A stretch of DNA of 64,000 nucleotides from Macrostomum lignano (taxonomy: Eukaryota). The translations under genes and the position numbers were made by a program. The notes below the pieces were generated by a model, which saw nothing but the letters and a program-made list of their open reading frames with translations, did not search any database and was not told where the DNA came from. The stretch is taken from positions 741,393 to 805,392 of the forward strand of contig NIVC01000103.1 of assembly GCA_002269645.1 (NCBI GenBank). The letters run 5' to 3'. Shown piece by piece: positions 1-64,000 of this stretch (position 1 is its first letter; each line of letters starts with the position of its first letter).

Positions 1-349
1 GCTTATTATTGCCATTTACCCTAAAATTGCACTACATACATTGCTATATTATCTACTTTTATTCTAGCCCCAATGCAACACCAAAAAATTCCAAAATTGC
101 AATGGATGGGCAGATGCCTTTTGTCCACTTATTCCAATAAAGTGTATAAATGAAGCTTTGCTTTAATTGAGTTAAATAAATATCTTCAAGTCTTAATCAT
201 ATCTTATAATGTATTATCAACAAAGTATTGAAGCTTAAAAATATAAAAAAATTAATATTATCCAACTGTTACACTATAGTCTATATTAAATCAATAAGAT
301 CTGTCTGTCTCTGTCTAGTATTTCAGTTTACAGCCTGAGTGCCTTGATC

Positions 350-732
350 CATTTTGCGGATGGTGGGATATACGCTGGAAAATTCCGGCATACACTTGAT
401 TTCCGTGGCGTACACCAGCATACATTTCTTGGCTGTGTACAGTGTGGTGTATGGCAACTGGCGTAGAAATATATATAAAGATTTTTTTGTGCTTTTTCTG
501 TGTTAAGTTATTTCAAAAACTATTTTCTCATTTACTAATCATTTTAATTACCGGAATTGTCACAACAATTGTCATGTTATCAATTTTTGTAGTTTAAATT
601 TGAATTTAAATATTCGTTGATTTTTTTGACCATTTTTATTAAAAATGGCATACATTTAAAATCTGTTGGCATACCATTGAAAATTCAATAAAAATATGTC
701 CGGCGTACACAGAAAACCTTTTGCAATATGGG
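350..732. mobile_element. Putative MITE (hAT-like non-autonomous DNA element)
   Basis: Flanked by an 8-bp direct repeat CCTTGATC (342-349, 733-740). Imperfect short TIR (CCATTTTGC / GCAATATGG). Multiple subterminal GGC(A/G)TAC motifs. No ORF. Confidence 0.35.
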
Positions 733-980
733 CCTTGATCAATATGAAGTAATATATTAAAAGTTAATATAAAATCTATTTTATATTCCTAAATATTTTT
801 TTAATATTGAATATACTTGAATTTTTTATAAAAGATATCAATTTCTTTATTATTTGTCTGATTTTATTATGTGTTAGTAAGACATATTTTTACTCAGGCA
901 AATAATATTATTGAAATAGAATTTAAATCTAAAAAATTAATATAAAATCTCAATAGAGTCCTAATTTCTTAATTTTTTTA

Positions 981-1255
981 GAGGCAAGGGGGTTATATGC
1001 ACCCTGGTGCACTTTAAGCAACATAGGCACACAACCGGCGAGAGGCATTACTGCATATTCTGCCGACTAATTGCCATTAATTGCACAAGCAAAGCCAAGC
1101 CGAGATTCCAATTCAGCCTCAAATTAATGACTGCACTTGGAATCAAGCCTGGGTTGCTGGCATACCAGAGCAGCTGCGTTACTGCTGGGCTACAGCCCTC
1201 CTAATTGCCTGGTATTAAAAAGCATAAGAACCAAAAGCATATATACCCTTTCCTC
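981..1255. mobile_element. Putative MITE with TA target duplication
   Basis: Imperfect ~20-bp TIRs GAGGCAAGGGGGTTATATGC / GCATATATACCCTTTCCTC, TA on both sides (979-980, 1256-1257), GC-richer than flanks. Confidence 0.45.
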
Positions 1256-1693
1256 TAGCCTAGAAATAGAATAATAAATATCTGTGATACAAATATTTTA
1301 ATAATATTTTTTTATTAATAATAGCATTACATTATAGTTCTTATTTATAGTCTATCAGTAGTATTAACATTTTTAATCTAAACAAATTTTGCACCTTAAT
1401 CTTCAAATCTTAGGCCTAGTTTGAAATAAAATGATAAATATTACTTGGAAACCTTATGACTATTAAAAAAACAGAATGTATTTTATTTGCTAATCTGATT
1501 AATATAAAAGTTAGAAGTGGCTATTAAAGATATTGTTTTCACTTTGTATTTGTATCTTATTATATTGATAAAAACATTTTCCTATGCAGATATCTTGGCT
1601 ATTTTTGTAGAAGACTAGTATAAAATTACCAAAAAGGTTTGTGCATTATTTAAAATATTGTTTTTTTCCATTTCCTAGGTTGAAAAGTAACAT

Positions 1694-1759
1694 ATGATGA
1701 CAAAAATTGGGACACCTTTTGATTTAAATTGATACTAACAACAAGTTAACTTTATCTGA
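1694..1759 (+). ncRNA. SNORD58: C/D box snoRNA, family 1A (SNORD58-like)
   Basis: C box ATGATGA, guide AATTGGGACACC-TT, D' TTGA, D box CTGA 1756-1759. Confidence 0.7.
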
Positions 1760-1974
1760 ATACATCTATATCTTTTTTGAAGCTATTGCTTATTTCAATA
1801 TTAAGTCAATAAACATTATTAAATTTATTTTTTCGCATTTCCAGATAAATATCCAATGAAGAAAATCTTGTCATCAATGATGATTATAATAAAGTGGTAA
1901 GTTCAATGACTCCAATTAATTATCATTGTTTAAAAAATTAACTTTTTGAATTAGTTATATAGATTTATTCTTAC

Positions 1975-2051
1975 ATGATGACAATATACTCTTGGGACAC
2001 CTCTGAGTCTAAATTACCATGACTTCACTTTAACCAGTTACCTTTTGCTGA
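1975..2051 (+). ncRNA. SNORD58: C/D box snoRNA, family 1B (SNORD58-like)
   Basis: ATGATGA, guide CTCTTGGGACACC-T, D' CTGA, 3' element AGTTACCTTTTG, D CTGA. Confidence 0.85.
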
Positions 2052-2620
2052 TTTTACATTTGTACATTAGTAGTTTAACTATATCTGTGTATGCTTAAAT
2101 TACAAAAAGTTATTGCCTACTTGTTTTAGAATCATCAATGAATATTGGTCCTGGAATATAGGCCATGTAAATTGATATTTGGTAAGCTATTCTGTTCTTT
2201 TTCAAAGACTTAAAGCAGTTAATTTGAAATTTATAATAGGGCTTTTTACAGTTCTAACATAGTTTGAAATATAGCAATGGGATTATGGGAAGTTACATTA
2301 TGCATATGTTTTAGAAAATATATCGATAATAGGTGCCGGAACAGAAACACACAAGTTTTTTTCCATGTGCATTATGCATCATATATACACAAAGTTGGAG
2401 ATTACACTGGTTATTCTACAATAAATAAATGAGACACTTGATGAGTGCCCAGTTAAACTATTGCTGTCACTCTTTAAATCCTCACTATATTATATTGAAT
2501 GATACAGGAACTTTTGGCATTGAATTTGACATCATTAAAAGATAGGAAAAAGTTCTTAAAACTCCATTAGCTATGGTATGGCAATATGCATGAATAGCTA
2601 TAAAGGATTTTTAGTAATGA

Positions 2621-2685
2621 ATGATTAAAAAATGCTTACGGCGATCCAACTGATCACTTTTTATGAATGTCACTTTCACCTATGA
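2621..2685 (+). ncRNA. C/D box snoRNA, family 2 (variant boxes ATGATTA/ATGA)
   Basis: ATGATTA, ATGCTTACGGCGATCCAA, D' CTGA, CACTTTCACCT, D ATGA. Confidence 0.7.
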
Positions 2686-2893
2686 CAGGCTATCTTGTTT
2701 ACACTGCTTTTTAAGCCTAATCTAGTCCAAGTTTCCCACATGATTGACATAATATGTGCATTGATTTTTTAGGATGTGTCAGCAGATATCTGCATTTATA
2801 TATTGGATCAATTAAAATCAGTGCTTTTTGGTTTAAGAAAGGTAACTTACTTTTCAATGTACTTTGTTCTAGTTTTCCAGCATATAAAAAAAT

Positions 2894-2968
2894 ATGATGA
2901 AACAATCTTTGGAGACCTTATGATCATCTTGAACAAGACTTAAATGATTGTAGTTACACTGTTTCTGA
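2894..2968 (+). ncRNA. C/D box snoRNA, family 3 (LSU CAGGUCUCCAAG guide)
   Basis: ATGATGA, TTGGAGACC-TT, D' ATGA, C' ATGATT, D CTGA. Confidence 0.8.
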
Positions 2969-3182
2969 GCCATATCCACTTTGAATTGAATTTTTGAAGA
3001 GATTTGATATAATTATTTTAATGTAAGTATGTATGTTTTCAACCTTTTCAGATTTTAGATTTTTTATTATAGTCACATTGAAAGCCTACAAAACCAGGTA
3101 AATAGCATTATTTTTATTTTTGAATTGCTTAATAATTATGCAAGATTTTACATTATTATATTATTCTGTGTAACTGACAACT

Positions 3183-3246
3183 ATGATTAAAAAATGCTTA
3201 CGGCGATCCAACAGATCCCAGTAATGAATGACATTTTCACCTATGA
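3183..3246 (+). ncRNA. C/D box snoRNA, family 2
   Basis: ATGATTA, ATGCTTACGGCGATCCAA, D' CAGA, TTTTCACCT, D ATGA. Confidence 0.7.
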
Positions 3247-3439
3247 GAGAGGCACTCAACCAAATTAATTACAGTGAACAAGTTTATTTATTTAAGAAAA
3301 ATTAATGCTTTATTTTCACTTTTCACTTTTATTTTAGATATCCTGCAGATTGCAGAACTAATGGTCATGATTTACCTTATAGTAAGTTTCATTTGCATTA
3401 TTTTTTGTTTTGCAAAAATCGTTAATAAACATAAATAAA

Positions 3440-3505
3440 ATGATGAAAAAACTTGGAGACCTTTTGACTTCGTTTGATTGTGTGAAAAGTTTTTTAAAAC
3501 TCTGA
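3440..3505 (+). ncRNA. C/D box snoRNA, family 3
   Basis: ATGATGA, CTTGGAGACC-TT, D' TTGA, D CTGA 3502-3505. Confidence 0.8.
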
Positions 3506-3681
3506 ATAGATTTTTTTGTATAAAAATTTGTTTTACCAAAGAGGATCAAGTATTTAAAGTGTTTTTATCTATTTTTTCAGATTTTCACTGTGCTATGACA
3601 ATTAAGGCAACTGAAACAATTAGGTAATTTTTTGCTATTTTCAACTTCTATTTTAGTTTAACTATACAGTGTACATGGCAA

Positions 3682-3753
3682 ATGATGACAAACATTTGGG
3701 ACACCTTCTGATCAAATTGAAATGACCTGTGCTTCTAGTTACCTTTGTGCTGA
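3682..3753 (+). ncRNA. SNORD58: C/D box snoRNA, family 1A (SNORD58-like)
   Basis: ATGATGA, TTTGGGACACC-TT-CTGA, AGTTACCTTTGTG-CTGA. Confidence 0.8.
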
Positions 3754-3927
3754 TAAACATTTTTATGATAGTAACTACATGTATGTATCATTAAATTGTG
3801 TATGTTTTACTAAATTTTAAAAATCATTTTTACTTTTCAGAAGGCAAATTTAACCTTGAGATTAATCTAAGTAAGTTAATTATTGACATGGTACAGTATT
3901 GTATTTATCATTAGCATATTAATTGTA

Positions 3928-4007
3928 ATGATGACAAATAACTCTTGGGACACCTCTGAGTCGAAACTTAAAGCAATGATTTCACGGTTCTAGTTACCTT
4001 TGTCTGA
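3928..4007 (+). ncRNA. SNORD58: C/D box snoRNA, family 1B (SNORD58-like)
   Basis: ATGATGA, CTCTTGGGACACC-T-CTGA, C' ATGATT, AGTTACCTTTGT-CTGA. Confidence 0.85.
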
Positions 4008-4268
4008 TTTTTTTGTTAGATTAAAATATTTCTTGGTCTCATCATTTAAATTGAATTTGTAGTAACCGCAGCTTAATTTTTTAAATAATACTTTAAATTT
4101 CAGAGTTTGCTAACAAAAGAAAATGCAAAGCGTTGGTCAATCCACTCCAGTGTAGTACTTTAGCAATGTAAGTATTGATTTTGCATGTATTGAATATACA
4201 TTGACACAGTTTATCTGTAGTCACTGATATGCTTGCAAAATGGGCAAATACTGTATATAGATAAACCT

Positions 4269-4334
4269 GTGATTAGAAATTGCTTACGGCGATCCAACTG
4301 ATGTTTTCCTTATGAATGACACTTTCACCTATGA
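4269..4334 (+). ncRNA. C/D box snoRNA, family 2
   Basis: GTGATTA ... CTTACGGCGATCCAA-CTGA ... CACTTTCACCT-ATGA; terminal stem AACCT/AGGTT. Confidence 0.75.
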
Positions 4335-4589
4335 GGTTAAGTTATCATTAATCTTGATTATAATAAGAAATTTATACTTTAATTTAATTACAATTATTAA
4401 GTGTATTTTTTTCATTAATAATTGCAGAAAATATCGGTGTTTTTCTAGGCATACTACTTATGGTGAGTAAGCTTGTTGTGTTTTTTGTTAATCTTAAAAA
4501 TTAGACCCCTTATAGTAATTTTATTAAAGCATTTAGGCTCAAATATTTATTTATAGTCTTCAGCAGACAAAGATCTTTTAAATGGTTAA

Positions 4590-4658
4590 ATGATGACAAA
4601 AATTGGGACACCTTCTGATCAATTGATTTGATTTTTAATTCTTAAGTTACCTTTCTGA
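4590..4658 (+). ncRNA. SNORD58: C/D box snoRNA, family 1A (SNORD58-like)
   Basis: ATGATGA, AATTGGGACACC-TT-CTGA, AGTTACCTTT-CTGA. Confidence 0.8.
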
Positions 4659-4855
4659 GTAATTATCTATGCCATTTGTATGGACTCAACTTTTATACAA
4701 TTTACAACAAATTTGAAAATGGTTAAATCATATTCAACTATTTCAGATTACAAAAATTTCAACACTTTCTACTGCCAAATATTTGGTAAGTTATTTAACA
4801 TGAAATTACATTTCAAACTCGTATGTTTGATGGATAAAGCTAGTCATAGTTTTTA

Positions 4856-4921
4856 ATGATGACAACTCTTGGGACACCTCTGAGTGACAGTGACTTCAAT
4901 TTTCTAGTTACCTTTGTCTGA
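4856..4921 (+). ncRNA. SNORD58: C/D box snoRNA, family 1B (SNORD58-like)
   Basis: ATGATGA, CTCTTGGGACACC-T-CTGA, AGTTACCTTTGT-CTGA. Confidence 0.85.
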
Positions 4922-5146
4922 TCTTTGTTTATATTTTAATAATTTTGTCTTTCATCATTTCACCTACTTCAGAGTGAATTAATTAGCGCAAACATAACTT
5001 CATTTTTCTATATATTTCAGCTTAAAGATCAGCGTCCAAGAGAAATGCAAAAATTGATTATACGTTATAATCTTCACCAGTGAAACTTGCAATGTAAGTA
5101 GCGATTTCAAGAATGCATTTTTTAGTTACTATAGCATACCTTGCCT

Positions 5147-5772
5147 TCCAGATCCTCAGTTGCTAGGCCAGCCTCTCAGAGAGTCAATTGCTGGGCCAGC
5201 CTCCCAGATTCCCAGTTTATGGGCCAGCCTCCCAGATCCTCAGTTGTTGGGCCAGCCTCTTACACCCTCAGTTGCTGGGCCAGCCTCTTAAACCCTCAGT
5301 TGCTGGGCCAGCCTCCCAGATCCTCAGTTGCTGGGCCAGCCTCTTACACCCTCAGTTGCTGGGCCAGCCTCTTAAACCCTCAGTTGCTGGGCCAGCCTCC
5401 CAGATCCTCAGTTGCTGGGCCAGCCTCCCAGATCCTCAGTTGCTGGGCCACCAGCCTTCCAGATCCTCAGTTGCTGGGCCACTAGCCTCCCAGATCCTCA
5501 GTTGCTGGGCCAGCCTCCCAGATCCCCAGTTGCTGGGCCACCAGCCTCCCAGATCCTCAGTTGCTGGGCCAGCTTCCCAGATCCTCAGTTGCTGGGCCAC
5601 CAGCCTCTCAGATCCTCAGTTGCTGGGCCAGCCTTCCAGATCCTCAGTTGCTGGGCCAGCCTCCCAGATCCCCAGTTGCTGGGCCAGCCTCCCAGATCCC
5701 CAGTTGCTGGGCCAGCCTCCCAGATCCCCAGTTGCTGGGCCAGCCTTCCAGATCCTCAGTTGCTGGGCCAAC
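5147..5772. repeat. 28-bp minisatellite (CAGATCCTCAGTTGCTGGGCCAGCCTCC)n, intronic
   Basis: Tandem array read directly; same unit at 6912-7326 and 16566-17250. Confidence 0.95.
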
Positions 5773-5821
5773 CTCCACCTTCGCCCCTAAGTGTTTCGCA
5801 CTTGCACATATTGATCTACCT

Positions 5822-5889
5822 GTGATTAAAAAATGCTTACGGCGATCCAACAGAACTTTAAAGTTTATGAATGACACTTTCACCTATGA
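5822..5889 (+). ncRNA. C/D box snoRNA, family 2
   Basis: GTGATTA ... CTTACGGCGATCCAA-CAGA ... CACTTTCACCT-ATGA; ACCT/AGGT stem. Confidence 0.75.
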
Positions 5890-6045
5890 GGTTAATAGAA
5901 ATTTACACATTTTCGTATTCTATCTAAAAAGTCAAGTGATTTCAAAGATTTTTTCAACTTTTTGCAGAAAAATTGCGTACTTTTCCGTGGTATACTACTC
6001 ATGGTGAGTACCATGTTCTATCACTATACAGTCCCCACCTTATCA

Positions 6046-6119
6046 ATGATGAAAAAACTTGGAGACCTTATTACTGCTTCAAATGAGGCAGTTTGATTTT
6101 CAGTTATTTGCATTTCTGA
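6046..6119 (+). ncRNA. C/D box snoRNA, family 3
   Basis: ATGATGA, CTTGGAGACC-TT, degenerate D' ATTA, D CTGA. Confidence 0.7.
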
Positions 6120-6330
6120 AAACAGTGTAGGAGTTTTATAACTAAATATGTATAATATATCTAAAATTTCATATCGGTAGCAAATTTATACTAATTTCAA
6201 TAAATTGTCGTTACCCTACCCATTACTTTTTCAATTTTAGATGTCTTATTTCACCGGTTTTTCGCTAAATAATTGTAAGTTTGTTGAATAATATTTATCA
6301 GTATTGTGACACTTAGATCCTCTAATTGTT

Positions 6331-6404
6331 ATGATGACGTAACCTTTTGGGACACCTTCTGATCTATCAAATTTGATTTTGACCCCAAGTTACCTTTTCT
6401 CTTA
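6331..6404 (+). ncRNA. SNORD58: C/D box snoRNA family 1A, probably decaying (D box CTTA)
   Basis: Near-identical to 7910-7984 but D box CTGA>CTTA. Confidence 0.55.
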
Positions 6405-6596
6405 TTAATCAGCTGCGTTACTGTAATGTCATGCACTTTTACTGCTTTAGATTACAGTTTCAAAAATAATTTTTCAACTATAAATTTTAGATTATCAAAG
6501 TTCTTGTCTGCAGATGTCAGATCAGCTAGTATTGATGGGGTAAGTAATGCACTATATGTTAGTTTGTTATGCAATTTCTTTTCTTTCTACATCTAA

Positions 6597-6675
6597 ATGA
6601 TGACAATACTCTTGGGACACCTCTGAGTTGAATTACTTAAACTGTGAATTGGTCTTACAAGTTACCTTTCTCTGA
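6597..6675 (+). ncRNA. SNORD58: C/D box snoRNA, family 1B (SNORD58-like)
   Basis: ATGATGA, CTCTTGGGACACC-T-CTGA, AGTTACCTTTCT-CTGA. Confidence 0.85.
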
Positions 6676-6911
6676 CTAGTTATGCTTTATATTGAAATAT
6701 TATGTTTTTGTTCCTGGTTTTTGTTGCTAAATTTATTAATGAAATTCCTAATTTTTAGATTGATCATGATCACCGCGAGTTTTAATGTGAATAAATATAT
6801 AAGCCCTGGCGTTAAAGTAAGTTAGTTACGTAATACTTTTTTAATACTATGCTATATATATATAAATGGTAATTATATTGGTTAGGCTGTGTGGGTTGTC
6901 ATGCGATTGAG

Positions 6912-7326
6912 CTCCTCAGTTGCTGGGCCAGCCTCCCAGATCCTCAGTTGCTGGGCCAGCCTCCCAGATCCTCAGTTGCTGGGCCAGCCTCCCAGATCCT
7001 CAGTTGCTGGGCCAGCCTCCCAGATCCTCAGTTGCTGGTCCAGCCTCCCAGATCCTCAGTTGCTGGTCCAGCCTCCCAGATCCTCAGTTGCTGGGCTAGC
7101 CTCCCAGATCTTCAGTTGCTGGGCCAGCCTCCCAGATCCTCAGTTGCTGGGCCAGCCTCCCAGATCCTCAGTTGCTGGGCCAGCCTCCCAGATCCTCAGT
7201 TGCTGGGCCAGCCTCCCAGATCCTCAGTTGCTGGGCCAGCCTCCCAGATCCTCAGTTGCTGGGCCAGCCTCCCAGATCCTCAGTTTCTGCACCAGCCTCC
7301 CAGATCCTCAGTTGCTGGGCCAGCCT
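6912..7326. repeat. 28-bp minisatellite, second copy
   Basis: Same unit as 5147-5772. Confidence 0.95.
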
Positions 7327-7393
7327 CTAACATCTTTAGAGCATCTACCTTCGCCTCTAAGTGTGTTTCGCTCTTGCAGATATTGATCTACCT

Positions 7394-7461
7394 GTGATTA
7401 GAAAATGCTTACGGCGATCCAACAGAACTTTAAAGTTTATGAATGACACTTTCACCTATGA
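7394..7461 (+). ncRNA. C/D box snoRNA, family 2
   Basis: GTGATTA ... CTTACGGCGATCCAA-CAGA ... CACTTTCACCT-ATGA. Confidence 0.75.
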
Positions 7462-7639
7462 GGTTAATATAAATTTACAAATTTTCGTATTCTATCGAAA
7501 AAGTCGTGATTTAAAAGATTTTTTCAACTTTCTATTGCAGCAAAATTGCGTATTCTGTGGTATACTACTCATGGTGAGTAAACTTGCTTCTGCGTATTGA
7601 ACTCTAATATGTTCTATAACTGCAATCCCCACCTTATCA

Positions 7640-7713
7640 ATGATGAAAAAACTTGGAGACCTTATTACTGCTTTAAATAAGGCAGTTTGATTTTTAATTA
7701 TTTGCATTTTTGA
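7640..7713 (+). ncRNA. C/D box snoRNA family 3, possibly decaying (D box TTGA)
   Basis: Paralog of 6046-6119 with D box CTGA>TTGA. Confidence 0.55.
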
Positions 7714-7909
7714 AAACAGTGTAGGAGTTATATAAATAAGTATATATCTAAAATTTCATATCTGTAGCAACTTTATACTAATTTCAATAACTTGTCGTTA
7801 CCCTAGCAATTTTCTTTTTTAAATTTCAGATGCCTTATTGCACCGGTTTTTCCCTAAGAAATTGTAAGTTTGTTTATCAGTATTGTGACACTTAGATCCT
7901 CTAATTGTT

Positions 7910-7984
7910 ATGATGACGTAACCTTTTGGGACACCTTCTGATCTATCAAATTTGATTTTGACCCCAAGTTACCTTTTTCTCTGA
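7910..7984 (+). ncRNA. SNORD58: C/D box snoRNA, family 1A (SNORD58-like)
   Basis: ATGATGA, TTTGGGACACC-TT-CTGA, AGTTACCTTTTTCT-CTGA. Confidence 0.8.
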
Positions 7985-8174
7985 TCAATCAGCTGCGTTA
8001 CTGTTATGTCATGTACTTTTACTGTCCTGGAAGATTACAGTTTCAAAAATAATTTTTAACTATGAATTTCAGATTATCAAAGTTCTTGTCTGCAGATGTC
8101 ACATCAGCTAGTATTGATGGGGTAAGTATTGCACTATATGTTAGTTTGTTATGCAATTTCTTTTCTATATCTAA

Positions 8175-8253
8175 ATGATGACAATACTCTTGGGACACCT
8201 CTGAGTTGAATTACTTAAACTGTGAATTGGTCTTAAAAGTTACCTTTATCTGA
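8175..8253 (+). ncRNA. SNORD58: C/D box snoRNA, family 1B (SNORD58-like)
   Basis: ATGATGA, CTCTTGGGACACC-T-CTGA, AGTTACCTTTAT-CTGA. Confidence 0.85.
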
Positions 8254-8468
8254 TTAGTAATGCTATAGTGCCTATAGTGAAATAGTATGTGTTTGTTCCT
8301 GGTTTTTGTTGCTAAATTTATTAATGAAATTCCTATTTTTTAGATTGATCATGCTCACTTCGAGTTTTAATGTGGATAAATATATAAGCCCTGGCGTTTA
8401 TGTGAGTTAGTTATGTAATACTTTTTAAATACTATATATACGCTGTGTGAGCGGACAATGTACGTTGT

Positions 8469-8539
8469 ATGATGAATTAATAAAGAATTCCTCGTTGTTG
8501 AGTTTGTCTCAGTGAAATGAGTAATTATTAATAATCTGA
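8469..8539 (+). ncRNA. C/D box snoRNA, family 4 (18S CAACGAGGAAUUC guide; yeast snR57-like site)
   Basis: ATGATGA, 13-nt guide GAATTCCTCGTTG, D' TTGA, D CTGA. Confidence 0.85.
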
Positions 8540-8713
8540 CATTTTCTAGTTGTTTTAAAGCAGTGATAAAGATATGGCTTTAACAATAAATCTTGACTTG
8601 CTTTCAATTTTTTTGCAGATCGTCTGAAATGTTATTGAAAATATCCACGTAGTCAGGTAAGACATCTGATGTTGACTGTAATTTAAATTTCTTAATATAA
8701 AACTTTCAAACAA

Positions 8714-8787
8714 AATTATTTAAGCCTTTTCGGCGATCCAACTGACTCAAAATATTGAGACCAAGTGATCGATAATTTCACCTATGA
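8714..8787 (+). ncRNA. C/D box snoRNA family 2, diverged copy with degenerate C box
   Basis: CGGCGATCCAA-CTGA and AATTTCACCT-ATGA retained; C box unclear, 5' end approximate. Confidence 0.45.
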
Positions 8788-8955
8788 TTGAGTTTTTATA
8801 TAACCGTATGTAAACTTTTATTTTAGTAATATTTATTTTATAATTTATTGCTCACTTTTTTTTCAGTGCCTCAGCTGCGAAACCTGGCAATTTGTGAGTT
8901 GAATATTTTTTAATGAACATTAGAAGCATGTTGTGTCCTCATAGTAACAAAAATT

Positions 8956-9028
8956 ATGATGAAATATTGAATTCCTCGTTGTTGATTTTGTTCACTCAGC
9001 TAAAATGAAATTATATTTTTCCTACTGA
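8956..9028 (+). ncRNA. C/D box snoRNA, family 4
   Basis: ATGATGA, GAATTCCTCGTTG-TTGA, D CTGA. Confidence 0.85.
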
Positions 9029-9231
9029 ATCCATTTTTATTACAAATATATAATATTTGTTAAAATAAGCCGAATTTATAATTGCGTTTATTCTTGCATG
9101 ATGACAGATTTTAATATTGACCTTTAATGTAATCTTGTAGATCAAAACGGACTAAGAGAAATTCATCAATTAATTTTAGGTAAATTTCCCAAGTTTATTA
9201 CTTGCAGTAGCAGCTAATTGATGATGCTGAT

Positions 9232-9296
9232 ATGATGAAGAATATTTCGAATTCCTCGTTGTTGAATTAATGTGAAATGAATATAATTGCACCTGA
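9232..9296 (+). ncRNA. C/D box snoRNA, family 4
   Basis: ATGATGA, GAATTCCTCGTTG-TTGA, D CTGA. Confidence 0.85.
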
Positions 9297-9764
9297 ATAA
9301 AATTTTTGTCTTCTTTAGAGTAGGTTGTTATGCTATTTTTAGCTTTTATCCCATTTATCAAAGGCCCCATTTTTTATTTTCAGATTTGCTTGAATATGGA
9401 TATCTAGAAAATTTTAACTACTGTTGGTAAGTAGGATGAACACCGCTGAAATTAATTTTATCAGTTGCTTTTAGCTTTAAATCTTAACTATAATTTTTTA
9501 ACCTGTAATTTTAGAGAATGACCAACTGTCTCTACTACAAGTAATTATCAGCAGTCGAACCCTGCGTGAAAAGTACATTTTTACCTAGGAAAAGTGCAAT
9601 GGTGCTCAGAGTCTGAAGAAACTGACATTTTGTTGTACTCGCGTCTTTCATACTCTTCCTAATTAATCTAGTTTGCGGAAACACTTAAATATACACAAAT
9701 TTTACTTTACAGCTTTTTATTTCTAACAGTATTGTGTTATACTCTTTTATAGGGTCAGGTGTGA

Positions 9765-10435
9765 AATGGCCCATGATCACTATGACCACCATGACCCCCA
9801 GGTGTGCAATGGTTTATGATCATTATAACCACTATGGCCCCTAGGTGTACGTTGGTCTATGATCATTATGACCACCATGACCCCCAGGTGTGCAATGGTC
9901 CTTCAGGTATGCAATCATCCATAATCATTATGACCACTATGACCCCCATGTGTGCAATGGTCCAGGATTACTATGACCCTCCGGTGTGTAATGGTCCATT
10001 GGTCCATGATTACTGACCCCCTGGTGTACAATGGTCCATGACTGACTACTATGACCCCCAGGTGTCCAATGGTCCATGATCATTATGACCCCCAGGTGTC
10101 CAATGGTCCATGATCATTATGACCCCCAGGTGTGCAATGGTCCATGATCATTATGACCCCCAGGTGTGCAATGGTCCATGATCATTATGACCCCCAGGTG
10201 TGCAATGGTCCATGATCATCAATATGACCAATATGACCCCAGGTGTGCAATGGTCCATGATCATCAATATGACCAATATGACCCCAGGTGTGCAATGGTC
10301 CATGATCATTATGACCACTATGACCCCAGGTGTGCAATGGTCCATGATCATTATGACCACTATGACCCCCAGGTGTGCAATGGTCCATGATAATTATGCC
10401 CACTATGACCCCTAGGTGTGCAATGGTGCATGATC
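9765..10435. repeat. 34-43-bp minisatellite (GACCCCCAGGTGTGCAATGGTCCATGATCATTAT)n
   Basis: Tandem array read directly. Confidence 0.95.
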
Positions 10436-10576
10436 TCCATGGCTCCAGGTTTATATAGTAGAGGATTTAAAGTATGTATGTACCGATATGTATCGTAGTA
10501 ATAATATTTTGTCCTAAAAAACTCCTACCATTCCAGCTCGCAATTCGCACAGCAATTCAATCCAATTAATATTTGA

Positions 10577-15600
<5,024 letters not shown>

Positions 15601-16565
15601 ATCTCATTGATTTCTGATGAAGATAAATCAGTTCCGCCTAGCGAGGGACAGACTCTAAATTGATAATCTTACACGCCAAACGATTAGTAATAATTTGATG
15701 AAAACATTTTCAAAAAAAGACAAAAAATGTGTTAATTTCTACTAGTGAATGGCTGAACAGTAGCTAAACAGGGACACGATTCTCTTTTTTGTGTTTTTTA
15801 TCAAAATCTATTAATAGTAACAAGTGAGTTATTCAGATTTTTTTGATTTTCTCCCCTTAATAAGTTTAGTTGTTGTTGGCAAAGATTTGAACAAAATCTT
15901 GTCTCTCTGATGCCGGCTTTTAAACTTTGTTTTAATTCTGTTGTGTTGCCCCACACCCTCGGATCTGTTTGTCACTCGCTTCCCCTTCCTTGTGTTTATT
16001 CTGTTCCCAACAGTTTTCCTTGTTTTAAATTTGTGATCCCGCTGCGTCAAACATTTGAAATTCCAACAAATAATTCGCCGCTTTTATTCGTGAACAAAAA
16101 TAATAAATAACTACTATATAGTAGTACTAAAGGAATGTAGCCTTTTAATTTTTAATTTCCTTTATTAGTTTTTTATGCCAGACTGATGTGATGTGATAAA
16201 TATTTGATTACAATTTAATACTGACTAACAGCAAATCTCCCTAATTAATACTACTGATGAGAGTAGCAGAGAGCGTTCTTGACTCCACTTTTATTTATCT
16301 GCTTTAATAAGCGAAATAAGTGACTTGTTTAAATGTTCACTCCTACTGAATAGTAGTATTTGCAGTGATCCAACTGCAGCTGTTTGGCTGTGGCTGAATT
16401 TAATAAATATAATCATAAATAATATCCGAATCAAAGTACCATTACTGACGTACAATATTTATTATCTATAACTGATGCACTTAAAATGTGGTTATAAATG
16501 TGCCTCAAGTTTTCCTCTGCCACTTTCCGTGTCATTGTTTTTATTCAGTGAAATTCTGCATCTCA

Positions 16566-17250
16566 GTTGCTGAGCAGCCTCCCAGATCCTCGGTTCCTGG
16601 GTCAACCTCCCAAAGTGTCAGTTGCTAAGCCAGCTTCCCAGATCCTCAGTTGTTGGGCCAGCCTCCCAGAGTGTCAGTTGCTGGGCCAGCCTCCCAGATC
16701 CTCAGTTGCTGGGCCAGTATCCCAGATCCCCAGTTGCTGGGCCAGTATCCCAGATCCTCAGTTGCTGGGCCAGCCTCCCAGATCCCCAGTTGCTGGGCCA
16801 CCAGCCTCCCAGATCCCCAGTTGCTGGGCCAGCCTCCCAGATCCTCAGTTGCTGGGCCAGCTCCCAGATCCCCAGTTGCTGGGCCACCAGCCTCCCAGAT
16901 CCTCAGTTGCTGGGCCAGCCTCCCAGATCCTCAGTTGCTGGGCCAGCCTCCCAGATCCCCAGTTGCTGGGCCAGCCTCCCAGATCCTCAGTTGCTGGGCC
17001 AGCTCCCAGATCCCCAGTTGCTGGGCGAGCCTTCCAAAGTGTCAGTTGCTAAGCCAGCCTCCCAGCTCCTCAGCTTCTGGGCCAGCCTCCCAGATCCTCA
17101 GTTGCTGGGCCAGCCTCCCAGATCCTCAGTTGCTGGGCCAGCCTCCCAGCTCCTCAGCTGCTGGGCCAGCCTCCCAGAGTGTCAGTTGCTGAGCCAGCCT
17201 CCCAGAGTGTCAGTTGCTGAGCCAGCCTCCCAGTTGCTGGGCCAGCCTCC
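16566..17250. repeat. 28-bp minisatellite, third copy
   Basis: Same unit as 5147-5772 with variants. Confidence 0.95.
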
Positions 17251-17654
17251 CAAATACTATTTATATTTGTCTCCCACCCAGCTGCTAGATGAAGCAGGAT
17301 TAAGAATTATTTTTTTGTTTAGCTTTTGCAGAAGTCACCAAATGCACTTGACCCCCCGTGATCGATGGCAAAGCATCAACTTTAGTCTTCCGGCCGAGTG
17401 TGGCAAGAAAGCTAGCGGTCGGCAGTGCAGCTGCGTTACCTGCTATCACACGCTTTTTCGCATGCCCTTTCTGTGTAGATCAAGATCAGGTGTCATTTGT
17501 TTCCCTCTCAATAGTCACATGTTCAAATTGCCAGCCTGACGGAAACATTCCCAAAAGCAGGGTTGAGTTGACTGCTTTTGGAACATTAAGGTAGAAAAAG
17601 ATTTCTAACTTTGTAGAGTACCGAATGACTGAAGAAACCCTAAGGGTAGCTACT

Positions 17655-18228
17655 GTGCTCACTGAAGGATCCCTGAGGGAAGATAGCTGTGTTCACTGAT
17701 GGATCCCTGAGGGAAGATAGCTGTGTTCACTGAAGGATCCCTGAGGGAAGATAGCTGTGTTCACTGAAGGATCCCTGAGGGGACAGGGGAGATAGCTGTG
17801 CTCACTGAAGAATCCCTGAGGGTAGCTAGCTGTGCTCACTGAAGAATCCCTGAGGGGACAGGGGAGATAGCTGTGCTCACTGAAGAATCCCTGAGGGGAC
17901 AGGGGAGATAGCTGTGCTCACTGAAGAATCCCTGAGGGGACAGGGGAGATAGCTGTGCTCACTGAAGAATCCCTGAGGGGACAGGGGAGATAGCTGTGCT
18001 CACTGAAGAATCCCTGAGGGGACAGGGTAGCTAGCTGTGCTCACTGAAGAATCCCTGAGGGTAGCTAGCTGTGCTCACTGAAGAATCCCTGAGGGTAGCT
18101 AGCTGTGCTCACTGAAGAATCCCTGAGGGTAGCTAGCTGTGCTCACTGAAGAATCCCTGAGGGTAGCTAGCTGTGCTCACTGAAGAATCCCTGAGGGGAC
18201 AGGGGAGATAGCTGTGCTCACTGAAGGA
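17655..18228. repeat. ~34-41-bp minisatellite (GATAGCTGTGCTCACTGAAGAATCCCTGAGG...)n
   Basis: Tandem array. Confidence 0.95.
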
Positions 18229-18730
18229 CTTAAAACGACTTGTAAAAAGGTAACTGAGGTTTAAACAAGACAAAATTCGTTTTTAAGGGAACACTGTTAC
18301 CCCAATAGCCTCTTTCAGTCCAATTAATTCCACTAATAATTAAGAATTAAGGCTTGACCGCTTCTTCATTGCTTGCACGACTACACGTAACTGGGAATGC
18401 TTATGATTTACCATTTCTGTAAGTTTAGAAGACTATTTAGTATATAAGAGGGTATCTCTCGGGGAGAAATAGAGGTGGCTTGTTTTATTATAAAATAGTC
18501 ACTGAGCGCCTAACTATGGGATTTATTGGGATTTGGATCTTTTCTCTTCACGGGATCAACTATTTCAGCTCTGGGTGTGCCTTGCAGTTCTGATGAAGCT
18601 TCATATATAAGATTTTATGACCCCAATATGCAGGTTTATCATGTGGGTGGTGCATGCGGGCTGCAGGGCTTTGGGTGCATGGCTGTTGCTGCGACTCATG
18701 CTGCACATTTCGGATATGACCGTGAGCTGC

Positions 18731-19553
<823 letters not shown>

Positions 19554-19773
19554 CACATCTACATAATATTTTCACCAGCAATGGATTAAAAAGATGAGGA
19601 ACCGTTTCAGTCACTTCGGCATAAAACCCGAGTGGAATGACAAAAATGCTGAATGAATGAAACTGCTTGTACATTTATAATGAAATTTTTCATGAAAATT
19701 ATTAATATTCAGAGAATTTCTAGTGAAACAGAATTCAGACGAGCAGATAAATTATTGCATATTGGCTGGGAAC

Positions 19774-22700
19774 TCAAAATAGGATAAAGTGTCCCCAATA
19801 GCAGACAAAGAATATTGCAAATGACAGAGGGAACAGAATCCGAGAGCCTTTGTCCACTTTGCGGGCCAGTTGACGAGAGTTCGGGGCCCAGGCCTTCCAG
19901 TCTCCGTAGGTGTACTCGTTGACTAGCTTCTTGGCCTGTGGTGGCGGGTGGCGGGCGGTTGGCTTGTTTAGATATGTACACAGGTAGCTCAGATATGCAC
20001 AGGTAGCTTAGATATGTACACGGGTAGCTTAGATATGTGCACAGATAGCTTAGATATGTTAACAGGTAGCTTAGATATGTACACAGGTAGCTCAAATATG
20101 TACACAGGTAGCTTAGATATGTACACGGGTAGCTTAACCCAGGTAGCTTAGATATGTACACGGGTAGCTTAACCCAGGTAGCTTAGATATGTACACGGGT
20201 AGCTTAACCCAGGTAGCTTAGATATGTACACAGTTAGCTTAGATATGTACACAGGTAGCTCAGATATGTACACGGGTAGCTTAGATATGTACACAGGTAG
20301 CTTAGATATGTACACGGGTAGCTTAGATATGTACACAGGTAGCTTAGCTATGTACACGGGTAGCTTAGATATGTACACAGGTAGCTTAGATATGTTCACA
20401 GGTAGCTTAGATATGTACACAGGTAGCTTAGATATGTTCACAGGTAGCTTAGATATGTGCACAGGTAGCTTAGATATGTACACAGGTAGCTTAGATATGT
20501 ACACGGGTAGCTTAGATATGTACACAGGTAGCTTAGATCTGTACACAGGTAGCTTAGATATGTACACAGGTAGCTTAGATATGTGCACAGGTAGCTGAGA
20601 TATGTTCACAGGTAGCTGATATGTACACAGGTAGCTTAGATATGTACACAGATGGCGTCAAGATGTACACGCAGGCAGCACAGGTGACTCACCATCATCG
20701 GAGTAAACGCCGTCCCGCCGTCTGCACCAACCTCATCTCCATCCGGGTTCCCCGATCCATTGTTCGTCTTGGCTGCCGCCGCTGCCCTTCTCACCCGGGT
20801 CGTCACACGCCGGATCTCATTCCTGGCCATCGTGTTCACCATCGCGAACTCCACCATGGCCCCGAACACGTACATCACCGTGACGCCCATCCAGATGTCT
20901 ATGGCCTTGATATAGGACGCCTTTGGCAGAGTCATCCACAGTCCCATTGACTGGGTGGTCATTGATAGGACGGTCATAACGCCTGGGGATGAGGCATGAG
21001 TGCTTCAGTGAGTGAGTTATTTTGGAGTGTGAATGAGCTGGAAATTGATTATGAATTAGTGTTAGAGATGAACTTTTGGATTATGAAGTATGAAGTATTA
21101 TTGAGTTATGAATTATGAAATATTACTGGGTTATGAATTATGAAATATGTTTGGATTATGAATTATGAAATATGAATGGATTATGAATTATGAAATATGA
21201 TTTGGTTATGAATTATGAAGTATGACTGGGTTATGAATTATGAAATATGAATGGGTTATGAATTATGAAACGTGATCAGGTTAAGAATTATGAAATATGA
21301 ATGGGTTATGAATTATGAAACGTGATCAGGTTATGAATTATGAAGTATGACTGGGTTATGAATTATGAAATATGAATGGGTTTTGAATTATGAAATATGA
21401 TTTGATTATGAATTATAAAATATGATTGGGTTATGAATTATGAAATATGAATGGGTTATGAATTATGAAATATGAATGGGTTATGAATTATGAAATATGA
21501 ATGGGTTATGAATTATAAAATATGATTGGGTTATGAATTATGAAATATGAATGGGTTATGAATTATGAAACGTGATCAGGTTATGAATTATGAAGTATGA
21601 CTGGGTTATGAATTATGAAATATGATTGGATTATGAATTATGAAAACAAAGAACAGCTGCTTGAGTACTGCTCAGTCCCACAGACTAGGAGGATCCTAGA
21701 ACCCTTTAACCAGCTGGTGAAATCGGCCAAGCAAATATTTGACTATAGGCAAAAGTAAAAGAGACGCTGTCAGAAATTCAAATACTACACGGCTACCTGC
21801 TTGTCTTAACTGACACTGTAAAGCGGAGGTCCTACAGAAGTCAGAGTAATCCAAGCCGCTAGCCCCCGCACTGAGTCAATAACTCAAGTTTTTTTATCTT
21901 GTTAAAGTTAAACCTTCGCTGCTTGAAAATAGTAAGAACTTTACCGACCAGATCTTAAGCTGTCAGACGTCTTGAACTGATTGGATTAATATGCACACAC
22001 GGTCTCTGTGCCGCTTTTCAGAAATGCTTTTTAAACCTTTTAAAGTCCGGATGTGACAGACTGACCGCTCGAGTGATCCGCATTCGAGTTAAAACGATTA
22101 ACTTTTCACTGACTTTTATCGGAGAAAATACGAAATAAGTTGGTGATAGTTTTTAAAGTGCAAAAGCCAGACTATTGTAACTACGGGGATTAAGAAATGC
22201 AGGGATTAGCTCGTACCTTTGAGTGCGAATTTCGTACAGTGAAAATGATAGAGAAATAATGGACTAGAGGGAGTGAGACGGAGGGAGGAGGGAGAGATGG
22301 GAGAGGGAGAGGGTGAGAAGCAGAAAGTGAGAGGGAGAGGGAGAGAGTGAGAGGCAGAAAGTGAGAGAGAGGGAGAGGGTAGGAGGCATAAGGTGAGAGG
22401 GAGAGGGTGAGAGGCAGAAAGTGAGAGGGAGAGGGAGAGAGTGAGAGGCAGAAAGTGAGAGAGAGGGAGAGGGTAGGAGGCATAAGGTGAGAGGGAGAGG
22501 GTGAGAGGCAGAAAGTGAGAGGGAGAGGGAGAGAGTGAGAGGCAGAAAGTGAGAGAGAGGGAGAGGGTAGGAGGCATAAGGTGAGAGGGAGAGAGTGAGA
22601 GGCAGAAAGTGAGAGAGAGGGAGAGGGTAGGAGGCATAAGGTGAGAGGGAGAGGGTGAGAGGCAGAAAGTGAGAGAGAGGGAGAGGGTAGGAGGCATAAG

Positions 22701-25700
22701 GTGAGAGGGAGAGGGTGAGAGGCAGAAAGTGAGAGGGAGAGGGAGAGAGTGAGAGGCAGAAAGTGAGAGAGAGGGAGAGGGTAGGAGGCATAAGGTGAGA
22801 GGGAGAGAGTGAGAGGCAGAAAGTGAGAGAGAAGGAGAGGGTAGGAGGCATAAGGTAAGAGGGAGAGGGTGAGAGGCAGAAAGTGAGAGAGAGGGAGAGG
22901 GTAGGAGGCATAAGGTAAGAGGGAGAGGGTGAGAGGCAGAAAGTGAGAGAGAGGGAGAGGGTAGGAGGCATAAGGTGAGAGGGAGAGGGGGAGGGTGAGA
23001 GGCAGAAGGTGAGAGGGAGAGGGTGAGAAGCAGAAGGTGAGAGGGAGAGGGAGAGGGTGAGAAGCAGAAGGTGAGAGGGAGAGGGAGAGGGTGAGAAGCA
23101 GAAGGTGAGAGGGAGAGGGAGAGGGTGAGAAGCAGAAGGTGAGAGGGAGAGGGAGAGGGTGAGAAGCAGAAGGTGAGAGGGAGAGGGAGAGGGTGAGAAG
23201 CAGAAGGTGAGAGGGAGAGGGAGAGGGTGAGAAGCAGAAGGTGAGAGGGAGAGGGTGAGAGGCAGAAAGTGAGAGGGAGAGGGGAGAGCTGGAAGGTAAC
23301 TAGTAGCGCACAGCACTATGCCTTAGAGGTGACTGTACAAGACGACACAGCTGTTCCATTCTCCCCAAAAAACCCAGCCACTCAGGTGGGCAGTCGGGGA
23401 GCTGCTCACCCAGCGAGATCCGTGCCGGCACCGCCTCGATGCTGATCCAGAAGGACACCCAGGACAGGATGACAATGAGAGTGCTGGGCACGTAGTACTG
23501 GATCAGGTACACCGCGAATACCCGGCGGAGCACGAACTGCACCCTCAGGCAGGGGTACTCGCCTGGGAGGGGAGAGCGAGCGAGTAATTGAGTACTTGAG
23601 ACTCCCTTCTGCATCGCTCTTTCTCCATCTTCCTCTCCCTGTTTCTCTTCCTCTCCCTCTTTCTCTCACTCTCTCCCTCTCCCTCTTTCTCTCCCTCTTC
23701 CTCTCCCTCTCCCTCTCCCTCTCCTCTCCCTCTCCTCTCCCTCTCCGTCTTTCTCTCCCTCTTCCTCTCCCTCTCCCTCTTTCTCTCCCTCTTCCTCTCC
23801 CTCTCCCTCTCCCTCTCCTCTCCCTCTCCTCTCCCTCTCCGTCTTTCTCTCCCTCTTCCTCTCCCTCTCCCTCTTTCTCTCCCTCTTCATCTCCCTCTCT
23901 CTCTTTCTCTCCCTCTCCCTCTCCCTCTCCTCTCCCTCTCCCTCTTTCTCTCCCTCTTCCTCTCCCTCTCTCTCCCTCTCCCCCTTTTTTCCCCTCCCTC
24001 TCCCTACCATTCTTCATCTTTCTTATATTTCATTACGAGCGCGTATTGACTGACCTTCTCCCACATAATCTTTGTCGACTAAATATTATTCAATTTCCTT
24101 TTCCTATTGTTCCCTATTATTATTCCCTATCTGCCTTTGGAACACTTTCCGCTTTTTAGCTCAATCAAATCTCGTTTCCATTTCAAATTCAGGCTTGAAT
24201 AAATTGAATAAATATGATCAGATCAACACGCTTAACAATCGTAAAATACCTGTTTAACAGGATTAATTTCCTGTATAAATCATAAATTTCCTGTTTCCTG
24301 TATAAGCAAGCCGACAATCGACCGACAACCAGAACGCACAACACACTCGCACTGATGTACGCACGCGGGCAGGCGCTCTCATACAGTGGCCCAGACTCTC
24401 CTGCTTTCCCTAATACTGGAGTCTCTTCTCCACTGTCAGAACAAACAATGATTTACTGTGCTATGGGTAGATGGCGCACATTACTGGTATATTAATACAC
24501 TTTCCCTAGGGAATGTGTCCCGTGTAGAGGGCAAAAATCCATTATGCTGCAGACTTATCAAAACTAAAGTTGGTCGAGTTTCTGTTTTATGCTGTTTTTA
24601 CACAATATTTATTTGTTCAAGTATGGCTTCTTTATGTCTACATGTAAATTTGATTTCCCCCAGAGGGGAGCGGGGTGTGCTAGTCTAGCCTAATAGGCAG
24701 ATACTTCTGAAGGCTGCGTACGGCTGCTCAGTCCAAGGACTGGGGGGTCGCCACACACCCTCAATTACCCCAGCTAATGCTGGCACCCATTTAACAGCTG
24801 GGTGACTAAAGCATTGCAGAGTTAAGTGTCTTGCTCAAGGACACAAATTGTCCCGAATGCGCCAGGAATCGAACCCTCGACCTTCCAGTCGTGAGTCCGA
24901 CGCTCTGACCACTAGGCTACAAGCCCCTTCTATCTGGATGCAGCCATCAGTTTAACGCTTAAATTAGTAGATAAAGTACAAGCCCCCCGAAGGGGGTCTT
25001 AACTGCTAGTCTAGTATACTAAAATAATGTGAGCATTTGAAAGCAGAATCAGCTGACCAGAAATGTATTCGGTATCGCAGCTCGTTGTACTCCAATTAGT
25101 CAGCACAAATTGGGGCAGGTGGAAATTTTTGTTAATCTCGAAGGGTTTCTCCGGTCGCCAGCGCAGTCGCAGCTCTTGTCTGGTGAATCGGTCTGAAATT
25201 TCGTGATCGGCAAATTTTGAACTGCTTGCTCTGAGTGGTTATCGAAGTCTTGCTAACTTTAACTTTCAAGGATGTTTCTTCGGGCTTTGTGGATGACCTG
25301 ATAATATTTTGCTTTGACATTTATTGTGAATACATTTTTAAATTCTGTCAAGATGTCAGCCTAAAATTGAGTTTCTGTCTAGATCTGTTAATAAAGTTCT
25401 CCTTGTGAGTGTGCATAAGTATCTGAAATCGAGTGTGAGATGCAACTGGGGTATTGGGACTGAGATGGGACTTGAGACTTAGATGAGACTTGAGACTGGG
25501 ATGGGACTTGAGATTTAGATGAGACTTGAGACTGGGATGGGACTTGTGACTGAGATGGGACTTGAGACTGAGATGGGACTTGAGACTTAGATGAGACTTG
25601 AGACTGGGATGGGACTTGAGATTGAGATGGGACTTGAGACTTAGATGAGACTTGAGACTGGGATGGGACTTGAGACTGAGATGGGACTTGAGACTTAGAT

Positions 25701-28700
25701 GAGACTTGAGACTGGGATGGGACTTGAGACTGAGATGGGACTTGAGACTTAGATGAGACTTGAGACTGGGATGGGACTTGAGACTGAGATGGGACTTGAG
25801 ACTTAGATGAGACTTGAGACTGGGATGGGACTTGAGACTGAGATGGGACTTGAGACTTAGATGAGACTTGAGACTGGGGTGGGATTTTAGACTGAGATAG
25901 GACTTGAGACTGAGATGGGACTTGAGACTTAGATGAGACTTGAGACTGAAATGGGACTTGAGACTGAGATGGGACTTGAGACTGAGATGGGACTTGAGAC
26001 TGGGATGGGACTGAGACTGAGATGGAAGTTGGACTGAGATGGGACTTAAAACTGACATAGGAATGAGATATTAAGGCTGAGATATAACTTGAGATAGGAC
26101 AGGGATCTTGAAATATTTTGCTAAAATCCCTGTATCTGTTATTCTCTCTTCTATAAAGCAATTCCCTATAGATGAAAGCAGCATCGCGCACAGCTCTCCA
26201 TGATGATCTCGCAAGTCTGCGTGTCCAGCGGAAATCTGTAGAGCCCCATGTGGCAGCCAAGACGAAGGCTAATCCTGCAGATTAAGGGGTGTTTGATTGA
26301 ATATTAGAAATGTAAAAATAATCTATCTTTTTGCGACCTAGTTTGCTCAGAGCAAGCCAAGCACCAGAGACAGATATGAAAGGAGCGAGAAATTGCCAAC
26401 AGCTGCTGCTTTCTGCCGCCATATTCATCCTTTATCAACCCAGCTGAGCGGTCTGAGCGGAACCATACTCAAACGTACATCCAGAGGTGTGTCAAGAGCT
26501 GGTCGAAACCTTTGACTGAATGACAGTCATCTTTAGGCAAACTATAGGTCGCAGTTGTAGCAAAATTGAATGCAGTTTTCTGAGATTAGTCTATGGCTCA
26601 AGCTGGGGTCATAATGGGACATGGATATAGGCATGAGTTTCCGAGACCTGCTAGAGTAGTACACCTCGCCGTTAGGCTTGATCCTGAGCAGCTTGTTGGG
26701 GATGGTGATGTCGTGGTATTTAGCCTGCTTCTCGTTCATGAAGATGATATCCGGCAGCCAGATCTCGTCGATGAGGCGGGGATCAATGGTCAGGCCTGTG
26801 GTGTCGTTCAGAGCAGTCGGAGGCTGGGCGGTCTGGAACTGCGGCAGCGGCTGCGGGACGCCGTGACCCCGCATGTCGGTGACATTGTAGGACAGTCGCC
26901 TGTCGATCCAGGACAGCCTTAGGAAGATTTGGATGCTGTAGTCCTGTCGCGGAGGAAATTAGAGGGGCTCAAGTTTTACTCCAGGACGTGCTCCATATAG
27001 GCGCGCAAGGGGTCTCTCCTCATTGTGATTGATGGAGAAGAATTGAAACAGGTGAAGAAAGTTTAAGTATCTGGAGGCAACCATCATGGAGAATGGACAT
27101 CGGAGGAAGAGGTCAGAATCCGAATTGGCGTCGCAACCAGCTCAATGATAGGGCTTGAAGAGCTTTCGCAGCTCAAAGGAGTCGGTTTGAATAATCGCCC
27201 TAAGATTACAAAGGCGGTCACATGGGCGACACCGCTCTATGGGTGCGAGAGCTGGACTCTGGGGAAGAAAAGTATGGAGACACTCAAAGCGTTTGAAATA
27301 AAATATTACAGAAGAATGCTAAGGATTTCATGAAAAGAGAAAAAGACGTCAAATGCCTGGGTTCGGAACCAGAATCTGCGGAGATTATTAAGCTGAGAAA
27401 TCTTAAATATTTCGGACATCAGACGAGGAATGGAGCCATGACAAGTTTTTTGTATTCAAGGAGAGCAATGGAAGGTGAAAGAAGAATCAATAGACCGAAA
27501 AAGCAGTGGGAAGATGACCTGAAGGACTATACCGGATGAACCAGGGGAAAATGTAGCCAACATTTTAACGGGTAATTAGAATGTAGTCCAGGTCCCCCAA
27601 GGGGGGTCTTAATTGCTAGTCCTATATACTAAACATGGTTTGTCTTTATGTCCATACGTGATTGATTGAAAGATCAAGTTTAGAGTCTGAACTTTTAAGA
27701 CTGAATATTTTAAAGCTGAAGAAAGCTGCTCAAGGCTTTTGTTTTTTTCACAAGTCGTTAATAGTGCTGAAAGCTTTAGAAGTACATGTGAGCAGCTGTC
27801 ACAAAAGTTCCTATAAATGAAATTAGAAATCTCTAAGGACAAAAATACTTTTAAGAAAAGATTCGAGACTCATTAAAAAATAGATTTTTCTTCCCTTTAG
27901 TTGCTGCTTTTTTCGATTTAAATTTTATTGTATAAATACATTTTCTTACACAAATTAGCCTTATTTACGTTAACCAAACCATTTATCTGGGAAGATTGGT
28001 ATAAAACACAACACACACAAAACTACCATGCCGGGAGCTGCAGATTTGTGTGCATTTGAGCGTCTCCTCTGAGCGTAGGCCAAATTTAATAAAAATTTAA
28101 TTAGCCCTGAGCAAGGGGCAGGATGGGGTGGACAGAGGCACCGCTCACTACATCCCTAGTCATGTGGCGGCAGCCGCGGGAGGGGGGCATGGATTATAAA
28201 TGGGAATAGCTAGGTTTATATTATGTCTCTCCATCTCTCTAGCGATTTATATTGCTGGTTTGAGCTTCTCTGCAGCCTGCCTGACCGCTCAGGACAGTCA
28301 AGTGGACCAGAGTGACGAATTCTCCAGCTTGCAGCTTATAGCAATCAAAGTCGCCACTTTCTATAAGATGCCAGAAAGGTCGCGATACGAGGAGAGAGAG
28401 AGTGTGTGTGTAGCGGTTCTCTCCCCAACAGCGAGTCAATCAATAACTTCTACTCATATGAGTAGAGAGCTTTTCTTTCTTCCCAGCTGGAGATTACAGC
28501 GTCGAGAGACGATCACAGCAGCCTCGCCACCTAGGCATTTCCGCTGCTCATATATGCAGAATCAATCAGATTTAGGATAGCTGTGAGCTCTGTGTACAGC
28601 CTCCATTGGTAATCAATTCACATGATATGTCTCAGTCTCAGCGTATGACTTTTGGCAATATATCTCTTACTTCATAGCTTCATAAGTTTGTTCGTTTGCG

Positions 28701-30415
28701 CAACAGAGGCGCAATGCTAATGTTTGCATTAGCGCCGTGGGTGGTGCCTTACTGAGTCTGATGGCTAATTTCAGATAAAAACGATTGGATCCCTGGTCAG
28801 ACTCACCATGGACTCCACATTAACAGAGTCGAACGTGTTGACATAGATGCCGATTTCAACTACAGTTGGCCGGCCTGGAATGTTAGAGCGTGTTTGTACT
28901 TTTATGTGCTGTCCGGCTTCAGTATAGAGACCTGCATGAAACCCGTGGAAGGCAAAGGCAAATGGGGTCCAGTCAGTTGTCTGGCGCCCCTTGGTGCTGG
29001 TGCCCCTTGGTGCTGGCGCCCCTTGGTGCTGGCGCCCCCTTTGGTGCTGGCGCCCCTTGGTGCTGGCGCCCCTTGGTGCTGGCGCCCCTTGGTGCTGGCG
29101 CCCCTTGGTGCTGGCGCCCCTTGGTGCTGGCGCCCCTTGGTGCTGGCGCCCCTTGGTGCTGGCGCCCCTTGGTGCTGGCGCCCCTTGGTGCTGGCGCCCC
29201 TTGGTGCTGGCGCCCCTTGGTGCTGGCGCCCCTTGGTGCTGGCACCCCTTGGTGCTGGCGCCCCTTGGTGCTGGCGCCCCTTGGTGCTGGCGCCCCTTGG
29301 TGCTGGCGCCCCTTGGTGCTGGCGCCCCTTGGTGCTGGCGCCCCTTGGTGCTAAAACCCCTTGCTGCTAAAACCCCTTGGTGCTGGCGCCCCTTGGTGCT
29401 GGCGCCCCTTGGTGCTGGCGCCCCTTGGTGCTAAAACCCCTTGCTGCTAAAACCCCTTGCTGCTAAAACCCCTTGCTGCTAAAACCCCTTGCTGCTAAAA
29501 CCCCTTGCTGCTAAAACCCCTTGCTGCTAAAACCCCTTGCTGCTAAAACCCCTTGCTGCTAAAACCCCTTGCTGCTAAAACCCCTTGCTGCTAAAACCCC
29601 TTGCTGCTAAAACCCCTTGCTGCTAAAACCCCTTGCTGCTAAAACCCATTGGTGCTGGCGCCCCTTGGCCGTGGCCCCCTAATGAAAAGACCTAGCTAAG
29701 TCAAATAATAAACAAGCTACATTAATCCATTAACTCACCTGTGATGAGGTGTGGCGGGGCAATAAAGTTGTTCATCATGCTGAACACGGGAGTCCTGGCG
29801 CTGTCAAGCCCGACTTTTCGGCTGCAAAGGCATTTTGTTGATGGTGCAGTCAGGCCCACTCCACTGACCCCGGAGCAATAACGTACGCACACTTGTAAGA
29901 TGCACACGAACTGCGCACTGCAGAGCCTTTCTGAGCACCCACAAAAGTTGCAGAAGTTTATGTACTTCAAAATAATAATAATTGATTACACCTGCCCTAA
30001 TAGGCAGTTGTGCAACCGACCGCTCAGCCCCAGTCCAAGGACTGGGGGGGGGGGTCACCACACACAGCCTCAATTACCCCACCACTAGGGCGGCTTACAA
30101 TTCCACAATTAAAACTCCACCCAGTTGGAATAAATCGGGGGGGGGCGTCAAAATTCAGGTTTCCAAAATTAAATTTGATTTATCCTGACACACGCTCTCT
30201 GTCTCTCTCTCTCTCTTAGTTGACCTTGTTTGCACTAGCAAGAAAAATAATCGATTCCTCAGCATATACCTGTCACTGTCTCTGCACTGACAGCAGTTTC
30301 TGGAGACCGACTGCTTCATTTCGCCGCAGTTATTATTTGCTGAACTTGTAGCAGCCCGACTGCTCACAAGCAGCCAGGCCAGGGACAGCAGGTAGAACAG
30401 GTGCTCGACCGGCAT
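19774..30415 (-). CDS. Cys-loop ligand-gated anion channel subunit (GlyR/GluCl-like), 503 aa, 9 exons
   Basis: Exons 30415-30270, 29917-29739, 28874-28807, 26943-26648, 26274-26192, 25192-25058, 23562-23410, 20982-20693, 19935-19774 all join in phase (1512 nt). Signal peptide, IWLPDIIF, Cys-loop [15 protein letters not shown], loop-C disulfide ([13 protein letters not shown]), anion-selective PAR motif, TM1-TM4 (AIDIWM; [10 protein letters not shown]). Confidence 0.95.
19966..20650. repeat. 21-bp minisatellite (AGCTTAGATATGTACACAGGT)n
   Basis: Intronic tandem array. Confidence 0.95.
21075..21645. repeat. 25-bp minisatellite (TTATGAATTATGAAATATGAATGGG)n
   Basis: Intronic tandem array. Confidence 0.95.
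22270..23290. repeat. GA-rich compound minisatellite
   Basis: Polypurine tandem repeats. Confidence 0.95.
23620..24000. repeat. CT-rich low-complexity repeat
   Basis: Polypyrimidine run. Confidence 0.95.
24686..24920 (-). mobile_element. tRNA-derived SINE
   Basis: Minus strand begins GTAGCCTAGTGGTC (A box) ... GGTTCGATTCC (B box), then body GTGTCCTTGAGCAAGAC...CACCCAGCTG..AAATGGGT shared with other copies. Confidence 0.85.
25445..26050. repeat. 18-bp minisatellite (GAGACTGAGATGGGACTT)n
   Basis: Intronic tandem array. Confidence 0.95.
27020..27540 (+). mobile_element. RTE-clade LINE 3' fragment (degraded)
   Basis: Frameshifted remnants [30 protein letters not shown]...AFE...RRMLRIS typical of the RTE RT C-terminus. 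Confidence 0.75.
28980..29670. repeat. 16-bp minisatellite (GGCGCCCCTTGGTGCT)n grading into (AAAACCCCTTGCTGCT)n
   Basis: Tandem array. Confidence 0.95.
29975..30085 (-). mobile_element. 5'-truncated SINE copy (3' end with (TTA)n tail)
   Basis: Matches 48398-48540 tail region. Confidence 0.75.
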
Positions 30416-30979
30416 TTTAGAATGACACCCAAAAATCAACTCTCTCAGAATCAATGATCGGATTTAAGTGGCTTTAATGTTTTACGCGCTAGAAATGATG
30501 GAAGGCCAATGACAGACCTCAGCCAATCACAGACCTAACGACCAGAGTGTTTCTAGTCTGGCAAAGGGCGCAAAACTATAGGACATAAAATTGTGTGAAA
30601 AGTGGACACCTGCCCTCCCCAACCCTCTCCGAACAGACAATGAGAAAACCGGGAGGATGCTACGGGGTTTGGTAGAGCAGCGAAAATCGACTATTTGCTC
30701 TCGTCTTTTTTAACTGAGCAACGGCCTGAGATATGATGAACTGCAATTGGGAGATACACGGATACACGGATAAAACGGATACGCGGATGCCTGACTATTG
30801 GCTTGTTTTACGGAGAGGCCTGCAGGTGAAGGAGGAGAGAGATGATACGACCTTGGTTGCTATGCAATTATTGTTTGTACGTTTTCACCCGAGCTAGTAA
30901 AAAAGGACACGCTGACGCTTCATTTTGAGTCTTATAAAGAACGAACAGAATTGTGACTGCCCCTGATGCCAGACTGCTG

Positions 30980-33900
30980 TAGACTGTGTCAGTTCCAAGT
31001 CAGACTTTGCCAGTTCCCAGTGAGACTGTGTCAGTTCCCAAGTGAGACTGTGTCAGTTCCAATTTGAGACTGTGTCAGTTCCCAGTGAGACTGTGTCAGT
31101 TCCAAGTCAGACTTTGCCAGTTCCCAGTGAAACTGTGTCAGTTCCCAAGTGAGACTGTGTCAGTTCCAATTTGAGACTGTGTCAGTTCCCAGTGAGACTG
31201 TGTCAGTTCCAATTTGAGACTGTGTCAGTTCCCAGTGAGACTGTGTCAGTTCCAAGTGAGACTGTGTCAGTTCCAAGTGAGACTGTGTCAGTTCCAAGTG
31301 AGACTGTGTCAGTTCCAAGTCAGACTTTGCCAGTTCCAAGTGAAACTGTGTCAGTTCCAAGTGAGACTGTGTCAGTTCCAAGTCAGACTTTGCCAGTTCC
31401 AAGTGAAACTGTGTCAGTTCCAAGTGAGACTGTGTCAGTTCCAATTTGAGACTGTGTCAGTTCCAATTTGAGACTGTGTCAGTTCCCAGTGAGACTGTGT
31501 CAGTTCCCAGTGAGACTGTGTCAGTTCCCAGTGAGACTGTGTCAGTTCCCAGTGAGACTGTGTCAGTTCCAAGTGAGACTGTGTCAGTTCCAATTTGAGA
31601 CTGTGTCATTTCCCAGTGAGACTGTGTCAGTTCCCAAGTGAGACTGTGTCAGTTCCCAGTGAGACTGTGTCAGTTCCCAGTGAGACTGTGTCAGTTCCAA
31701 GTGAGACTGTGTCAGTTCCAATTTGAGACTGTGTCAGTTCCAAGTGAGACTGTGTCAGTTCCAATTTGAGACTGTGTCAGTTCCCAGTGAGACTGTGTCA
31801 GTTCCCAGTGAGACTGTGTCAGTTCCCAAGTGAGACTGTGTCAGTTCCTAGTGAGACTGTGTCAGTTCCCAAGTGAGACTGTGTCAGTTCCCAAGTGAGA
31901 CTGTGTCAGTTCCAAGTGAGACTGTGTCAGTTCCCAGTGAGACTGTGTCAGTTCCAAGTCAGACTTTGCCAGTTCCAAGTGAAACTGTGTCAGTTCCAAG
32001 TGAGACTGTGTCAGTTCCAATTTGAGACTGTGTCAGTTCCAATTTGAGACTGTGTCAGTTCCCAGTGAGACTGTGTCAGTTCCCAGTGAGACTGTGTCAG
32101 TTCCCAGTGAGACTGTGTCAGTTCCAAGTGAGACTGTGTCAGTTCCAATTTGAGACTGTGTCAGTTCCCAGTGAGACTGTGTCAGTTCCCAAGTGAGACT
32201 GTGTCAGTTCCCAGTGAGACTGTGTCAGTTCCCAAGTGAGACTGTGTCAGTTCCAAGTGAGACTGTGTCAGTTCCCAGTGAGACTGTGTCAGTTCCAAGT
32301 GAGACTGTGTCAGTTCCAAGCGAGACTGTGTCAGTTCCAAGCGAGACTGTGTCAGTTCCAAGCGAGACTGTGTCAGTCCCAAGCGAGACTGTGTCAGTCC
32401 CAAGCGAGACTGTGTCAGTTCTAATTCAGACTGTGTCAGTTCCAAGCGAGACTGTGTCAGTCCCAAGTCAGACTGTGTCATTCCCAAGCGAGACTGTGTC
32501 AGTCCCAAGTCAGACTGTGTCAGTCCCAAGTGAAACTGTGTCAGTTCCAAGTGAGACTGTGTCAGTTCCAATTTGAGACTGTGTCAGTTCCAATTTGAGA
32601 CTGTGTCAGTTCCCAGTGAGACTGTGTCAGTTCCCAGTGAGACTGTGTCAGTTCCCAGTGAGACTGTGTCAGTTCCCAGTGAGACTGTGTCAGTTCCAAG
32701 TGAGACTGTGTCAGTTCCAATTTGAGACTGTGTCAGTTCCCAGTGAGACTGGGTCAGTTCCCAGTGAGACTGTGTCAGTTCCCAAGTGAGACTGTGTCAG
32801 TTCCCAGTGAGACTGTGTCAGTTCCCAAGTGAGACTGTGTCAGTTCCAAGTGAGACTGTGTCAGTTCCCAGTGAGACTGTGTCAGTTCCAAGTGAGACTG
32901 TGTCAGTTCCAATTTGAGACTGTGTCAGTTCCAAGTGAGACTGTGACAGTCCCAAGCGAGACTGTGTCAGTCTTAAGTGAGACTGTGTCAGTCCCAAGTG
33001 AGACTGTGTCAGTCCCAATAAGACTGTGTCAGTTCCAAGCGAGACTGTGTCAGTCCCAAGTGAGACTGTGTCAGTCTTAAGTGAGACTGTGTCAGTCCCA
33101 AGTGAGACTGTGTCAGTTCCAAGCGAGACTGTGTCAGTTCCAAGTGAGACTGTGTCAGTTCCAAGTGAGACTGTGTCAGTTCCAAGTGAAACTGTGTCAG
33201 TCCCAAGTGAGACTGTGCCAGTTCTAATTCAGACTGTGTCAGTCCCAAGTCAGACTGTGTCAGTTCCAAGTGAGACTGTGTCAGTTCCAAGTGAGACTGT
33301 GTCAGTTCCAAGTGAGACTGTGTCAGTTCCAAGTGAGACTGTGTCAGTTCCAAGTGAGACTGTGTCAGTTCCAAGTGAGACTGTGTCAGTCTTAAGTGAA
33401 ACTGTGTCAGTTCCCAAGTGAGACTGTGTCAGTTCCAATTTGAGACTGTGTCAGTTCCCAAGTGAGACTGTGTCAGTCCCAAGCGAGACTGTGTCAGTCC
33501 CAAGAAGACTGTGTCAGTTCCAAGTGAGACTGTGTCAGTTCCAAGTAAGACTGTGTCAGTCCCAATAAGACTGTGTCAGTTCCAAGTGAAACTGTGTCAG
33601 TCCCAAGTGAGACTGTGTCAGTCCTAAGTCAGACTGTGTCAGTTCCAAGTGAGACTGTGTCAGTTCCAAGTGAGACTGTGTCAGTTCCAAGTGAGACTGT
33701 GTCAGTTCCCAAGTGAGACTGTGTCAGTTCCCAAGTGAGACTGTGTCAGTTCCAATTTGAGACTGTGTCAGTTCCCAAGTGAGACTGTGTCAGTCCCAAG
33801 CGAGACTGTGTCAGTCCCAAGAAGACTGTGTCAGTTCCAAGTGAGACTGTGTCAGTCCCAAGCGAGACTGTGTCAGTTCCAAGTGAGACTGTGTCAGTTC

Positions 33901-34558
33901 CAAGCGAGACTGTGTCAGTTCCAAGCGAGACTGTGTCAGTCCCAAGCGAGACTGTGTCAGTCCCAAGCGAGACTGTGTCAGTTCTAATTCAGACTGTGTC
34001 AGTTCCAAGCGAGACTGTGTCAGTCCCAAGTCAGACTGTGTCATTCCAAGCGAGACTGTGTCAGTCCCAAGTCAGACTGTGTCAGTCCCAAGCGAGACTG
34101 TGTCAGTCCCAAGTCAGACTGTGTCATTCCCAAGTGAGACTGTGTCAGTCTTAAGTGAGACTGTGTCAGTTCTAATTCAGACTGTGTCAGTCCTAAGTCA
34201 GACTGTGTCATTCCCAAGTGAGACTGTGTCAGTCTTAAGTGAAACTGTGTCAGTCCCAAGTGAGACTGTGTCAGTCCCAAGTGAGACTGTGTCAGTCCCA
34301 AGTCAGACTGTGTCAGTCCCAAGTGAGACTGTGTCAGTTCCAAGTGAGATTGTGTCAGTTCCAAGTGAGACTGTCAGTTCCAAGTGAGACTGTGTCAGTT
34401 CCAAGTGAGACTGTGTCAGTTCCAATAAGACTGTGTCAGTTCCAAGTGAGACTGTGTCAGTCCCAAGTGAAAATGTGTCAGTTCCAAGTGAGACTGTGTC
34501 AGTTCCAAATGAGACTGTGTCAGTCCCAAGTGAGACTGTGTCAGTCCCAAGTGAGACT
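30980..34558. repeat. 21-bp satellite (GAGACTGTGTCAGTTCCAAGT)n, left of LTR insertion
   Basis: ~170 tandem units. Confidence 0.97.
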
Positions 34559-35435
34559 TATAAGCTTCCTAGTTGGCCGCAAACTAAGAACCTTACATAT
34601 GATTAATAGTGACTCAAACGAGGTAGAATATGCTTGGATGTTATTTACCGATCAACCATATAATTATATTTACTACTGCATTTTCAACGTTTGTATTAAT
34701 AAGCAAATAAGCGAGCTACAAGCAGGGAGAATAAGTCTGAGACACTACGGTATAACTAAGCTACTCAAATACTCCTATTAATCTATTATATATATATATA
34801 AATTACGCCTATCTACCTGGTCTGAGACCGATACGCTAATATTCATAAATCTATAGTCATGTCAGTGCTCAGTCTTACCCTCCGGTCACAGGTGTCTGCA
34901 GAAGCGGTCGTCATGATTTGCAAACTATTAAGCAATCCAAAAGTTAATACAAGGCGTTTAAAAGAGAGTGAAAAGAGAGTGAGAAAAGGGTAAAGTTTTT
35001 AGCATTTAACCCCTCGCTTATTTATAGTAAATTTCCCCGATGAAGTCCCTGTGAAACTGTCTGCGTTATCATTTCCCACGTCTTCCAGCCACCGCGCAAT
35101 TCCGGCCGATTCTTACGGTTCCCCTTTCTCGTGCGATTCCTGAAATGCCTCTGTTAAAAAATGTAATTGAACCCCGCCCCACATAAAGGCATACAACCCC
35201 TCTAAAGTGGAAGCAGACTTTTACGGCGGCCTGCACTCGCCCTTTGCAATGCCGTCATCAAGCACTTGTGGCTTTTTGTAAGAGTGCAGCTGTCCACAAC
35301 TGCTACACTCCACCACGCTCTGATAACAATGCAATTCCCTAATTTCCTAAATCCTAAGTCATATTCCTAATAGTTCCTACGATAGTCCCTAAATAGTCCC
35401 TAAGGCCTACATGCATATGAAATTGAATCCTTATA
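34559..35435 (-). repeat. 3' LTR
   Basis: Termini TATAAG...CTTATA; near-identical to the other LTR. Confidence 0.95.
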
Positions 35436-35437
35436 TT

Positions 35438-35452
35438 ACTCCCCCTTTTTTC
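35438..35452 (-). promoter_or_regulatory. Polypurine tract
   Basis: Minus strand GAAAAAAGGGGGAG 3 nt before the 3' LTR. Confidence 0.85.
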
Positions 35453-35659
35453 AAATGTGGTCCCCACATTTGCATTTAGTAAAATATGGAGATGAAGAAA
35501 TCATTGAGACTAGTATGAAAGCAAATAGCTGTAAGTATGAGCGAATGATTTTAATCTCGTAAAGCTTTTATCATTCTGGATATAGCGATGTAGCTCGTTC
35601 AATCTCACCTCAAAACCATCTGCGATCTTCGATTTATGTTGTCCGACTCAACTTGAGCT

Positions 35660-36034
35660 TCAGTTGTCCTCTGAGCTGTCCTCTTCAGTAGTATTCGCAT
35701 TACCCTCGTTTCTTAGGAGAGAAAGTAGTTTGGTGCAGCAGATAACTATCAGCTCCCAAATAATGCGTCCCTCGCGATATTCGTCATCGTACATATCGTC
35801 AGCGAGATTGCGGAGCTCCGTCTTGTATACATCAATCGGCCGTGTCGGTGGCGGCTCTCTGAATTCTACTTCAGAAACTCCCGGTTCGTATAGTCTACGT
35901 GCTTCCGTTCGGATATCTTCCAAGATGGGTATTACTCTTTCCTTATAACCCGGCAGTAGGGGGGAGAACCATTGAAAGAAGTGGATCCTATGGTAGATCC
36001 ATGCTCGGCGCTCAAAGTCGTTCAGGATATTCAT
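35660..36034 (-). CDS. Small ORF2 of LTR element, unknown function, in frame with the polyprotein
   Basis: 124 aa from ATG; the 18 codons between it and the polyprotein TAA are open. Confidence 0.45.
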   Translation of the reverse strand: MNILNDFERRAWIYHRIHFFQWFSPLLPGYKERVIPILEDIRTEARRLYEPGVSEVEFREPPPTRPIDVYKTELRNLADDMYDDEYREGRIIWELIVICCTKLLSLLRNEGNANTTEEDSSEDN

Positions 36035-36088
36035 GGTTCTAGTTCTTGCGTGGACGCAAAGTGAATCTCTTACAAGCTGATTCCTCTG

Positions 36089-39000
36089 TTACTTCTGTCT
36101 GCTTGGATTCATTTCTTTGATGATCTGAACTTCGACCATATGCTGTTTTCCTCCTATCTCTAAGTGAATTGTACCTCTTCCTATGAACTGAAGCTGGGAA
36201 TTTCCCACTCCTACTGCAATTATATCACTCCTGTTCCACGTTATTTTTAATGCGTCGGCCAATCTTTTACTGATCACAGTCAGCGTCGCTCCTGTATCGA
36301 TCAAGGTATGTACCCCTCTTCGTCCTTGTGGTGTCACAACCGGTAACGTTATTATGGATTTCATAACACTCCCCAAGGTGAATATCGAATGCTGTTTCCT
36401 TATTTGTTTCTCACTAGGGGGTATCGGAATGGTTGTCTCTGCTTGTGGTGCTTGAACTCCAGTCAGATTAACAGTAACATAATTTTCTGTTGGCAAGTTC
36501 GGAACCACATCTGTGTGCTGCTGTATAGCCGCTTCTTGTTTCTTTGATAGTGCAATTCTTCCTGTCCTTTGCACATATAAGAATTTTATTATTCGCAGAA
36601 TTATATAGATCCACACAATTGCGCATGTTGTCGTAATAAACAGACTGTAGAAACTGATATGGAAACCAAAAGTCGCTCGAAAAAGCATTCCGAAAAGTCC
36701 GTTAGCTAGCTGCAGTGGCGAAAAATCTGCTAACCAACTCATATCAGTCCCATTTTCTGGTTCACCTACGACTCCAAATGTGTGTAAAAGTACGTTATTG
36801 TTCTCTACGAATAAATCCAACAAGTCAGCAAGGTGGATTGGCGTTCGAAGGTCACTTATCTGCACATCTGCGATAGGATGATACACTCCTGTCGTTGTCT
36901 TAATAGTTAAAGGCTGAAAGTCACTTCCGAAAGATAAGACATGCACTTCATTTTCCATCCGTGCCACTGTTCCGTTTTGGTCGACTTCGAATGGGTCACC
37001 TTCAATTGAGACGTAATATGGAATCACATTTTTACATGCTTCTTTGTGAACATCTGCTGTGATTATTTTTGTTTCCGTGTTCAAAAATGCCTTTATCGTT
37101 TCATTTTTCTCATTGAACTGGACTGGTGGTTGCGCATAACAAGCGTCGCGTCGTGCTTCCTGAGGCAAGAATGTTATGTTGAAAATATTCTTGCACGGGT
37201 ACACCACAACGAATTCTCGGGTCACTACTGCCTCAATTTCTTCTTTTCCAATTATTCTCCTCATCACCTTTGTCGGGCTATTAATTAATGACAATCGTAG
37301 ATTCTTCACTGTGGCCTTGAAATTCTGACAAGCAAGTTTTATTGTATTACGTTCCAATTTTCGTAATCTCTCCAATTCCTTAATCTCCACAGCTTCAAAT
37401 TCAGCGGCGATCATTGAAGCCGATTCTAGTTCGAACTCAAGACTTCTTTTCTTCCTTGCCTTTAGATCGGTCGACTCTAGTGAAGACATCTTTTTCCTTT
37501 TCAGTTTGCTTTTCATCAACTTCCTGAATAGCTTTGTCTTGCTGGAACTCAGTTTCTTGTGTGCTTGATGCGCAATTATTAGGCGTAGTCTCTCTGTATC
37601 TGACTCGTCTGATGCCAATTGGATGTAAACGCCTTGCTCAGCTCTAAATAAAGTTATGTTCACTTCACTGCAATTTAGTGTACGTTCGACAGGTCGTTTA
37701 GCGAACTGGAATGCCATCGTTTGATCATCCGACATGAGAAACGTTGAATGTAGAAATCCTTCCTTGGTTGCAAAGGGCAATAATTCACAACTCCGATTTT
37801 TCTCCACTTGCCAGACTAACGTGAATGCTCTTTCACCTTCGTAATACCAATAATGAACATCCGATTTTTGGGCTGATTCTATCTGCATCGATTCCCAAGG
37901 AGGGTGCTTATTCATGACTGCCATAGGCAAGGCCATCACTTTGTCAATAGGCATCCGCATCTCACACATTCCTGACCTGTAAGCGCATTCTTCGATCCGG
38001 AATTTCATGCTACTCATTGCTCCATTCCGTAAATAGAATTTTATTCCTGTCATCACGGAATCTACTGTGCCGACATTCGTCCCTACCGCTCCTGGAAAGC
38101 TTATCCATTTTATCTTTGGTGCAGAATCTGTCCTGTATAACGTAGATCCATCATTACTCCATACCTCGTGTAATTCTCCGATGCTTGATTTCCTTTCTTC
38201 ATGCCATCGCTTGCAGTTCTCACTTAAAACCTCATGGGGTGTAACCTTGAAGACAATGCTGTGGTGGATATTCATCACTGTTCCCCACCACTTTGCTTCG
38301 ACACGAATCTCTTCTCGATGACATACAACCATTTTCCCATCGAATGTTTGCGTATTCGGCTTAAATATCGTAAAGTTAATGTGCTCTGCACTATTCTGGT
38401 TCCTGTTTAATTCTGGACAGGTGATTTCTTCTGGAAATCGGAATACCTGCTGTCCGACCGATCGGTCACAGACTAGTCCGTAGGTCATTTGATTCGACGC
38501 AGAGCCTTGCAACTCGGTCTCGGCCCGAACTCCTCCTAGGCTTAAAAGCATGAAGACGAAAAGGAAAATTATCTTCCATGACCATCGCTCCGCTGTCCGA
38601 GGTTTCATTTCCATGACGTTAATTTCTGGGAACTCAAGAAGCTGAAGTTCCTCATTACCACCGGTCTGCTCATACTCATGCGCAGAATCTGTTCCTTCGA
38701 CTGCATTTTGCGCGTCAACCACATTCACTCCTGCTCCTCTTCCTCTTCCGACAGTTCCTCGGCCTCTATTGATTTGTCCTCTGCTTGAGTATCGTCCGCC
38801 TCGTCCACGATTTCCTCGACCATATCCTTGGTTGTTGGCAAAAGATCCTCTGTTCCAATATCCTCTTGGGTTTCCTACTTGGCCTCGATTTCCTCTTCCT
38901 CGATTCCACTGATTTTGAGGATTAAATCCTCGAGGCTGCCATCCTCTTGGGTTTTGCTGACCTCTATATTGGTTTTGCCAGTGGTTCTGCCATCCATTGT

Positions 39001-39955
39001 CTCTAGGATGGCTGTACGTCCATTCTCTCCGTTGAACTCCAGCATTGCCATCCATCTGCAAGGCCATTACCTCTAGTTTCTTATTGATGCTGTCGAGTTG
39101 AGCTTCTGTCTCCGTCCTAAGTGGCTCTACCGACTCGAAGTGGTTTGCTCGGCTTAGCAATTGCTGGGTAGTCTGGATATTTTCATCCAGTAGTTTGTTG
39201 CGGAGATAGATGCGCGAATTACTAATTGCATACCGCACGACCAACTTTTCGGCCTGTCTTCGCATTAATTCGCGATTCCCTTCCGCGCCTGGTTCAATTC
39301 CTTCTGCGTTCACCATTTTCTGAACAAGTTGACGAATATCGTTGTAAAAGTCCATGAATTTCTCGCCTTCCTTTTGCTTTCTAGCTGTTAACTGGGTCAT
39401 TGTGACAACGTCGTTAGGAGCGTAATTTCGCATTTCTTCCTTCAGTGCTTCAGCCATGTGCGCATAAGTAGCTTTCCTTTCATTCGGAATCGCTCTATAG
39501 ATCTCCATCACTTGTCGTTCAAGAAAGAATGGAAAAATTCTTAGTTTATTTGCAGCCGTTACATTGAAGACCTCAGACGCTGTATCAAAGTCGTCCAAAA
39601 ATTTGGCTACATCTCCAAAAAGTGCAAGTGGTTTGACCATCTTTTCCATTGCAGTGATCGTTGATCCGATTCCTGCTGCCATTTCGGCGTCGTCTCCTCC
39701 ACCTGCTCCTGCTTCTGGTTGTTCGTCCACTTCTGCTTCTTCTGTTTCTTCTGGTTCGGCTTCGTCTGTTTCGACTTCAACCTCTTCTTCTTCTTCTTTT
39801 TCTACCTCTATTTCTTCTGTTTCGACTTCGGCTTCGGATTCTCCTATTTCTTGATCAGCTCTTAGATTGCCTTGATTCTGATTTCTTCCTACTATGTCGT
39901 TAAATTCACTTGTGAAATCTCCAGAACCTGTTTCTGTCACTAATGTTTCCAGCAA
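36089..39955 (-). CDS. Gag - gB-like envelope glycoprotein - aspartic protease polyprotein
   Basis: Gag-like core (FLDDFD...LRIFPFFL...RKQKEGEKFMDFYNDIRQLV), RG-rich NC-like tract, internal signal WKIIFLFVFMLLSLGGVRA (~38580-38522), Cys-patterned glycosylated ectodomain with furin site RKKR (37446-37457), TM (~36665-36575), protease LIDTGA (D at 36296-36298). First in-frame ATG at 39682. Confidence 0.9.
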   Translation of the reverse strand: MLETLVTETGSGDFTSEFNDIVGRNQNQGNLRADQEIGESEAEVETEEIEVEKEEEEEVEVETDEAEPEETEEAEVDEQPEAGAGGGDDAEMAAGIGSTITAMEKMVKPLALFGDVAKFLDDFDTASEVFNVTAANKLRIFPFFLERQVMEIYRAIPNERKATYAHMAEALKEEMRNYAPNDVVTMTQLTARKQKEGEKFMDFYNDIRQLVQKMVNAEGIEPGAEGNRELMRRQAEKLVVRYAISNSRIYLRNKLLDENIQTTQQLLSRANHFESVEPLRTETEAQLDSINKKLEVMALQMDGNAGVQRREWTYSHPRDNGWQNHWQNQYRGQQNPRGWQPRGFNPQNQWNRGRGNRGQVGNPRGYWNRGSFANNQGYGRGNRGRGGRYSSRGQINRGRGTVGRGRGAGVNVVDAQNAVEGTDSAHEYEQTGGNEELQLLEFPEINVMEMKPRTAERWSWKIIFLFVFMLLSLGGVRAETELQGSASNQMTYGLVCDRSVGQQVFRFPEEITCPELNRNQNSAEHINFTIFKPNTQTFDGKMVVCHREEIRVEAKWWGTVMNIHHSIVFKVTPHEVLSENCKRWHEERKSSIGELHEVWSNDGSTLYRTDSAPKIKWISFPGAVGTNVGTVDSVMTGIKFYLRNGAMSSMKFRIEECAYRSGMCEMRMPIDKVMALPMAVMNKHPPWESMQIESAQKSDVHYWYYEGERAFTLVWQVEKNRSCELLPFATKEGFLHSTFLMSDDQTMAFQFAKRPVERTLNCSEVNITLFRAEQGVYIQLASDESDTERLRLIIAHQAHKKLSSSKTKLFRKLMKSKLKRKKMSSLESTDLKARKKRSLEFELESASMIAAEFEAVEIKELERLRKLERNTIKLACQNFKATVKNLRLSLINSPTKVMRRIIGKEEIEAVVTREFVVVYPCKNIFNITFLPQEARRDACYAQPPVQFNEKNETIKAFLNTETKIITADVHKEACKNVIPYYVSIEGDPFEVDQNGTVARMENEVHVLSFGSDFQPLTIKTTTGVYHPIADVQISDLRTPIHLADLLDLFVENNNVLLHTFGVVGEPENGTDMSWLADFSPLQLANGLFGMLFRATFGFHISFYSLFITTTCAIVWIYIILRIIKFLYVQRTGRIALSKKQEAAIQQHTDVVPNLPTENYVTVNLTGVQAPQAETTIPIPPSEKQIRKQHSIFTLGSVMKSIITLPVVTPQGRRGVHTLIDTGATLTVISKRLADALKITWNRSDIIAVGVGNSQLQFIGRGTIHLEIGGKQHMVEVQIIKEMNPSRQK

Positions 39956-40828
39956 TGAATTTCTAACACTTTCTGATGCGGCGGAGTCTTCTACCAGCGT
40001 GGAGTTTATCTCACTCTCTATTGCTTCTTCGTTTATATGATCTACTTCTGATATTTGATCAGAGCTCTTCGGGGACTTTTTCTTATTTCTTAACCAATAG
40101 CTTGCCAGGTTTTGTAATCAAAGTAGATATCGATATCTTATTTAGACAAATAATCTGTTGTTAAATTTGTGCTAAACACATATAGTCTTGAAATATAAAT
40201 TTAATAGACTGCCCTAATAATATTCCTTTTCTTTTGCTATTGTGGGACAAATATCTCATATATATATAACTCACAGCAACCTTAGGTCCTTTTGTGTGCA
40301 CGTCACTCGGTTCGGAAGTTTGAAGATTACTTGGAGCACTTTGACCGGCTATTCGGTAACGAATAATACCAGGGTGGCTAGTCCCAAGAACAGGTTGAAC
40401 AGGTAATATGTAGCCTAAAGAAAGAAAATGGTTGAATAGGTTAGTCTCGAGCTTTCCTGAGTCTTCCACGACCGAACCATGCAATGCGCTCACTAAAGGG
40501 GTGGATTTGGCTCGCGCGAAATATTGCCTTACCACCTAATTTGTGGTCACCTTGTGTGCCACTCTCTGAGGTACCTCTTTAATATAAAGTTTCTGTGGCC
40601 AAAATATTAAACAAATATTTTATTGACTGGCGCTGAAAATGTGACTTCAAAAGTCAACTGGCCACTGTCCCACTAAATTAATGACATGCATGTCCAAATT
40701 ATAAATAATTTAATAATTCAATAATAAACCTAGGTGCTGTGTCAGCTTTTGCTGAATTATGCGCCAGACATAATAATTGGGCAGCTATCAAGACTATCCT
40801 GGCAAAGTCCCTCTAAATTACCTTTTAG

Positions 40829-40839
40829 CGTGGTCGCCA
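40829..40839 (-). promoter_or_regulatory. Primer-binding site, tRNA-Arg-like
   Basis: TGGCGACCACG 2 nt inside the 5' LTR boundary; complementary to a tRNA 3' end CGUGGUCGCCA, matching tRNA-Arg(UCG) as I recall it. Confidence 0.75.
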
Positions 40840-41030
40840 AATATAAGCTTCCTAGTTGGCCGCAAACTAAGAACCTTACATATGATTAATAGTGACTCAA
40901 ACGAGGTAGAATATGCTTGGATGTTATTTACCGATCAACCATATAATTATATTTACTACTGCATTTTCAACGTTTGTATTAATAAGCAAATAAGCGAGCT
41001 ACAAGCAGGGAGAATAAGTCTGAGACACTA

Positions 41031-42340
41031 CGAGGGTCACTCAGAAAGTTCTTAGCCTGAACACGAAAACAGCAACAAATGAACTAAAAAACGACTACTA
41101 GTGCTCAAAATACTCTCCACCGGCATTGATACAGGCTTGCATCCTGTGAAACCAGCTGTCAAAGCACTGCCGCCAATCCTCATCCCGGAGCTCTTCGATG
41201 ATGTTTTTGAACTCATTCACAGCTTCTTCCGGTGAAGAAAAGACCTGACCCTTCAGAATCTCCTTGCACTTCGGAAACAGAAAAAAGTCGCACGGTGCCA
41301 GATCTGGACTATACGCAGGGTGAGTCATCAGCTGGACCCCACAGTCAGCCAGAAACTCAAGAGTTTGAGCCGCCGTGTGCTCGCTGGCGTTGTCGTGGTG
41401 CAGAAGCACCCCGCGCATTCCGCACCTTGGGCGCCTCTGGCTCACAGCAGAAAAGACTTTGGGCAGGCAAACCGTTGTGTACCAGTCAGCGGTGACTGTC
41501 TGGCGATCTTCAAGTGAAACGGAAGCCACATGCCCAGTGCGCATGAAGAAACAGGCCACCATCTGCTTGCCGACACTCCGGCTGCGTCGAAACTTGGTGG
41601 GGCTGTCCTCGTCTCCAAAGGTCCACATGGCTGACTGGCGCTTGCTTTCGGGGTCGTATTGATAAATCCAGGTCTCATCGCCCGTGAGAATGTCCCAGAT
41701 ACGCCGGCTGGTCCCAGATTCGAATTTCTGCAACATGAATCGGCACCAAGCCACCCTGGTGTCCTTCTGCACGTCCGACAGCTGATGGGGGATCCACCGG
41801 GAAGCCAGCTTCCGCACTCCAATGTGTTCGTGCAGAATGGCGTGCACACTACCCGATCCAATACCGATCTCCTGCTGGATCTGCTGGTAGGTCACTCGCC
41901 GGTCAGCGGCAATCATGCTGGACACAGCGCAGATATTTTCTGGAGTCACTGCGTCACAGGGTCTCCCGGATCGATGTTCATCTTCGAGGCTTTCTCGACC
42001 TCGGCCAAACTCAGCGAACCAGTTTTTGACGGTTGCGTATGAAGGACATACATGGGTAAAAACGTTCTGTAAAGTTTGATACGATTCGGTCGGCGACTTG
42101 CCTTGCTTGAAGTGCAAGTAAATCATTGCCCTGAAGTCGCGATTTTCCAGCTTCATTGTTGAATTGAAGAACTCAGGGGGTGAACTGACTTTAACTCGCT
42201 GCAGTGGACTCAAAAGTGGCTGCTTCTGTTTGAAATTTTTGTTGCAATACTTTTAAAAGTTGGTCTTTACCATAGACAAATTTCATGCTTCTACGTCTCG
42301 TGGATCCTACTCAGGCTAAAGACTTTCTGAGTGACCCTCG
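41031..42340 (-). mobile_element. Full-length mariner (DD34D) transposon
   Basis: 30-bp TIRs CGAGGGTCACTCAGAAAGT(TC/CT)TTAGCCTGA, TA TSD, 1310 bp. Confidence 0.97.
41098..42213 (-). CDS. Mariner transposase, intact
   Basis: WIPHQL, TGDETW, HHDNA, YSPDLAPCD; 34 residues between D2 and D3. Likely start at MKLENRDF. Confidence 0.97.
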   Translation of the reverse strand: MSPLQRVKVSSPPEFFNSTMKLENRDFRAMIYLHFKQGKSPTESYQTLQNVFTHVCPSYATVKNWFAEFGRGRESLEDEHRSGRPCDAVTPENICAVSSMIAADRRVTYQQIQQEIGIGSGSVHAILHEHIGVRKLASRWIPHQLSDVQKDTRVAWCRFMLQKFESGTSRRIWDILTGDETWIYQYDPESKRQSAMWTFGDEDSPTKFRRSRSVGKQMVACFFMRTGHVASVSLEDRQTVTADWYTTVCLPKVFSAVSQRRPRCGMRGVLLHHDNASEHTAAQTLEFLADCGVQLMTHPAYSPDLAPCDFFLFPKCKEILKGQVFSSPEEAVNEFKNIIEELRDEDWRQCFDSWFHRMQACINAGGEYFEH

Positions 42341-43030
42341 TACGGTATAACTAAGCTACTCAAATACTCCTATTAATCTATTATATATATATATAAATTA
42401 CGCCTATCTACCTGGTCTGAGACCGATACGCTAATATTCATAAATCTATAGTCATGTCAGTGCTCAGTCTTACCCTCCGGTCACAGGTGTCTGCAGAAGC
42501 GGTCGTCGTGATTTGCAAACTATTAAGCAATCCAAAAGTTAATACAAGGCGTTTAAAAGAGAGTGAAAAGAGAGTGAGAAAAGGGTAAAGTTTTTAGCAT
42601 TTAACCCCTCGCTTATTTATAGTAAATTTCCCCGATGAAGTCCCTGTGAAACTGTCTGCGTTATCATTTCCCACGTCTTCCAGCCACCGCGCAATTCCGG
42701 CCGATTCTCACGGTTCCCCTTTCTCGTGCGATTCCTGAAATGCCTCTGTTAAAAAATGTAATTGAACCCCGCCCCACATAAAGGCATACAACCCCTCTAA
42801 AGTGGAAGCAGACTTTTACGGCGGCCTGCACTCGCCCTTTGCAATGCCGTCATCAAGCACTTGTGGCTTTTTGTAAGAGTGCAGCTGTCCACAACTGCTA
42901 CACCCCACCACGCTCTGATAACAATGCAATTCCCTAATTTCCTAAATCCTAAGTCATATTCCTAATAGTTCCTACGATAGTCCCTAAATAGTCCCTAAGG
43001 CCTACATGCATATGAAATTGAATCCTTATA

Positions 43031-43955
43031 AGACTGTGTCAGTCCCAAGTGAGACTGTGTCAGTCCCAATAAGACTGTGTCAGTTCCAAGTGAGACTGTG
43101 TCAGTCCCAAGTGAGACTGTGTCAGTCCCAAGTGAGACTGTGTCAGTCCCAAGTGAGACTGTGTCAGTCCCAAGTGAGACTGTGTCAGTCCCCAGTGAGA
43201 CTGTGTCAGTTCCCAAGTGAGATTGTGTCAGTCCCAAGTGAAACTGTGTCAGTCCCCAGTGAGACTGTGTCAGTCCCAAGTGAGACTGTGTCAGTCCCAA
43301 GTCAGACTGTGTCAGTCCCAAGTCAGACTGTGTCAGTCCCAATCGAGACTGTGTCAGTCCCAAGTGAGACTGTGTCAGTCCCAAGTGAAACTGTGTCAGT
43401 CCCAAGTGAGACTGTGTCAGTCCCAAGAAGACTGTGTCAGTTCCAAGTGAGACTGTGTCAGTCCCAAGTGAGACTGTGTCAGTCCCAAGAAGACTGTGTC
43501 AGTTCCAAGTGAGACTGTGTCAGTCCCAATAAGACTGTGTCAGTCCCAAGTGAGACTGTGTCAGTCCCAATAAGACTGTGTCAGTTCCAAGTGAGACTGT
43601 GTCAGTTCCAAGTGAGACTGTGTCAGTCCCAAGTGAGACTGTGTCAGTCCCCAGTGAGACTGTGTCAGTTCCCAAGTGAGACTGTGTCAGTCCCAAGTGA
43701 AACTGTGTCAGTCCCCAGTGAGACTGTGTCAGTCCCCAGTGAGACTGTGTCAGTTCCCAAGTGAGACTGTGTCAGTCCCAAGTGAAACTGTGTCAGTCCC
43801 AAGTGAGACTGTGTCAGTCCCGAGTGAGACTGTGTCAGTCCCAAGTGAAACTGTGTCAGTGTTAAGTGAGACTGTGTCAGTCCCAAGTGAGACTGTGTCA
43901 GTCCCCAGTGAGACTGTGTCAGTTCCCAAGTGAGACTGTGTCAGTTCCCAAGTGA
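43031..43955. repeat. 21-bp satellite, right of LTR insertion
   Basis: Continuation of the 30980-34558 array. Confidence 0.97.
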
Positions 43956-44845
43956 GCAACTGTCGGCGATGAGAGTGCGAGACCGTCATAAACCTCTACG
44001 GGCTCCTATTTTATTATTGAACTCTAACTTCAGCACGAAATATTGAAAAATTTTATGAGCCTGACTTCCTGGCTGAAAGGTGGCACAGGTGCCTCTGCAG
44101 GTGTGACGGATATCCTGAGATTTGCGGGCGGGCCGCAGAAAGTGCAATTACGAATAGGCCCAGGTGCCGTAAGTGTGTGAGCGCAATTCAGAAGCGCGCA
44201 GTCACCAATGCCACCGCTTCATATCCGATGCTATTGAAGTAGGCAGTCCCTTCGACAAAAGGTTATGTTTAAGACTTTGCAATATAGGTTGGGGAGGGGG
44301 GATGGCAGGCAACAAACTTGCATTGCTTTTTTCGCTTGGGTTAGAAATATTGGGGCCGCCATTTTGTTGCGGAAGAACAGAACCGGTCGCGTGTAGCATT
44401 CAGCCTTTTTTATCTGGCGTTTCGCCTCATCTTGTGCGAGGAAACGAAATAAGAGTCTCTTCTGGGTGAAGTAGCAGTCCCCAAGTAGATATGGAAATTT
44501 AAGGCCGATTTTTTGGGAGGAAGCACGCGAGGAGAGGAAATATTGCTTCTGCAGTGCTGCTGGAGAGCTGGAATTTGTTTGTATTTTTTTGAGGGGGGGG
44601 GCGATGGAAAATGCCAGCTGCGAAACCGACACATTGACAGCTGCATACTTATAATTTACAAAATGAAGCATCTTGGAGCAAATGGCAGCTTCGCTCAAAA
44701 CGGACTCTCAGAATGCGAACTGATCTACACCATCATCAACACCAGAATAATATTTTAATGCAGTCTCCTAATTTATTAGATTAGTTTAATCAATTATAAT
44801 TAATTGCAAGCTGCTTTCCAGGTGTTCTAAAGTAGTATAATCCTG

Positions 44846-45155
44846 TCGCAATAAAACCCCAAACCCCAACAGCCCAGCCAGCCACTTCAAATCAGGCACG
44901 GCAATAAAACCCCAAACCCCAACAGCCCAGCCAGCCACTTCAAATCAGGCACGGCAATAAAACCCCAACCCCCACAGGCCAGCCAGCCACTTCAAATCAG
45001 GCACGGCAATAAAACCCCAAACCCCAGCCAGCCACTTCAAATCAGGCACGGCAATAAAACCCCAACCCCCACAGCCCAGCCAGCCACTTCAAATCAGGCA
45101 CGGCAATAAAACCCCAAACCCCAACAGTCCAGCCAGCCACTTTAAATCAGGCCTG
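44846..45155. repeat. ~53-bp minisatellite
   Basis: GCAATAAAACCCCAAACCCCAACAGCCCAGCCAGCCACTTCAAATCAGGCACG x~6. Confidence 0.9.
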
Positions 45156-46261
45156 ACAATAAAACCCATTTCAACACGTATTGTCTAAAGAATATACCAG
45201 TAAAAATGCAAAACTGTAATAACAGCACCAGACAATTCAATTCTAGTTCAGGAAATTACCCAACTTGTCAACAAATGGGCAGTACAAGCGTATATTTGGC
45301 TAAAAAATAAAATAGAAAAGCGAATGTCCCTTTTGTTTTAAAAAAAACTTTGTTAACTCGATAACAATAAATCAGATAAATAAAAGATAATGAATAGTGG
45401 TTACCAGCTACAAGGTACATTGTACCTAACACACATGCGGCCTGTGAGAGCACAGCTCAGTAACAAAATACAGATTTCATATTTTAAAGCAAGCACAAGT
45501 CAAAACAATGAACTTAAGAATGAGTTTTTTCCACAGCCAAATATAATTTTGAAAATATGATGCAAAACATATAGCACTAAACCAACAGGCAGCATATATA
45601 ACAGTTTGTACTCTGATATGGACGGATTTTCGCAATTACACGAACCTAAGGACAATAAACAGAGATATTAAAAACGCAAGTTAATGGAATGAATTCAGGT
45701 CATGAAGCACTGAAATTGTAGTAATTTTAACTAATAATAACCATAATTGGGGAGAACACTTACTGTACTACTGATCGCAGCATTTGTGAGTAGTGCAACA
45801 AGCAGCCAATGACAGCGAAGAACTACATAAAATCTGAAATTAAAAAAGACAAACCATGTTTTGTTTGAGTACATGGCTTAAACATTGTGGCAAAGTGAAT
45901 TGATATCTATTAATTGGGAATCCAGCTCTAAAAATGAATTCGGATAAACATGAAACAGACACGGTTACAAGTACTATATACTCGTAAAATGTATGCACAG
46001 CATTTAGTTACAGTACCCGCGAAAACCTAGATCACATGTTGTAGAAAATATTCATTACGGTCTACGAGTATTCTATAATCTAGCAAACAATTAAACACGT
46101 AAGCAATGTATGGTTAATATTTTAAATAAACTTCGTTGTGCAAATTAGGGAAGATTTCCGAAAATGAGTGACAGATTAAGGTAGACAAATAAATAACTAA
46201 GACAGCTAGGAGAACGCAATAGACGTGTCGGAGCACACTAGGGAGAGTGAGCAGTGAGCAT

Positions 46262-46700
46262 ACTGGTGTCTGAGTACATTAGGGAGTGCCTAAGCACACT
46301 GGGGAGTGCCTGAGCACACTAGGGAGTGTCTGAGCAGCCTGAAAAGTGCCTGAGCACACTGGAGTGTCTGAGCACACTGGAGAGTGCCTGAGCACACTGG
46401 GGAGTGCCTGAGCACACTAGGCAGTGTCTGAGCACACTGGGGAGTGCCTGAGCACACTGGGGAGTGCCGGAGCACACTGGAAAGTGCCTCAGCACACTGG
46501 GGGAGTGCCTGAGCACACTGGCGAGTGCCTGAGCACACTGGGGAGTGCCGGAGCACACTGGGTAGTATCTGAGCACACTGGGGGAGTGCCTGAGCACACT
46601 GGGGAGTGCCTGAGCACACTGGGTAGTATCTGAGCACACTGGGGAGTGCCTGAGCACACTGGCGAGTGCCTGAGCACACTGGCGTGCCTGAGCCTGAGCA
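46262..46700. repeat. 20-bp minisatellite (GAGCACACTGGGGAGTGCCT)n
   Basis: Tandem array just past the ALMS-like stop codon. Confidence 0.95.
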
Positions 46701-46717
46701 CACAAAAACAAAATTAA

Positions 46718-49700
46718 TCAGTCAATAGCCCTCCAGCCGCCATTCTGTTTGAGCACATTCCTGAGCAGCCTCTCGCCGTACACCTGCTGTCTCAGCCTGT
46801 TATTCCTCAGTCGAGCTGCCCGACGTTCGGCCTCCTCGCGCGCAACTGTCTCTGGCCAGCGTTTCACGCCGCCGCCATTGACAATCAGCACAGGCTTGCG
46901 CTTCTGCTGTTTCCGCTGCTGCTGCCCAGCAGGAGCGGCAGAATTCCTGGTTGGCGACCGCACCTTGAGCCGATATGCCCAGGTCTTGGTCGGGGGCAGC
47001 TTCGCCGAAGTCGGTCGCTGCTGCTCAGCGGCCGGCGCAGCGGCCAGCCTTGGAGAGGCGAACAGCTGGAGCCGATCGCGTTCCAGGTCCGCCACCACCT
47101 GCCGCTCCTCGGCAGCCAGCCGGACTCGCCGCTGTCTGGCCCGGCTTCGACTAACAAAATCCGACATTCGCTGGTTGAAGGCGTCCTGCAGTTGTTTGGT
47201 CGGTTGGCTGGTTGACTGCTCCTCCTGCTGCTCATCTGGACGCTCCTCATCTTCCAGTTCAATAATCCTCCGTCGGGATTCTTGAGGCTCAGGCGGAGTC
47301 GGAGTCGATTGTGATGTCGCTTTCTGCCGCTCAACAGGCAGGAACCAGGCCAGGCCTCGGGGAGCGATTTTGGCCGACCGATTGGCTCTGAGAAAAATCT
47401 GATCGATCTCGTCCGGCCGCTCATGCTGCCTTCGCCGGCCTACGCTGCTCATGCTGTGCGGCAGAGTGGGCTCATCCAGAGTCTGAGTAGCATCGGTCCG
47501 ATCTGTCGGCAGCGGAGTCACCGTGCCGCAGGACTCATCGTCCTCGTCTTCCAGATCTTCGCTGTCCTCCGCTGCCGCCGAGGCGCTGATTGTTGTCGGG
47601 TCAGCATTGGAGTTGAAGTCATGCCGGCCTCGGGTTGTTATCGTGACGGTTTTGCGCGGCTGCTGCTGCTGCTGCTGCTGACCGCCGCCGGCGAGAATCG
47701 GCTTCGGAGCTGCACCGACGCGACGTCGAACGACGCTGCCGTCGCCGACACCCGATCCGGAGCCGGAACCGGAGCCGCGCTCACACAGCAGGCGCTGTAG
47801 AATTCGAATCCGCTCCCGGCGCCTCCGCTCCGCCGCGCGCGCCTCCATCAGCTTCTCTTTCTGGCGAAGCAGCAGCGCCTGCAGGCGGAGCGTCTGCGCG
47901 TCCAGGTCGCTCACGTCCGATGTCGGCGCGTCGAAATCGGCATCATCGACATCCACATCGTCGATTTCGATCTCGTCATCCTTGTTCAAGTCGTCTCGGC
48001 GAGGCTGGCGACGATCGGCCGATGAGGAGTTGGAAGTCAGCGAGGTCGGGTCGACCCGGCCGAGAACAGCTGGCAGCGGGTCCGCCAGCAGCTGGCGAAG
48101 GCCGCGGGGTCGTCTGGCTCGCTGGAATTTCTCCCAGGCCTGCGGGCGCGAGATGTTTGACATGGAGAGTGAGGAAATACTGCAGCCAGCTCACACGGGA
48201 TGTACAGGGGCCCTGACTTTCTATGGTGGCACCCAGGCCAAGAGGCGTCTCAATGACTCTAGACGACTCTAGGAACAACGAGATGTCGCGGTACAAGTTG
48301 CTAAAGAGTCGCCTGGGTCAGTTTGACGCTTCTATAATGACTTTAGAAGCACTCGCGACTCAAACAGACTCATTACAGTTGTTTGAGTCGTTATTAATTA
48401 ATAATAATAATTGATTACACCTGCCCTAATGGCCAGATGTGCAACCGACAGCTCAGCCGCAGCTATTGCGCGGCGCATCTGAAGGCTGAGTACGAAGGAC
48501 TTGGAGAGGGGGTCGCCACACACAGCCTCAATTACCCCAGCTAATGCTGGCACCCATTTTACAGCTGGGTGAACTGAAGCAATGCAGAGTTTGAGTCTCT
48601 TGCTCAAGGACACAAATTGTTCCGAGTGAGTCAAGAATCGAACCCCCGACCTTCAAGTCGTGAGTCCGACGCTCGGACCACTAGGCTTTTGAGTCGTTAA
48701 AAAAGTCACAAGAGTCGCCCCCAGAGTCCTTAGAGTCACTAGTGAGCTGTTCGCAATGACTCTATAGCGATTCTTGCAACTGAGCTCCCACATCTGACTC
48801 ACCTGCTGCAGCTGGGCATCAGCAGACGAGCCGCCAGCAGTAGCCGCCGCCCGCGGAGTGTCGTCCAAGGAGGTGACGTCATCCTCCGTAGCTCCGCCGC
48901 CGCCTCCGCCTCCATTGCGGCCAACCCGAGACGAGCCGAAAGCTTCGCGAGGAAACCTGGGCGGCACGGCATCATTTGAGCCCGGGTGAGTGGACTCTCG
49001 GGTCTCTTCTTCTTCATCATCATCATCATCTTCAGGTACTGCAGGCTCAGCCTCCTCCTGCCGGCGCTCTCCAGCTTTATCATTTTCCTCGTCATAATAG
49101 TAGAATCCCTCAGGAGCGGTGGCTGAGCGCTGAACTCTGCCACTGCCATTTAGTCGCTGACGCAAGCCGCGATCTGCAGCCTCCGCCTCATCTAGCAGAC
49201 GCTGATACTGGGCGGTGCCCTGAGTAGCGTCACCAGACTGATGAAGCTGGTACTGCCGCCGGGCCTGGGGCCGATAATAGCGAGCATTTTCGGGATCTTC
49301 GGGATCCGGGCTGCTCAGAAATGTCGCCTCGTCGCCTCGGTAATAGCCTCTATGATGAAGCTGAGGCTGCGAATGATGCTGCTGCTGCTGTTGATGTTGA
49401 GGAGGCTGGGCAGCTGGAGGCTCAGATTGATGATGCGTCTCGTAGTAACGCTGCCGAGTTGATTCGTCAGCTACAGTGCCCCCACCGCCTCCGCCTCCAT
49501 TTCCGCCATCTCCATCCGCCCCAATATCCGCCCCGTAGTCCCATTTCAGCCTGACTGGCGAGCTGCCGCTGCCTCCGCTGCCGCCGCCGCCATTGAGAAA
49601 GCGCCGCTCGGCCAGTCGGCTTTGAATCTCGTCCAAGTCGCGTCGCAATGATTCGTAGTCGAATTCTGGCAGATCCGCAGCTGCGGCAGCTGGCGGCGGG

Positions 49701-50356
49701 GGTGGCGACGGTGAGGCAGAAGCGGGCCGGCCGAGCATCGCGTAGATGCTGTTTTTGGCCGCCTCCAAGCGGATGGCCCGTTCGGCCGGACTCGGAGATC
49801 TCCGGCCACTATAACCGGACATCTCCTCGTCGACTTCGGCGGCAGCAGCTGCTTCGCTGTCTTCGTAACGCTCCCTACGGGAGAGTCGGGCAGCTGAGGC
49901 TGCTGGAGCGCTGCTGGCTTCATCTGGCAGCGGAGACCAAGGATCTGTGAGGCGATGTTGGAAGCTGCCGCCACCGGGGCTGACCTCAGATGGCCGCTCT
50001 TGAGCTGCTGGAGGAGGCGGCGAAGGCGGCGGAGAAGGCGGCGAAGGAGATGGTTGCGGCTCTTTTGAACTTTCTTCTTCTATTTCTTCTTCTAGTTGTA
50101 GCTGTTGCTGCTGCTGCTGCTGTACTTCTTCCGCTCGCGGTTCGCTATCAGTTTGCCTGTCTTCTTTGTTTGCAATTGTTGCAGTTTCTGTCGGAGTCTG
50201 GGCAGCAGAAGCAGCTTCATCAACTGATTCTGCAGCTGCTGGCTGCTCAGTGGGTTCCCCAACGTTAGTCTCGGCTGCTTCTGCTTCTGCTGTTGTTGCT
50301 GCTGCTGCTGCTGCAGAAGCAGAAACGCCTTCTTCTGGCGAGTCCTCTTGCGTCTG
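46718..50356 (-). CDS. ALMS1: ALMS-motif centriolar protein (ALMS1-like), last two coding exons; 5' end unresolved
   Basis: Exons 50356-48803 and 48139-46718 join in phase 0 (LQQ|AWEK). The C-terminus LQDAFNQRMSDFVSRSRARQRRVRL...LF...PETVAREEAERR...NRLRQQVY matches the ALMS motif as I recall it from human ALMS1 (LQESL..HRPDFISRSGERIKRLKL...LPEV..KREEEKRK...RLRAQLY). Confidence 0.75.
48398..48687 (-). mobile_element. tRNA-derived SINE, near full length
   Basis: A/B boxes, shared body, (TTA)n tail; lies in the ALMS-like intron. Confidence 0.88.
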
Positions 50357-50449
50357 CTGCGGATCCAGAAAAAAATGCATAGAAACTTGAATAGATTTTT
50401 TTATAGTTACTGGTACGGCTACAAATTAGTTACCCGATGGTAAATCAAC

Positions 50450-50450
<1 letters not shown>

Positions 50451-50488
<38 letters not shown>

Positions 50489-50510
50489 CAGTAGTAGTAG
50501 TAGTAGTAGT
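50451..50510. repeat. (TAG)n microsatellite
   Basis: Direct read. Confidence 0.95.
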
Positions 50511-50889
50511 TGTTGTTGTAGATGTAGTGAGTATTAAGAAGACTATTTAGCAATAAGTCTTGAGGTACTACTAATAGTAGTTAAATTAATAGTGCCACTA
50601 GCACGGCCCAAATACCTAAGCAATAAAATTTTGCACAAGAAAAATCGAACTCTTAAGTTGGCACACAAAAAAGTTTATAACAAAACCTGCACTCTCGTGT
50701 ACTTATTTATTCAAGTAGTATACAGTGCGCAAAAAAGAACTCTGAAAGTCAGGAGCACTGAATCAATAATAGAAAGTCACTAACAGTTATCAAGAATCTT
50801 CTACAACAAATTATGGGAAGCAATTTTTGTAACGCAAGTCCAATTAACTGGATATCATTGGGTTAGGCATTTTAGTTAGTGAGCGATGC

Positions 50890-51236
50890 AGTCAGTCAGT
50901 GAGTCAGTGAGTCAGTGAGTCAGTCAGTGAGTCAGTGAGTCAGTGAGTGAGTCAGTGAGTCAGTCAGTGAGTCAGTCAGTAAGTCAGTCAGTGAGTCAGT
51001 CAGTGAGTCAGTGAGTCAGTCAGTGAGTCAGTCAGTAAGTCAGTCAGTAAGTGAGTCAGTCAGTCAGTCAGTCAGTTTGTGAGTGAGTCAGTGAGTCAGT
51101 CAGTGAGTCAGTCAGTGAGTGAGTCAGTCAGTGAGTCAGTCAGTGAGTGAGTCAGTCAGTCAGTCAGTGAGTGGGTGAGTCTGTCAGTGAGTCAGTCAGT
51201 GAGTCAGTCAGTCAGTCAGTGAACCAGTGAGTCAGT
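50890..51236. repeat. (GAGTCAGT/CAGT)n microsatellite; resumes at 52445-52752
   Basis: Array split by the 51237-52444 element. Confidence 0.95.
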
Positions 51237-52444
51237 CCCGTTGGAAAAGTTATGCACCTGCAGAGGCATAAAAGGTGAACGAGGTGCACAAAAGAGGCAC
51301 TCTAGTGGTCTATTTCGTGTGTGTTTTGGAAATGCACCTGAGTGCACCTTTTATGCCTAAATGTCACCAATATTTTTGAAAAGAGGCATGAAAGGTGTAC
51401 AATCGGTGAAGTGGTCAGGCAGTAGGTGAATTCTCAATTTTGATTGGTTGTGGCGGTAGGGGCAGTAAAGGTGTATAAGGGGCACTGGAGGTGCGCAAAA
51501 GGTGAAGAGTAGGCTCACAAGTGAGGCACATCAGGGAAACGAGAGGTGCTGAAGGGGCGCAGAAAGCGCATGAAAGGTGAATTAGAGGTGCATTTAAGGT
51601 GCATTTCAGGCACGAAAGGTGAATTAGAGGTACATAAGGTGTACATGTGCGGCGTAAATATGCATACAGGTGCATTTCCAAAACACGCTCGAAATAGACC
51701 CCTAAAGTGCCTCTTCTGTGCACCTCGCTCACCTTTCATGCCTATGCATGAATTAACGCATTAATAATTCGTAACAAAATTAACTGAGAGTTACATACAG
51801 TCACATACTCGTACATTGCACGCACCGATTGAACATAGAAAAGCTTTGTTTACACCTATACTAATCGCTGCTATCCCCTTCCTGATCCTAACAAACCACG
51901 AAACTAAACATTTCCTATACTGATAAGTTTTAATGACTTTCAAATACTCAGGAAAAGTTCCGAAAAGTGATAAAAAGGTTTGCATTAGTAAGGAAAAGTT
52001 TCGAATAGTGAGAAAAGGAAGCAAATAACTTTGCCAGTTGAAAATTTAACGCCCCTTGCATTGCCTCTACGCCTAAAGTGCCCACTGTGCCCCTTTTATT
52101 CACCTTTCGTGCCTCCAGTGCACACTGTACACTTTTTATGCACCTCCACCGCAGCGCACCTTTTATTCACCTTTCACTCCACCAATGCCCCCAATTCCGA
52201 CTTTGTTCACCTTTTGTGCCTCAACGCACACTGTGCACCTTTTATGCACCTGAATCCCCTACGACACCTGTGCCCCTACCGCCTATTTCGTGCCTTAAAT
52301 TCACCTTTTGACCCTGTAGAGGCACTCAGGTGAACACGCGGTGCACAAGTGGCACAAAATAGGCATAGAAGAGGCGAAAGTGAGGCAGAAGGTGCAAAAC
52401 TCTTCACCTTTCATGCCTACTTTAAAAACTCAAAATCCAACGGG
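51237..52444. mobile_element. Non-autonomous TIR DNA element with internal fold-back
   Basis: Termini CCCGTTGGA...TCCAACGGG, apparent 3-bp TSD AGT, repeated AGGCAT(A/G)AAAGGTGAA subterminal motif, internal inverted repeat (~51262-51340 vs ~51667-51745). Confidence 0.75.
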
Positions 52445-52746
52445 AGTGAGTCAGTCAGTGAGTGAGTCAGTCAGTCAGTCATTCAGTCAGTCAGTCAGTG
52501 AGTGAGTCAGTCAGTCAGTCATTCAGTCAGTGAGTCAGTGAGTCAGTCAGTCAGTGAGTCAGTGAGTCAGTCAGTCAGTGAGTCAGTGAGTCAGTCAGTC
52601 AGTGAGTCAGTGAGTCAGTGAGTCAGTCAGTCAGTCAGTGAGTGAGTCAGTCAGTCAGTCATTCAGTCAGTGAGTCAGTGAGTCAGTCAGTCAGTGAGTC
52701 AGTGAGTCAGTCAGTCAGTGAGTCAGTGAGTCAGTCAGTGAGTCAG

Positions 52747-55700
52747 TCAGTCATCTCTAACATAGAGCAGTATGTAAGGAGTCTTGTAGTGACCACCGCC
52801 ACTGCAGCCCCATTCACCAAGACTGGTCTTTGTCACACAATCATCATTAGCGTGGATCCAGCAGTCTTGAGCAGTTGTAGTAGCAGTAGCAGCACTTTCT
52901 CGGTTGCTATGCCGACAAACGGCAGTGTAGTGACCGCTGTGCAGGGACATTCCGTGATGCACCACGAACGCCTCCAGGCGATACGGCACCTGCTGGATGC
53001 TTGGTGATGGCGAAGCCTCATCCGCAGTCGGCTGCTCCAATGGTACATGGATCCTGGGCTCCAGCCTGACAGTGGACTGGGTGTCCTTGGAGGCTACACG
53101 AGCAGCGAAGTCGAAGTGGAACAGCTGCAGCACCAGCAGGAGACAGTTGGGCAGGCTCTGCAGACTCAGCTGCTTCTCAGCTTCAACCTGCGGTGTTGGA
53201 TTTATTGCTTCAGGTGATAAAATCCAAGCTTTAGGTGATAGGGAATCCAAGCTTCAGGTGATGGGGAATCCAACCTCTGAGGATGGGGAATCCAAGCTTC
53301 AGGTGATGGGGATTCCAACCTCTGAGGATGGGGAATCCAAGCTTCAGGTGATGGGGAATCCAACCTCTGAGGATGGGGAATCCAAGCTTCAGGTGATAAA
53401 ATCCAAGCTTCAGGTGATGGGGAATCCAAGCTTCAGGTTATGGGGAATCCAAGCTTCAGGTGATGGGGAATCCAAGCTTCAGGTTATGGGGAACCCAAGC
53501 TTCAGGTGATGGGGAATCCAAGCTTCAGGTGATGGGGAATCCAACCCCTGAGGATGGGAAATCCTAGCTTCAGGTGATAAAATTCAAGCTTCAGGTGATG
53601 GGGAATCCAAGCTTCAGGTGATGGGGAATCCAAGCTTCAGGTGATGGGGAATCCAAGCTTCAGGTGATGGGGAATCCAAGCTTCAGGTTATGGGGAACCC
53701 AAGCTTCAGGTGATGGGGAATCCAAGCTTCAGGTGATGGGGAATCCAACCTCTGAGGATGGGAAATCCAAGCTTCAGGTGATAAAATCCAAGCTTCAGGT
53801 GATGGGGAATCCGACCTCTGAGGATGGGGAATCCAAGCTTCAGGTGATAAAATCCAAGCTTCAGGTGATGGGGAATCCAACCTCTGAGGATGGGAAATCC
53901 AAGCTTCAGGTGATAAAATCCAAGCTTCAGGTGATAAAATCCAAGCTTCAGGTGATGGGGAATCCAACCTCTGAGGATGGGGAATCCAACCTCTGAGGAT
54001 GGGGAATCCAAGCTTCAGGTGATAAAATCCAAGTTTCAGGTGATGGGGAATCCAACCTCTGAGGATGGGGAATCCAAGCTTCAGGTGATGGGGAATCCAA
54101 CCTCTGAGGATGGGGAATCCAACCTCTGAGGATGGGGAATCCAAGCTTCAGGTGATAAAATCCAAGTTTCAGGTGATGGGGAATCCAACCTCTGAGGATG
54201 GGGAATCCAAGCTTCAGGTGATAAAATCCAAGCTTCAGGTGATGGGGAATCTAAGCTTCAGGTGATGGGGAATCTAAGCTTCAGGTGATGGGGAATCTAA
54301 GCTTCAGGTGATGGGGAATCCAACCTCTGAGGATGGGGAATCCAACCTCTGATGAGGATGGGGAATCCAACTTCTGATGATGGGGAATCCAACTTCTGAT
54401 GATGGGGAATCCAACTTAATGATGATGGGGAATCCAACCTCTGATGAGGATGGGAATCTAATCTCTGAGGATGGGGAATCCAACCTTTGATGAGGAGGAT
54501 GGGGAGTCCAGCCTCTGATGAGGATGGGGAATCCAACCTCTGATGAGGAGATGGAATCCAACCTTTGATGAGGATGGGGAATCCAACCTCTGATGAGGAG
54601 GATGGGGAATCCAACCTTTGATGAGGAGGATGGGGAGTCCAGCCTCTGATGAGGATGGGGAATCCAATCTCTGATGAGGATTGGGAATCCAGCCTCTGAT
54701 GAGGATGGGGAATCCAATCTGATGAGGATGGGAATCTAATCTCTGAGGATGGGAAATCCAACGTCTGATGAGGATGGGAAATCCAACGTCTGATGAGGAT
54801 GGGGAATCCAACCTCTGATAAGGAGGATGGGGAATCCAACCCCTGATGAGGATGGGAATCTAATCTCTGAGGATGGGAAATCCAACGTCTGATGAGGATG
54901 GGGAATCCAACCTCTGATGAGGAGGATGGGGAATCCAGCCTCTGATGAGGATGGGGAATCCAACCCCTGATGAGGATGGGGAATCCAACCTCTGATGAGG
55001 AGGATGGGGAATCCAGCCTCTGATGAGGATGGGGAATCCAACCCCTGATGAGGATGGGGAATCCAACCTCTGATGAGGAGGATGGGGAATCCAACCTCTG
55101 ATGAGGAGGATGAGGAATCCAACCTCTGATGAGGATAAGAAATTCCATCCCCTCTAAGGATGGGAAATCAGCACAGTAAAACAGTCACCTTATCATTGCA
55201 CTCAGCGCACAGCAGCTTGTCGTCTCCATCAAGCATCTCGGGCTGCAGATAGTCAGCCAGCATCTGGGACACGCTGTTCTCCAAATGCTTGCGCAACGCC
55301 AAATGCAGAGTGACAAATGGGGCTGTGGTTCGCACCGAGTGACCGGCAGCTTTACATCGCAAATGCACGCCCAGACGGCCGCTGAAACAACGGGCAACAA
55401 ACCGCTTGTATTCGTCCAGCTGTGGCCCAATCGATTTCTCCTCTTCTATCAGGCTGTCAATCACGTGTAGAAGATATTCGGCGGAGTCCTGCTGACTGCC
55501 GTGGCTCATGTACACCGGTCGGGAGCGGAGCAGGAAGGCGTGAGGATTCAAGGCGGGGGCCACGGAGTCAAGAGATGGAGACATGCGACGGAGCAGATTG
55601 ACCAGGTGCTCGCTGACCTGAGGGGAGAATGTGGATTGAGAAAATTTTCAATGATTAGGTGGAATTAACTTTAAGTAATCACGTGAGTCGTGACTATAAT

Positions 55701-58700
55701 GAAATAATTTGGAAAGTGATAATAGAGTGTGACAGTCAGATGTGATCGTAGGGTGTGACAGTAACCAGTAGGATGTGACCGTAAGATTTGACAGTAAGAT
55801 GTGGTAGTAAAACGTGACTGTAGGGAGTGACAGTAAGATGTGACCCGTTGTGACAGTATGATTTGACGTGTGTGACAATAGTATGTAACTGTAGGGTGTG
55901 ACAGTAAGATGTGACCGTAGGGTGTGACAGTAAGATGTGACCGAAGGGTGAGACAGTAAGATGTGACTGTAGGGTGTGACAGTAAGATGTGATCGTAGGG
56001 TGTGACAGTAAGCTTTATAGAAACCTTCATTAAAAAAGGCCCACTTACAGTAGGCCCACGGGCTCTACTATCAGAGCTACCAGAACTACCAGGGGCTCCG
56101 GTAGCGGTCGCAGACGACTCCGCAACCTGAGCCAGCGCTTCAGGCAGATCGACGTAGAGTCGAGCACAGGCCGACAGTAGCTGGATGGCCGCGCCAGCGT
56201 AGCAGGTGTTGCCGAGGTTCAGCAGACCGAGGCGGCCCGGAACTCTGTCCAGCTTGATGCGAGACTGCGGGTTCATGAGAGAAATTTAGGGGTGGCTGTC
56301 ACTGGCTAATCAGCGATCAGAAAGAGAAATTTAGGGGTGGCTGTCACTGGCCAATCAGCGATCAGAGAGAGGTATTTAGGGGTGGGTGCGACTGTCCAAT
56401 CAGCGATCAGAGATGGGAATCTGGGGGTGGGTGTCACTGGCCAATCAGCGATCAGAGAGGGGAATATGGGGGTGGGTGTGACTGATAAATCAGCGATCAG
56501 AAAAGAATTTATGAAATCTGGCAGCCTAATAATGACACTTTAATTTTCACTGATGACAGACAAAATCAGCCTGAAAGCAGACAAGCACCCTCACCTGCCA
56601 CAGAGAAGCTGGAACTGCAGAGCTAGATGCTGCCACAGCAGATGATGGAGAGGCCGCGGAAGCAATGGAAGCCGCAGCGGCCGCATTGGCCTCCGCTGTA
56701 GCGGCAGCAACCAGCTGGTTGATGTTGTGATCATGCAGCCTCCGTCGCAGGATGCTCAGATCTGGCGAGGCAAAGTGCTCAGTCAGACAGCGCAGCGGGC
56801 TGCCAACTGGGCCGAAAAATTCTTCAGTGATTGACAGGTCGTCTGGCTCTGAGCTTGAGTCTGTCGAAGAAACAGGAATTAGCTTGGCGGCCGCTTGTTG
56901 AGGTCGCCCAGGGAGCAGACGGTTGGCCTGGGCAGTGATGGGAATGACGGGTAAATGACTAGTGAATGACCAATTTACTGACAATGACCATCAGTGAATG
57001 ATCAATTTACTGACAATGACCAGCAGTGAATGATCAATTTACTGACAATGGCCAACAGTAAATGATCAATTTACTGACAATGACCAACAGTAAATGATCA
57101 ATTTATAGACAATGAGAAACCGTAAATGATCAATTTACTGACACTGACCAACAGTGAATGACCAATTTACTGACAATGACCAGCAGTGAATGATCAATTT
57201 ACTGACAATGACCAGCAGTGAATGATCAATTTACTGACAATGACCAACGGTGACCGATCAATTTAATGACACTGACCATCAGTGAATGATCAATTTACTG
57301 ACAATGACCAGCAGTGAATGATCAATTTACTGACAATGACCAGCAGTGAATGATCAATTTACTGACAATGACCAGCAGTGAATGATCAATTTACTGACAA
57401 TGACCAGCAGTGAATGATCAATTTACTGACAATGACCAGCAGTGAATGATCAATTTACTGACAATGACTAACAGTGAATGATCAATTTACTGACAATGAC
57501 CAGCAGTGAATGATCAATTTACTGACAATGACCAGCAGTGAATGATCAATTTACTGACAATGACCAGCAGTGAATGATCAATTTAATGACAATGACCAGC
57601 AGTGAATGATCAATTTACTGACAATGACCAACGGTGACCGATCAATTTAATGACACTGACCATCAGTGAATGATCAATTTACTGACAATGACCAGCAGTG
57701 AATGATCAATTTACTGACAATGACCAACGGTGACCGATCAATTTAATGACAATGACCATCAGTGAATGATCAATTTACTGACAATGACCAACGGTGACCG
57801 ATCAATTTACTGACAATGACCAGCAGTGAATGATCAATTTACTGACAATGACCAGCAGTGAATGACCAATTTACTGACAATGACCAGCAGTGAATAACCA
57901 ATTTACTGACAATGACCAGCAGTGAATGACCAATTTACTGACAATGACCAGCAGTGAATAACCAATTTACTGACAATGACCAGCAGTGAATGATCAATTT
58001 ACTGACAATGACCAGCAGTGAATGACCAATTTACTGACAATGACCAACAGTGAATGATCAATTTACTGACAATGACCAGCAGTGAATGATCAATTTACTG
58101 ACAATGACCAGCAGTGAATGACCAATTTACTGACAATGACCAACACAGTGAACAATAAACCACAGTAATGAGCAACACAAACCGTAGTCCTACCTTGTTC
58201 TTCTTCCTTTTACAGATAAGTCGCATTGCCCAAGCTAGTTCAGCAAGATCTCGCAATGCCTCAGTGTCGGGCTCGCCTTCAGACAGAGCTGGCAACAGCC
58301 GGTCTCTTAAGCAGTTCCTGTTTTAAAGGTGCGCAAATATGAGATATTTGGCTGATACGAGTTTATGATGCCTGTTATATCAAATGCCAGTCTTTCAAGG
58401 GGTTATAAATGTACCCTAGTGGTTATTTACAGAACGCCAGACTCTCAACTGGAAGGTCAGGGGTTCGATTCCGGATCTAACTCAGGAACAATTTGTGTCC
58501 TTGAGCAAGACCCAGCACTAACTGGGGTAATTGAGGGTGTGTGGCGACACACAAACAACTCACCTTGCCAAGTCCACACCGGGCCGATTAGTCAGGACAA
58601 AAAAGTCGAACACAGTCAACGCCGGGGACCTGCTTGGCTTAGAGATTAATAGATCAGCCACGGTGTCCAGTCTGGAGCGCATGTAGCTCAGGCACATCAT

Positions 58701-61700
58701 CGTTTTGTTGTAGCGAAGCGCCGCTCTAAGCAGATAAAGAAGCCAGCCGCTCTCGACCGCGCCGTGACCAGGATAGCGAAGGCTGTGCAGCACGGAGTCC
58801 AGGATGGCTTCATAGGCGGCCTTGTCTGCTGCGTATCTGCGTGTGTACATATGGCACAAGGTACTTAGATCACCTGTCAATCAATCAATGGGATTACCAA
58901 CTCTATCACCTGTCAATCAATCAATGGGATCACCATCTCTATCACCTGTCAATCAATCAATGGGATTACTATCTCTATCACCTGTCAATCAATCAATGGG
59001 ATTATCAACTCTATCACCTGTCAATCAATCAATCAATGGGATTACCAACTCTATCACCTGTCAATCAATCAGTGGGATCACCATTTCTATCACCTGTCAA
59101 TCAATCAGTGGGATCACCATTTCTATCACCTGTCAATCAATCAATGGGATTACCATCTCTATCACCTGTCAATCAGTGGGATTACCATCTCTATCACCTG
59201 TCAATCAATCAATGGGATTACCATCTCTATCACCTGTCAATCAATCAGTGGGATCACCATCTCTATCACCTGTCAATCAATCAGTGGGATTACCATCTCT
59301 ATCACCTGTCAATCAATCAATGGGATTATCAACTCTATCACCTGTCAATCAATCAATCAATGGGATTACCAACTCTATCACCTGTCAATCAATCAGTGGG
59401 ATTACCGTCTCTATCATCTGTCAAACAATCAATGGGATTACCAACTCTATTACCTGTCAATCAATCAATGGGATCACCATCTCTATCACCTGTCAATCAA
59501 TCAATGGGATTACCATCTCTATCACCTGTCAATCAATCAGTGGGATCACCATTTCTATCACCTGTCAATCAATCAATGGGATCACCATTTCTATCACCTG
59601 TCAATCAATCAATGGGATTACCATCTATATCACCTGTCAATCAATCAATGGGATTAACATCTCTATCACCTGTCAATCAATCAATGGGATTATTTTCTCT
59701 ATTACCTGTCAATCAATCAATGGGATTACTATCTCTATCACCTGTCAATCAATCAATGGGATTATCAACTCTATCACCTGTCAATCAATCAATCAATGGG
59801 ATTACCAACTCTATCACCTGTCAATCAATCAGTGGGATCACCATTTCTATCACCTGTCAATCAATCAATGGGATTACCATCTCTATCACCTGTCAATCAG
59901 TGGGATTACCATCTCTATCACCTGTCAATCAATCAATGGGATTACCATCTCTATCACCTGTCAATCAATCAGTGGGATCACCATCTCTATCACCTGTCAA
60001 TCAATCAGTGGGATTACCATCTCTATCACCTGTCAATCAATCAATGGGATCAACATCTCTATCACCTGTCAATCAATGAGAGTAGCCTCTCTATGTCACC
60101 TGTCTCAGGGCCAAACAATAATAAAAAGTACATTGAGAATCAAAACAGACTCACTTCTCAGCCACCTTATCGCAGCAGAGTGGCACAATGCCGATAGGAA
60201 CATTTCTCAAGCTCAGCGCTATCAATTGGCCACAATAGATTGAATTTGGTTTCTCAGGTAGACAGGCAGCAAGTTTGGCAAACAGAATCTCCAATGACTG
60301 GTAAATAGCCCGATCATTACCAGCCCACAGTATGGTTAATAATCGATTAAACTGATCTAAACAGGATATGGCTAGTTGCCATGGCAACCGATGGACCTCG
60401 CCGAGGCACTGAACTATCGCCACGCAGCAGGCGTCAGAATCGGTCAAATTTAAATTGTCAATTCGACTGGCTAAGTCGCACAGTTCGGCCGCGGATTTTA
60501 TCAGATTGATTTGACCTTCATTTGACCCCGACTCGACATGGCTAATCTGCTGAGAATTTTCATTAGCATTGGCTGCGTCGCAGCAACGGCGAAGTAGATC
60601 CGTCAGATTCTTTCGTACGCATCTGGCAAACGCCATGTCCAATGGGGAGCTCGAGAAGCCGCCGCCTCCTCCACCTCCGACCCCGCCGCCGTCGCTAAGG
60701 ACGCCGTGAGCAACGCGAAGAAGCAGAATCACTCGGTCTGGCTGGGCGTCTCTGGAATGGCGATGAGATCAAAAAGGTTGAGCTCCAACGAATCTAGAGG
60801 GGAGATTACTGATTATCTAGAGGGGAGATTACTGAGTATCTAGAGGGGAGATTTTCGGAGATCTAGAGGCGAGATTACTAGGGATCTAGAGAGGAGATTA
60901 CTGATCTAAAAAGGAAATTGCTGAGGATCTAAAGAGGAGATTAGTGATGATCTAGATAGAGAGATTACTGAGGATCTAGAAAGGAGAATAATGAGGATCT
61001 AGAGATATTACTGAGGATCTAGAGGGAAGATTAGTGATGATCTAGAGGGGAGATTACCGAGGATCTAGAGAGGAGATTAGTGATGATCTAGAGGCGAGAT
61101 TACTGAGGATCTAGATGGTTGCATTATGAATGATCTAGAGGGGAGATTACTGAGATCTAGAGGAGATTAGTGATGATCTAGAGAGGAGATTACTGAGGAT
61201 CTAGAGAGGAGATTGGTGATGATCTAGAGGGAATTTTACTGAGGATCTAGATGGTTGCATTATGAATGATCTAGAGGGGAGATTACTGAGGATCTAGAGG
61301 GGAGATTACTGAGGATCTAGATGGTTGCATTATGAATGATCTAGAGGGGAGATTACTGAGGATCTAGAGGGGAGATTAGTGAGGATCTAGAGAGGAGATT
61401 ACTGAGGATCTAGAGGGGAGATTACTGAGGATCTAGATGGTTGCATTTCGAATGATCTATAGGGCTGTCAAACGAATTATCTTAAAGCTTAATCACTTAC
61501 CTGGCATAGAACGGCACCTGGCTCGCTAAACTATGCACCATAGCTTCGCGATTTTTTCGAAACACCAGCCCAGCCAGTTGGCGACACTTTTCAATCCACT
61601 GGTCCGGCACTGCGGTGACCAGACAGTCCATTGAGGCTTCAACCAGAGCGGCAGATGACTGATGTAGAGGAGACTGGTCTCGCAGGCACTGTAAGGCCTC

Positions 61701-61850
61701 TTCTAGGAGATGGCCAATGTCTGTGGCTTCAGACTGGTCAGACTGACTAGATTGCAACTGACTAAGCTGATGCAGCAATCGCTGCTCAATCTCATTGGCT
61801 GTGTCAGCCTCAGCAGAGGACAATGGTAGAGCTGGGTCCCCATCAGCCAT
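52747..61850 (-). CDS. USP-family (peptidase C19) deubiquitinase with long helical N-terminus (USP35/38-like), 8 exons
   Basis: Exons 61850-61501, 60751-60155, 58836-58564, 58317-58194, 56927-56595, 56264-56049, 55617-55189, 53187-52747 join in phase. Cys box GLLNLGNTCY, QQDSAEYL, His box HHGMSLHSGHY, ANDD, TPYILLY. Start Met is tentative (acceptor at 61872-61874 just upstream). Confidence 0.9.
53205..55170. repeat. 23-bp minisatellite (GGGAATCCAAGCTTCAGGTGATG)n grading into a GGGAATCCAACCTCTGATGAGGAT variant
   Basis: Fills the last USP intron. Confidence 0.95.
55700..56015. repeat. 26-bp minisatellite
   Basis: GGTGTGACAGTAAGATGTGACCGTAG repeats. Confidence 0.85.
56280..56505. repeat. 45-bp minisatellite
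   Basis: GGGGTGGCTGTCACTGGCCAATCAGCGATCAG repeats. Confidence 0.85.
56955..58142. repeat. 32-bp minisatellite (AATGACCAGCAGTGAATGATCAATTTACTGAC)n
   Basis: Intronic array. Confidence 0.95.
58411..58550 (+). mobile_element. Degraded tRNA-derived SINE copy
   Basis: GTACCCTAGTGGTT...GGTTCGATTCC...GTGTCCTTGAGCAAGAC...CTGGGGTAATTGAGGGTGTGTGGCGAC. Confidence 0.75.
58868..60105. repeat. 36-bp minisatellite (ATCACCTGTCAATCAATCAATGGGATTACCATCTCT)n
   Basis: Intronic array. Confidence 0.95.
60795..61462. repeat. 23-bp minisatellite (GATCTAGAGGGGAGATTACTGAG)n
   Basis: Intronic array. Confidence 0.95.
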
Positions 61851-62099
61851 TGCTCCATTAGCCTTGGCTACCTGCAAATATTCAGTAACATAAATTTGTT
61901 AATAATTTTAATTCTCAGGTATTTATTTACATACATATGCTATATATAGCATATAAATATAATAAAAATGACATGATATCAATTATCTATATAACTAAAT
62001 TAACAATTACCAAGTTATTTTTAATGAGGCTTGATTTTTTTTAATTTTTTATATAGATAATATATACATACATGTACTATGTTGTAGCCCTGTTTTTTA

Positions 62100-63130
62100 A
62101 GGCTGAGAGATTTCTTCAGATCAGACCTATTTGAGGACCCACACCAAGCAGCATCTTAGCAATGAGATTCTGAAGTGCATTAATGCCTAGTGACAGCCAA
62201 CCTGGCTAGCTGTATGGCCTTTGTAAGGTTCATAAACCTGACAAACCCCTGAGACTGATTGTGTCTGATTAATACTGCTGAGTATGAACTTGCCAGATCC
62301 CTGGATTGTCTGATCAAACCATGTGATGTAGTGCTCATTTTATAATAATACAGTACTTGTTTTATAGAATATTCTTTTTCTACAATTAAAACTTTTTTCT
62401 TTCTTAGAAAGTAAACTGCATTCAACTTTCCACCTTTATTTTTTGTTTAACTACAGTGTTTCCAAATAATATTTGTTTATCAATTCCAATTGCCAGCTCC
62501 TTCAAGCCTTGAGTCAAATCAGTCCAAAAAGTAAGGATTTTCTTTGCAGATTTGATGTGACTTTACTTTTTACCAATGTAACTTTGAAGCTAGCTATTGA
62601 TCTTGCCACTGATCATATGTATAATATGAATCTGCCTGGGTTACTAAAGATGGTATTTAAAAAGTTATTAGAGGCTTTGCTATCTCTGGCATCTTCTTGT
62701 TTGATGACAAATATTATTGCCAGATAGATGGCTGTGCCATGGGAAGCCTTCTTGCTCCTACTCTGGCCAATGTTTGCATGGCACACTGGGAAACTATCTC
62801 TTGGGTATGCCCCAACTTTCTATAAGCACTATGTTGATGACACATTTGTCATTTTTGATAACCAAGCTAAGCACCAAGAGTTTTTTTCTGGCTTTGAACT
62901 TAACCCACAGCAATATCCAATTCACCATTAAGATAGGAGGCAAAGACTTCCATTTTTTAATGTTGAAGTTAATCTAAGCAATGGCCAAGTCTCTGTTTGG
63001 GTTTATCACAAACCTATATTTATTACTTTACTGCTGAATTTCAATGCCCTCAGTCCAAGACAGTGGAATATTGGCCTGATCCAGTATATACTATATAGGG
63101 CTTACTCTATAGTTCCTAGGCCTTGTGTGT
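62100..63130 (+). mobile_element. Degraded Penelope-like retroelement RT fragment
   Basis: Frameshifted motifs PDKPLRLIVS, FDVTLLFTNV, QIDGCAMGSLLAPTLAN, YKHYVDDTFVIF, HSNIQFT, YHKP...LLNFNA. Confidence 0.8.
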
Positions 63131-64000
63131 AGTTCCTAGAGTTTTTACTTTTTACCATAGACAATATTTAAAGAAGCTCTAAATGTATGCATTTTTCTTA
63201 TTTATTTTAGATTTAATTGCTTGCTCATAAGCCAAAGGCTTAAACTAGCATGTAAATGCAATTTCTTATGTTAAATTGATTTTTGTTAAGATGTTTCCAA
63301 ATTGGTTCTATAGTAGTATAGAAAAACACTGCAGCATACATGTGCAACCTCCAAAATTTGGTTGGCCATGTGACTTAGTTTTAACAAAAATGCAACATGG
63401 TTTTTTTGCTAAAAATGTGACTTACATGTAAAAAAACCCTAAAGCAAAATTACCACAACTTTGGGTAAATGGCAAGAGTAACTATGACTGTCTTTTAAAG
63501 CCAAAATGCCTTGTTAGCTACTTAGTGCTACTACTTGGTTATTTTTTCAGGTGGGCATTTTTGTGACTTCCTTGGTTGGCCACCAAATCGGTCGGCCAGA
63601 TCAGCTGACTTGGCTGACTATTGCGCATGTATGCCTTGCGGCCTTGAAGATTGAAGGGCAATTTAAACAATTTTTTTTATTTCCCATTCTAAATTATTTT
63701 ATTCATTTTTTCAGTTGATCATAGCTGGCTGACTACATGCACCATGATTTATTGTCAACCCTGACCTTCCAAGTCCTACAATTGAGCTGTGTGACCTGGA
63801 CATAAACCACTGAGAGCTGACAAGCCTGACTAATAAGACAAGAATTGAATGGCTTGAGACCTATGGCCTACTATGTAATTCCATAGCATGCCAATTGCCA
63901 ACATTGCCTAGGCCATCAGTATGGTTACTAGAGGTCGGACGGGATTGAAATCTTCGGGCGGGATTGGGATCGGGAATAATTTTTTTCTTGAGATTGGGAT

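What the first reader, a model, noticed from the sequence alone, without database searches (positions are those of the whole stretch)
1694..8253. Alternating SNORD58-like paralogs differ by a one-nucleotide register, predicting adjacent Um and Gm
Family 1 always comes in A-B pairs. Type A has GGGACACC-TT-D' and type B has GGGACACC-T-D'. Under the +5 rule on LSU ...CAGGUGUCCYAAG, A methylates the U and B the following G. These correspond to the human 28S Um4197/Gm4198 pair associated with U58 (older numbering). The spacing difference is kept in all 5 A and all 5 B copies, which suggests subfunctionalisation by a 1-nt indel.
Basis: partly seen in the sequence, partly recalled or inferred. Interest (0 to 1): 0.7.

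Follow-up and report, generated by a model that had tools for sequence, protein, structure and literature searches.

The report
Paired flatworm snoRNAs targeting adjacent nucleotides
A flatworm (Macrostomum lignano) non-coding gene carries five alternating pairs of small nucleolar guide RNAs that differ by one spacer nucleotide, so they are predicted to methylate two neighbouring nucleotides of large-subunit ribosomal RNA; this is a tidy new example of a known mechanism, not a new kind of system.

Summary
Ten box C/D snoRNA units (1694-8253, + strand), each in its own intron of a non-coding host gene, alternate A,B five times. Class A reads TTGGGACACC-TT-CTGA (A1: TTGA). Class B reads TTGGGACACC-T-CTGA.

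On real eukaryotic LSU rRNA, the +5 rule puts class A on the U and class B on the next G of CAGG-U-G-UCC. This is the doublet known as human Um4197/Gm4198 (new numbering 4227/4228) and Arabidopsis Um2651/Gm2652.

Intron flanks and internal spacers of units 1, 2, 3 and 4/5 have diverged to background, yet guide, spacer and D' are unchanged. The register is therefore held by selection in about four independent lineages per class.

New here:
- A second invariant element (GTTACCTTT, before box D) is complementary to the loop of the rRNA hairpin whose 3' strand carries the two targets.
- Its distance to box D is fixed at 2 nt in class B and drifts from 0 to 4 nt in class A.
- A4 has a broken box D.
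- The source is Macrostomum lignano.

Methylation and expression are untested, and the species' own 28S was not available. Verdict: new member of a known kind, moderately interesting because in human and Arabidopsis only one site of this doublet has an assigned guide.

The parts
1240..9560 (+). Non-coding multi-snoRNA host gene (approximate limits): short exons ending in GTAAG/GTGAG donors, with one box C/D unit per intron. About 22 units in four guide families; repeating unit order is fam2, fam3, A, B.
   Evidence: Sequence reading; unit map; donor/acceptor scan. The limits and the TOP-like start near 1247 are inferred, not shown.
1694..1759 (+). A1: C box 1694-1700, guide core 1707-1716, spacer TT, D' TTGA 1719-1722, element AGTTAACTTT 1744-1753 (C>A), spacer AT, D 1756-1759. 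Partly degenerate copy.
   Evidence: Rfam SNORD58 21.3 bits
1975..2051 (+). B1: C 1975-1981, guide core 1992-2001, spacer T, D' CTGA 2003-2006, element 2036-2045, spacer TG, D 2048-2051.
3682..3753 (+). A2: C 3682-3688, guide core 3696-3705, spacer TT, D' CTGA 3708-3711, element 3737-3746, spacer GTG, D 3750-3753.
3928..4007 (+). B2: C 3928-3934, guide core 3945-3954, spacer T, D' CTGA 3956-3959, C' ATGATT 3976, element 3992-4001, spacer GT, D 4004-4007.
   Evidence: Rfam SNORD58 20.1 bits and snoMe28S-Gm3113 20.3 bits
4590..4658 (+). A3: C 4590-4596, guide core 4603-4612, spacer TT, D' CTGA 4615-4618, element 4645-4654 directly abutting D 4655-4658. The only copy with a clear 7-bp terminal stem.
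4856..4921 (+). B3: C 4856-4862, guide core 4869-4878, spacer T, D' CTGA 4880-4883, element 4906-4915, spacer GT, D 4918-4921.
6331..6404 (+). A4: C 6331-6337, guide core 6347-6356, spacer TT, D' CTGA 6359-6362, element 6388-6397, spacer TCT, box D mutated to CTTA 6401-6404. Probably inactive.
   Evidence: compare A5
6597..6675 (+). B4: C 6597-6603, guide core 6612-6621, spacer T, D' CTGA 6623-6626, element 6660-6669, spacer CT, D 6672-6675.
7910..7984 (+). A5: C 7910-7916, guide core 7926-7935, spacer TT, D' CTGA 7938-7941, element 7967-7976, spacer TTCT, D 7981-7984.
8175..8253 (+). B5: C 8175-8181, guide core 8190-8199, spacer T, D' CTGA 8201-8204, element 8238-8247, spacer AT, D 8250-8253.

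Best explanation
These are ten intron-encoded box C/D snoRNAs of Macrostomum lignano. They form two paralog classes that bind the same stretch of LSU rRNA in registers one nucleotide apart.

In both classes the D' guide (…UUGGGACACC) pairs with rRNA 5'-(A)GGUGUCCCAAG-3'. Fibrillarin methylates the rRNA nucleotide paired to the fifth guide position upstream of box D'.
- Class A has two U's before CUGA, so that nucleotide is the U of GG-U-G.
- Class B has one U, so it is the next G.

Together the two classes would make the conserved Um/Gm doublet (human Um4197/Gm4198, Arabidopsis Um2651/Gm2652). Because A and B sit in consecutive introns of one host transcript, they are produced in equal numbers.

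A second invariant element, GUUACCUUU just upstream of box D, pairs with AAAGGUAAC. That is the loop of the 8-bp hairpin whose 3' strand holds the two targets. It most likely acts as accessory ('extra') base-pairing that gives the snoRNP a single-stranded foothold before the D' guide invades the stem.

Shown: the sequence anatomy, its conservation against saturated flanks, and the complementarity and register on real (heterologous) LSU rRNA.
Inferred: expression, snoRNP assembly, the two methylations, and the role of the second element.
For: - Anatomy: perfect ATGATGA C box in 10/10 copies, CTGA D box in 9/10, CTGA D' in 9/10 (A1 has TTGA), a TGA-containing C' candidate in every copy, length 66-80 nt.
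- Intron placement: one unit per intron. Box D lies 78-99 nt upstream of a polypyrimidine-AG acceptor in all ten, and the C box lies 46-78 nt after the donor where the donor is clear.
- Target: in 10 full rDNA loci the longest run for both guides (12-14 bp, at most 2 G-U) is at GCAGGUGUCC(C/U)AAGG. Position 5 is the U for class A and the G for class B. Other hits are 10 bp or shorter (drawings).
- Selection: flanks and internal spacers are at background identity between units 1, 2, 3 and 4/5, but guide, spacer and D' are invariant.
- Internal control: in the same class A molecules the other spacer (element to box D) drifts both in length (2, 3, 0, 3, 4 nt) and in sequence. This shows what a relaxed register looks like.
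- Mechanism precedent: a U inserted between guide and a consensus D' box shifted methylation by exactly one nucleotide in yeast (PMC5389607).
- Doublet: human and Arabidopsis tables list Um/Gm at this site.
- Second element: 9 of 9 Watson-Crick pairs with the hairpin loop, 2 nt 5' of the D' duplex, in LSU loci L040, L059 and L062. The hairpin was predicted by folding. Chance of a 9-mer complement within ±30 nt of the target is about 2e-4 (own estimate). Extra base-pairing next to the methylation site is an established stimulatory feature (PMC3116282).
Against: - There is no RNA or methylation data for this species.
- The species' own 28S was not available, so the loop triplet 'AGG' and the 'CCC' variant are predictions. 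Only 3 of 23 LSU sequences examined have the matching loop.
- No Rfam family reaches its gathering score.
- Terminal stems are weak in 9 of 10 copies.
- Two of the five class A copies carry defects (A1, A4).
- Human SNORD58A/B have their D' 'GA' in the class A register yet are annotated as Gm4198 guides. Strict +5 counting may therefore not always hold at this site.
- Drosophila has only the Gm.
Confidence: 0.72

Rival explanations
1. In class B the D-proximal element is a genuine second methylation guide, not only accessory pairing. With its fixed 2-nt spacer, the +5 rule puts a third 2'-O-methyl on the loop A just 5' of GGUAAC, 13 nt 5' of the Gm. In class A the same element has lost its register constraint and serves only as a clamp.
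For: - Spacer length is 2 nt in all five B copies while its sequence varies (TG, GT, GT, CT, AT). That is the signature of a constrained register with unpaired positions 1-2. Class A lengths are 2, 3, 0, 3, 4.
- A 9-bp perfect duplex covers positions 3-11.
- The same hairpin loop is methylated in yeast (Am2640) and Arabidopsis (Am2641), 11 nt 5' of the Gm position.
Against: - There are only about four independent B lineages.
- The predicted site (-13) is not the yeast/plant site (-11).
- No Nm is reported in this loop in human or Drosophila.
- Simultaneous use of both guides on segments 2 nt apart may be sterically awkward.
Confidence: 0.4
2. Both classes methylate the same nucleotide, the conserved Gm. 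The extra U in class A is tolerated slack, so A and B are simply redundant copies.
For: - Human SNORD58A/B carry ACC-UU-UGGA, the class A register, but are annotated as Gm4198 guides.
- Drosophila has only the Gm.
- Non-canonical site choice is documented for some D' contexts.
Against: - The slack cases involve a C as the last guide nucleotide or a D' box lacking its 5' C. Here the last guide nucleotide is U and D' is consensus CUGA, and in exactly that context a one-U insertion moved the site.
- Redundant copies would not keep two distinct spacer lengths unchanged while everything around them is saturated.
Confidence: 0.1
3. Class A is a decaying, non-functional lineage, and the pattern merely reflects tandem duplication of one ancestral A-B unit.
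For: - A1 has a UUGA D' box and a mutated second element. A4 has lost box D. No B copy has a defect.
- The alternation itself is explained by duplication of the unit.
Against: - A2, A3 and A5 are intact.
- C box, 10-nt guide core, TT spacer and D' survive unchanged in four lineages whose flanks are randomised.
- Gene conversion is unlikely because the internal spacers were not homogenised.
Confidence: 0.08
4. These are not snoRNAs: the motif belongs to a dispersed repeat or is a chance feature of an AT-rich repeat array.
For: The window is extremely repeat-rich, and no Rfam family reaches its gathering score.
Against: - Box architecture, one-per-intron placement at the canonical distance, and 12-14 bp complementarity to a known methylated rRNA site all fit snoRNAs.
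- Three further guide families in the same gene also match conserved rRNA sites.
- The motif is absent from the other 54 kb.
Confidence: 0.03

Closest known systems
Human SNORD58A/B/C (U58; Rfam RF00151)
   Same: Same rRNA target stretch (guide …UUAGGACACC…) and the same Um/Gm doublet. Several intronic paralogs. One source assigns paralog 58C to the U and 58A/B to the G.
   Different: - Rfam score here is 20-21 bits against a gathering score of 42.
- The human D' is degenerate (UGGA in the consensus), so its register is ambiguous and the Um guide is listed as 'unknown' in a 2024 table. Here both registers have consensus CUGA.
- Human copies sit in RPL17. These sit in a non-coding multi-snoRNA gene.
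- No counterpart of the GUUACCUUU element was seen in the Rfam SNORD58 consensus.
Arabidopsis snoR10 (Um2651), with the unassigned Gm2652
   Same: Homologous doublet. A dedicated guide is assigned to the U, the function predicted for class A.
   Different: In Arabidopsis the G has 'snoRNA not found'. The snoR10 sequence could not be retrieved here, so its register and architecture were not compared.
Drosophila snoRNA:CD32a/b (formerly Me28S-G3113; Rfam RF00531)
   Same: The guide …CUUGGGACACC-U-AUGA has the same GGG variant and the same one-nucleotide spacer as class B. It guides Gm3184, the homologue of human Gm4198.
   Different: Rfam score is 20 bits against a gathering score of 70. No class A-like partner and no Um are reported in the fly.
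Yeast snR13, snR48, U18, U24: one snoRNA modifying two nearby sites through an unusual C'/D' motif (PMC5389607)
   Same: Solves the same problem: two methyl groups within one target region.
   Different: Yeast uses a single RNA with a non-consensus or extended D' box. Here there are two RNAs with consensus D' boxes and a 1-nt spacer difference.
Extra base-pairing snoRNAs (snR75, snR76, snR70, human U16 and others; PMC3116282)
   Same: A conserved non-guide element complementary to rRNA right next to the methylation site.
   Different: Here the element occupies the position of the D-box guide and targets a hairpin loop. Stimulation of methylation is untested.
Non-coding multi-snoRNA host genes (Drosophila Uhg genes; vertebrate GAS5/SNHG type)
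   Same: Short poorly conserved exons, one snoRNA per intron, and tandemly amplified isoforms. This comparison rests on general knowledge.
   Different: This is a flatworm gene with the repeating unit fam2-fam3-A-B and minisatellites inside two introns. It was not found described in the searched literature.

Membership tests
Box C/D snoRNA (class) | C box RUGAUGA near the 5' end and D box CUGA near the 3' end | tested here: met
   ATGATGA in 10/10 copies. CTGA in 9/10 (A4 has CTTA)..
Box C/D snoRNA (class) | Internal D' and C' boxes | tested here: met
   D' is CTGA in 9 copies and TTGA in 1, invariant in position. A conserved TGA (C' core) lies 5-25 nt downstream in all ten. The C' boxes are degenerate, as is usual.
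Box C/D snoRNA (class) | At least 10 bp of complementarity to rRNA ending 1-2 nt from D/D', placing a known methylated nucleotide at position 5 | tested here: met
   11-14 bp on heterologous LSU rRNA. Position 5 is the U (class A) or the G (class B) of the known doublet. The species' own rRNA was not available.
Box C/D snoRNA (class) | Terminal stem bringing the C and D boxes together | tested here: inconclusive
   7 bp in A3, only 2-4 bp elsewhere.
Box C/D snoRNA (class) | Intronic position about 60-100 nt upstream of the 3' splice site (animal intronic snoRNAs) | tested here: met
   78-99 nt in all ten copies. Splice sites are predicted from sequence only.
Box C/D snoRNA (class) | Stable expression and binding by fibrillarin, Nop56, Nop58 and Snu13 | not testable with these tools
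   No RNA or protein data.
SNORD58 (Rfam RF00151) | Covariance-model score at or above the gathering threshold (42 bits) | tested here: not met
   21.3 bits (A1) and 20.1 bits (B2). Nothing at gathering threshold.
SNORD58 (Rfam RF00151) | D' guide directed at LSU GGUGUCC(U/C)AAG (human Gm4198/Um4197 site) | tested here: met
   Human 58A/B guide sequence.
snoMe28S-Gm3113 (Rfam RF00531) | Covariance-model score at or above the gathering threshold (70 bits) | tested here: not met
   20.3 bits. The guide and the 1-nt spacer match class B.
snoRNAs with extra base-pairing (van Nues et al. 2011) | Conserved element outside the active guide, complementary to rRNA adjacent to the methylation site | tested here: met
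   GTTACCTTT is present in 9/10 copies (1 mismatch in A1). It forms 9 bp with AAAGGUAAC, 2 nt 5' of the D' duplex, in L040, L059 and L062.
snoRNAs with extra base-pairing (van Nues et al. 2011) | The element stimulates methylation | not testable with these tools
   Needs mutational analysis.

The most novel reading that the evidence does not exclude
The A/B pair is a division of labour on one rRNA hairpin. Both classes dock on the hairpin loop through a shared accessory element and invade the stem. Class A writes the Um. Class B writes the Gm and, through its register-locked D guide, a third methyl on the loop A.

If this is right, the unassigned half of the doublet in other species (human Um4227, Arabidopsis Gm2652) is probably made the same way. 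That would mean an overlooked register-shifted paralog, or a D' box read in two registers. The flatworm cluster would then be the clean natural experiment that shows it.
Probability: 0.3. Interest if true: 0.55.

Novelty: new member of a known kind. Interest (0 to 1): 0.4.

Why it matters
Adjacent 2'-O-methyl doublets pose a small puzzle, because one guide in one register marks one nucleotide.

For this particular doublet the puzzle is still open in the two best-mapped systems:
- Human tables give the G to SNORD58 and list the U's guide as unknown.
- Arabidopsis gives the U to snoR10 and finds no guide for the G.

The flatworm locus encodes both registers explicitly, with consensus D' boxes, and keeps them apart under selection. 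It therefore shows one simple way the doublet can be made and gives a direct, cheap prediction for RiboMeth-seq.

It is also the first look (within the literature searched) at a snoRNA host gene in a flatworm. It adds an example where accessory pairing targets the loop of the very hairpin that the guide must open.

Tried and rejected
- Rfam at gathering threshold gave no hits in the whole window. The permissive search gave only sub-threshold C/D hits, so formal family membership was rejected.
- I first looked for a distant target of AGTTACCTTT (the H69 region UUAAGGUAGCC, SSU GCGGUAAUU, and the AAAAGGGUAAAAG stretch downstream). These give 8 bp or fewer, with wobbles or mismatches, and were dropped in favour of the perfect 9-bp loop site.
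- A branch-point role for the element was rejected. It lies about 80-100 nt from the acceptor and does not fit yUnAy.
- Gene conversion as the cause of the conservation was rejected because the internal spacers are not homogenised.
- Two protein searches (a USP exon and the ALMS-motif ORF) found nothing, as did one exact-protein look-up. The piggyBac ORF finally identified the species.
- I could not obtain the M. lignano 28S, the human SNORD58C sequence or the Arabidopsis snoR10 sequence.
- No eukaryotic genome collection can be searched by DNA here, so orthologous loci in other flatworms were not examined.
- The weak plasmodium_snoR28 hit at 8626-8702 spans an exon-donor junction and was treated as chance.

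Full report
**What is in the sequence**

The first 9.5 kb of the window is an AT-rich block (28-40% G+C, against about 45% elsewhere). It reads as a chain of short exons ending in GTAAG-type donors, with one box C/D-like unit per intron.

GGGACACC occurs ten times, all on the + strand between 1709 and 8199. About 1.5 are expected, and no shuffle in 100 reaches ten.

Each site lies in a 66-80 nt unit with this layout:
- a perfect ATGATGA C box;
- a guide ending …TTGGGACACC;
- a short U spacer;
- CTGA (D');
- a TGA-containing C' candidate;
- an invariant AGTTACCTTT;
- a terminal CTGA (D).

The units alternate strictly. Class A (TT spacer) starts at 1694, 3682, 4590, 6331 and 7910. Class B (T spacer) starts at 1975, 3928, 4856, 6597 and 8175. 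The finding's coordinates run exactly from the C box of A1 to the D box of B5.

Three details differ from the finding:
- A1's D' box is TTGA.
- A4's box D is CTTA.
- Units 4 and 5 are recent duplicates.

**Is it more than inheritance by duplication?**

Pairwise identity was measured for the 80 nt upstream, the 80 nt downstream and the internal spacer. It is about 0.5, the background for this composition, between units 1, 2, 3 and 4/5. It is 0.74-1.0 only between units 4 and 5.

So there are about four old, independent lineages per class. In all of them the C box, guide core, spacer, D', second element and D box are unchanged.

The same molecules supply an internal control. In class A the other spacer (second element to box D) has drifted to 2, 3, 0, 3 and 4 nt with different sequences. 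The D' spacer has not drifted. The one-nucleotide register difference is therefore maintained by selection. Gene conversion would also have homogenised the internal spacers, and it did not.

**Are they real intronic snoRNAs?**

In all ten units box D lies 78-99 nt upstream of a polypyrimidine-AG acceptor. Where the donor is clear, the C box lies 46-78 nt after it. This is the geometry expected for splicing-coupled processing of animal intronic snoRNAs (general knowledge). Terminal stems are weak except in A3.

Three more guide families share the gene:
- fam3 matches LSU AGGUCUCCAAG.
- fam4 matches SSU AACGAGGAAUUC.
- fam2 matches SSU UUGGAUCG….

Rfam gives nothing at gathering threshold. It gives only weak hits to SNORD58 (21 and 20 bits, against 42) and Drosophila snoMe28S-Gm3113 (20 bits, against 70). 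Formal family membership is therefore not met, although the guide is the same.

**Target and register**

I fetched eukaryotic LSU rRNA from metagenome contigs with the predicted target motif. Of the 120 fetched stretches, 24 carry the LSU site, and 23 of these have enough upstream sequence to read the context. Both GGUGUCCCAAGG and GGUGUCCUAAGG occur.

In ten long rDNA loci the longest complementarity of both guides is at this site:
- Class A pairs for 11-13 bp starting at guide position 2.
- Class B pairs for 13-14 bp starting at position 1.
- Other sites give 10 bp or fewer.

Counting five positions up from D' gives the U of CAGG-U-G-UCC for class A and the following G for class B.

Spacing to the P-loop Gm is 32 nt in Drosophila, human and Arabidopsis. 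That identifies the doublet as human Um4197/Gm4198 (4227/4228 in the newer numbering) and Arabidopsis Um2651/Gm2652.

The +5 reading is backed by a direct experiment. In yeast, inserting one U between a guide and a consensus D' box moved methylation by one nucleotide. The known exceptions involve a terminal C in the guide or a D' box lacking its 5' C (PMC5389607). Neither applies here.

GTTACCTTT is invariant in nine copies and has one change in A1. It is perfectly complementary to AAAGGUAAC, which lies two nucleotides 5' of the D' duplex in LSU loci L040, L059 and L062.

Folding that rRNA stretch gives an 8-bp hairpin, ACAUCUGU/GCAGGUGU, with an 11-nt loop. The two target nucleotides are in the 3' strand of the stem, and the element covers nine of the eleven loop nucleotides.

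The loop triplet varies between eukaryotes. Three of 23 sequences have the matching AGG, and two of those (L059 and L062) also have the CCC that matches the guide perfectly. This is a testable prediction for the source species' 28S.

Conserved 'extra base-pairing' next to a methylation site is known and stimulates methylation up to five-fold (PMC3116282). My reading is that the element is a single-stranded foothold that helps the D' guide open the hairpin.

Family 2 in the same gene has the same two-adjacent-segments layout on SSU rRNA.

**A class asymmetry**

The spacer between this element and box D is 2 nt in all five B copies, with varying sequence. In class A it ranges from 0 to 4 nt.

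A fixed length with a free sequence is what a working methylation guide looks like. Class B may therefore also methylate the loop A just 5' of GGUAAC, 13 nt 5' of the Gm.

The same loop is methylated in yeast (Am2640) and Arabidopsis (Am2641), at 11 nt 5' of the Gm position. There is precedent for the loop as a target, but not for this exact position. With only about four independent lineages I rate this at 0.4.

**Comparison with what is known**

- The doublet is ancient: it is present in plants and humans.
- In Arabidopsis the U is assigned to snoR10 and the G has 'snoRNA not found'.
- In human tables the G is assigned to SNORD58A/B/C and the U is 'unknown'. snoSeeker assigned SNORD58C to Um4197.
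- Human 58A/B read …UUAGGACACC-UU-UG(GA). Their GA is in the class A register with a degenerate D', so the human register is ambiguous.
- Drosophila has only the Gm (Gm3184, CD32a/b). The Rfam model of that family has the class B spacing.

The flatworm thus encodes both registers explicitly. Whether this arose by subfunctionalisation of a dual-register ancestor or by neofunctionalisation of a Gm guide cannot be decided from one locus.

**Source organism**

The piggyBac-like ORF (13454-14785, minus strand) and a Cys-loop channel exon (20636-20977, minus strand) are 99% and 97% identical to one UniRef protein of Macrostomum lignano (taxonomy).

I found no flatworm snoRNA or rRNA-methylation map in the searchable literature.

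**Verdict**

It is a new member of a known kind: box C/D guides for a known, conserved doublet, using a known rule. It has two modestly new features: paired register-shifted paralogs with consensus D' boxes, and accessory pairing to the loop of the target hairpin.

Nothing about expression or methylation is shown.

Noticed in passing
window 2622-2687, 3184-3248, 4270-4336, 5823-5892, 7395-7464; degenerate copy about 8716-8788: Family 2 box C/D units have a non-canonical C box (GTGATTA/ATGATTA) and D box (ATGA). The D' guide GCTTACGGCGATCCAA matches SSU UUGGAUCG.CG. The D-proximal CTTTCACCT matches AGGUGAAA only 3 nt upstream on the same SSU stretch. This is the same 'two adjacent segments' layout as family 1. 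D' is CTGA in some copies and CAGA in others.
   Followed up: partly
window 2894-2968, 3440-3505, 6046-6119, 7640-7713: Family 3 units: the guide AACTTGGAGACCTT gives 11 perfect bp with LSU AGGUCUCCAAG. Their D' boxes are degenerate (ATGA, TTGA, ATTA), and copy 7640 lacks a CTGA box D within the window scanned.
   Followed up: partly
window 8469-8539, 8956-9028, 9232-9296: Family 4 units: the guide GAATTCCTCGTTGTTGA gives 12-13 perfect bp with SSU AACGAGGAAUUC, near the 3' end of 18S. There are three copies at the 3' end of the host gene, outside the fam2-fam3-A-B repeat.
   Followed up: partly
window 5143-5776 and 6913-7327; also 16562-17233: A 28-nt minisatellite (CCTCAGTTGCTGGGCCAGCCTCCCAGAT; 22 and 15 copies) sits inside the two host-gene introns that precede family 2 copies d and e. 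It recurs 9 kb downstream outside the gene. It produces long spurious ORFs.
   Followed up: no
window 6401-6404 (A4) and 1719-1722, 1744-1753 (A1): Only class A copies carry defects. A4's box D is CTGA>CTTA, with a 1-nt deletion relative to its recent twin A5. A1 has a TTGA D' box and a C>A change in the accessory element. No class B copy is damaged, which hints at weaker constraint on the Um guide.
   Followed up: yes
Rfam SNORD58 consensus and human 58A/B 5' sequences: Human SNORD58A/B read GGACACC-UU-UGGA. Their D' 'GA' is in the class A (U-targeting) register, although they are annotated as Gm4198 guides. The human assignment of this doublet may deserve a second look.
   Followed up: partly
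window 13454-14785 (-) and 20636-20977 (-), 26542-26874 (-): The UniRef Macrostomum lignano protein P0001 fuses a Cys-loop neurotransmitter-gated channel exon with an intronic piggyBac-like transposase ORF. This is probably a gene-model artefact in the public annotation.
   Followed up: partly
window 36089-39955 (-): A 1288-aa open frame has an acidic/RG-rich N-terminal part, a transmembrane-containing middle part and a DTG-type aspartic protease motif at its end. It looks like part of a retroelement. It was not analysed further or assembled.
   Followed up: no
window 41098-42213 (-): An intact-looking mariner/Mos1-type transposase ORF (HTH_48 and Transposase_1 Pfam matches).
   Followed up: no
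window about 9750-64000: Minisatellite density is very high: more than 30 arrays with periods of 4-136 nt, several longer than 1 kb (for example 10916-12798 and 30981-34558). Many lie within introns of protein-coding genes (USP-type hydrolase exons 52747-56276, ALMS-motif ORF 46718-48163).
   Followed up: no
window 1240-1262: A pyrimidine tract, CCCTTTCCTCTAGCC, lies upstream of the first snoRNA intron. It could be a TOP-like transcription start of the host gene. No donor site was found between it and A1, so the 5' end of the gene is unresolved.
   Followed up: no

What the first reader, a model, noticed from the sequence alone, without database searches (positions are those of the whole stretch)
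35660..36400. No RT/RNaseH/integrase; protease cut short and a second ORF behind a single in-frame TAA
The protease stops at VQIIKEMNPSRQK* before the expected ILGxD motif. Only ~650 bp separate the stop from the 3' LTR, and none of it encodes pol. The frame reopens immediately (TAA CAG AGG..., 18 sense codons, then ATG) into a 124-aa ORF. Two readings fit. It may be a deletion derivative fusing PR to the tail of pol or an accessory ORF. Or it is a dedicated non-autonomous particle/envelope-supplying partner of a helper element, with possible read-through. Near-identical LTRs, an intact PBS/PPT and a clean TSD suggest this structure was mobilised recently, unless the deletion happened after insertion.
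Basis: partly seen in the sequence, partly recalled or inferred. Interest (0 to 1): 0.7.

Follow-up and report, generated by a model that had tools for sequence, protein, structure and literature searches.

The report
Envelope retrotransposon missing its polymerase
This is a young copy of a known kind of envelope-carrying retrotransposon that has lost the genes for copying itself, and the small gene behind its broken protease is most likely an ordinary separate extra gene, not a read-through product.

Summary
A 7.16-kb LTR element (minus strand, 34559-43030, not counting a mariner inserted in its 5' LTR) carries one 1342-codon ORF: gag-like region, gB-type env, then a retropepsin that stops before its last ~15 profile positions. 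No RT, RNase H or integrase remains; ORF2 (124 aa) follows. The order matches published GAG-ENV-POL Ty3/gypsy elements of nematodes, bryozoans and flatworms, whose internal regions are 7.5-12.9 kb against 5.4 kb here.

Best reading: an internal deletion joins the protease, out of frame, to the last ~24 codons of pol. These read on in the -1 frame to a TAG 4 nt before ORF2's ATG. ORF2 looks like a real gene of the parent, with no homologue found.

Read-through is not supported. An open 54-nt spacer arises in 35% of shuffles, no RNA structure follows the UAA, and reading through does not extend any protease profile.

No second copy or parent was available, so private deletion, shared non-autonomous family and retro-copy of a spliced Gag/Env mRNA remain unseparated. 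The last is the novel possibility.

The parts
42342..43030 (-). 5' LTR, first 689 bp; starts TATAAG, not TG
   Evidence: 99.6% to the 3' LTR
41030..42341 (-). mariner transposon in the 5' LTR only (TA duplication, terminal inverted repeats, uninterrupted 352-aa transposase ORF): a later insertion
40842..41029 (-). 5' LTR, last 188 bp; ends CTTATA
   Evidence: identical to the 3' LTR
40829..40839 (-). primer-binding site for tRNA-Arg (UCG/UCU type); 11 of 12 nt match
   Evidence: against the tRNA end listed in PMC13524379 supplement 1
39683..40117 (-). acidic N-terminal 145 codons of ORF1; no in-frame ATG, but in-frame coding signal
38732..39682 (-). gag-like region from the first Met (residue 146): helical part, then a Gly/Arg/Asn/Gln-rich RGG tract; assigned by position and pattern only
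   Evidence: no profile or fold match
36587..38584 (-). gB-type (class III) envelope: internal signal segment 512-530, Cys-rich ectodomain, one RxKR furin-type site at 888, membrane anchor 1159-1177
   Evidence: Pfam PF24664 E 2.2e-10; herpesvirus gB matches E 0.03-0.06 at both ends; hydropathy
36116..36316 (-). retropepsin with DTG at 36298; homology ends near residue 1334, before the C-terminal motif and strand
36092..36125 (-). inferred junction zone (cannot be pinned without the parent)
   Evidence: end of profile match; local phase shift; candidate AG positions
36089..36091 (-). TAA ending ORF1; the only TAA/TAG/TGA among 1343 codons, so a true stop
36039..36110 (-). -1 frame peptide ESKQTEVTEESACKRFTLRPRKN and TAG: the inferred last codons of the lost pol
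   Evidence: assignment to pol is inference
35660..36034 (-). ORF2, 124 aa, ATG in ACCATGA context 4 nt after that TAG; predicted helical; one moderately hydrophobic Cys-Cys segment (89-107); no homologue found
35439..35452 (-). polypurine tract
34559..35435 (-). 3' LTR, 877 bp; TATA-like box at LTR position 410
34554..34558 (-). 5-bp target-site duplication (other copy 43031-43035) inside a 21-bp minisatellite that flanks both ends

Best explanation
This is an internally deleted copy of a Ty3/gypsy-type LTR element of the GAG-ENV-POL kind, whose parent most likely had one continuous gag-env-pro-pol frame followed by a small accessory gene. A deletion of roughly 2-4.5 kb (about 3.5 kb if the flatworm example is the guide) removed the protease end, RT, RNase H and integrase. 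It joined the protease out of frame to the last ~24 codons of pol, so ORF1 runs a few foreign codons and meets a TAA. ORF2 is the parent's own downstream gene, started at its own ATG, probably from a subgenomic message; it shares ORF1's frame by a one-in-three accident. How it works now (inferred): the polyprotein would put Gag in the cytosol, thread Env into the ER through the internal signal, and leave a truncated protease on Env's cytosolic tail. Retropepsins need the missing C-terminal part to dimerise (established knowledge, recalled), so it is inactive. The copy cannot replicate alone; with PBS, PPT and LTRs its RNA could at most be copied by a full-length relative. Shown: anatomy, truncation, absence of pol, ORF2 coding signal. 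Inferred: the parent, the identity of the -1 tail, and the deletion mechanism and date.
For: (1) Domain order gag-like, gB env, PR in one frame. PMC13524379 reports GAG-ENV-POL order with gB-type env in Nematoda, Bryozoa and Platyhelminthes. (2) Size deficit: internal region 5406 bp against 7451-12886 bp, median 9914, in 17 of 45 nematode and flatworm rows that give LTR coordinates (bryozoan rows not read). The Macrostomum element has 864-bp LTRs and an 8864-bp interior. (3) The one Atlas hit is a 52-member cluster carrying RVT_1, Asp_protease_2 and Monjiviricetes_fusion, each in 35% of members; score 0.83, a lead only. (4) PR homology ends abruptly at the same residue with or without reading through. 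(5) The -1 frame gives an acidic tract ending in FTLRPR and a stop 4 nt before ORF2's ATG; that motif arose in 106 of 20000 shuffles, and the -1 frame scores best over 36112-36042 at all three Markov orders. (6) ORF2 is real by length (10 of 5000 shuffles) and phase (own frame best at all three orders). (7) Partial copies and an env-keeping, pol-lacking family (TelKA2n) are known in rotifers (PMC5408684).
Against: No parent or sister copy was found: three word-index protein searches, one profile-library search, two exact look-ups (6 sequences each) and one prokaryote-genome scan were blank, so the junction is not shown. That gypsy pol often ends in a YxLRPR-like tail is recalled; two literature searches did not confirm it for retrotransposons, only for foamy-virus Gag. 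The motif was chosen after seeing the sequence, and a rival loose motif in the ORF1 frame is as rare (123 of 20000). The phase signal is weak: over the 47 nt after the TAA alone, the ORF1 frame is slightly better at two of three orders, and the method picks the true frame in only 36-43 of 49 windows of this size. Gag identity is unconfirmed. Both breakpoints fall tidily near domain ends, which a random deletion need not do.
Confidence: 0.68

Rival explanations
1. The copy is a reverse-transcribed spliced mRNA. A single-frame gag-env-pro-pol element needs excess structural protein; a splice from a donor late in the protease to an acceptor just upstream of ORF2 would remove pol and yield exactly Gag-Env-dead PR. 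That message keeps both LTR ends, PBS and PPT, and was occasionally packaged and integrated.
For: Drosophila copia removes 2950 nt, virtually all of pol, by splicing to make a Gag message (PMC3735527); EVADE does similarly (PMC8892269). ORF3s are typically expressed from spliced messages (PMC5408684), so an acceptor 60-90 nt before ORF2's ATG would be expected (inference). pol is lost completely, with breakpoints near domain ends. An exon-end-like AAG sits at 36115, where PR homology ends.
Against: AG is common here (12 in 81 nt), so the match carries little weight. The cited precedents are Ty1/copia, and BARE's spliced RNA is not the replicated pool. DNA-level deletions are far more common (general knowledge).
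Confidence: 0.13
2. It belongs to an established non-autonomous family that keeps gag and env under selection, supplies particle and envelope protein and borrows RT and integrase from a helper. Compatible with either origin of the junction.
For: All cis signals are intact, LTRs differ at 3 of 877 sites, ORF1 and ORF2 are uninterrupted. Precedents: TelKA2n and plant TR-GAG elements with only GAG or GAG+AP (PMC6022998). The eLife survey removed elements with truncated POL, so such a family would have been missed.
Against: Only one copy was seen. ORF integrity is expected by chance at this age (about 6 substitutions, P(no stop) 0.73). The mariner in the 5' LTR shows post-insertion change at this locus. 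A helper with the same layout makes its own Gag and Env, so no need for a supplier is evident (inference).
Confidence: 0.15
3. Programmed read-through of the TAA fuses ORF2 to Gag-Env-PR, or the TAA is a recent point change in a formerly continuous PR-ORF2 frame.
For: One stop, 18 open codons, same frame. A loose echo of the missing protease motif lies after the stop (123 of 20000 shuffles), and the ORF1 frame scores slightly better after the TAA at two of three orders. The base after the stop is C.
Against: The open spacer is a 29-35% chance event and the shared frame one in three. With X at the stop, none of four protease profiles extends and scores fall; the echo lacks the invariant residue and is out of register. 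No stable RNA follows the stop (z -0.21, -0.15, -0.82). UAA is the least leaky stop and the plant-virus CARYYA context is not met (recalled). ORF2 has its own well-placed ATG.
Confidence: 0.05
4. ORF2 is a decayed piece of the integrase core, or the missing pol is an assembly collapse in a repeat-rich region.
For: By eye ORF2 has an SPxxP...GxxER pattern loosely like integrase. The element sits in a 4.5-kb minisatellite, and the window is full of tandem arrays.
Against: No integrase match in Pfam (whole and four sub-fragments, E up to 10), NCBIfam, PDB or 1.84 billion representatives. The junction lies in unique sequence between two LTRs with a matching TSD.
Confidence: 0.06

Closest known systems
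GAG-ENV-POL Ty3/gypsy elements with HSV/gB-type env (Chary and Hayashi, PMC13524379), e.g. Platyhelminthes Mlig_errantivirus_2, Nematoda c2 and Bryozoa C2b groups
   Same: Gene order gag-env-protease; gB-type env whose first domain resembles the nematode c2 and bryozoan C2b rows by eye; LTR length close to Mlig_2 (877 vs 864 bp).
   Different: No RT, RNase H or integrase; interior 2.0-7.5 kb shorter; tRNA-Arg PBS, unlike Mlig_2's. That survey kept only elements with full RT and integrase.
Nematode endogenous retroviruses of Sacco et al. 2022 (paper not held; title seen in a reference list; content recalled)
   Same: Recalled as one continuous gag-env-pro-pol ORF with a glycoprotein from RNA viruses, some with an extra small hypothetical ORF: the layout inferred for this parent.
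   Different: Those are intact and reported from nematodes; homology of their small ORF to ORF2 could not be tested.
TelKA2n of bdelloid rotifers (PMC5408684)
   Same: Non-autonomous, keeps env, lacks most of pol.
   Different: F-type env placed after pol, gag truncated, and described as a family; here gag-env is uninterrupted and only one copy is known.
Plant TR-GAG elements (as defined in PMC6022998)
   Same: LTR element with only gag or gag plus protease.
   Different: Plant elements without a fusion glycoprotein; copy number here unknown.
Spliced Gag messages of copia, BARE1 and EVADE (PMC3735527, PMC8892269)
   Same: Single-ORF elements that drop pol from a message to overproduce structural protein.
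   Different: Ty1/copia without env; RNA isoforms, not shown here to be the source of the junction.

Membership tests
GAG-ENV-POL gB-type Ty3/gypsy element | Paired LTRs, tRNA PBS, PPT, short TSD | tested here: met
GAG-ENV-POL gB-type Ty3/gypsy element | HSV/gB-type env upstream of the protease | tested here: met
   PF24664 E 2.2e-10 above cut-off; weak gB matches at both ends
GAG-ENV-POL gB-type Ty3/gypsy element | Recognisable Gag | tested here: inconclusive
   no profile hit; single-sequence model pLDDT 46; no fold match
GAG-ENV-POL gB-type Ty3/gypsy element | Full RT and integrase classed as Ty3/gypsy | tested here: not met
   absent; so it is filed as a derivative, not an intact member, and the superfamily is inferred from gene order and protease profile
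BEL/Pao with gB-type env | env downstream of pol; BEL/Pao-type protease and Cys-His gag (recalled) | tested here: not met
   env precedes PR; no Cys in residues 1-549; PR matches PF13975/PF13650, no BEL/Pao model
Non-autonomous LTR family (TelKA2n, TR-GAG type) | Cis signals kept, RT and integrase lacking | tested here: met
Non-autonomous LTR family (TelKA2n, TR-GAG type) | Several independent insertions sharing the junction, plus a helper | not testable with these tools
   no host genome; no second copy in the window
Stop-codon read-through elements | Single in-frame stop between two coding regions | tested here: met
   but chance level 29-35% for the spacer
Stop-codon read-through elements | Stimulatory RNA structure or leaky context after the stop | tested here: not met
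   z -0.15 to -0.82 (pseudoknots not modelled); UAA, context compared from recall
Stop-codon read-through elements | Read-through completes a needed domain | tested here: not met
   four protease profiles do not extend
Spliced structural-protein message (copia type) | Missing segment bounded by GT...AG in the full-length element | not testable with these tools
   no parent sequence
sORF2/FAST-like small fusogen (PMC11952523) | N-terminal myristoylation motif MGxxxS/T | tested here: not met
   ORF2 starts MNILND
sORF2/FAST-like small fusogen (PMC11952523) | One transmembrane helix | tested here: inconclusive
   best 19-residue hydropathy 1.66 at 89-107, near the C-terminus
Troyka (PMC12440569) | CG...CG ends and 3-bp TSD | tested here: not met
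   TA...TA ends, 5-bp TSD

The most novel reading that the evidence does not exclude
The junction is a splice junction, and this copy is a genomic print of the message by which single-frame gag-env-pro-pol elements overproduce Gag and Env. Splicing out pol from inside the protease would set the structural-to-enzyme ratio and silence the protease on Env's tail. If such copies also multiplied, they would form a pol-less, envelope-keeping family that arose by splicing and that surveys requiring RT would miss.
Probability: 0.13. Interest if true: 0.62.

Novelty: new member of a known kind. Interest (0 to 1): 0.3.

Why it matters
As a lone deletion it matters little: defective LTR copies are common and the parent layout is published. 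Two things keep some value. First, it points to a family of GAG-ENV-POL elements with no close relative in the protein collections searched, with TA...TA ends that TG...CA-based annotation would skip (such a filter was used for Macrostomum) and an uncharacterised accessory gene. Second, how a single gag-env-pro-pol frame makes more Gag and Env than Pol was not addressed in the passages I read (0 occurrences of 'frameshift' or 'readthrough' in the main text of PMC13524379). One alignment of this copy to a full-length relative would test the splicing answer directly.

Tried and rejected
Homologue searches, all blank: env+PR region against longer and near-length proteins, gag region, ORF2 against 1.84 billion representatives, Atlas features for ORF2, exact look-ups of 6 + 6 sequences, GTDB contigs (258 pattern hits, none confirmed). 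Proteins shorter than 738 aa were not searched with ORF1, so separate gag or env relatives could be missed. ORF2: no Pfam, NCBIfam or meaningful PDB match; single-sequence model pLDDT 57, four helices; no Foldseek match at E 0.001 in BFVD; best wide-search Z 8.4 among generic helical bundles, uninformative. HHpred was not available. Gag fold: pLDDT 46, no match. The env fold was not predicted. The -1 peptide has no PDB or Pfam match. No Rfam family in the element. TAA as a sense codon: rejected, 68 Gln all CAA/CAG and one TAA. A -1 frameshift: the only slippery heptamer of ORF1 lies in the protease flap (36206) and opens the -1 frame for 55 codons, but about 4.5 are expected per ORF, site plus open frame arose in 158 of 3000 resamplings, and no structure follows (z -0.88, -0.45); rejected. 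Literature: no paper in the library on a pol-less derivative of GAG-ENV-POL elements turned up in searches (listings only); Sacco 2022 was not held. The viral and metagenome contig collections stayed unchecked, and no eukaryotic genome collection was available. Figures of PMC13524379 and its GitHub sequences could not be seen; they may show ORF continuity and pol ends of relatives.

Full report
Observation. The finding is accurate. On the minus strand a 1342-codon frame (40117-36089) ends in VQIIKEMNPSRQK and TAA; 18 sense codons follow, then an ATG at 36034 opens a 124-aa ORF; 653 nt separate the stop from the 3' LTR. Four Pfam retropepsin models end 13-20 positions short of their ends, and no RT, RNase H or integrase domain or motif was found in the element.

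The element. It spans 43030-34559. The LTRs are 877 bp and differ at 3 sites, all transitions. They end TATAAG...CTTATA rather than TG...CA. A tRNA-Arg PBS matches 11 of 12 nt of the tRNA end listed in PMC13524379 supplement 1; a PPT precedes the 3' LTR; a 5-bp duplication breaks the phase of a 21-bp minisatellite. A mariner with an uninterrupted transposase ORF sits in the 5' LTR only, so it arrived after integration. Without it the element is 7160 bp, with 5406 bp between the LTRs. No second copy lies in the window.

ORF1. After 145 acidic codons without an in-frame ATG come a helical region and an RGG tract, taken as gag by position and pattern; no profile or fold confirmed this. Then follow a signal-like segment (512-530), a Cys-rich ectodomain with one furin-type site, an anchor (1159-1177) and the protease. 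The ectodomain matches PF24664 at E 2.2e-10 and, weakly, herpesvirus gB at both ends.

What the parent was. PMC13524379 (seen: abstract, passages, section 5 part 1 of 2, sections 14 and 22, rows of supplements 1, 2 and 4, single rows of 3, 5 and 6; no figures) reports that elements of Nematoda, Bryozoa and Platyhelminthes carry only gB-type env, in the order GAG-ENV-POL. By eye the first env domain here resembles its nematode c2 and bryozoan C2b rows. Of 45 nematode and flatworm rows, 17 give LTR coordinates; their interiors are 7451-12886 bp, median 9914. The Macrostomum one is 8864 bp, 3.46 kb more than here, about the size of RT-RNase H-integrase (general knowledge). The single Atlas hit is a cluster carrying RT, protease and this fusion family, each in 35% of 52 members; at score 0.83 it is a lead only. 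Sacco et al. 2022 is recalled to describe a continuous gag-env-pro-pol ORF with small extra ORFs; it was not held. The host looks like a flatworm such as Macrostomum (GC-rich exons, many minisatellites; compare), but this is unproven.

The junction. In the -1 frame the DNA after the break reads ESKQTEVTEESACKRFTLRPRKN and stops 4 nt before ORF2's ATG. That is the shape I recall for gypsy pol tails: disordered, ending in a basic aromatic-x-LRPR motif. The library confirmed such a motif only for foamy-virus Gag, where it binds nucleosomes (PMC12125541, passages; searches). It occurs in 106 of 20000 shuffles, but it was chosen after the fact, and a loose echo of the protease motif in the ORF1 frame is as rare (123 of 20000). 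A codon-phase model favours the -1 frame over 36112-36042 at all three orders, partly because of the TAA itself; after the TAA alone it is undecided, and at this length it is right in 36-43 of 49 test windows. So the tail assignment is plausible, not shown. Parsimony favours it: one deletion explains the missing pol, the abrupt end of PR, the stop and the adjacent ORF.

Read-through. The open spacer is common by chance (1774 of 5000 shuffles; 675 of 2344 off-frame windows). With X at the stop no protease profile extends and scores drop. The RNA after the stop folds no better than shuffles (z -0.21, -0.15, -0.82; pseudoknots not modelled). TAA is a true stop in this element. A slippery heptamer in the protease flap was tested and is within chance.

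ORF2. It is probably a real gene: 10 of 5000 shuffles give such an ORF, its own frame wins at all three orders, and its ATG context is strong. No homologue or informative fold was found. It lacks the myristoylation motif of sORF2/FAST proteins (PMC11952523, passages). My best guess is a small helical, possibly membrane-associated accessory protein; one Cys-Cys hydrophobic segment is the only hint. Extra ORFs behind pol are common and usually made from spliced messages (PMC5408684, passages).

Timing. LTR identity dates the insertion only. At this divergence about 6 substitutions are expected in ORF1, with a 0.73 chance of no stop, so intact gag-env shows no selection after pol loss. The mariner proves the locus changed after insertion. 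Deletion before or after integration cannot be told from one copy.

Rivals. A spliced-message origin has precedent: copia splices out 2950 nt of pol (PMC3735527, passages) and EVADE makes a short Gag message (PMC8892269, passages). The tidy breakpoints fit it, but AG is frequent at the junction (12 in 81 nt). A non-autonomous family has precedent in TelKA2n and TR-GAG (PMC6022998, passages), and the eLife survey would have dropped it. Neither could be tested. Troyka was excluded by its ends and TSD (PMC12440569, first of five parts).

Verdict. A real feature: a pol-less derivative of a known kind of envelope-bearing retrotransposon, with a genuine but unexplained accessory ORF and a coincidental in-frame stop. 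Interest 0.3; the splice reading (probability about 0.13) would deserve about 0.6.

Noticed in passing
window 39683-40117 (-): The first 145 codons of ORF1 have no in-frame ATG yet show strong in-frame coding signal. A CTG in good context at 40108, a donor-like site at 40533 and an acceptor-like site at 40415 suggest a non-AUG or spliced start.
   Followed up: partly
window 43030, 40842, 35435, 34559: LTR ends are TATAAG...CTTATA, a perfect 6-bp inverted repeat with TA...TA instead of TG...CA; tools that require TG...CA would miss the family.
   Followed up: partly
window 41030-42341 (-): Mariner with an uninterrupted 352-aa transposase ORF and near-perfect terminal repeats, inserted at a TA in the 5' LTR, 188 bp before the LTR end.
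   Followed up: yes
window 36206 (-): The only in-frame slippery heptamer of ORF1 lies in the protease flap and opens the -1 frame to the TAG at 36041; within chance. ORF1 has 1 such site where about 4.5 are expected.
   Followed up: yes
window about 37830-37960 (-): By eye env has an insertion of about 40 residues in its first domain relative to nematode and bryozoan rows; the flatworm alignment in the paper's supplement shows a 39-column gap at about that place.
   Followed up: no
window 35436-35560 (-): A small hairpin lies just before the polypurine tract; the region folds slightly better than shuffles (z -1.74, 7 of 200).
   Followed up: no
window 13454-14821 (-): piggyBac-like transposase ORF (DDE_Tnp_1_7, E 4.7e-56) between inverted repeats near 12800-15090.
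   Followed up: no
window 52747-56285 (-) and 46718-48190 (-): Host exons: ubiquitin C-terminal hydrolase pieces separated by minisatellite arrays and an ORF with an ALMS motif.
   Followed up: no
whole window: About two dozen distinct minisatellite arrays of 4-53 bp units; the element sits inside a 21-bp array spanning 30981-34558 and 43031-43956.
   Followed up: partly

What the first reader, a model, noticed from the sequence alone, without database searches (positions are those of the whole stretch)
36089..39955. LTR element with a single Gag-Env-Protease polyprotein (envelope between gag and pro)
In the env-bearing LTR elements and retroviruses I know, env lies 3' of pol as a separate or spliced ORF. 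Here one uninterrupted frame runs Gag core, RG-rich NC-like tract, internal signal (basic residues, hydrophobic core, predicted VRA|ETE cleavage), ~620-aa glycosylated ectodomain, TM, cytosolic linker, then LIDTGA protease. The topology is self-consistent: Gag cytosolic, Env luminal, PR back in the cytosol after the stop-transfer TM. This resembles a flavi/alphavirus structural polyprotein and would give roughly 1:1 Gag:Env stoichiometry. I do not recognise a described element with this order.
Basis: partly seen in the sequence, partly recalled or inferred. Interest (0 to 1): 0.92.

Follow-up and report, generated by a model that had tools for sequence, protein, structure and literature searches.

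The report
Defective flatworm gag-env-pol retrotransposon copy
This is a young but internally deleted copy of a flatworm jumping gene whose envelope gene sits between its capsid and enzyme genes in one long reading frame, an unusual order that is real and widespread but already described in nematodes, bryozoans and flatworms.

Summary
One open frame (40117-36092, minus) runs capsid, RG tract, signal-like segment, class III fusogen ectodomain (herpes gB / nyamivirus G fold), TM, protease. It lies between 99.7% identical LTRs with a 5-bp target duplication. The frame stops inside the protease because about 3.3 kb of pol is deleted; sister copies carry RT-RH-IN there. Four distant families in the same genome have unbroken 2370-2866 aa Gag-Env-PR-RT-RH-IN frames with env under purifying selection, and 28 of 150 database hits, two named as nematode, share the order. 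It is neither a one-off nor a chimera, but it is catalogued: GAG-ENV-POL Ty3/gypsy elements with gB-type env are described in nematodes, bryozoans and flatworms (PMC13524379, citing Sacco 2022), including a Macrostomum lignano element with the PBS and LTR length of one sister family. New here: a divergent family (RT 32-39% to its sisters, no zinc knuckle, TA...TA LTR ends) and comparative support for an internal signal. Processing is inferred, not shown. Earlier scan notes held only a loosely similar diatom copia case.

The parts
40842..43030 (-). 5' LTR (877 bp of LTR sequence, interrupted by a mariner); ends TA...TA
41031..42340 (-). mariner transposon inserted in the 5' LTR, TA duplicated, open 352-aa transposase
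40828..40839 (-). primer-binding site, 2 nt inside the 5' LTR end; differs from that of sister families A/B; tRNA not identified by a call
36089..40117 (-). single open frame, 1342 codons stop to stop (P0001); first ATG at 39682
39038..39682 (-). Gag capsid region, aa146-360
38732..39025 (-). RG/RGN-rich nucleocapsid-like tract, no zinc knuckle
   Evidence: sister families carry CCHC here
38516..38608 (-). signal-like segment aa504-534 (basic, hydrophobic, small residues); cleavage after Ala534 is predicted by eye only
36644..38515 (-). class III (gB / nyamivirus G-like) fusogen ectodomain aa535-1158, furin-like RKKR at 37445-37456
36578..36643 (-). transmembrane helix aa1159-1180
36101..36325 (-). 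aspartic protease aa1265-1339 with DTG, lacking its last strand
36101..36106 (-). junction of an internal deletion of about 3.3 kb (end of PR, RT, RNase H, nearly all of integrase), at a short imperfect microhomology
35660..36034 (-). 124-aa ORF 3' of pol, no family match; open in 2 of 4 sister copies
35439..35452 (-). polypurine tract
34559..35435 (-). 3' LTR, 877 bp, 3 mismatches to the 5' LTR
34554..34558 (+). 5-bp target-site duplication (second copy 43031-43035) inside a 21-bp satellite array

Best explanation
The window holds a recent, non-autonomous copy of a Ty3/gypsy (Metaviridae) element of the known GAG-ENV-POL kind with a gB-type envelope. SHOWN: in this lineage gag, env and pol are one reading frame; env has a class III fusogen fold, is kept by purifying selection in sister families, and is flanked by a signal-like segment and a TM; this copy has lost RT-RH-IN. 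INFERRED mechanism for intact members (about 0.6): the genomic RNA is translated from the first ATG; the internal signal sends Env into the ER lumen and signal peptidase frees its N-terminus, leaving Gag on the cytosolic side tethered by the signal stub; the TM stops transfer, so PR-RT-RH-IN hangs from Env's cytosolic tail; furin cuts the ectodomain; particles bud with Pol carried in on the Env tail, trimeric Env bringing protease monomers together; the protease then releases capsid, nucleocapsid and enzymes. The window copy could make Gag and Env but no RT or integrase, and probably no active protease.
For: Single frames of 2370-2538 aa in 13 of 20 stretches fetched (picked for long frames), with Pfam order CCHC, fusion, PR, RT, RH, IN in the six scanned (the fusion family reached E<=0.01 in three of them); a further 2866-aa family. 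Sister copies 96-99% identical continue into RT-RH-IN. 28 of 150 hits Gag>Env>Pol, 24 Gag>Env, 23 Env>Pol, none with RT before Env. Signal-like 13-mer in 43 of 47 against 22 of 1000 control windows; TM in 39 of 51. Met just before the signal in 12 of 47 against 87 of 282 control windows. dN/dS of env 0.05-0.09 in four within-family pairs. Fold matches E 2e-25 to nyamivirus-type G, 1e-20 to HSV gB. A 4,840-nt contig of run X1 spans Gag to PR with 4 differences and no gap; a contig of run X5, another study, bridges the deletion junction. Published order: PMC13524379.
Against: No cleavage, glycosylation, particle or protein evidence. No fully open Gag-to-IN copy of the window's own family was found (four RT-bearing sisters, all broken; only 35 of 5534 candidates scored). 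The positive-inside test at the TM was weak (30 of 51). The window family and family A do have a Met just before the signal. Some database proteins may be spliced gene models. TM-scores to gB are modest (0.37-0.44).
Confidence: 0.88

Rival explanations
1. Same element, but the long frame is not the main product: Env (with Pol attached) starts at a Met just before the signal from a spliced or subgenomic RNA, or splicing skips env to give ordinary Gag-Pol and excess Gag.
For: Met502/504 in the window and a Met about 15 residues before the hydrophobic core in all six family A frames examined make an ordinary N-terminal signal. A 1:1:1 Gag:Env:Pol ratio is far from that of most LTR elements (recalled knowledge).
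Against: Families B (L029, L030), C and D lack such a Met, and it is not enriched across relatives (12 of 47 vs 87 of 282). The Gag-Env spacer differs in length (270-408 aa from knuckle to first Env Cys) yet stays open in the frames examined (frames picked for being open). The one joint is not GT-AG and matches a genomic deletion copy (L063).
Confidence: 0.25
2. The window copy is a selected Gag-Env element (a helper-dependent form, or a host-retained envelope gene) rather than a chance deletion.
For: It is the only family member found with an unbroken Gag-Env-PR frame, has near-identical LTRs, and the junction is present in two runs of different studies.
Against: Only one copy with this junction was found; youth explains the open frame; other deletion forms and many solo LTRs show routine decay; a mariner sits in its 5' LTR.
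Confidence: 0.08
3. Assembly chimera or one-off rearrangement.
For: The element lies in satellite DNA and many sister copies show frameshifts.
Against: Both junctions recur in sister copies, in four distant families and in nematode proteins; run contigs span them; LTRs, PBS, PPT and target duplication are coherent.
Confidence: 0.01

Closest known systems
GAG-ENV-POL, HSV/gB-type env-carrying Ty3/gypsy elements ('errantiviruses' in the operational sense) of Nematoda, Bryozoa and Platyhelminthes, incl. Mlig_errantivirus_2 (Chary and Hayashi 2026, PMC13524379)
   Same: Gene order, gB-type env, Ty3/gypsy pol order, host group. The Macrostomum row gives an 864-bp LTR and a PBS identical to those of family A here.
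   Different: The window family is another family: RT 37-38% to family A, different PBS, 877-bp LTR with TA...TA ends against TG...CA, no CCHC. The supplement lists one Macrostomum element. The main text has no 'polyprotein', 'fused', 'single ORF', 'in-frame' or 'splic', but notes ectodomains flanked by two TM segments; its figures were not visible.
Non-canonical nematode endogenous retroviruses (Sacco et al. 2022, J Gen Virol, doi 10.1099/jgv.0.001739)
   Same: Cited as having env and pol in flipped order. From recall, not from a call, its abstract describes a continuous gag-env-pro-pol ORF with nyamivirus-like env; Foldseek ranks nyamivirus G second here, and Globodera and Caenorhabditis proteins show the fused order.
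   Different: Host phylum; the flatworm RTs group apart from the nematode-named RTs in a 21-sequence tree. The paper could not be read.
Flavivirus / alphavirus structural polyproteins (recalled)
   Same: Capsid, internal signal, luminal glycoprotein, stop-transfer anchor, cytosolic enzymes in one chain.
   Different: No homology; class III rather than class II fusogen; reverse-transcribing. An analogy of mechanism only.

Membership tests
Ty3/gypsy LTR retrotransposons (Metaviridae) | LTRs, PBS, PPT and target-site duplication | tested here: met
Ty3/gypsy LTR retrotransposons (Metaviridae) | pol order PR-RT-RH-IN | tested here: met
   met in 96-99% identical sister copies, in pieces; deleted from the window copy itself
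Ty3/gypsy LTR retrotransposons (Metaviridae) | retroelement capsid fold in Gag | tested here: met
   top Foldseek rows are dArc and retroviral capsids, best E 0.006; sequence match to sister Gag E 4e-18; weak on its own
Ty3/gypsy LTR retrotransposons (Metaviridae) | RT groups with reference Ty3/gypsy clades | not tested
   the tree has no curated or env-less references; the homologue search for them timed out
Ty3/gypsy LTR retrotransposons (Metaviridae) | usual TG...CA LTR ends (common, not obligatory) | tested here: not met
   TA...TA ends with perfect 5-bp duplications in 8 of 12 LTR loci examined
GAG-ENV-POL gB-type elements (PMC13524379; Sacco 2022) | env between gag and pol | tested here: met
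GAG-ENV-POL gB-type elements (PMC13524379; Sacco 2022) | HSV/gB-type (class III) ectodomain between a signal or TM and a TM | tested here: met
   profile to EBV gB E 2e-12; Foldseek E 1e-20; hydropathy
GAG-ENV-POL gB-type elements (PMC13524379; Sacco 2022) | intact element with full RT and IN (the paper's inclusion rule) | tested here: not met
   window copy lacks RT-RH-IN; no unbroken copy of its family found; met by families A-D
GAG-ENV-POL gB-type elements (PMC13524379; Sacco 2022) | identity with the listed Mlig_errantivirus_2 | tested here: not met
   PBS and LTR length match family A, not the window family
Insect errantiviruses (Drosophila gypsy type) | F-type env as a separate ORF 3' of pol | tested here: not met
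   class III env 5' of pol
Membrane-threaded viral polyprotein (works-like claim) | signal-peptidase cleavage and luminal glycosylation of the internal domain | not testable with these tools
   only sequence statistics

The most novel reading that the evidence does not exclude
These elements make one membrane-threaded Gag-Env-Pol polyprotein, so that the reverse transcriptase and integrase enter the particle on the cytosolic tail of the fusogen rather than as Gag-Pol, with protease activation tied to Env trimers; the window family adds an integrase lineage that uses TA...TA ends. I found no text that states or tests this processing model, but Sacco 2022 and the eLife figures could not be seen.
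Probability: 0.45. Interest if true: 0.6.

Novelty: new member of a known kind. Interest (0 to 1): 0.3.

Why it matters
The gene order is published, and this copy is defective, so the finding is not a discovery of a new architecture. What it adds is a set of five divergent families in a genetically tractable flatworm, evidence that their env is under purifying selection, and statistics that favour an internal signal over a separate Env start. That makes an open question testable: how an LTR element with one Gag-Env-Pol frame sets its protein ratios and packages its enzymes. The TA...TA ends are a small separate oddity for integrase specificity.

Tried and rejected
Expression: no RNA holder listed; runs X1 and X5 are only guessed to be RNA, so says nothing on transcription or splicing. 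The single joint 36272-40180 in run X10 was considered as a splice and rejected: ends are not GT-AG and it matches genomic copy L063. Read-through from the long frame into the 142-codon frame behind its stop was considered and rejected: the adjacency is made by the deletion, and in sisters integrase ends there in another frame. The 124-aa 3' ORF has no Pfam, Atlas or family A match. Pfam and PDB sequence searches do not recognise the window Gag. A near-length protein search found only 2 relatives; an RT search for reference clades timed out. Positive-inside test inconclusive. A-versus-B dN/dS saturated. Sacco 2022 not held; searches for 'gag-env-pro-pol' and for the processing model returned 0 papers; searches gave nothing closer. 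PMC12801592 (passages) classifies M. lignano LTR families and has no 'envelope'. Earlier-finding look-ups by place and sequence were empty.

Full report
Observation. The minus strand holds one open frame of 1342 codons from 40117 to the stop at 36089. From there the frame reads capsid, an RG-rich tract without zinc knuckle, a basic-hydrophobic-small segment (aa504-534), a 624-aa domain with 12 cysteines, 8 N-sequons and RKKR, a TM helix, a linker of about 90 aa and a DTG protease. Pfam gives Monjiviricetes_fusion (E 2e-10) and aspartic protease (E 2e-6). A four-sequence env profile hits Epstein-Barr virus gB in the PDB (E 2e-12). An AlphaFold model (pLDDT 79) matches nyamivirus-type, chuvirus-type and herpes gB glycoproteins (E down to 2e-25 and 1e-20; TM 0.2-0.45). 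The Gag model's best rows are dArc and retroviral capsids, none below E 0.001.

The element. It spans 34559-43030 inside a 21-bp satellite. The LTRs are 877 bp with 3 mismatches, the 5' one interrupted by a mariner; there is a PBS, a PPT and a 5-bp target duplication. There is no RT or integrase. Sister copies at 96-99% (L021, L022) leave the window sequence at 36101, run through the end of the protease, RT, RNase H and integrase, and rejoin at 36106; about 3.3 kb is missing from the window at a short imperfect microhomology. So the stop inside the protease is the scar of a deletion. It is not an assembly error: a contig of run X1 covers 36073-40842 with 4 differences and no gap, a contig of run X5 from another study bridges the junction, and loose ends in X9 and X10 show the undeleted form too. 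All four RT-bearing sisters found are broken; one lacks gag-env instead (L063); the LTR search gave 42 matches from 40 scored candidates. No unbroken member of this family (W) was found.

Relatives in the genome. The protein search of G000 gave 61 matches from 35 of 5534 candidates scored. Of 20 stretches fetched, chosen for closeness or long frames, 13 hold single frames of 2370-2538 aa, 2 distant ones are split, and 5 are W-like. Pfam order is CCHC, fusion protein, PR, RT, RH, IN. They fall into families A, B and C; a fourth, D, has 2866 aa. W's RT is 32-39% identical to them, and in a 21-sequence FastTree tree, midpoint-rooted and without curated references, the five families group at 0.97, apart from the nematode-named RTs. 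Env dN/dS is 0.05-0.09 in four within-family pairs, against 0.33-0.57 for the Gag-Env spacer. A family A protein is 99% identical to a UniRef record named Macrostomum lignano, which gives the likely host.

Relatives elsewhere. The env profile found 419 proteins at E<=0.001; the best 150 were classed with my own profiles: 28 Gag>Env>Pol, 24 Gag>Env, 23 Env>Pol, 2 with an extra protease before Env, 73 Env only; none has RT before Env ('Gag' includes a CCHC knuckle alone, 'Pol' any one enzyme). Of 10 looked up, two are named nematode proteins (Globodera rostochiensis, Caenorhabditis tropicalis) and one M. lignano; Pfam confirms their order. Some may be spliced gene models.

Mechanism. In 47 proteins with a long stretch before Env (four of them my queries), 43 have a hydrophobic 13-mer just before it, against 22 of 1000 RT-IN control windows, and 44 have a net positive stretch before that; 39 of 51 have a TM between Env and PR, but only 30 of 51 are more positive after it. 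A Met within 25 residues before the signal occurs in 12 of 47, no more than in control windows (87 of 282), although W and family A have one. This favours an internal signal in one chain. The steps that follow (signal-peptidase release of Env, Gag tethered by the stub, Pol on Env's tail, furin cleavage, protease activation at budding) are inference from the layout and from general knowledge of viral polyproteins. Spliced or subgenomic RNAs are not excluded: no run on record as RNA was listed.

What is known. Chary and Hayashi (PMC13524379; seen: abstract, sections 5, 6 and 9 first parts, section 14, passages, searched rows of supplementary tables; not the figures) report that elements of Nematoda, Bryozoa and Platyhelminthes carry only gB-type env and are arranged GAG-ENV-POL, in several clades, following Sacco et al. 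2022. Their table lists 9 flatworm and 10 bryozoan elements, among them Mlig_errantivirus_2 with 16 copies, an 864-bp LTR and a PBS equal to family A's. The preprint version was seen as passages. Sacco 2022 was seen only as a reference line; my recollection of its abstract is a continuous gag-env-pro-pol ORF with nyamivirus-like env, which would make the single frame known as well. PMC12801592 (passages) classifies LTR families of this worm without mentioning an envelope. I found no text on the processing model; unseen figures, the unread paper and closed preprint supplements may hold it.

Verdict. Real, not an artefact, and part of a widespread, selected architecture, but a published one; the window copy is a defective member of a family that does not match the one listed for this species. 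New member of a known kind; interest 0.3. The untested polyprotein mechanism is what remains worth pursuing.

Noticed in passing
window 34559-35435; L052-L055, L057, L060-L062: Family W LTRs end TA...TA, not TG...CA; 8 of 12 LTR loci examined are solo LTRs with perfect 5-bp duplications. Family C's LTR also begins TATAAG after a similar PPT.
   Followed up: partly
L026:1028-1696 and 325-957 (-); L029:8500-9150 and 9077-9823 (+): Families A and B carry two extra ORFs 3' of pol with tandem RING-like cysteine clusters (Pfam RING, E 4e-7 to 2e-3 in three of four); the first in family A begins with Met-Gly, a possible myristoylation signal (recalled motif); the second lies at or in the 3' LTR.
   Followed up: partly
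window 35660-36034 (-): 124-aa ORF 3' of pol in family W, open in the window, L021 and L063, broken in L022 and L065; no family match.
   Followed up: partly
window 41031-42340: Intact-looking mariner with an open 352-aa transposase inserted in the 5' LTR, later than the retroelement itself.
   Followed up: no
L052, L053: Two solo LTRs of family W sit in the same 21-bp satellite with the same target duplication as the window element: either allelic or duplicated versions of this locus after LTR-LTR recombination, or repeated targeting.
   Followed up: no
L063:1803-6607: A family W copy lacking gag and env, with the leader joined to the middle of the protease; same join seen in run X10.
   Followed up: yes
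P0015, P0042, P0026, P0108: Some distant relatives have more than one protease-like match: one before Env (P0015, P0042) or a long double match after it (P0026, P0108).
   Followed up: no
window 5000-60200: The window is packed with unrelated minisatellite arrays (units of 8 to 36 bp).
   Followed up: no
window 39683-40117 (-): 145 open codons upstream of the first ATG, strongly Glu-rich; may be untranslated or use a non-AUG start.
   Followed up: no
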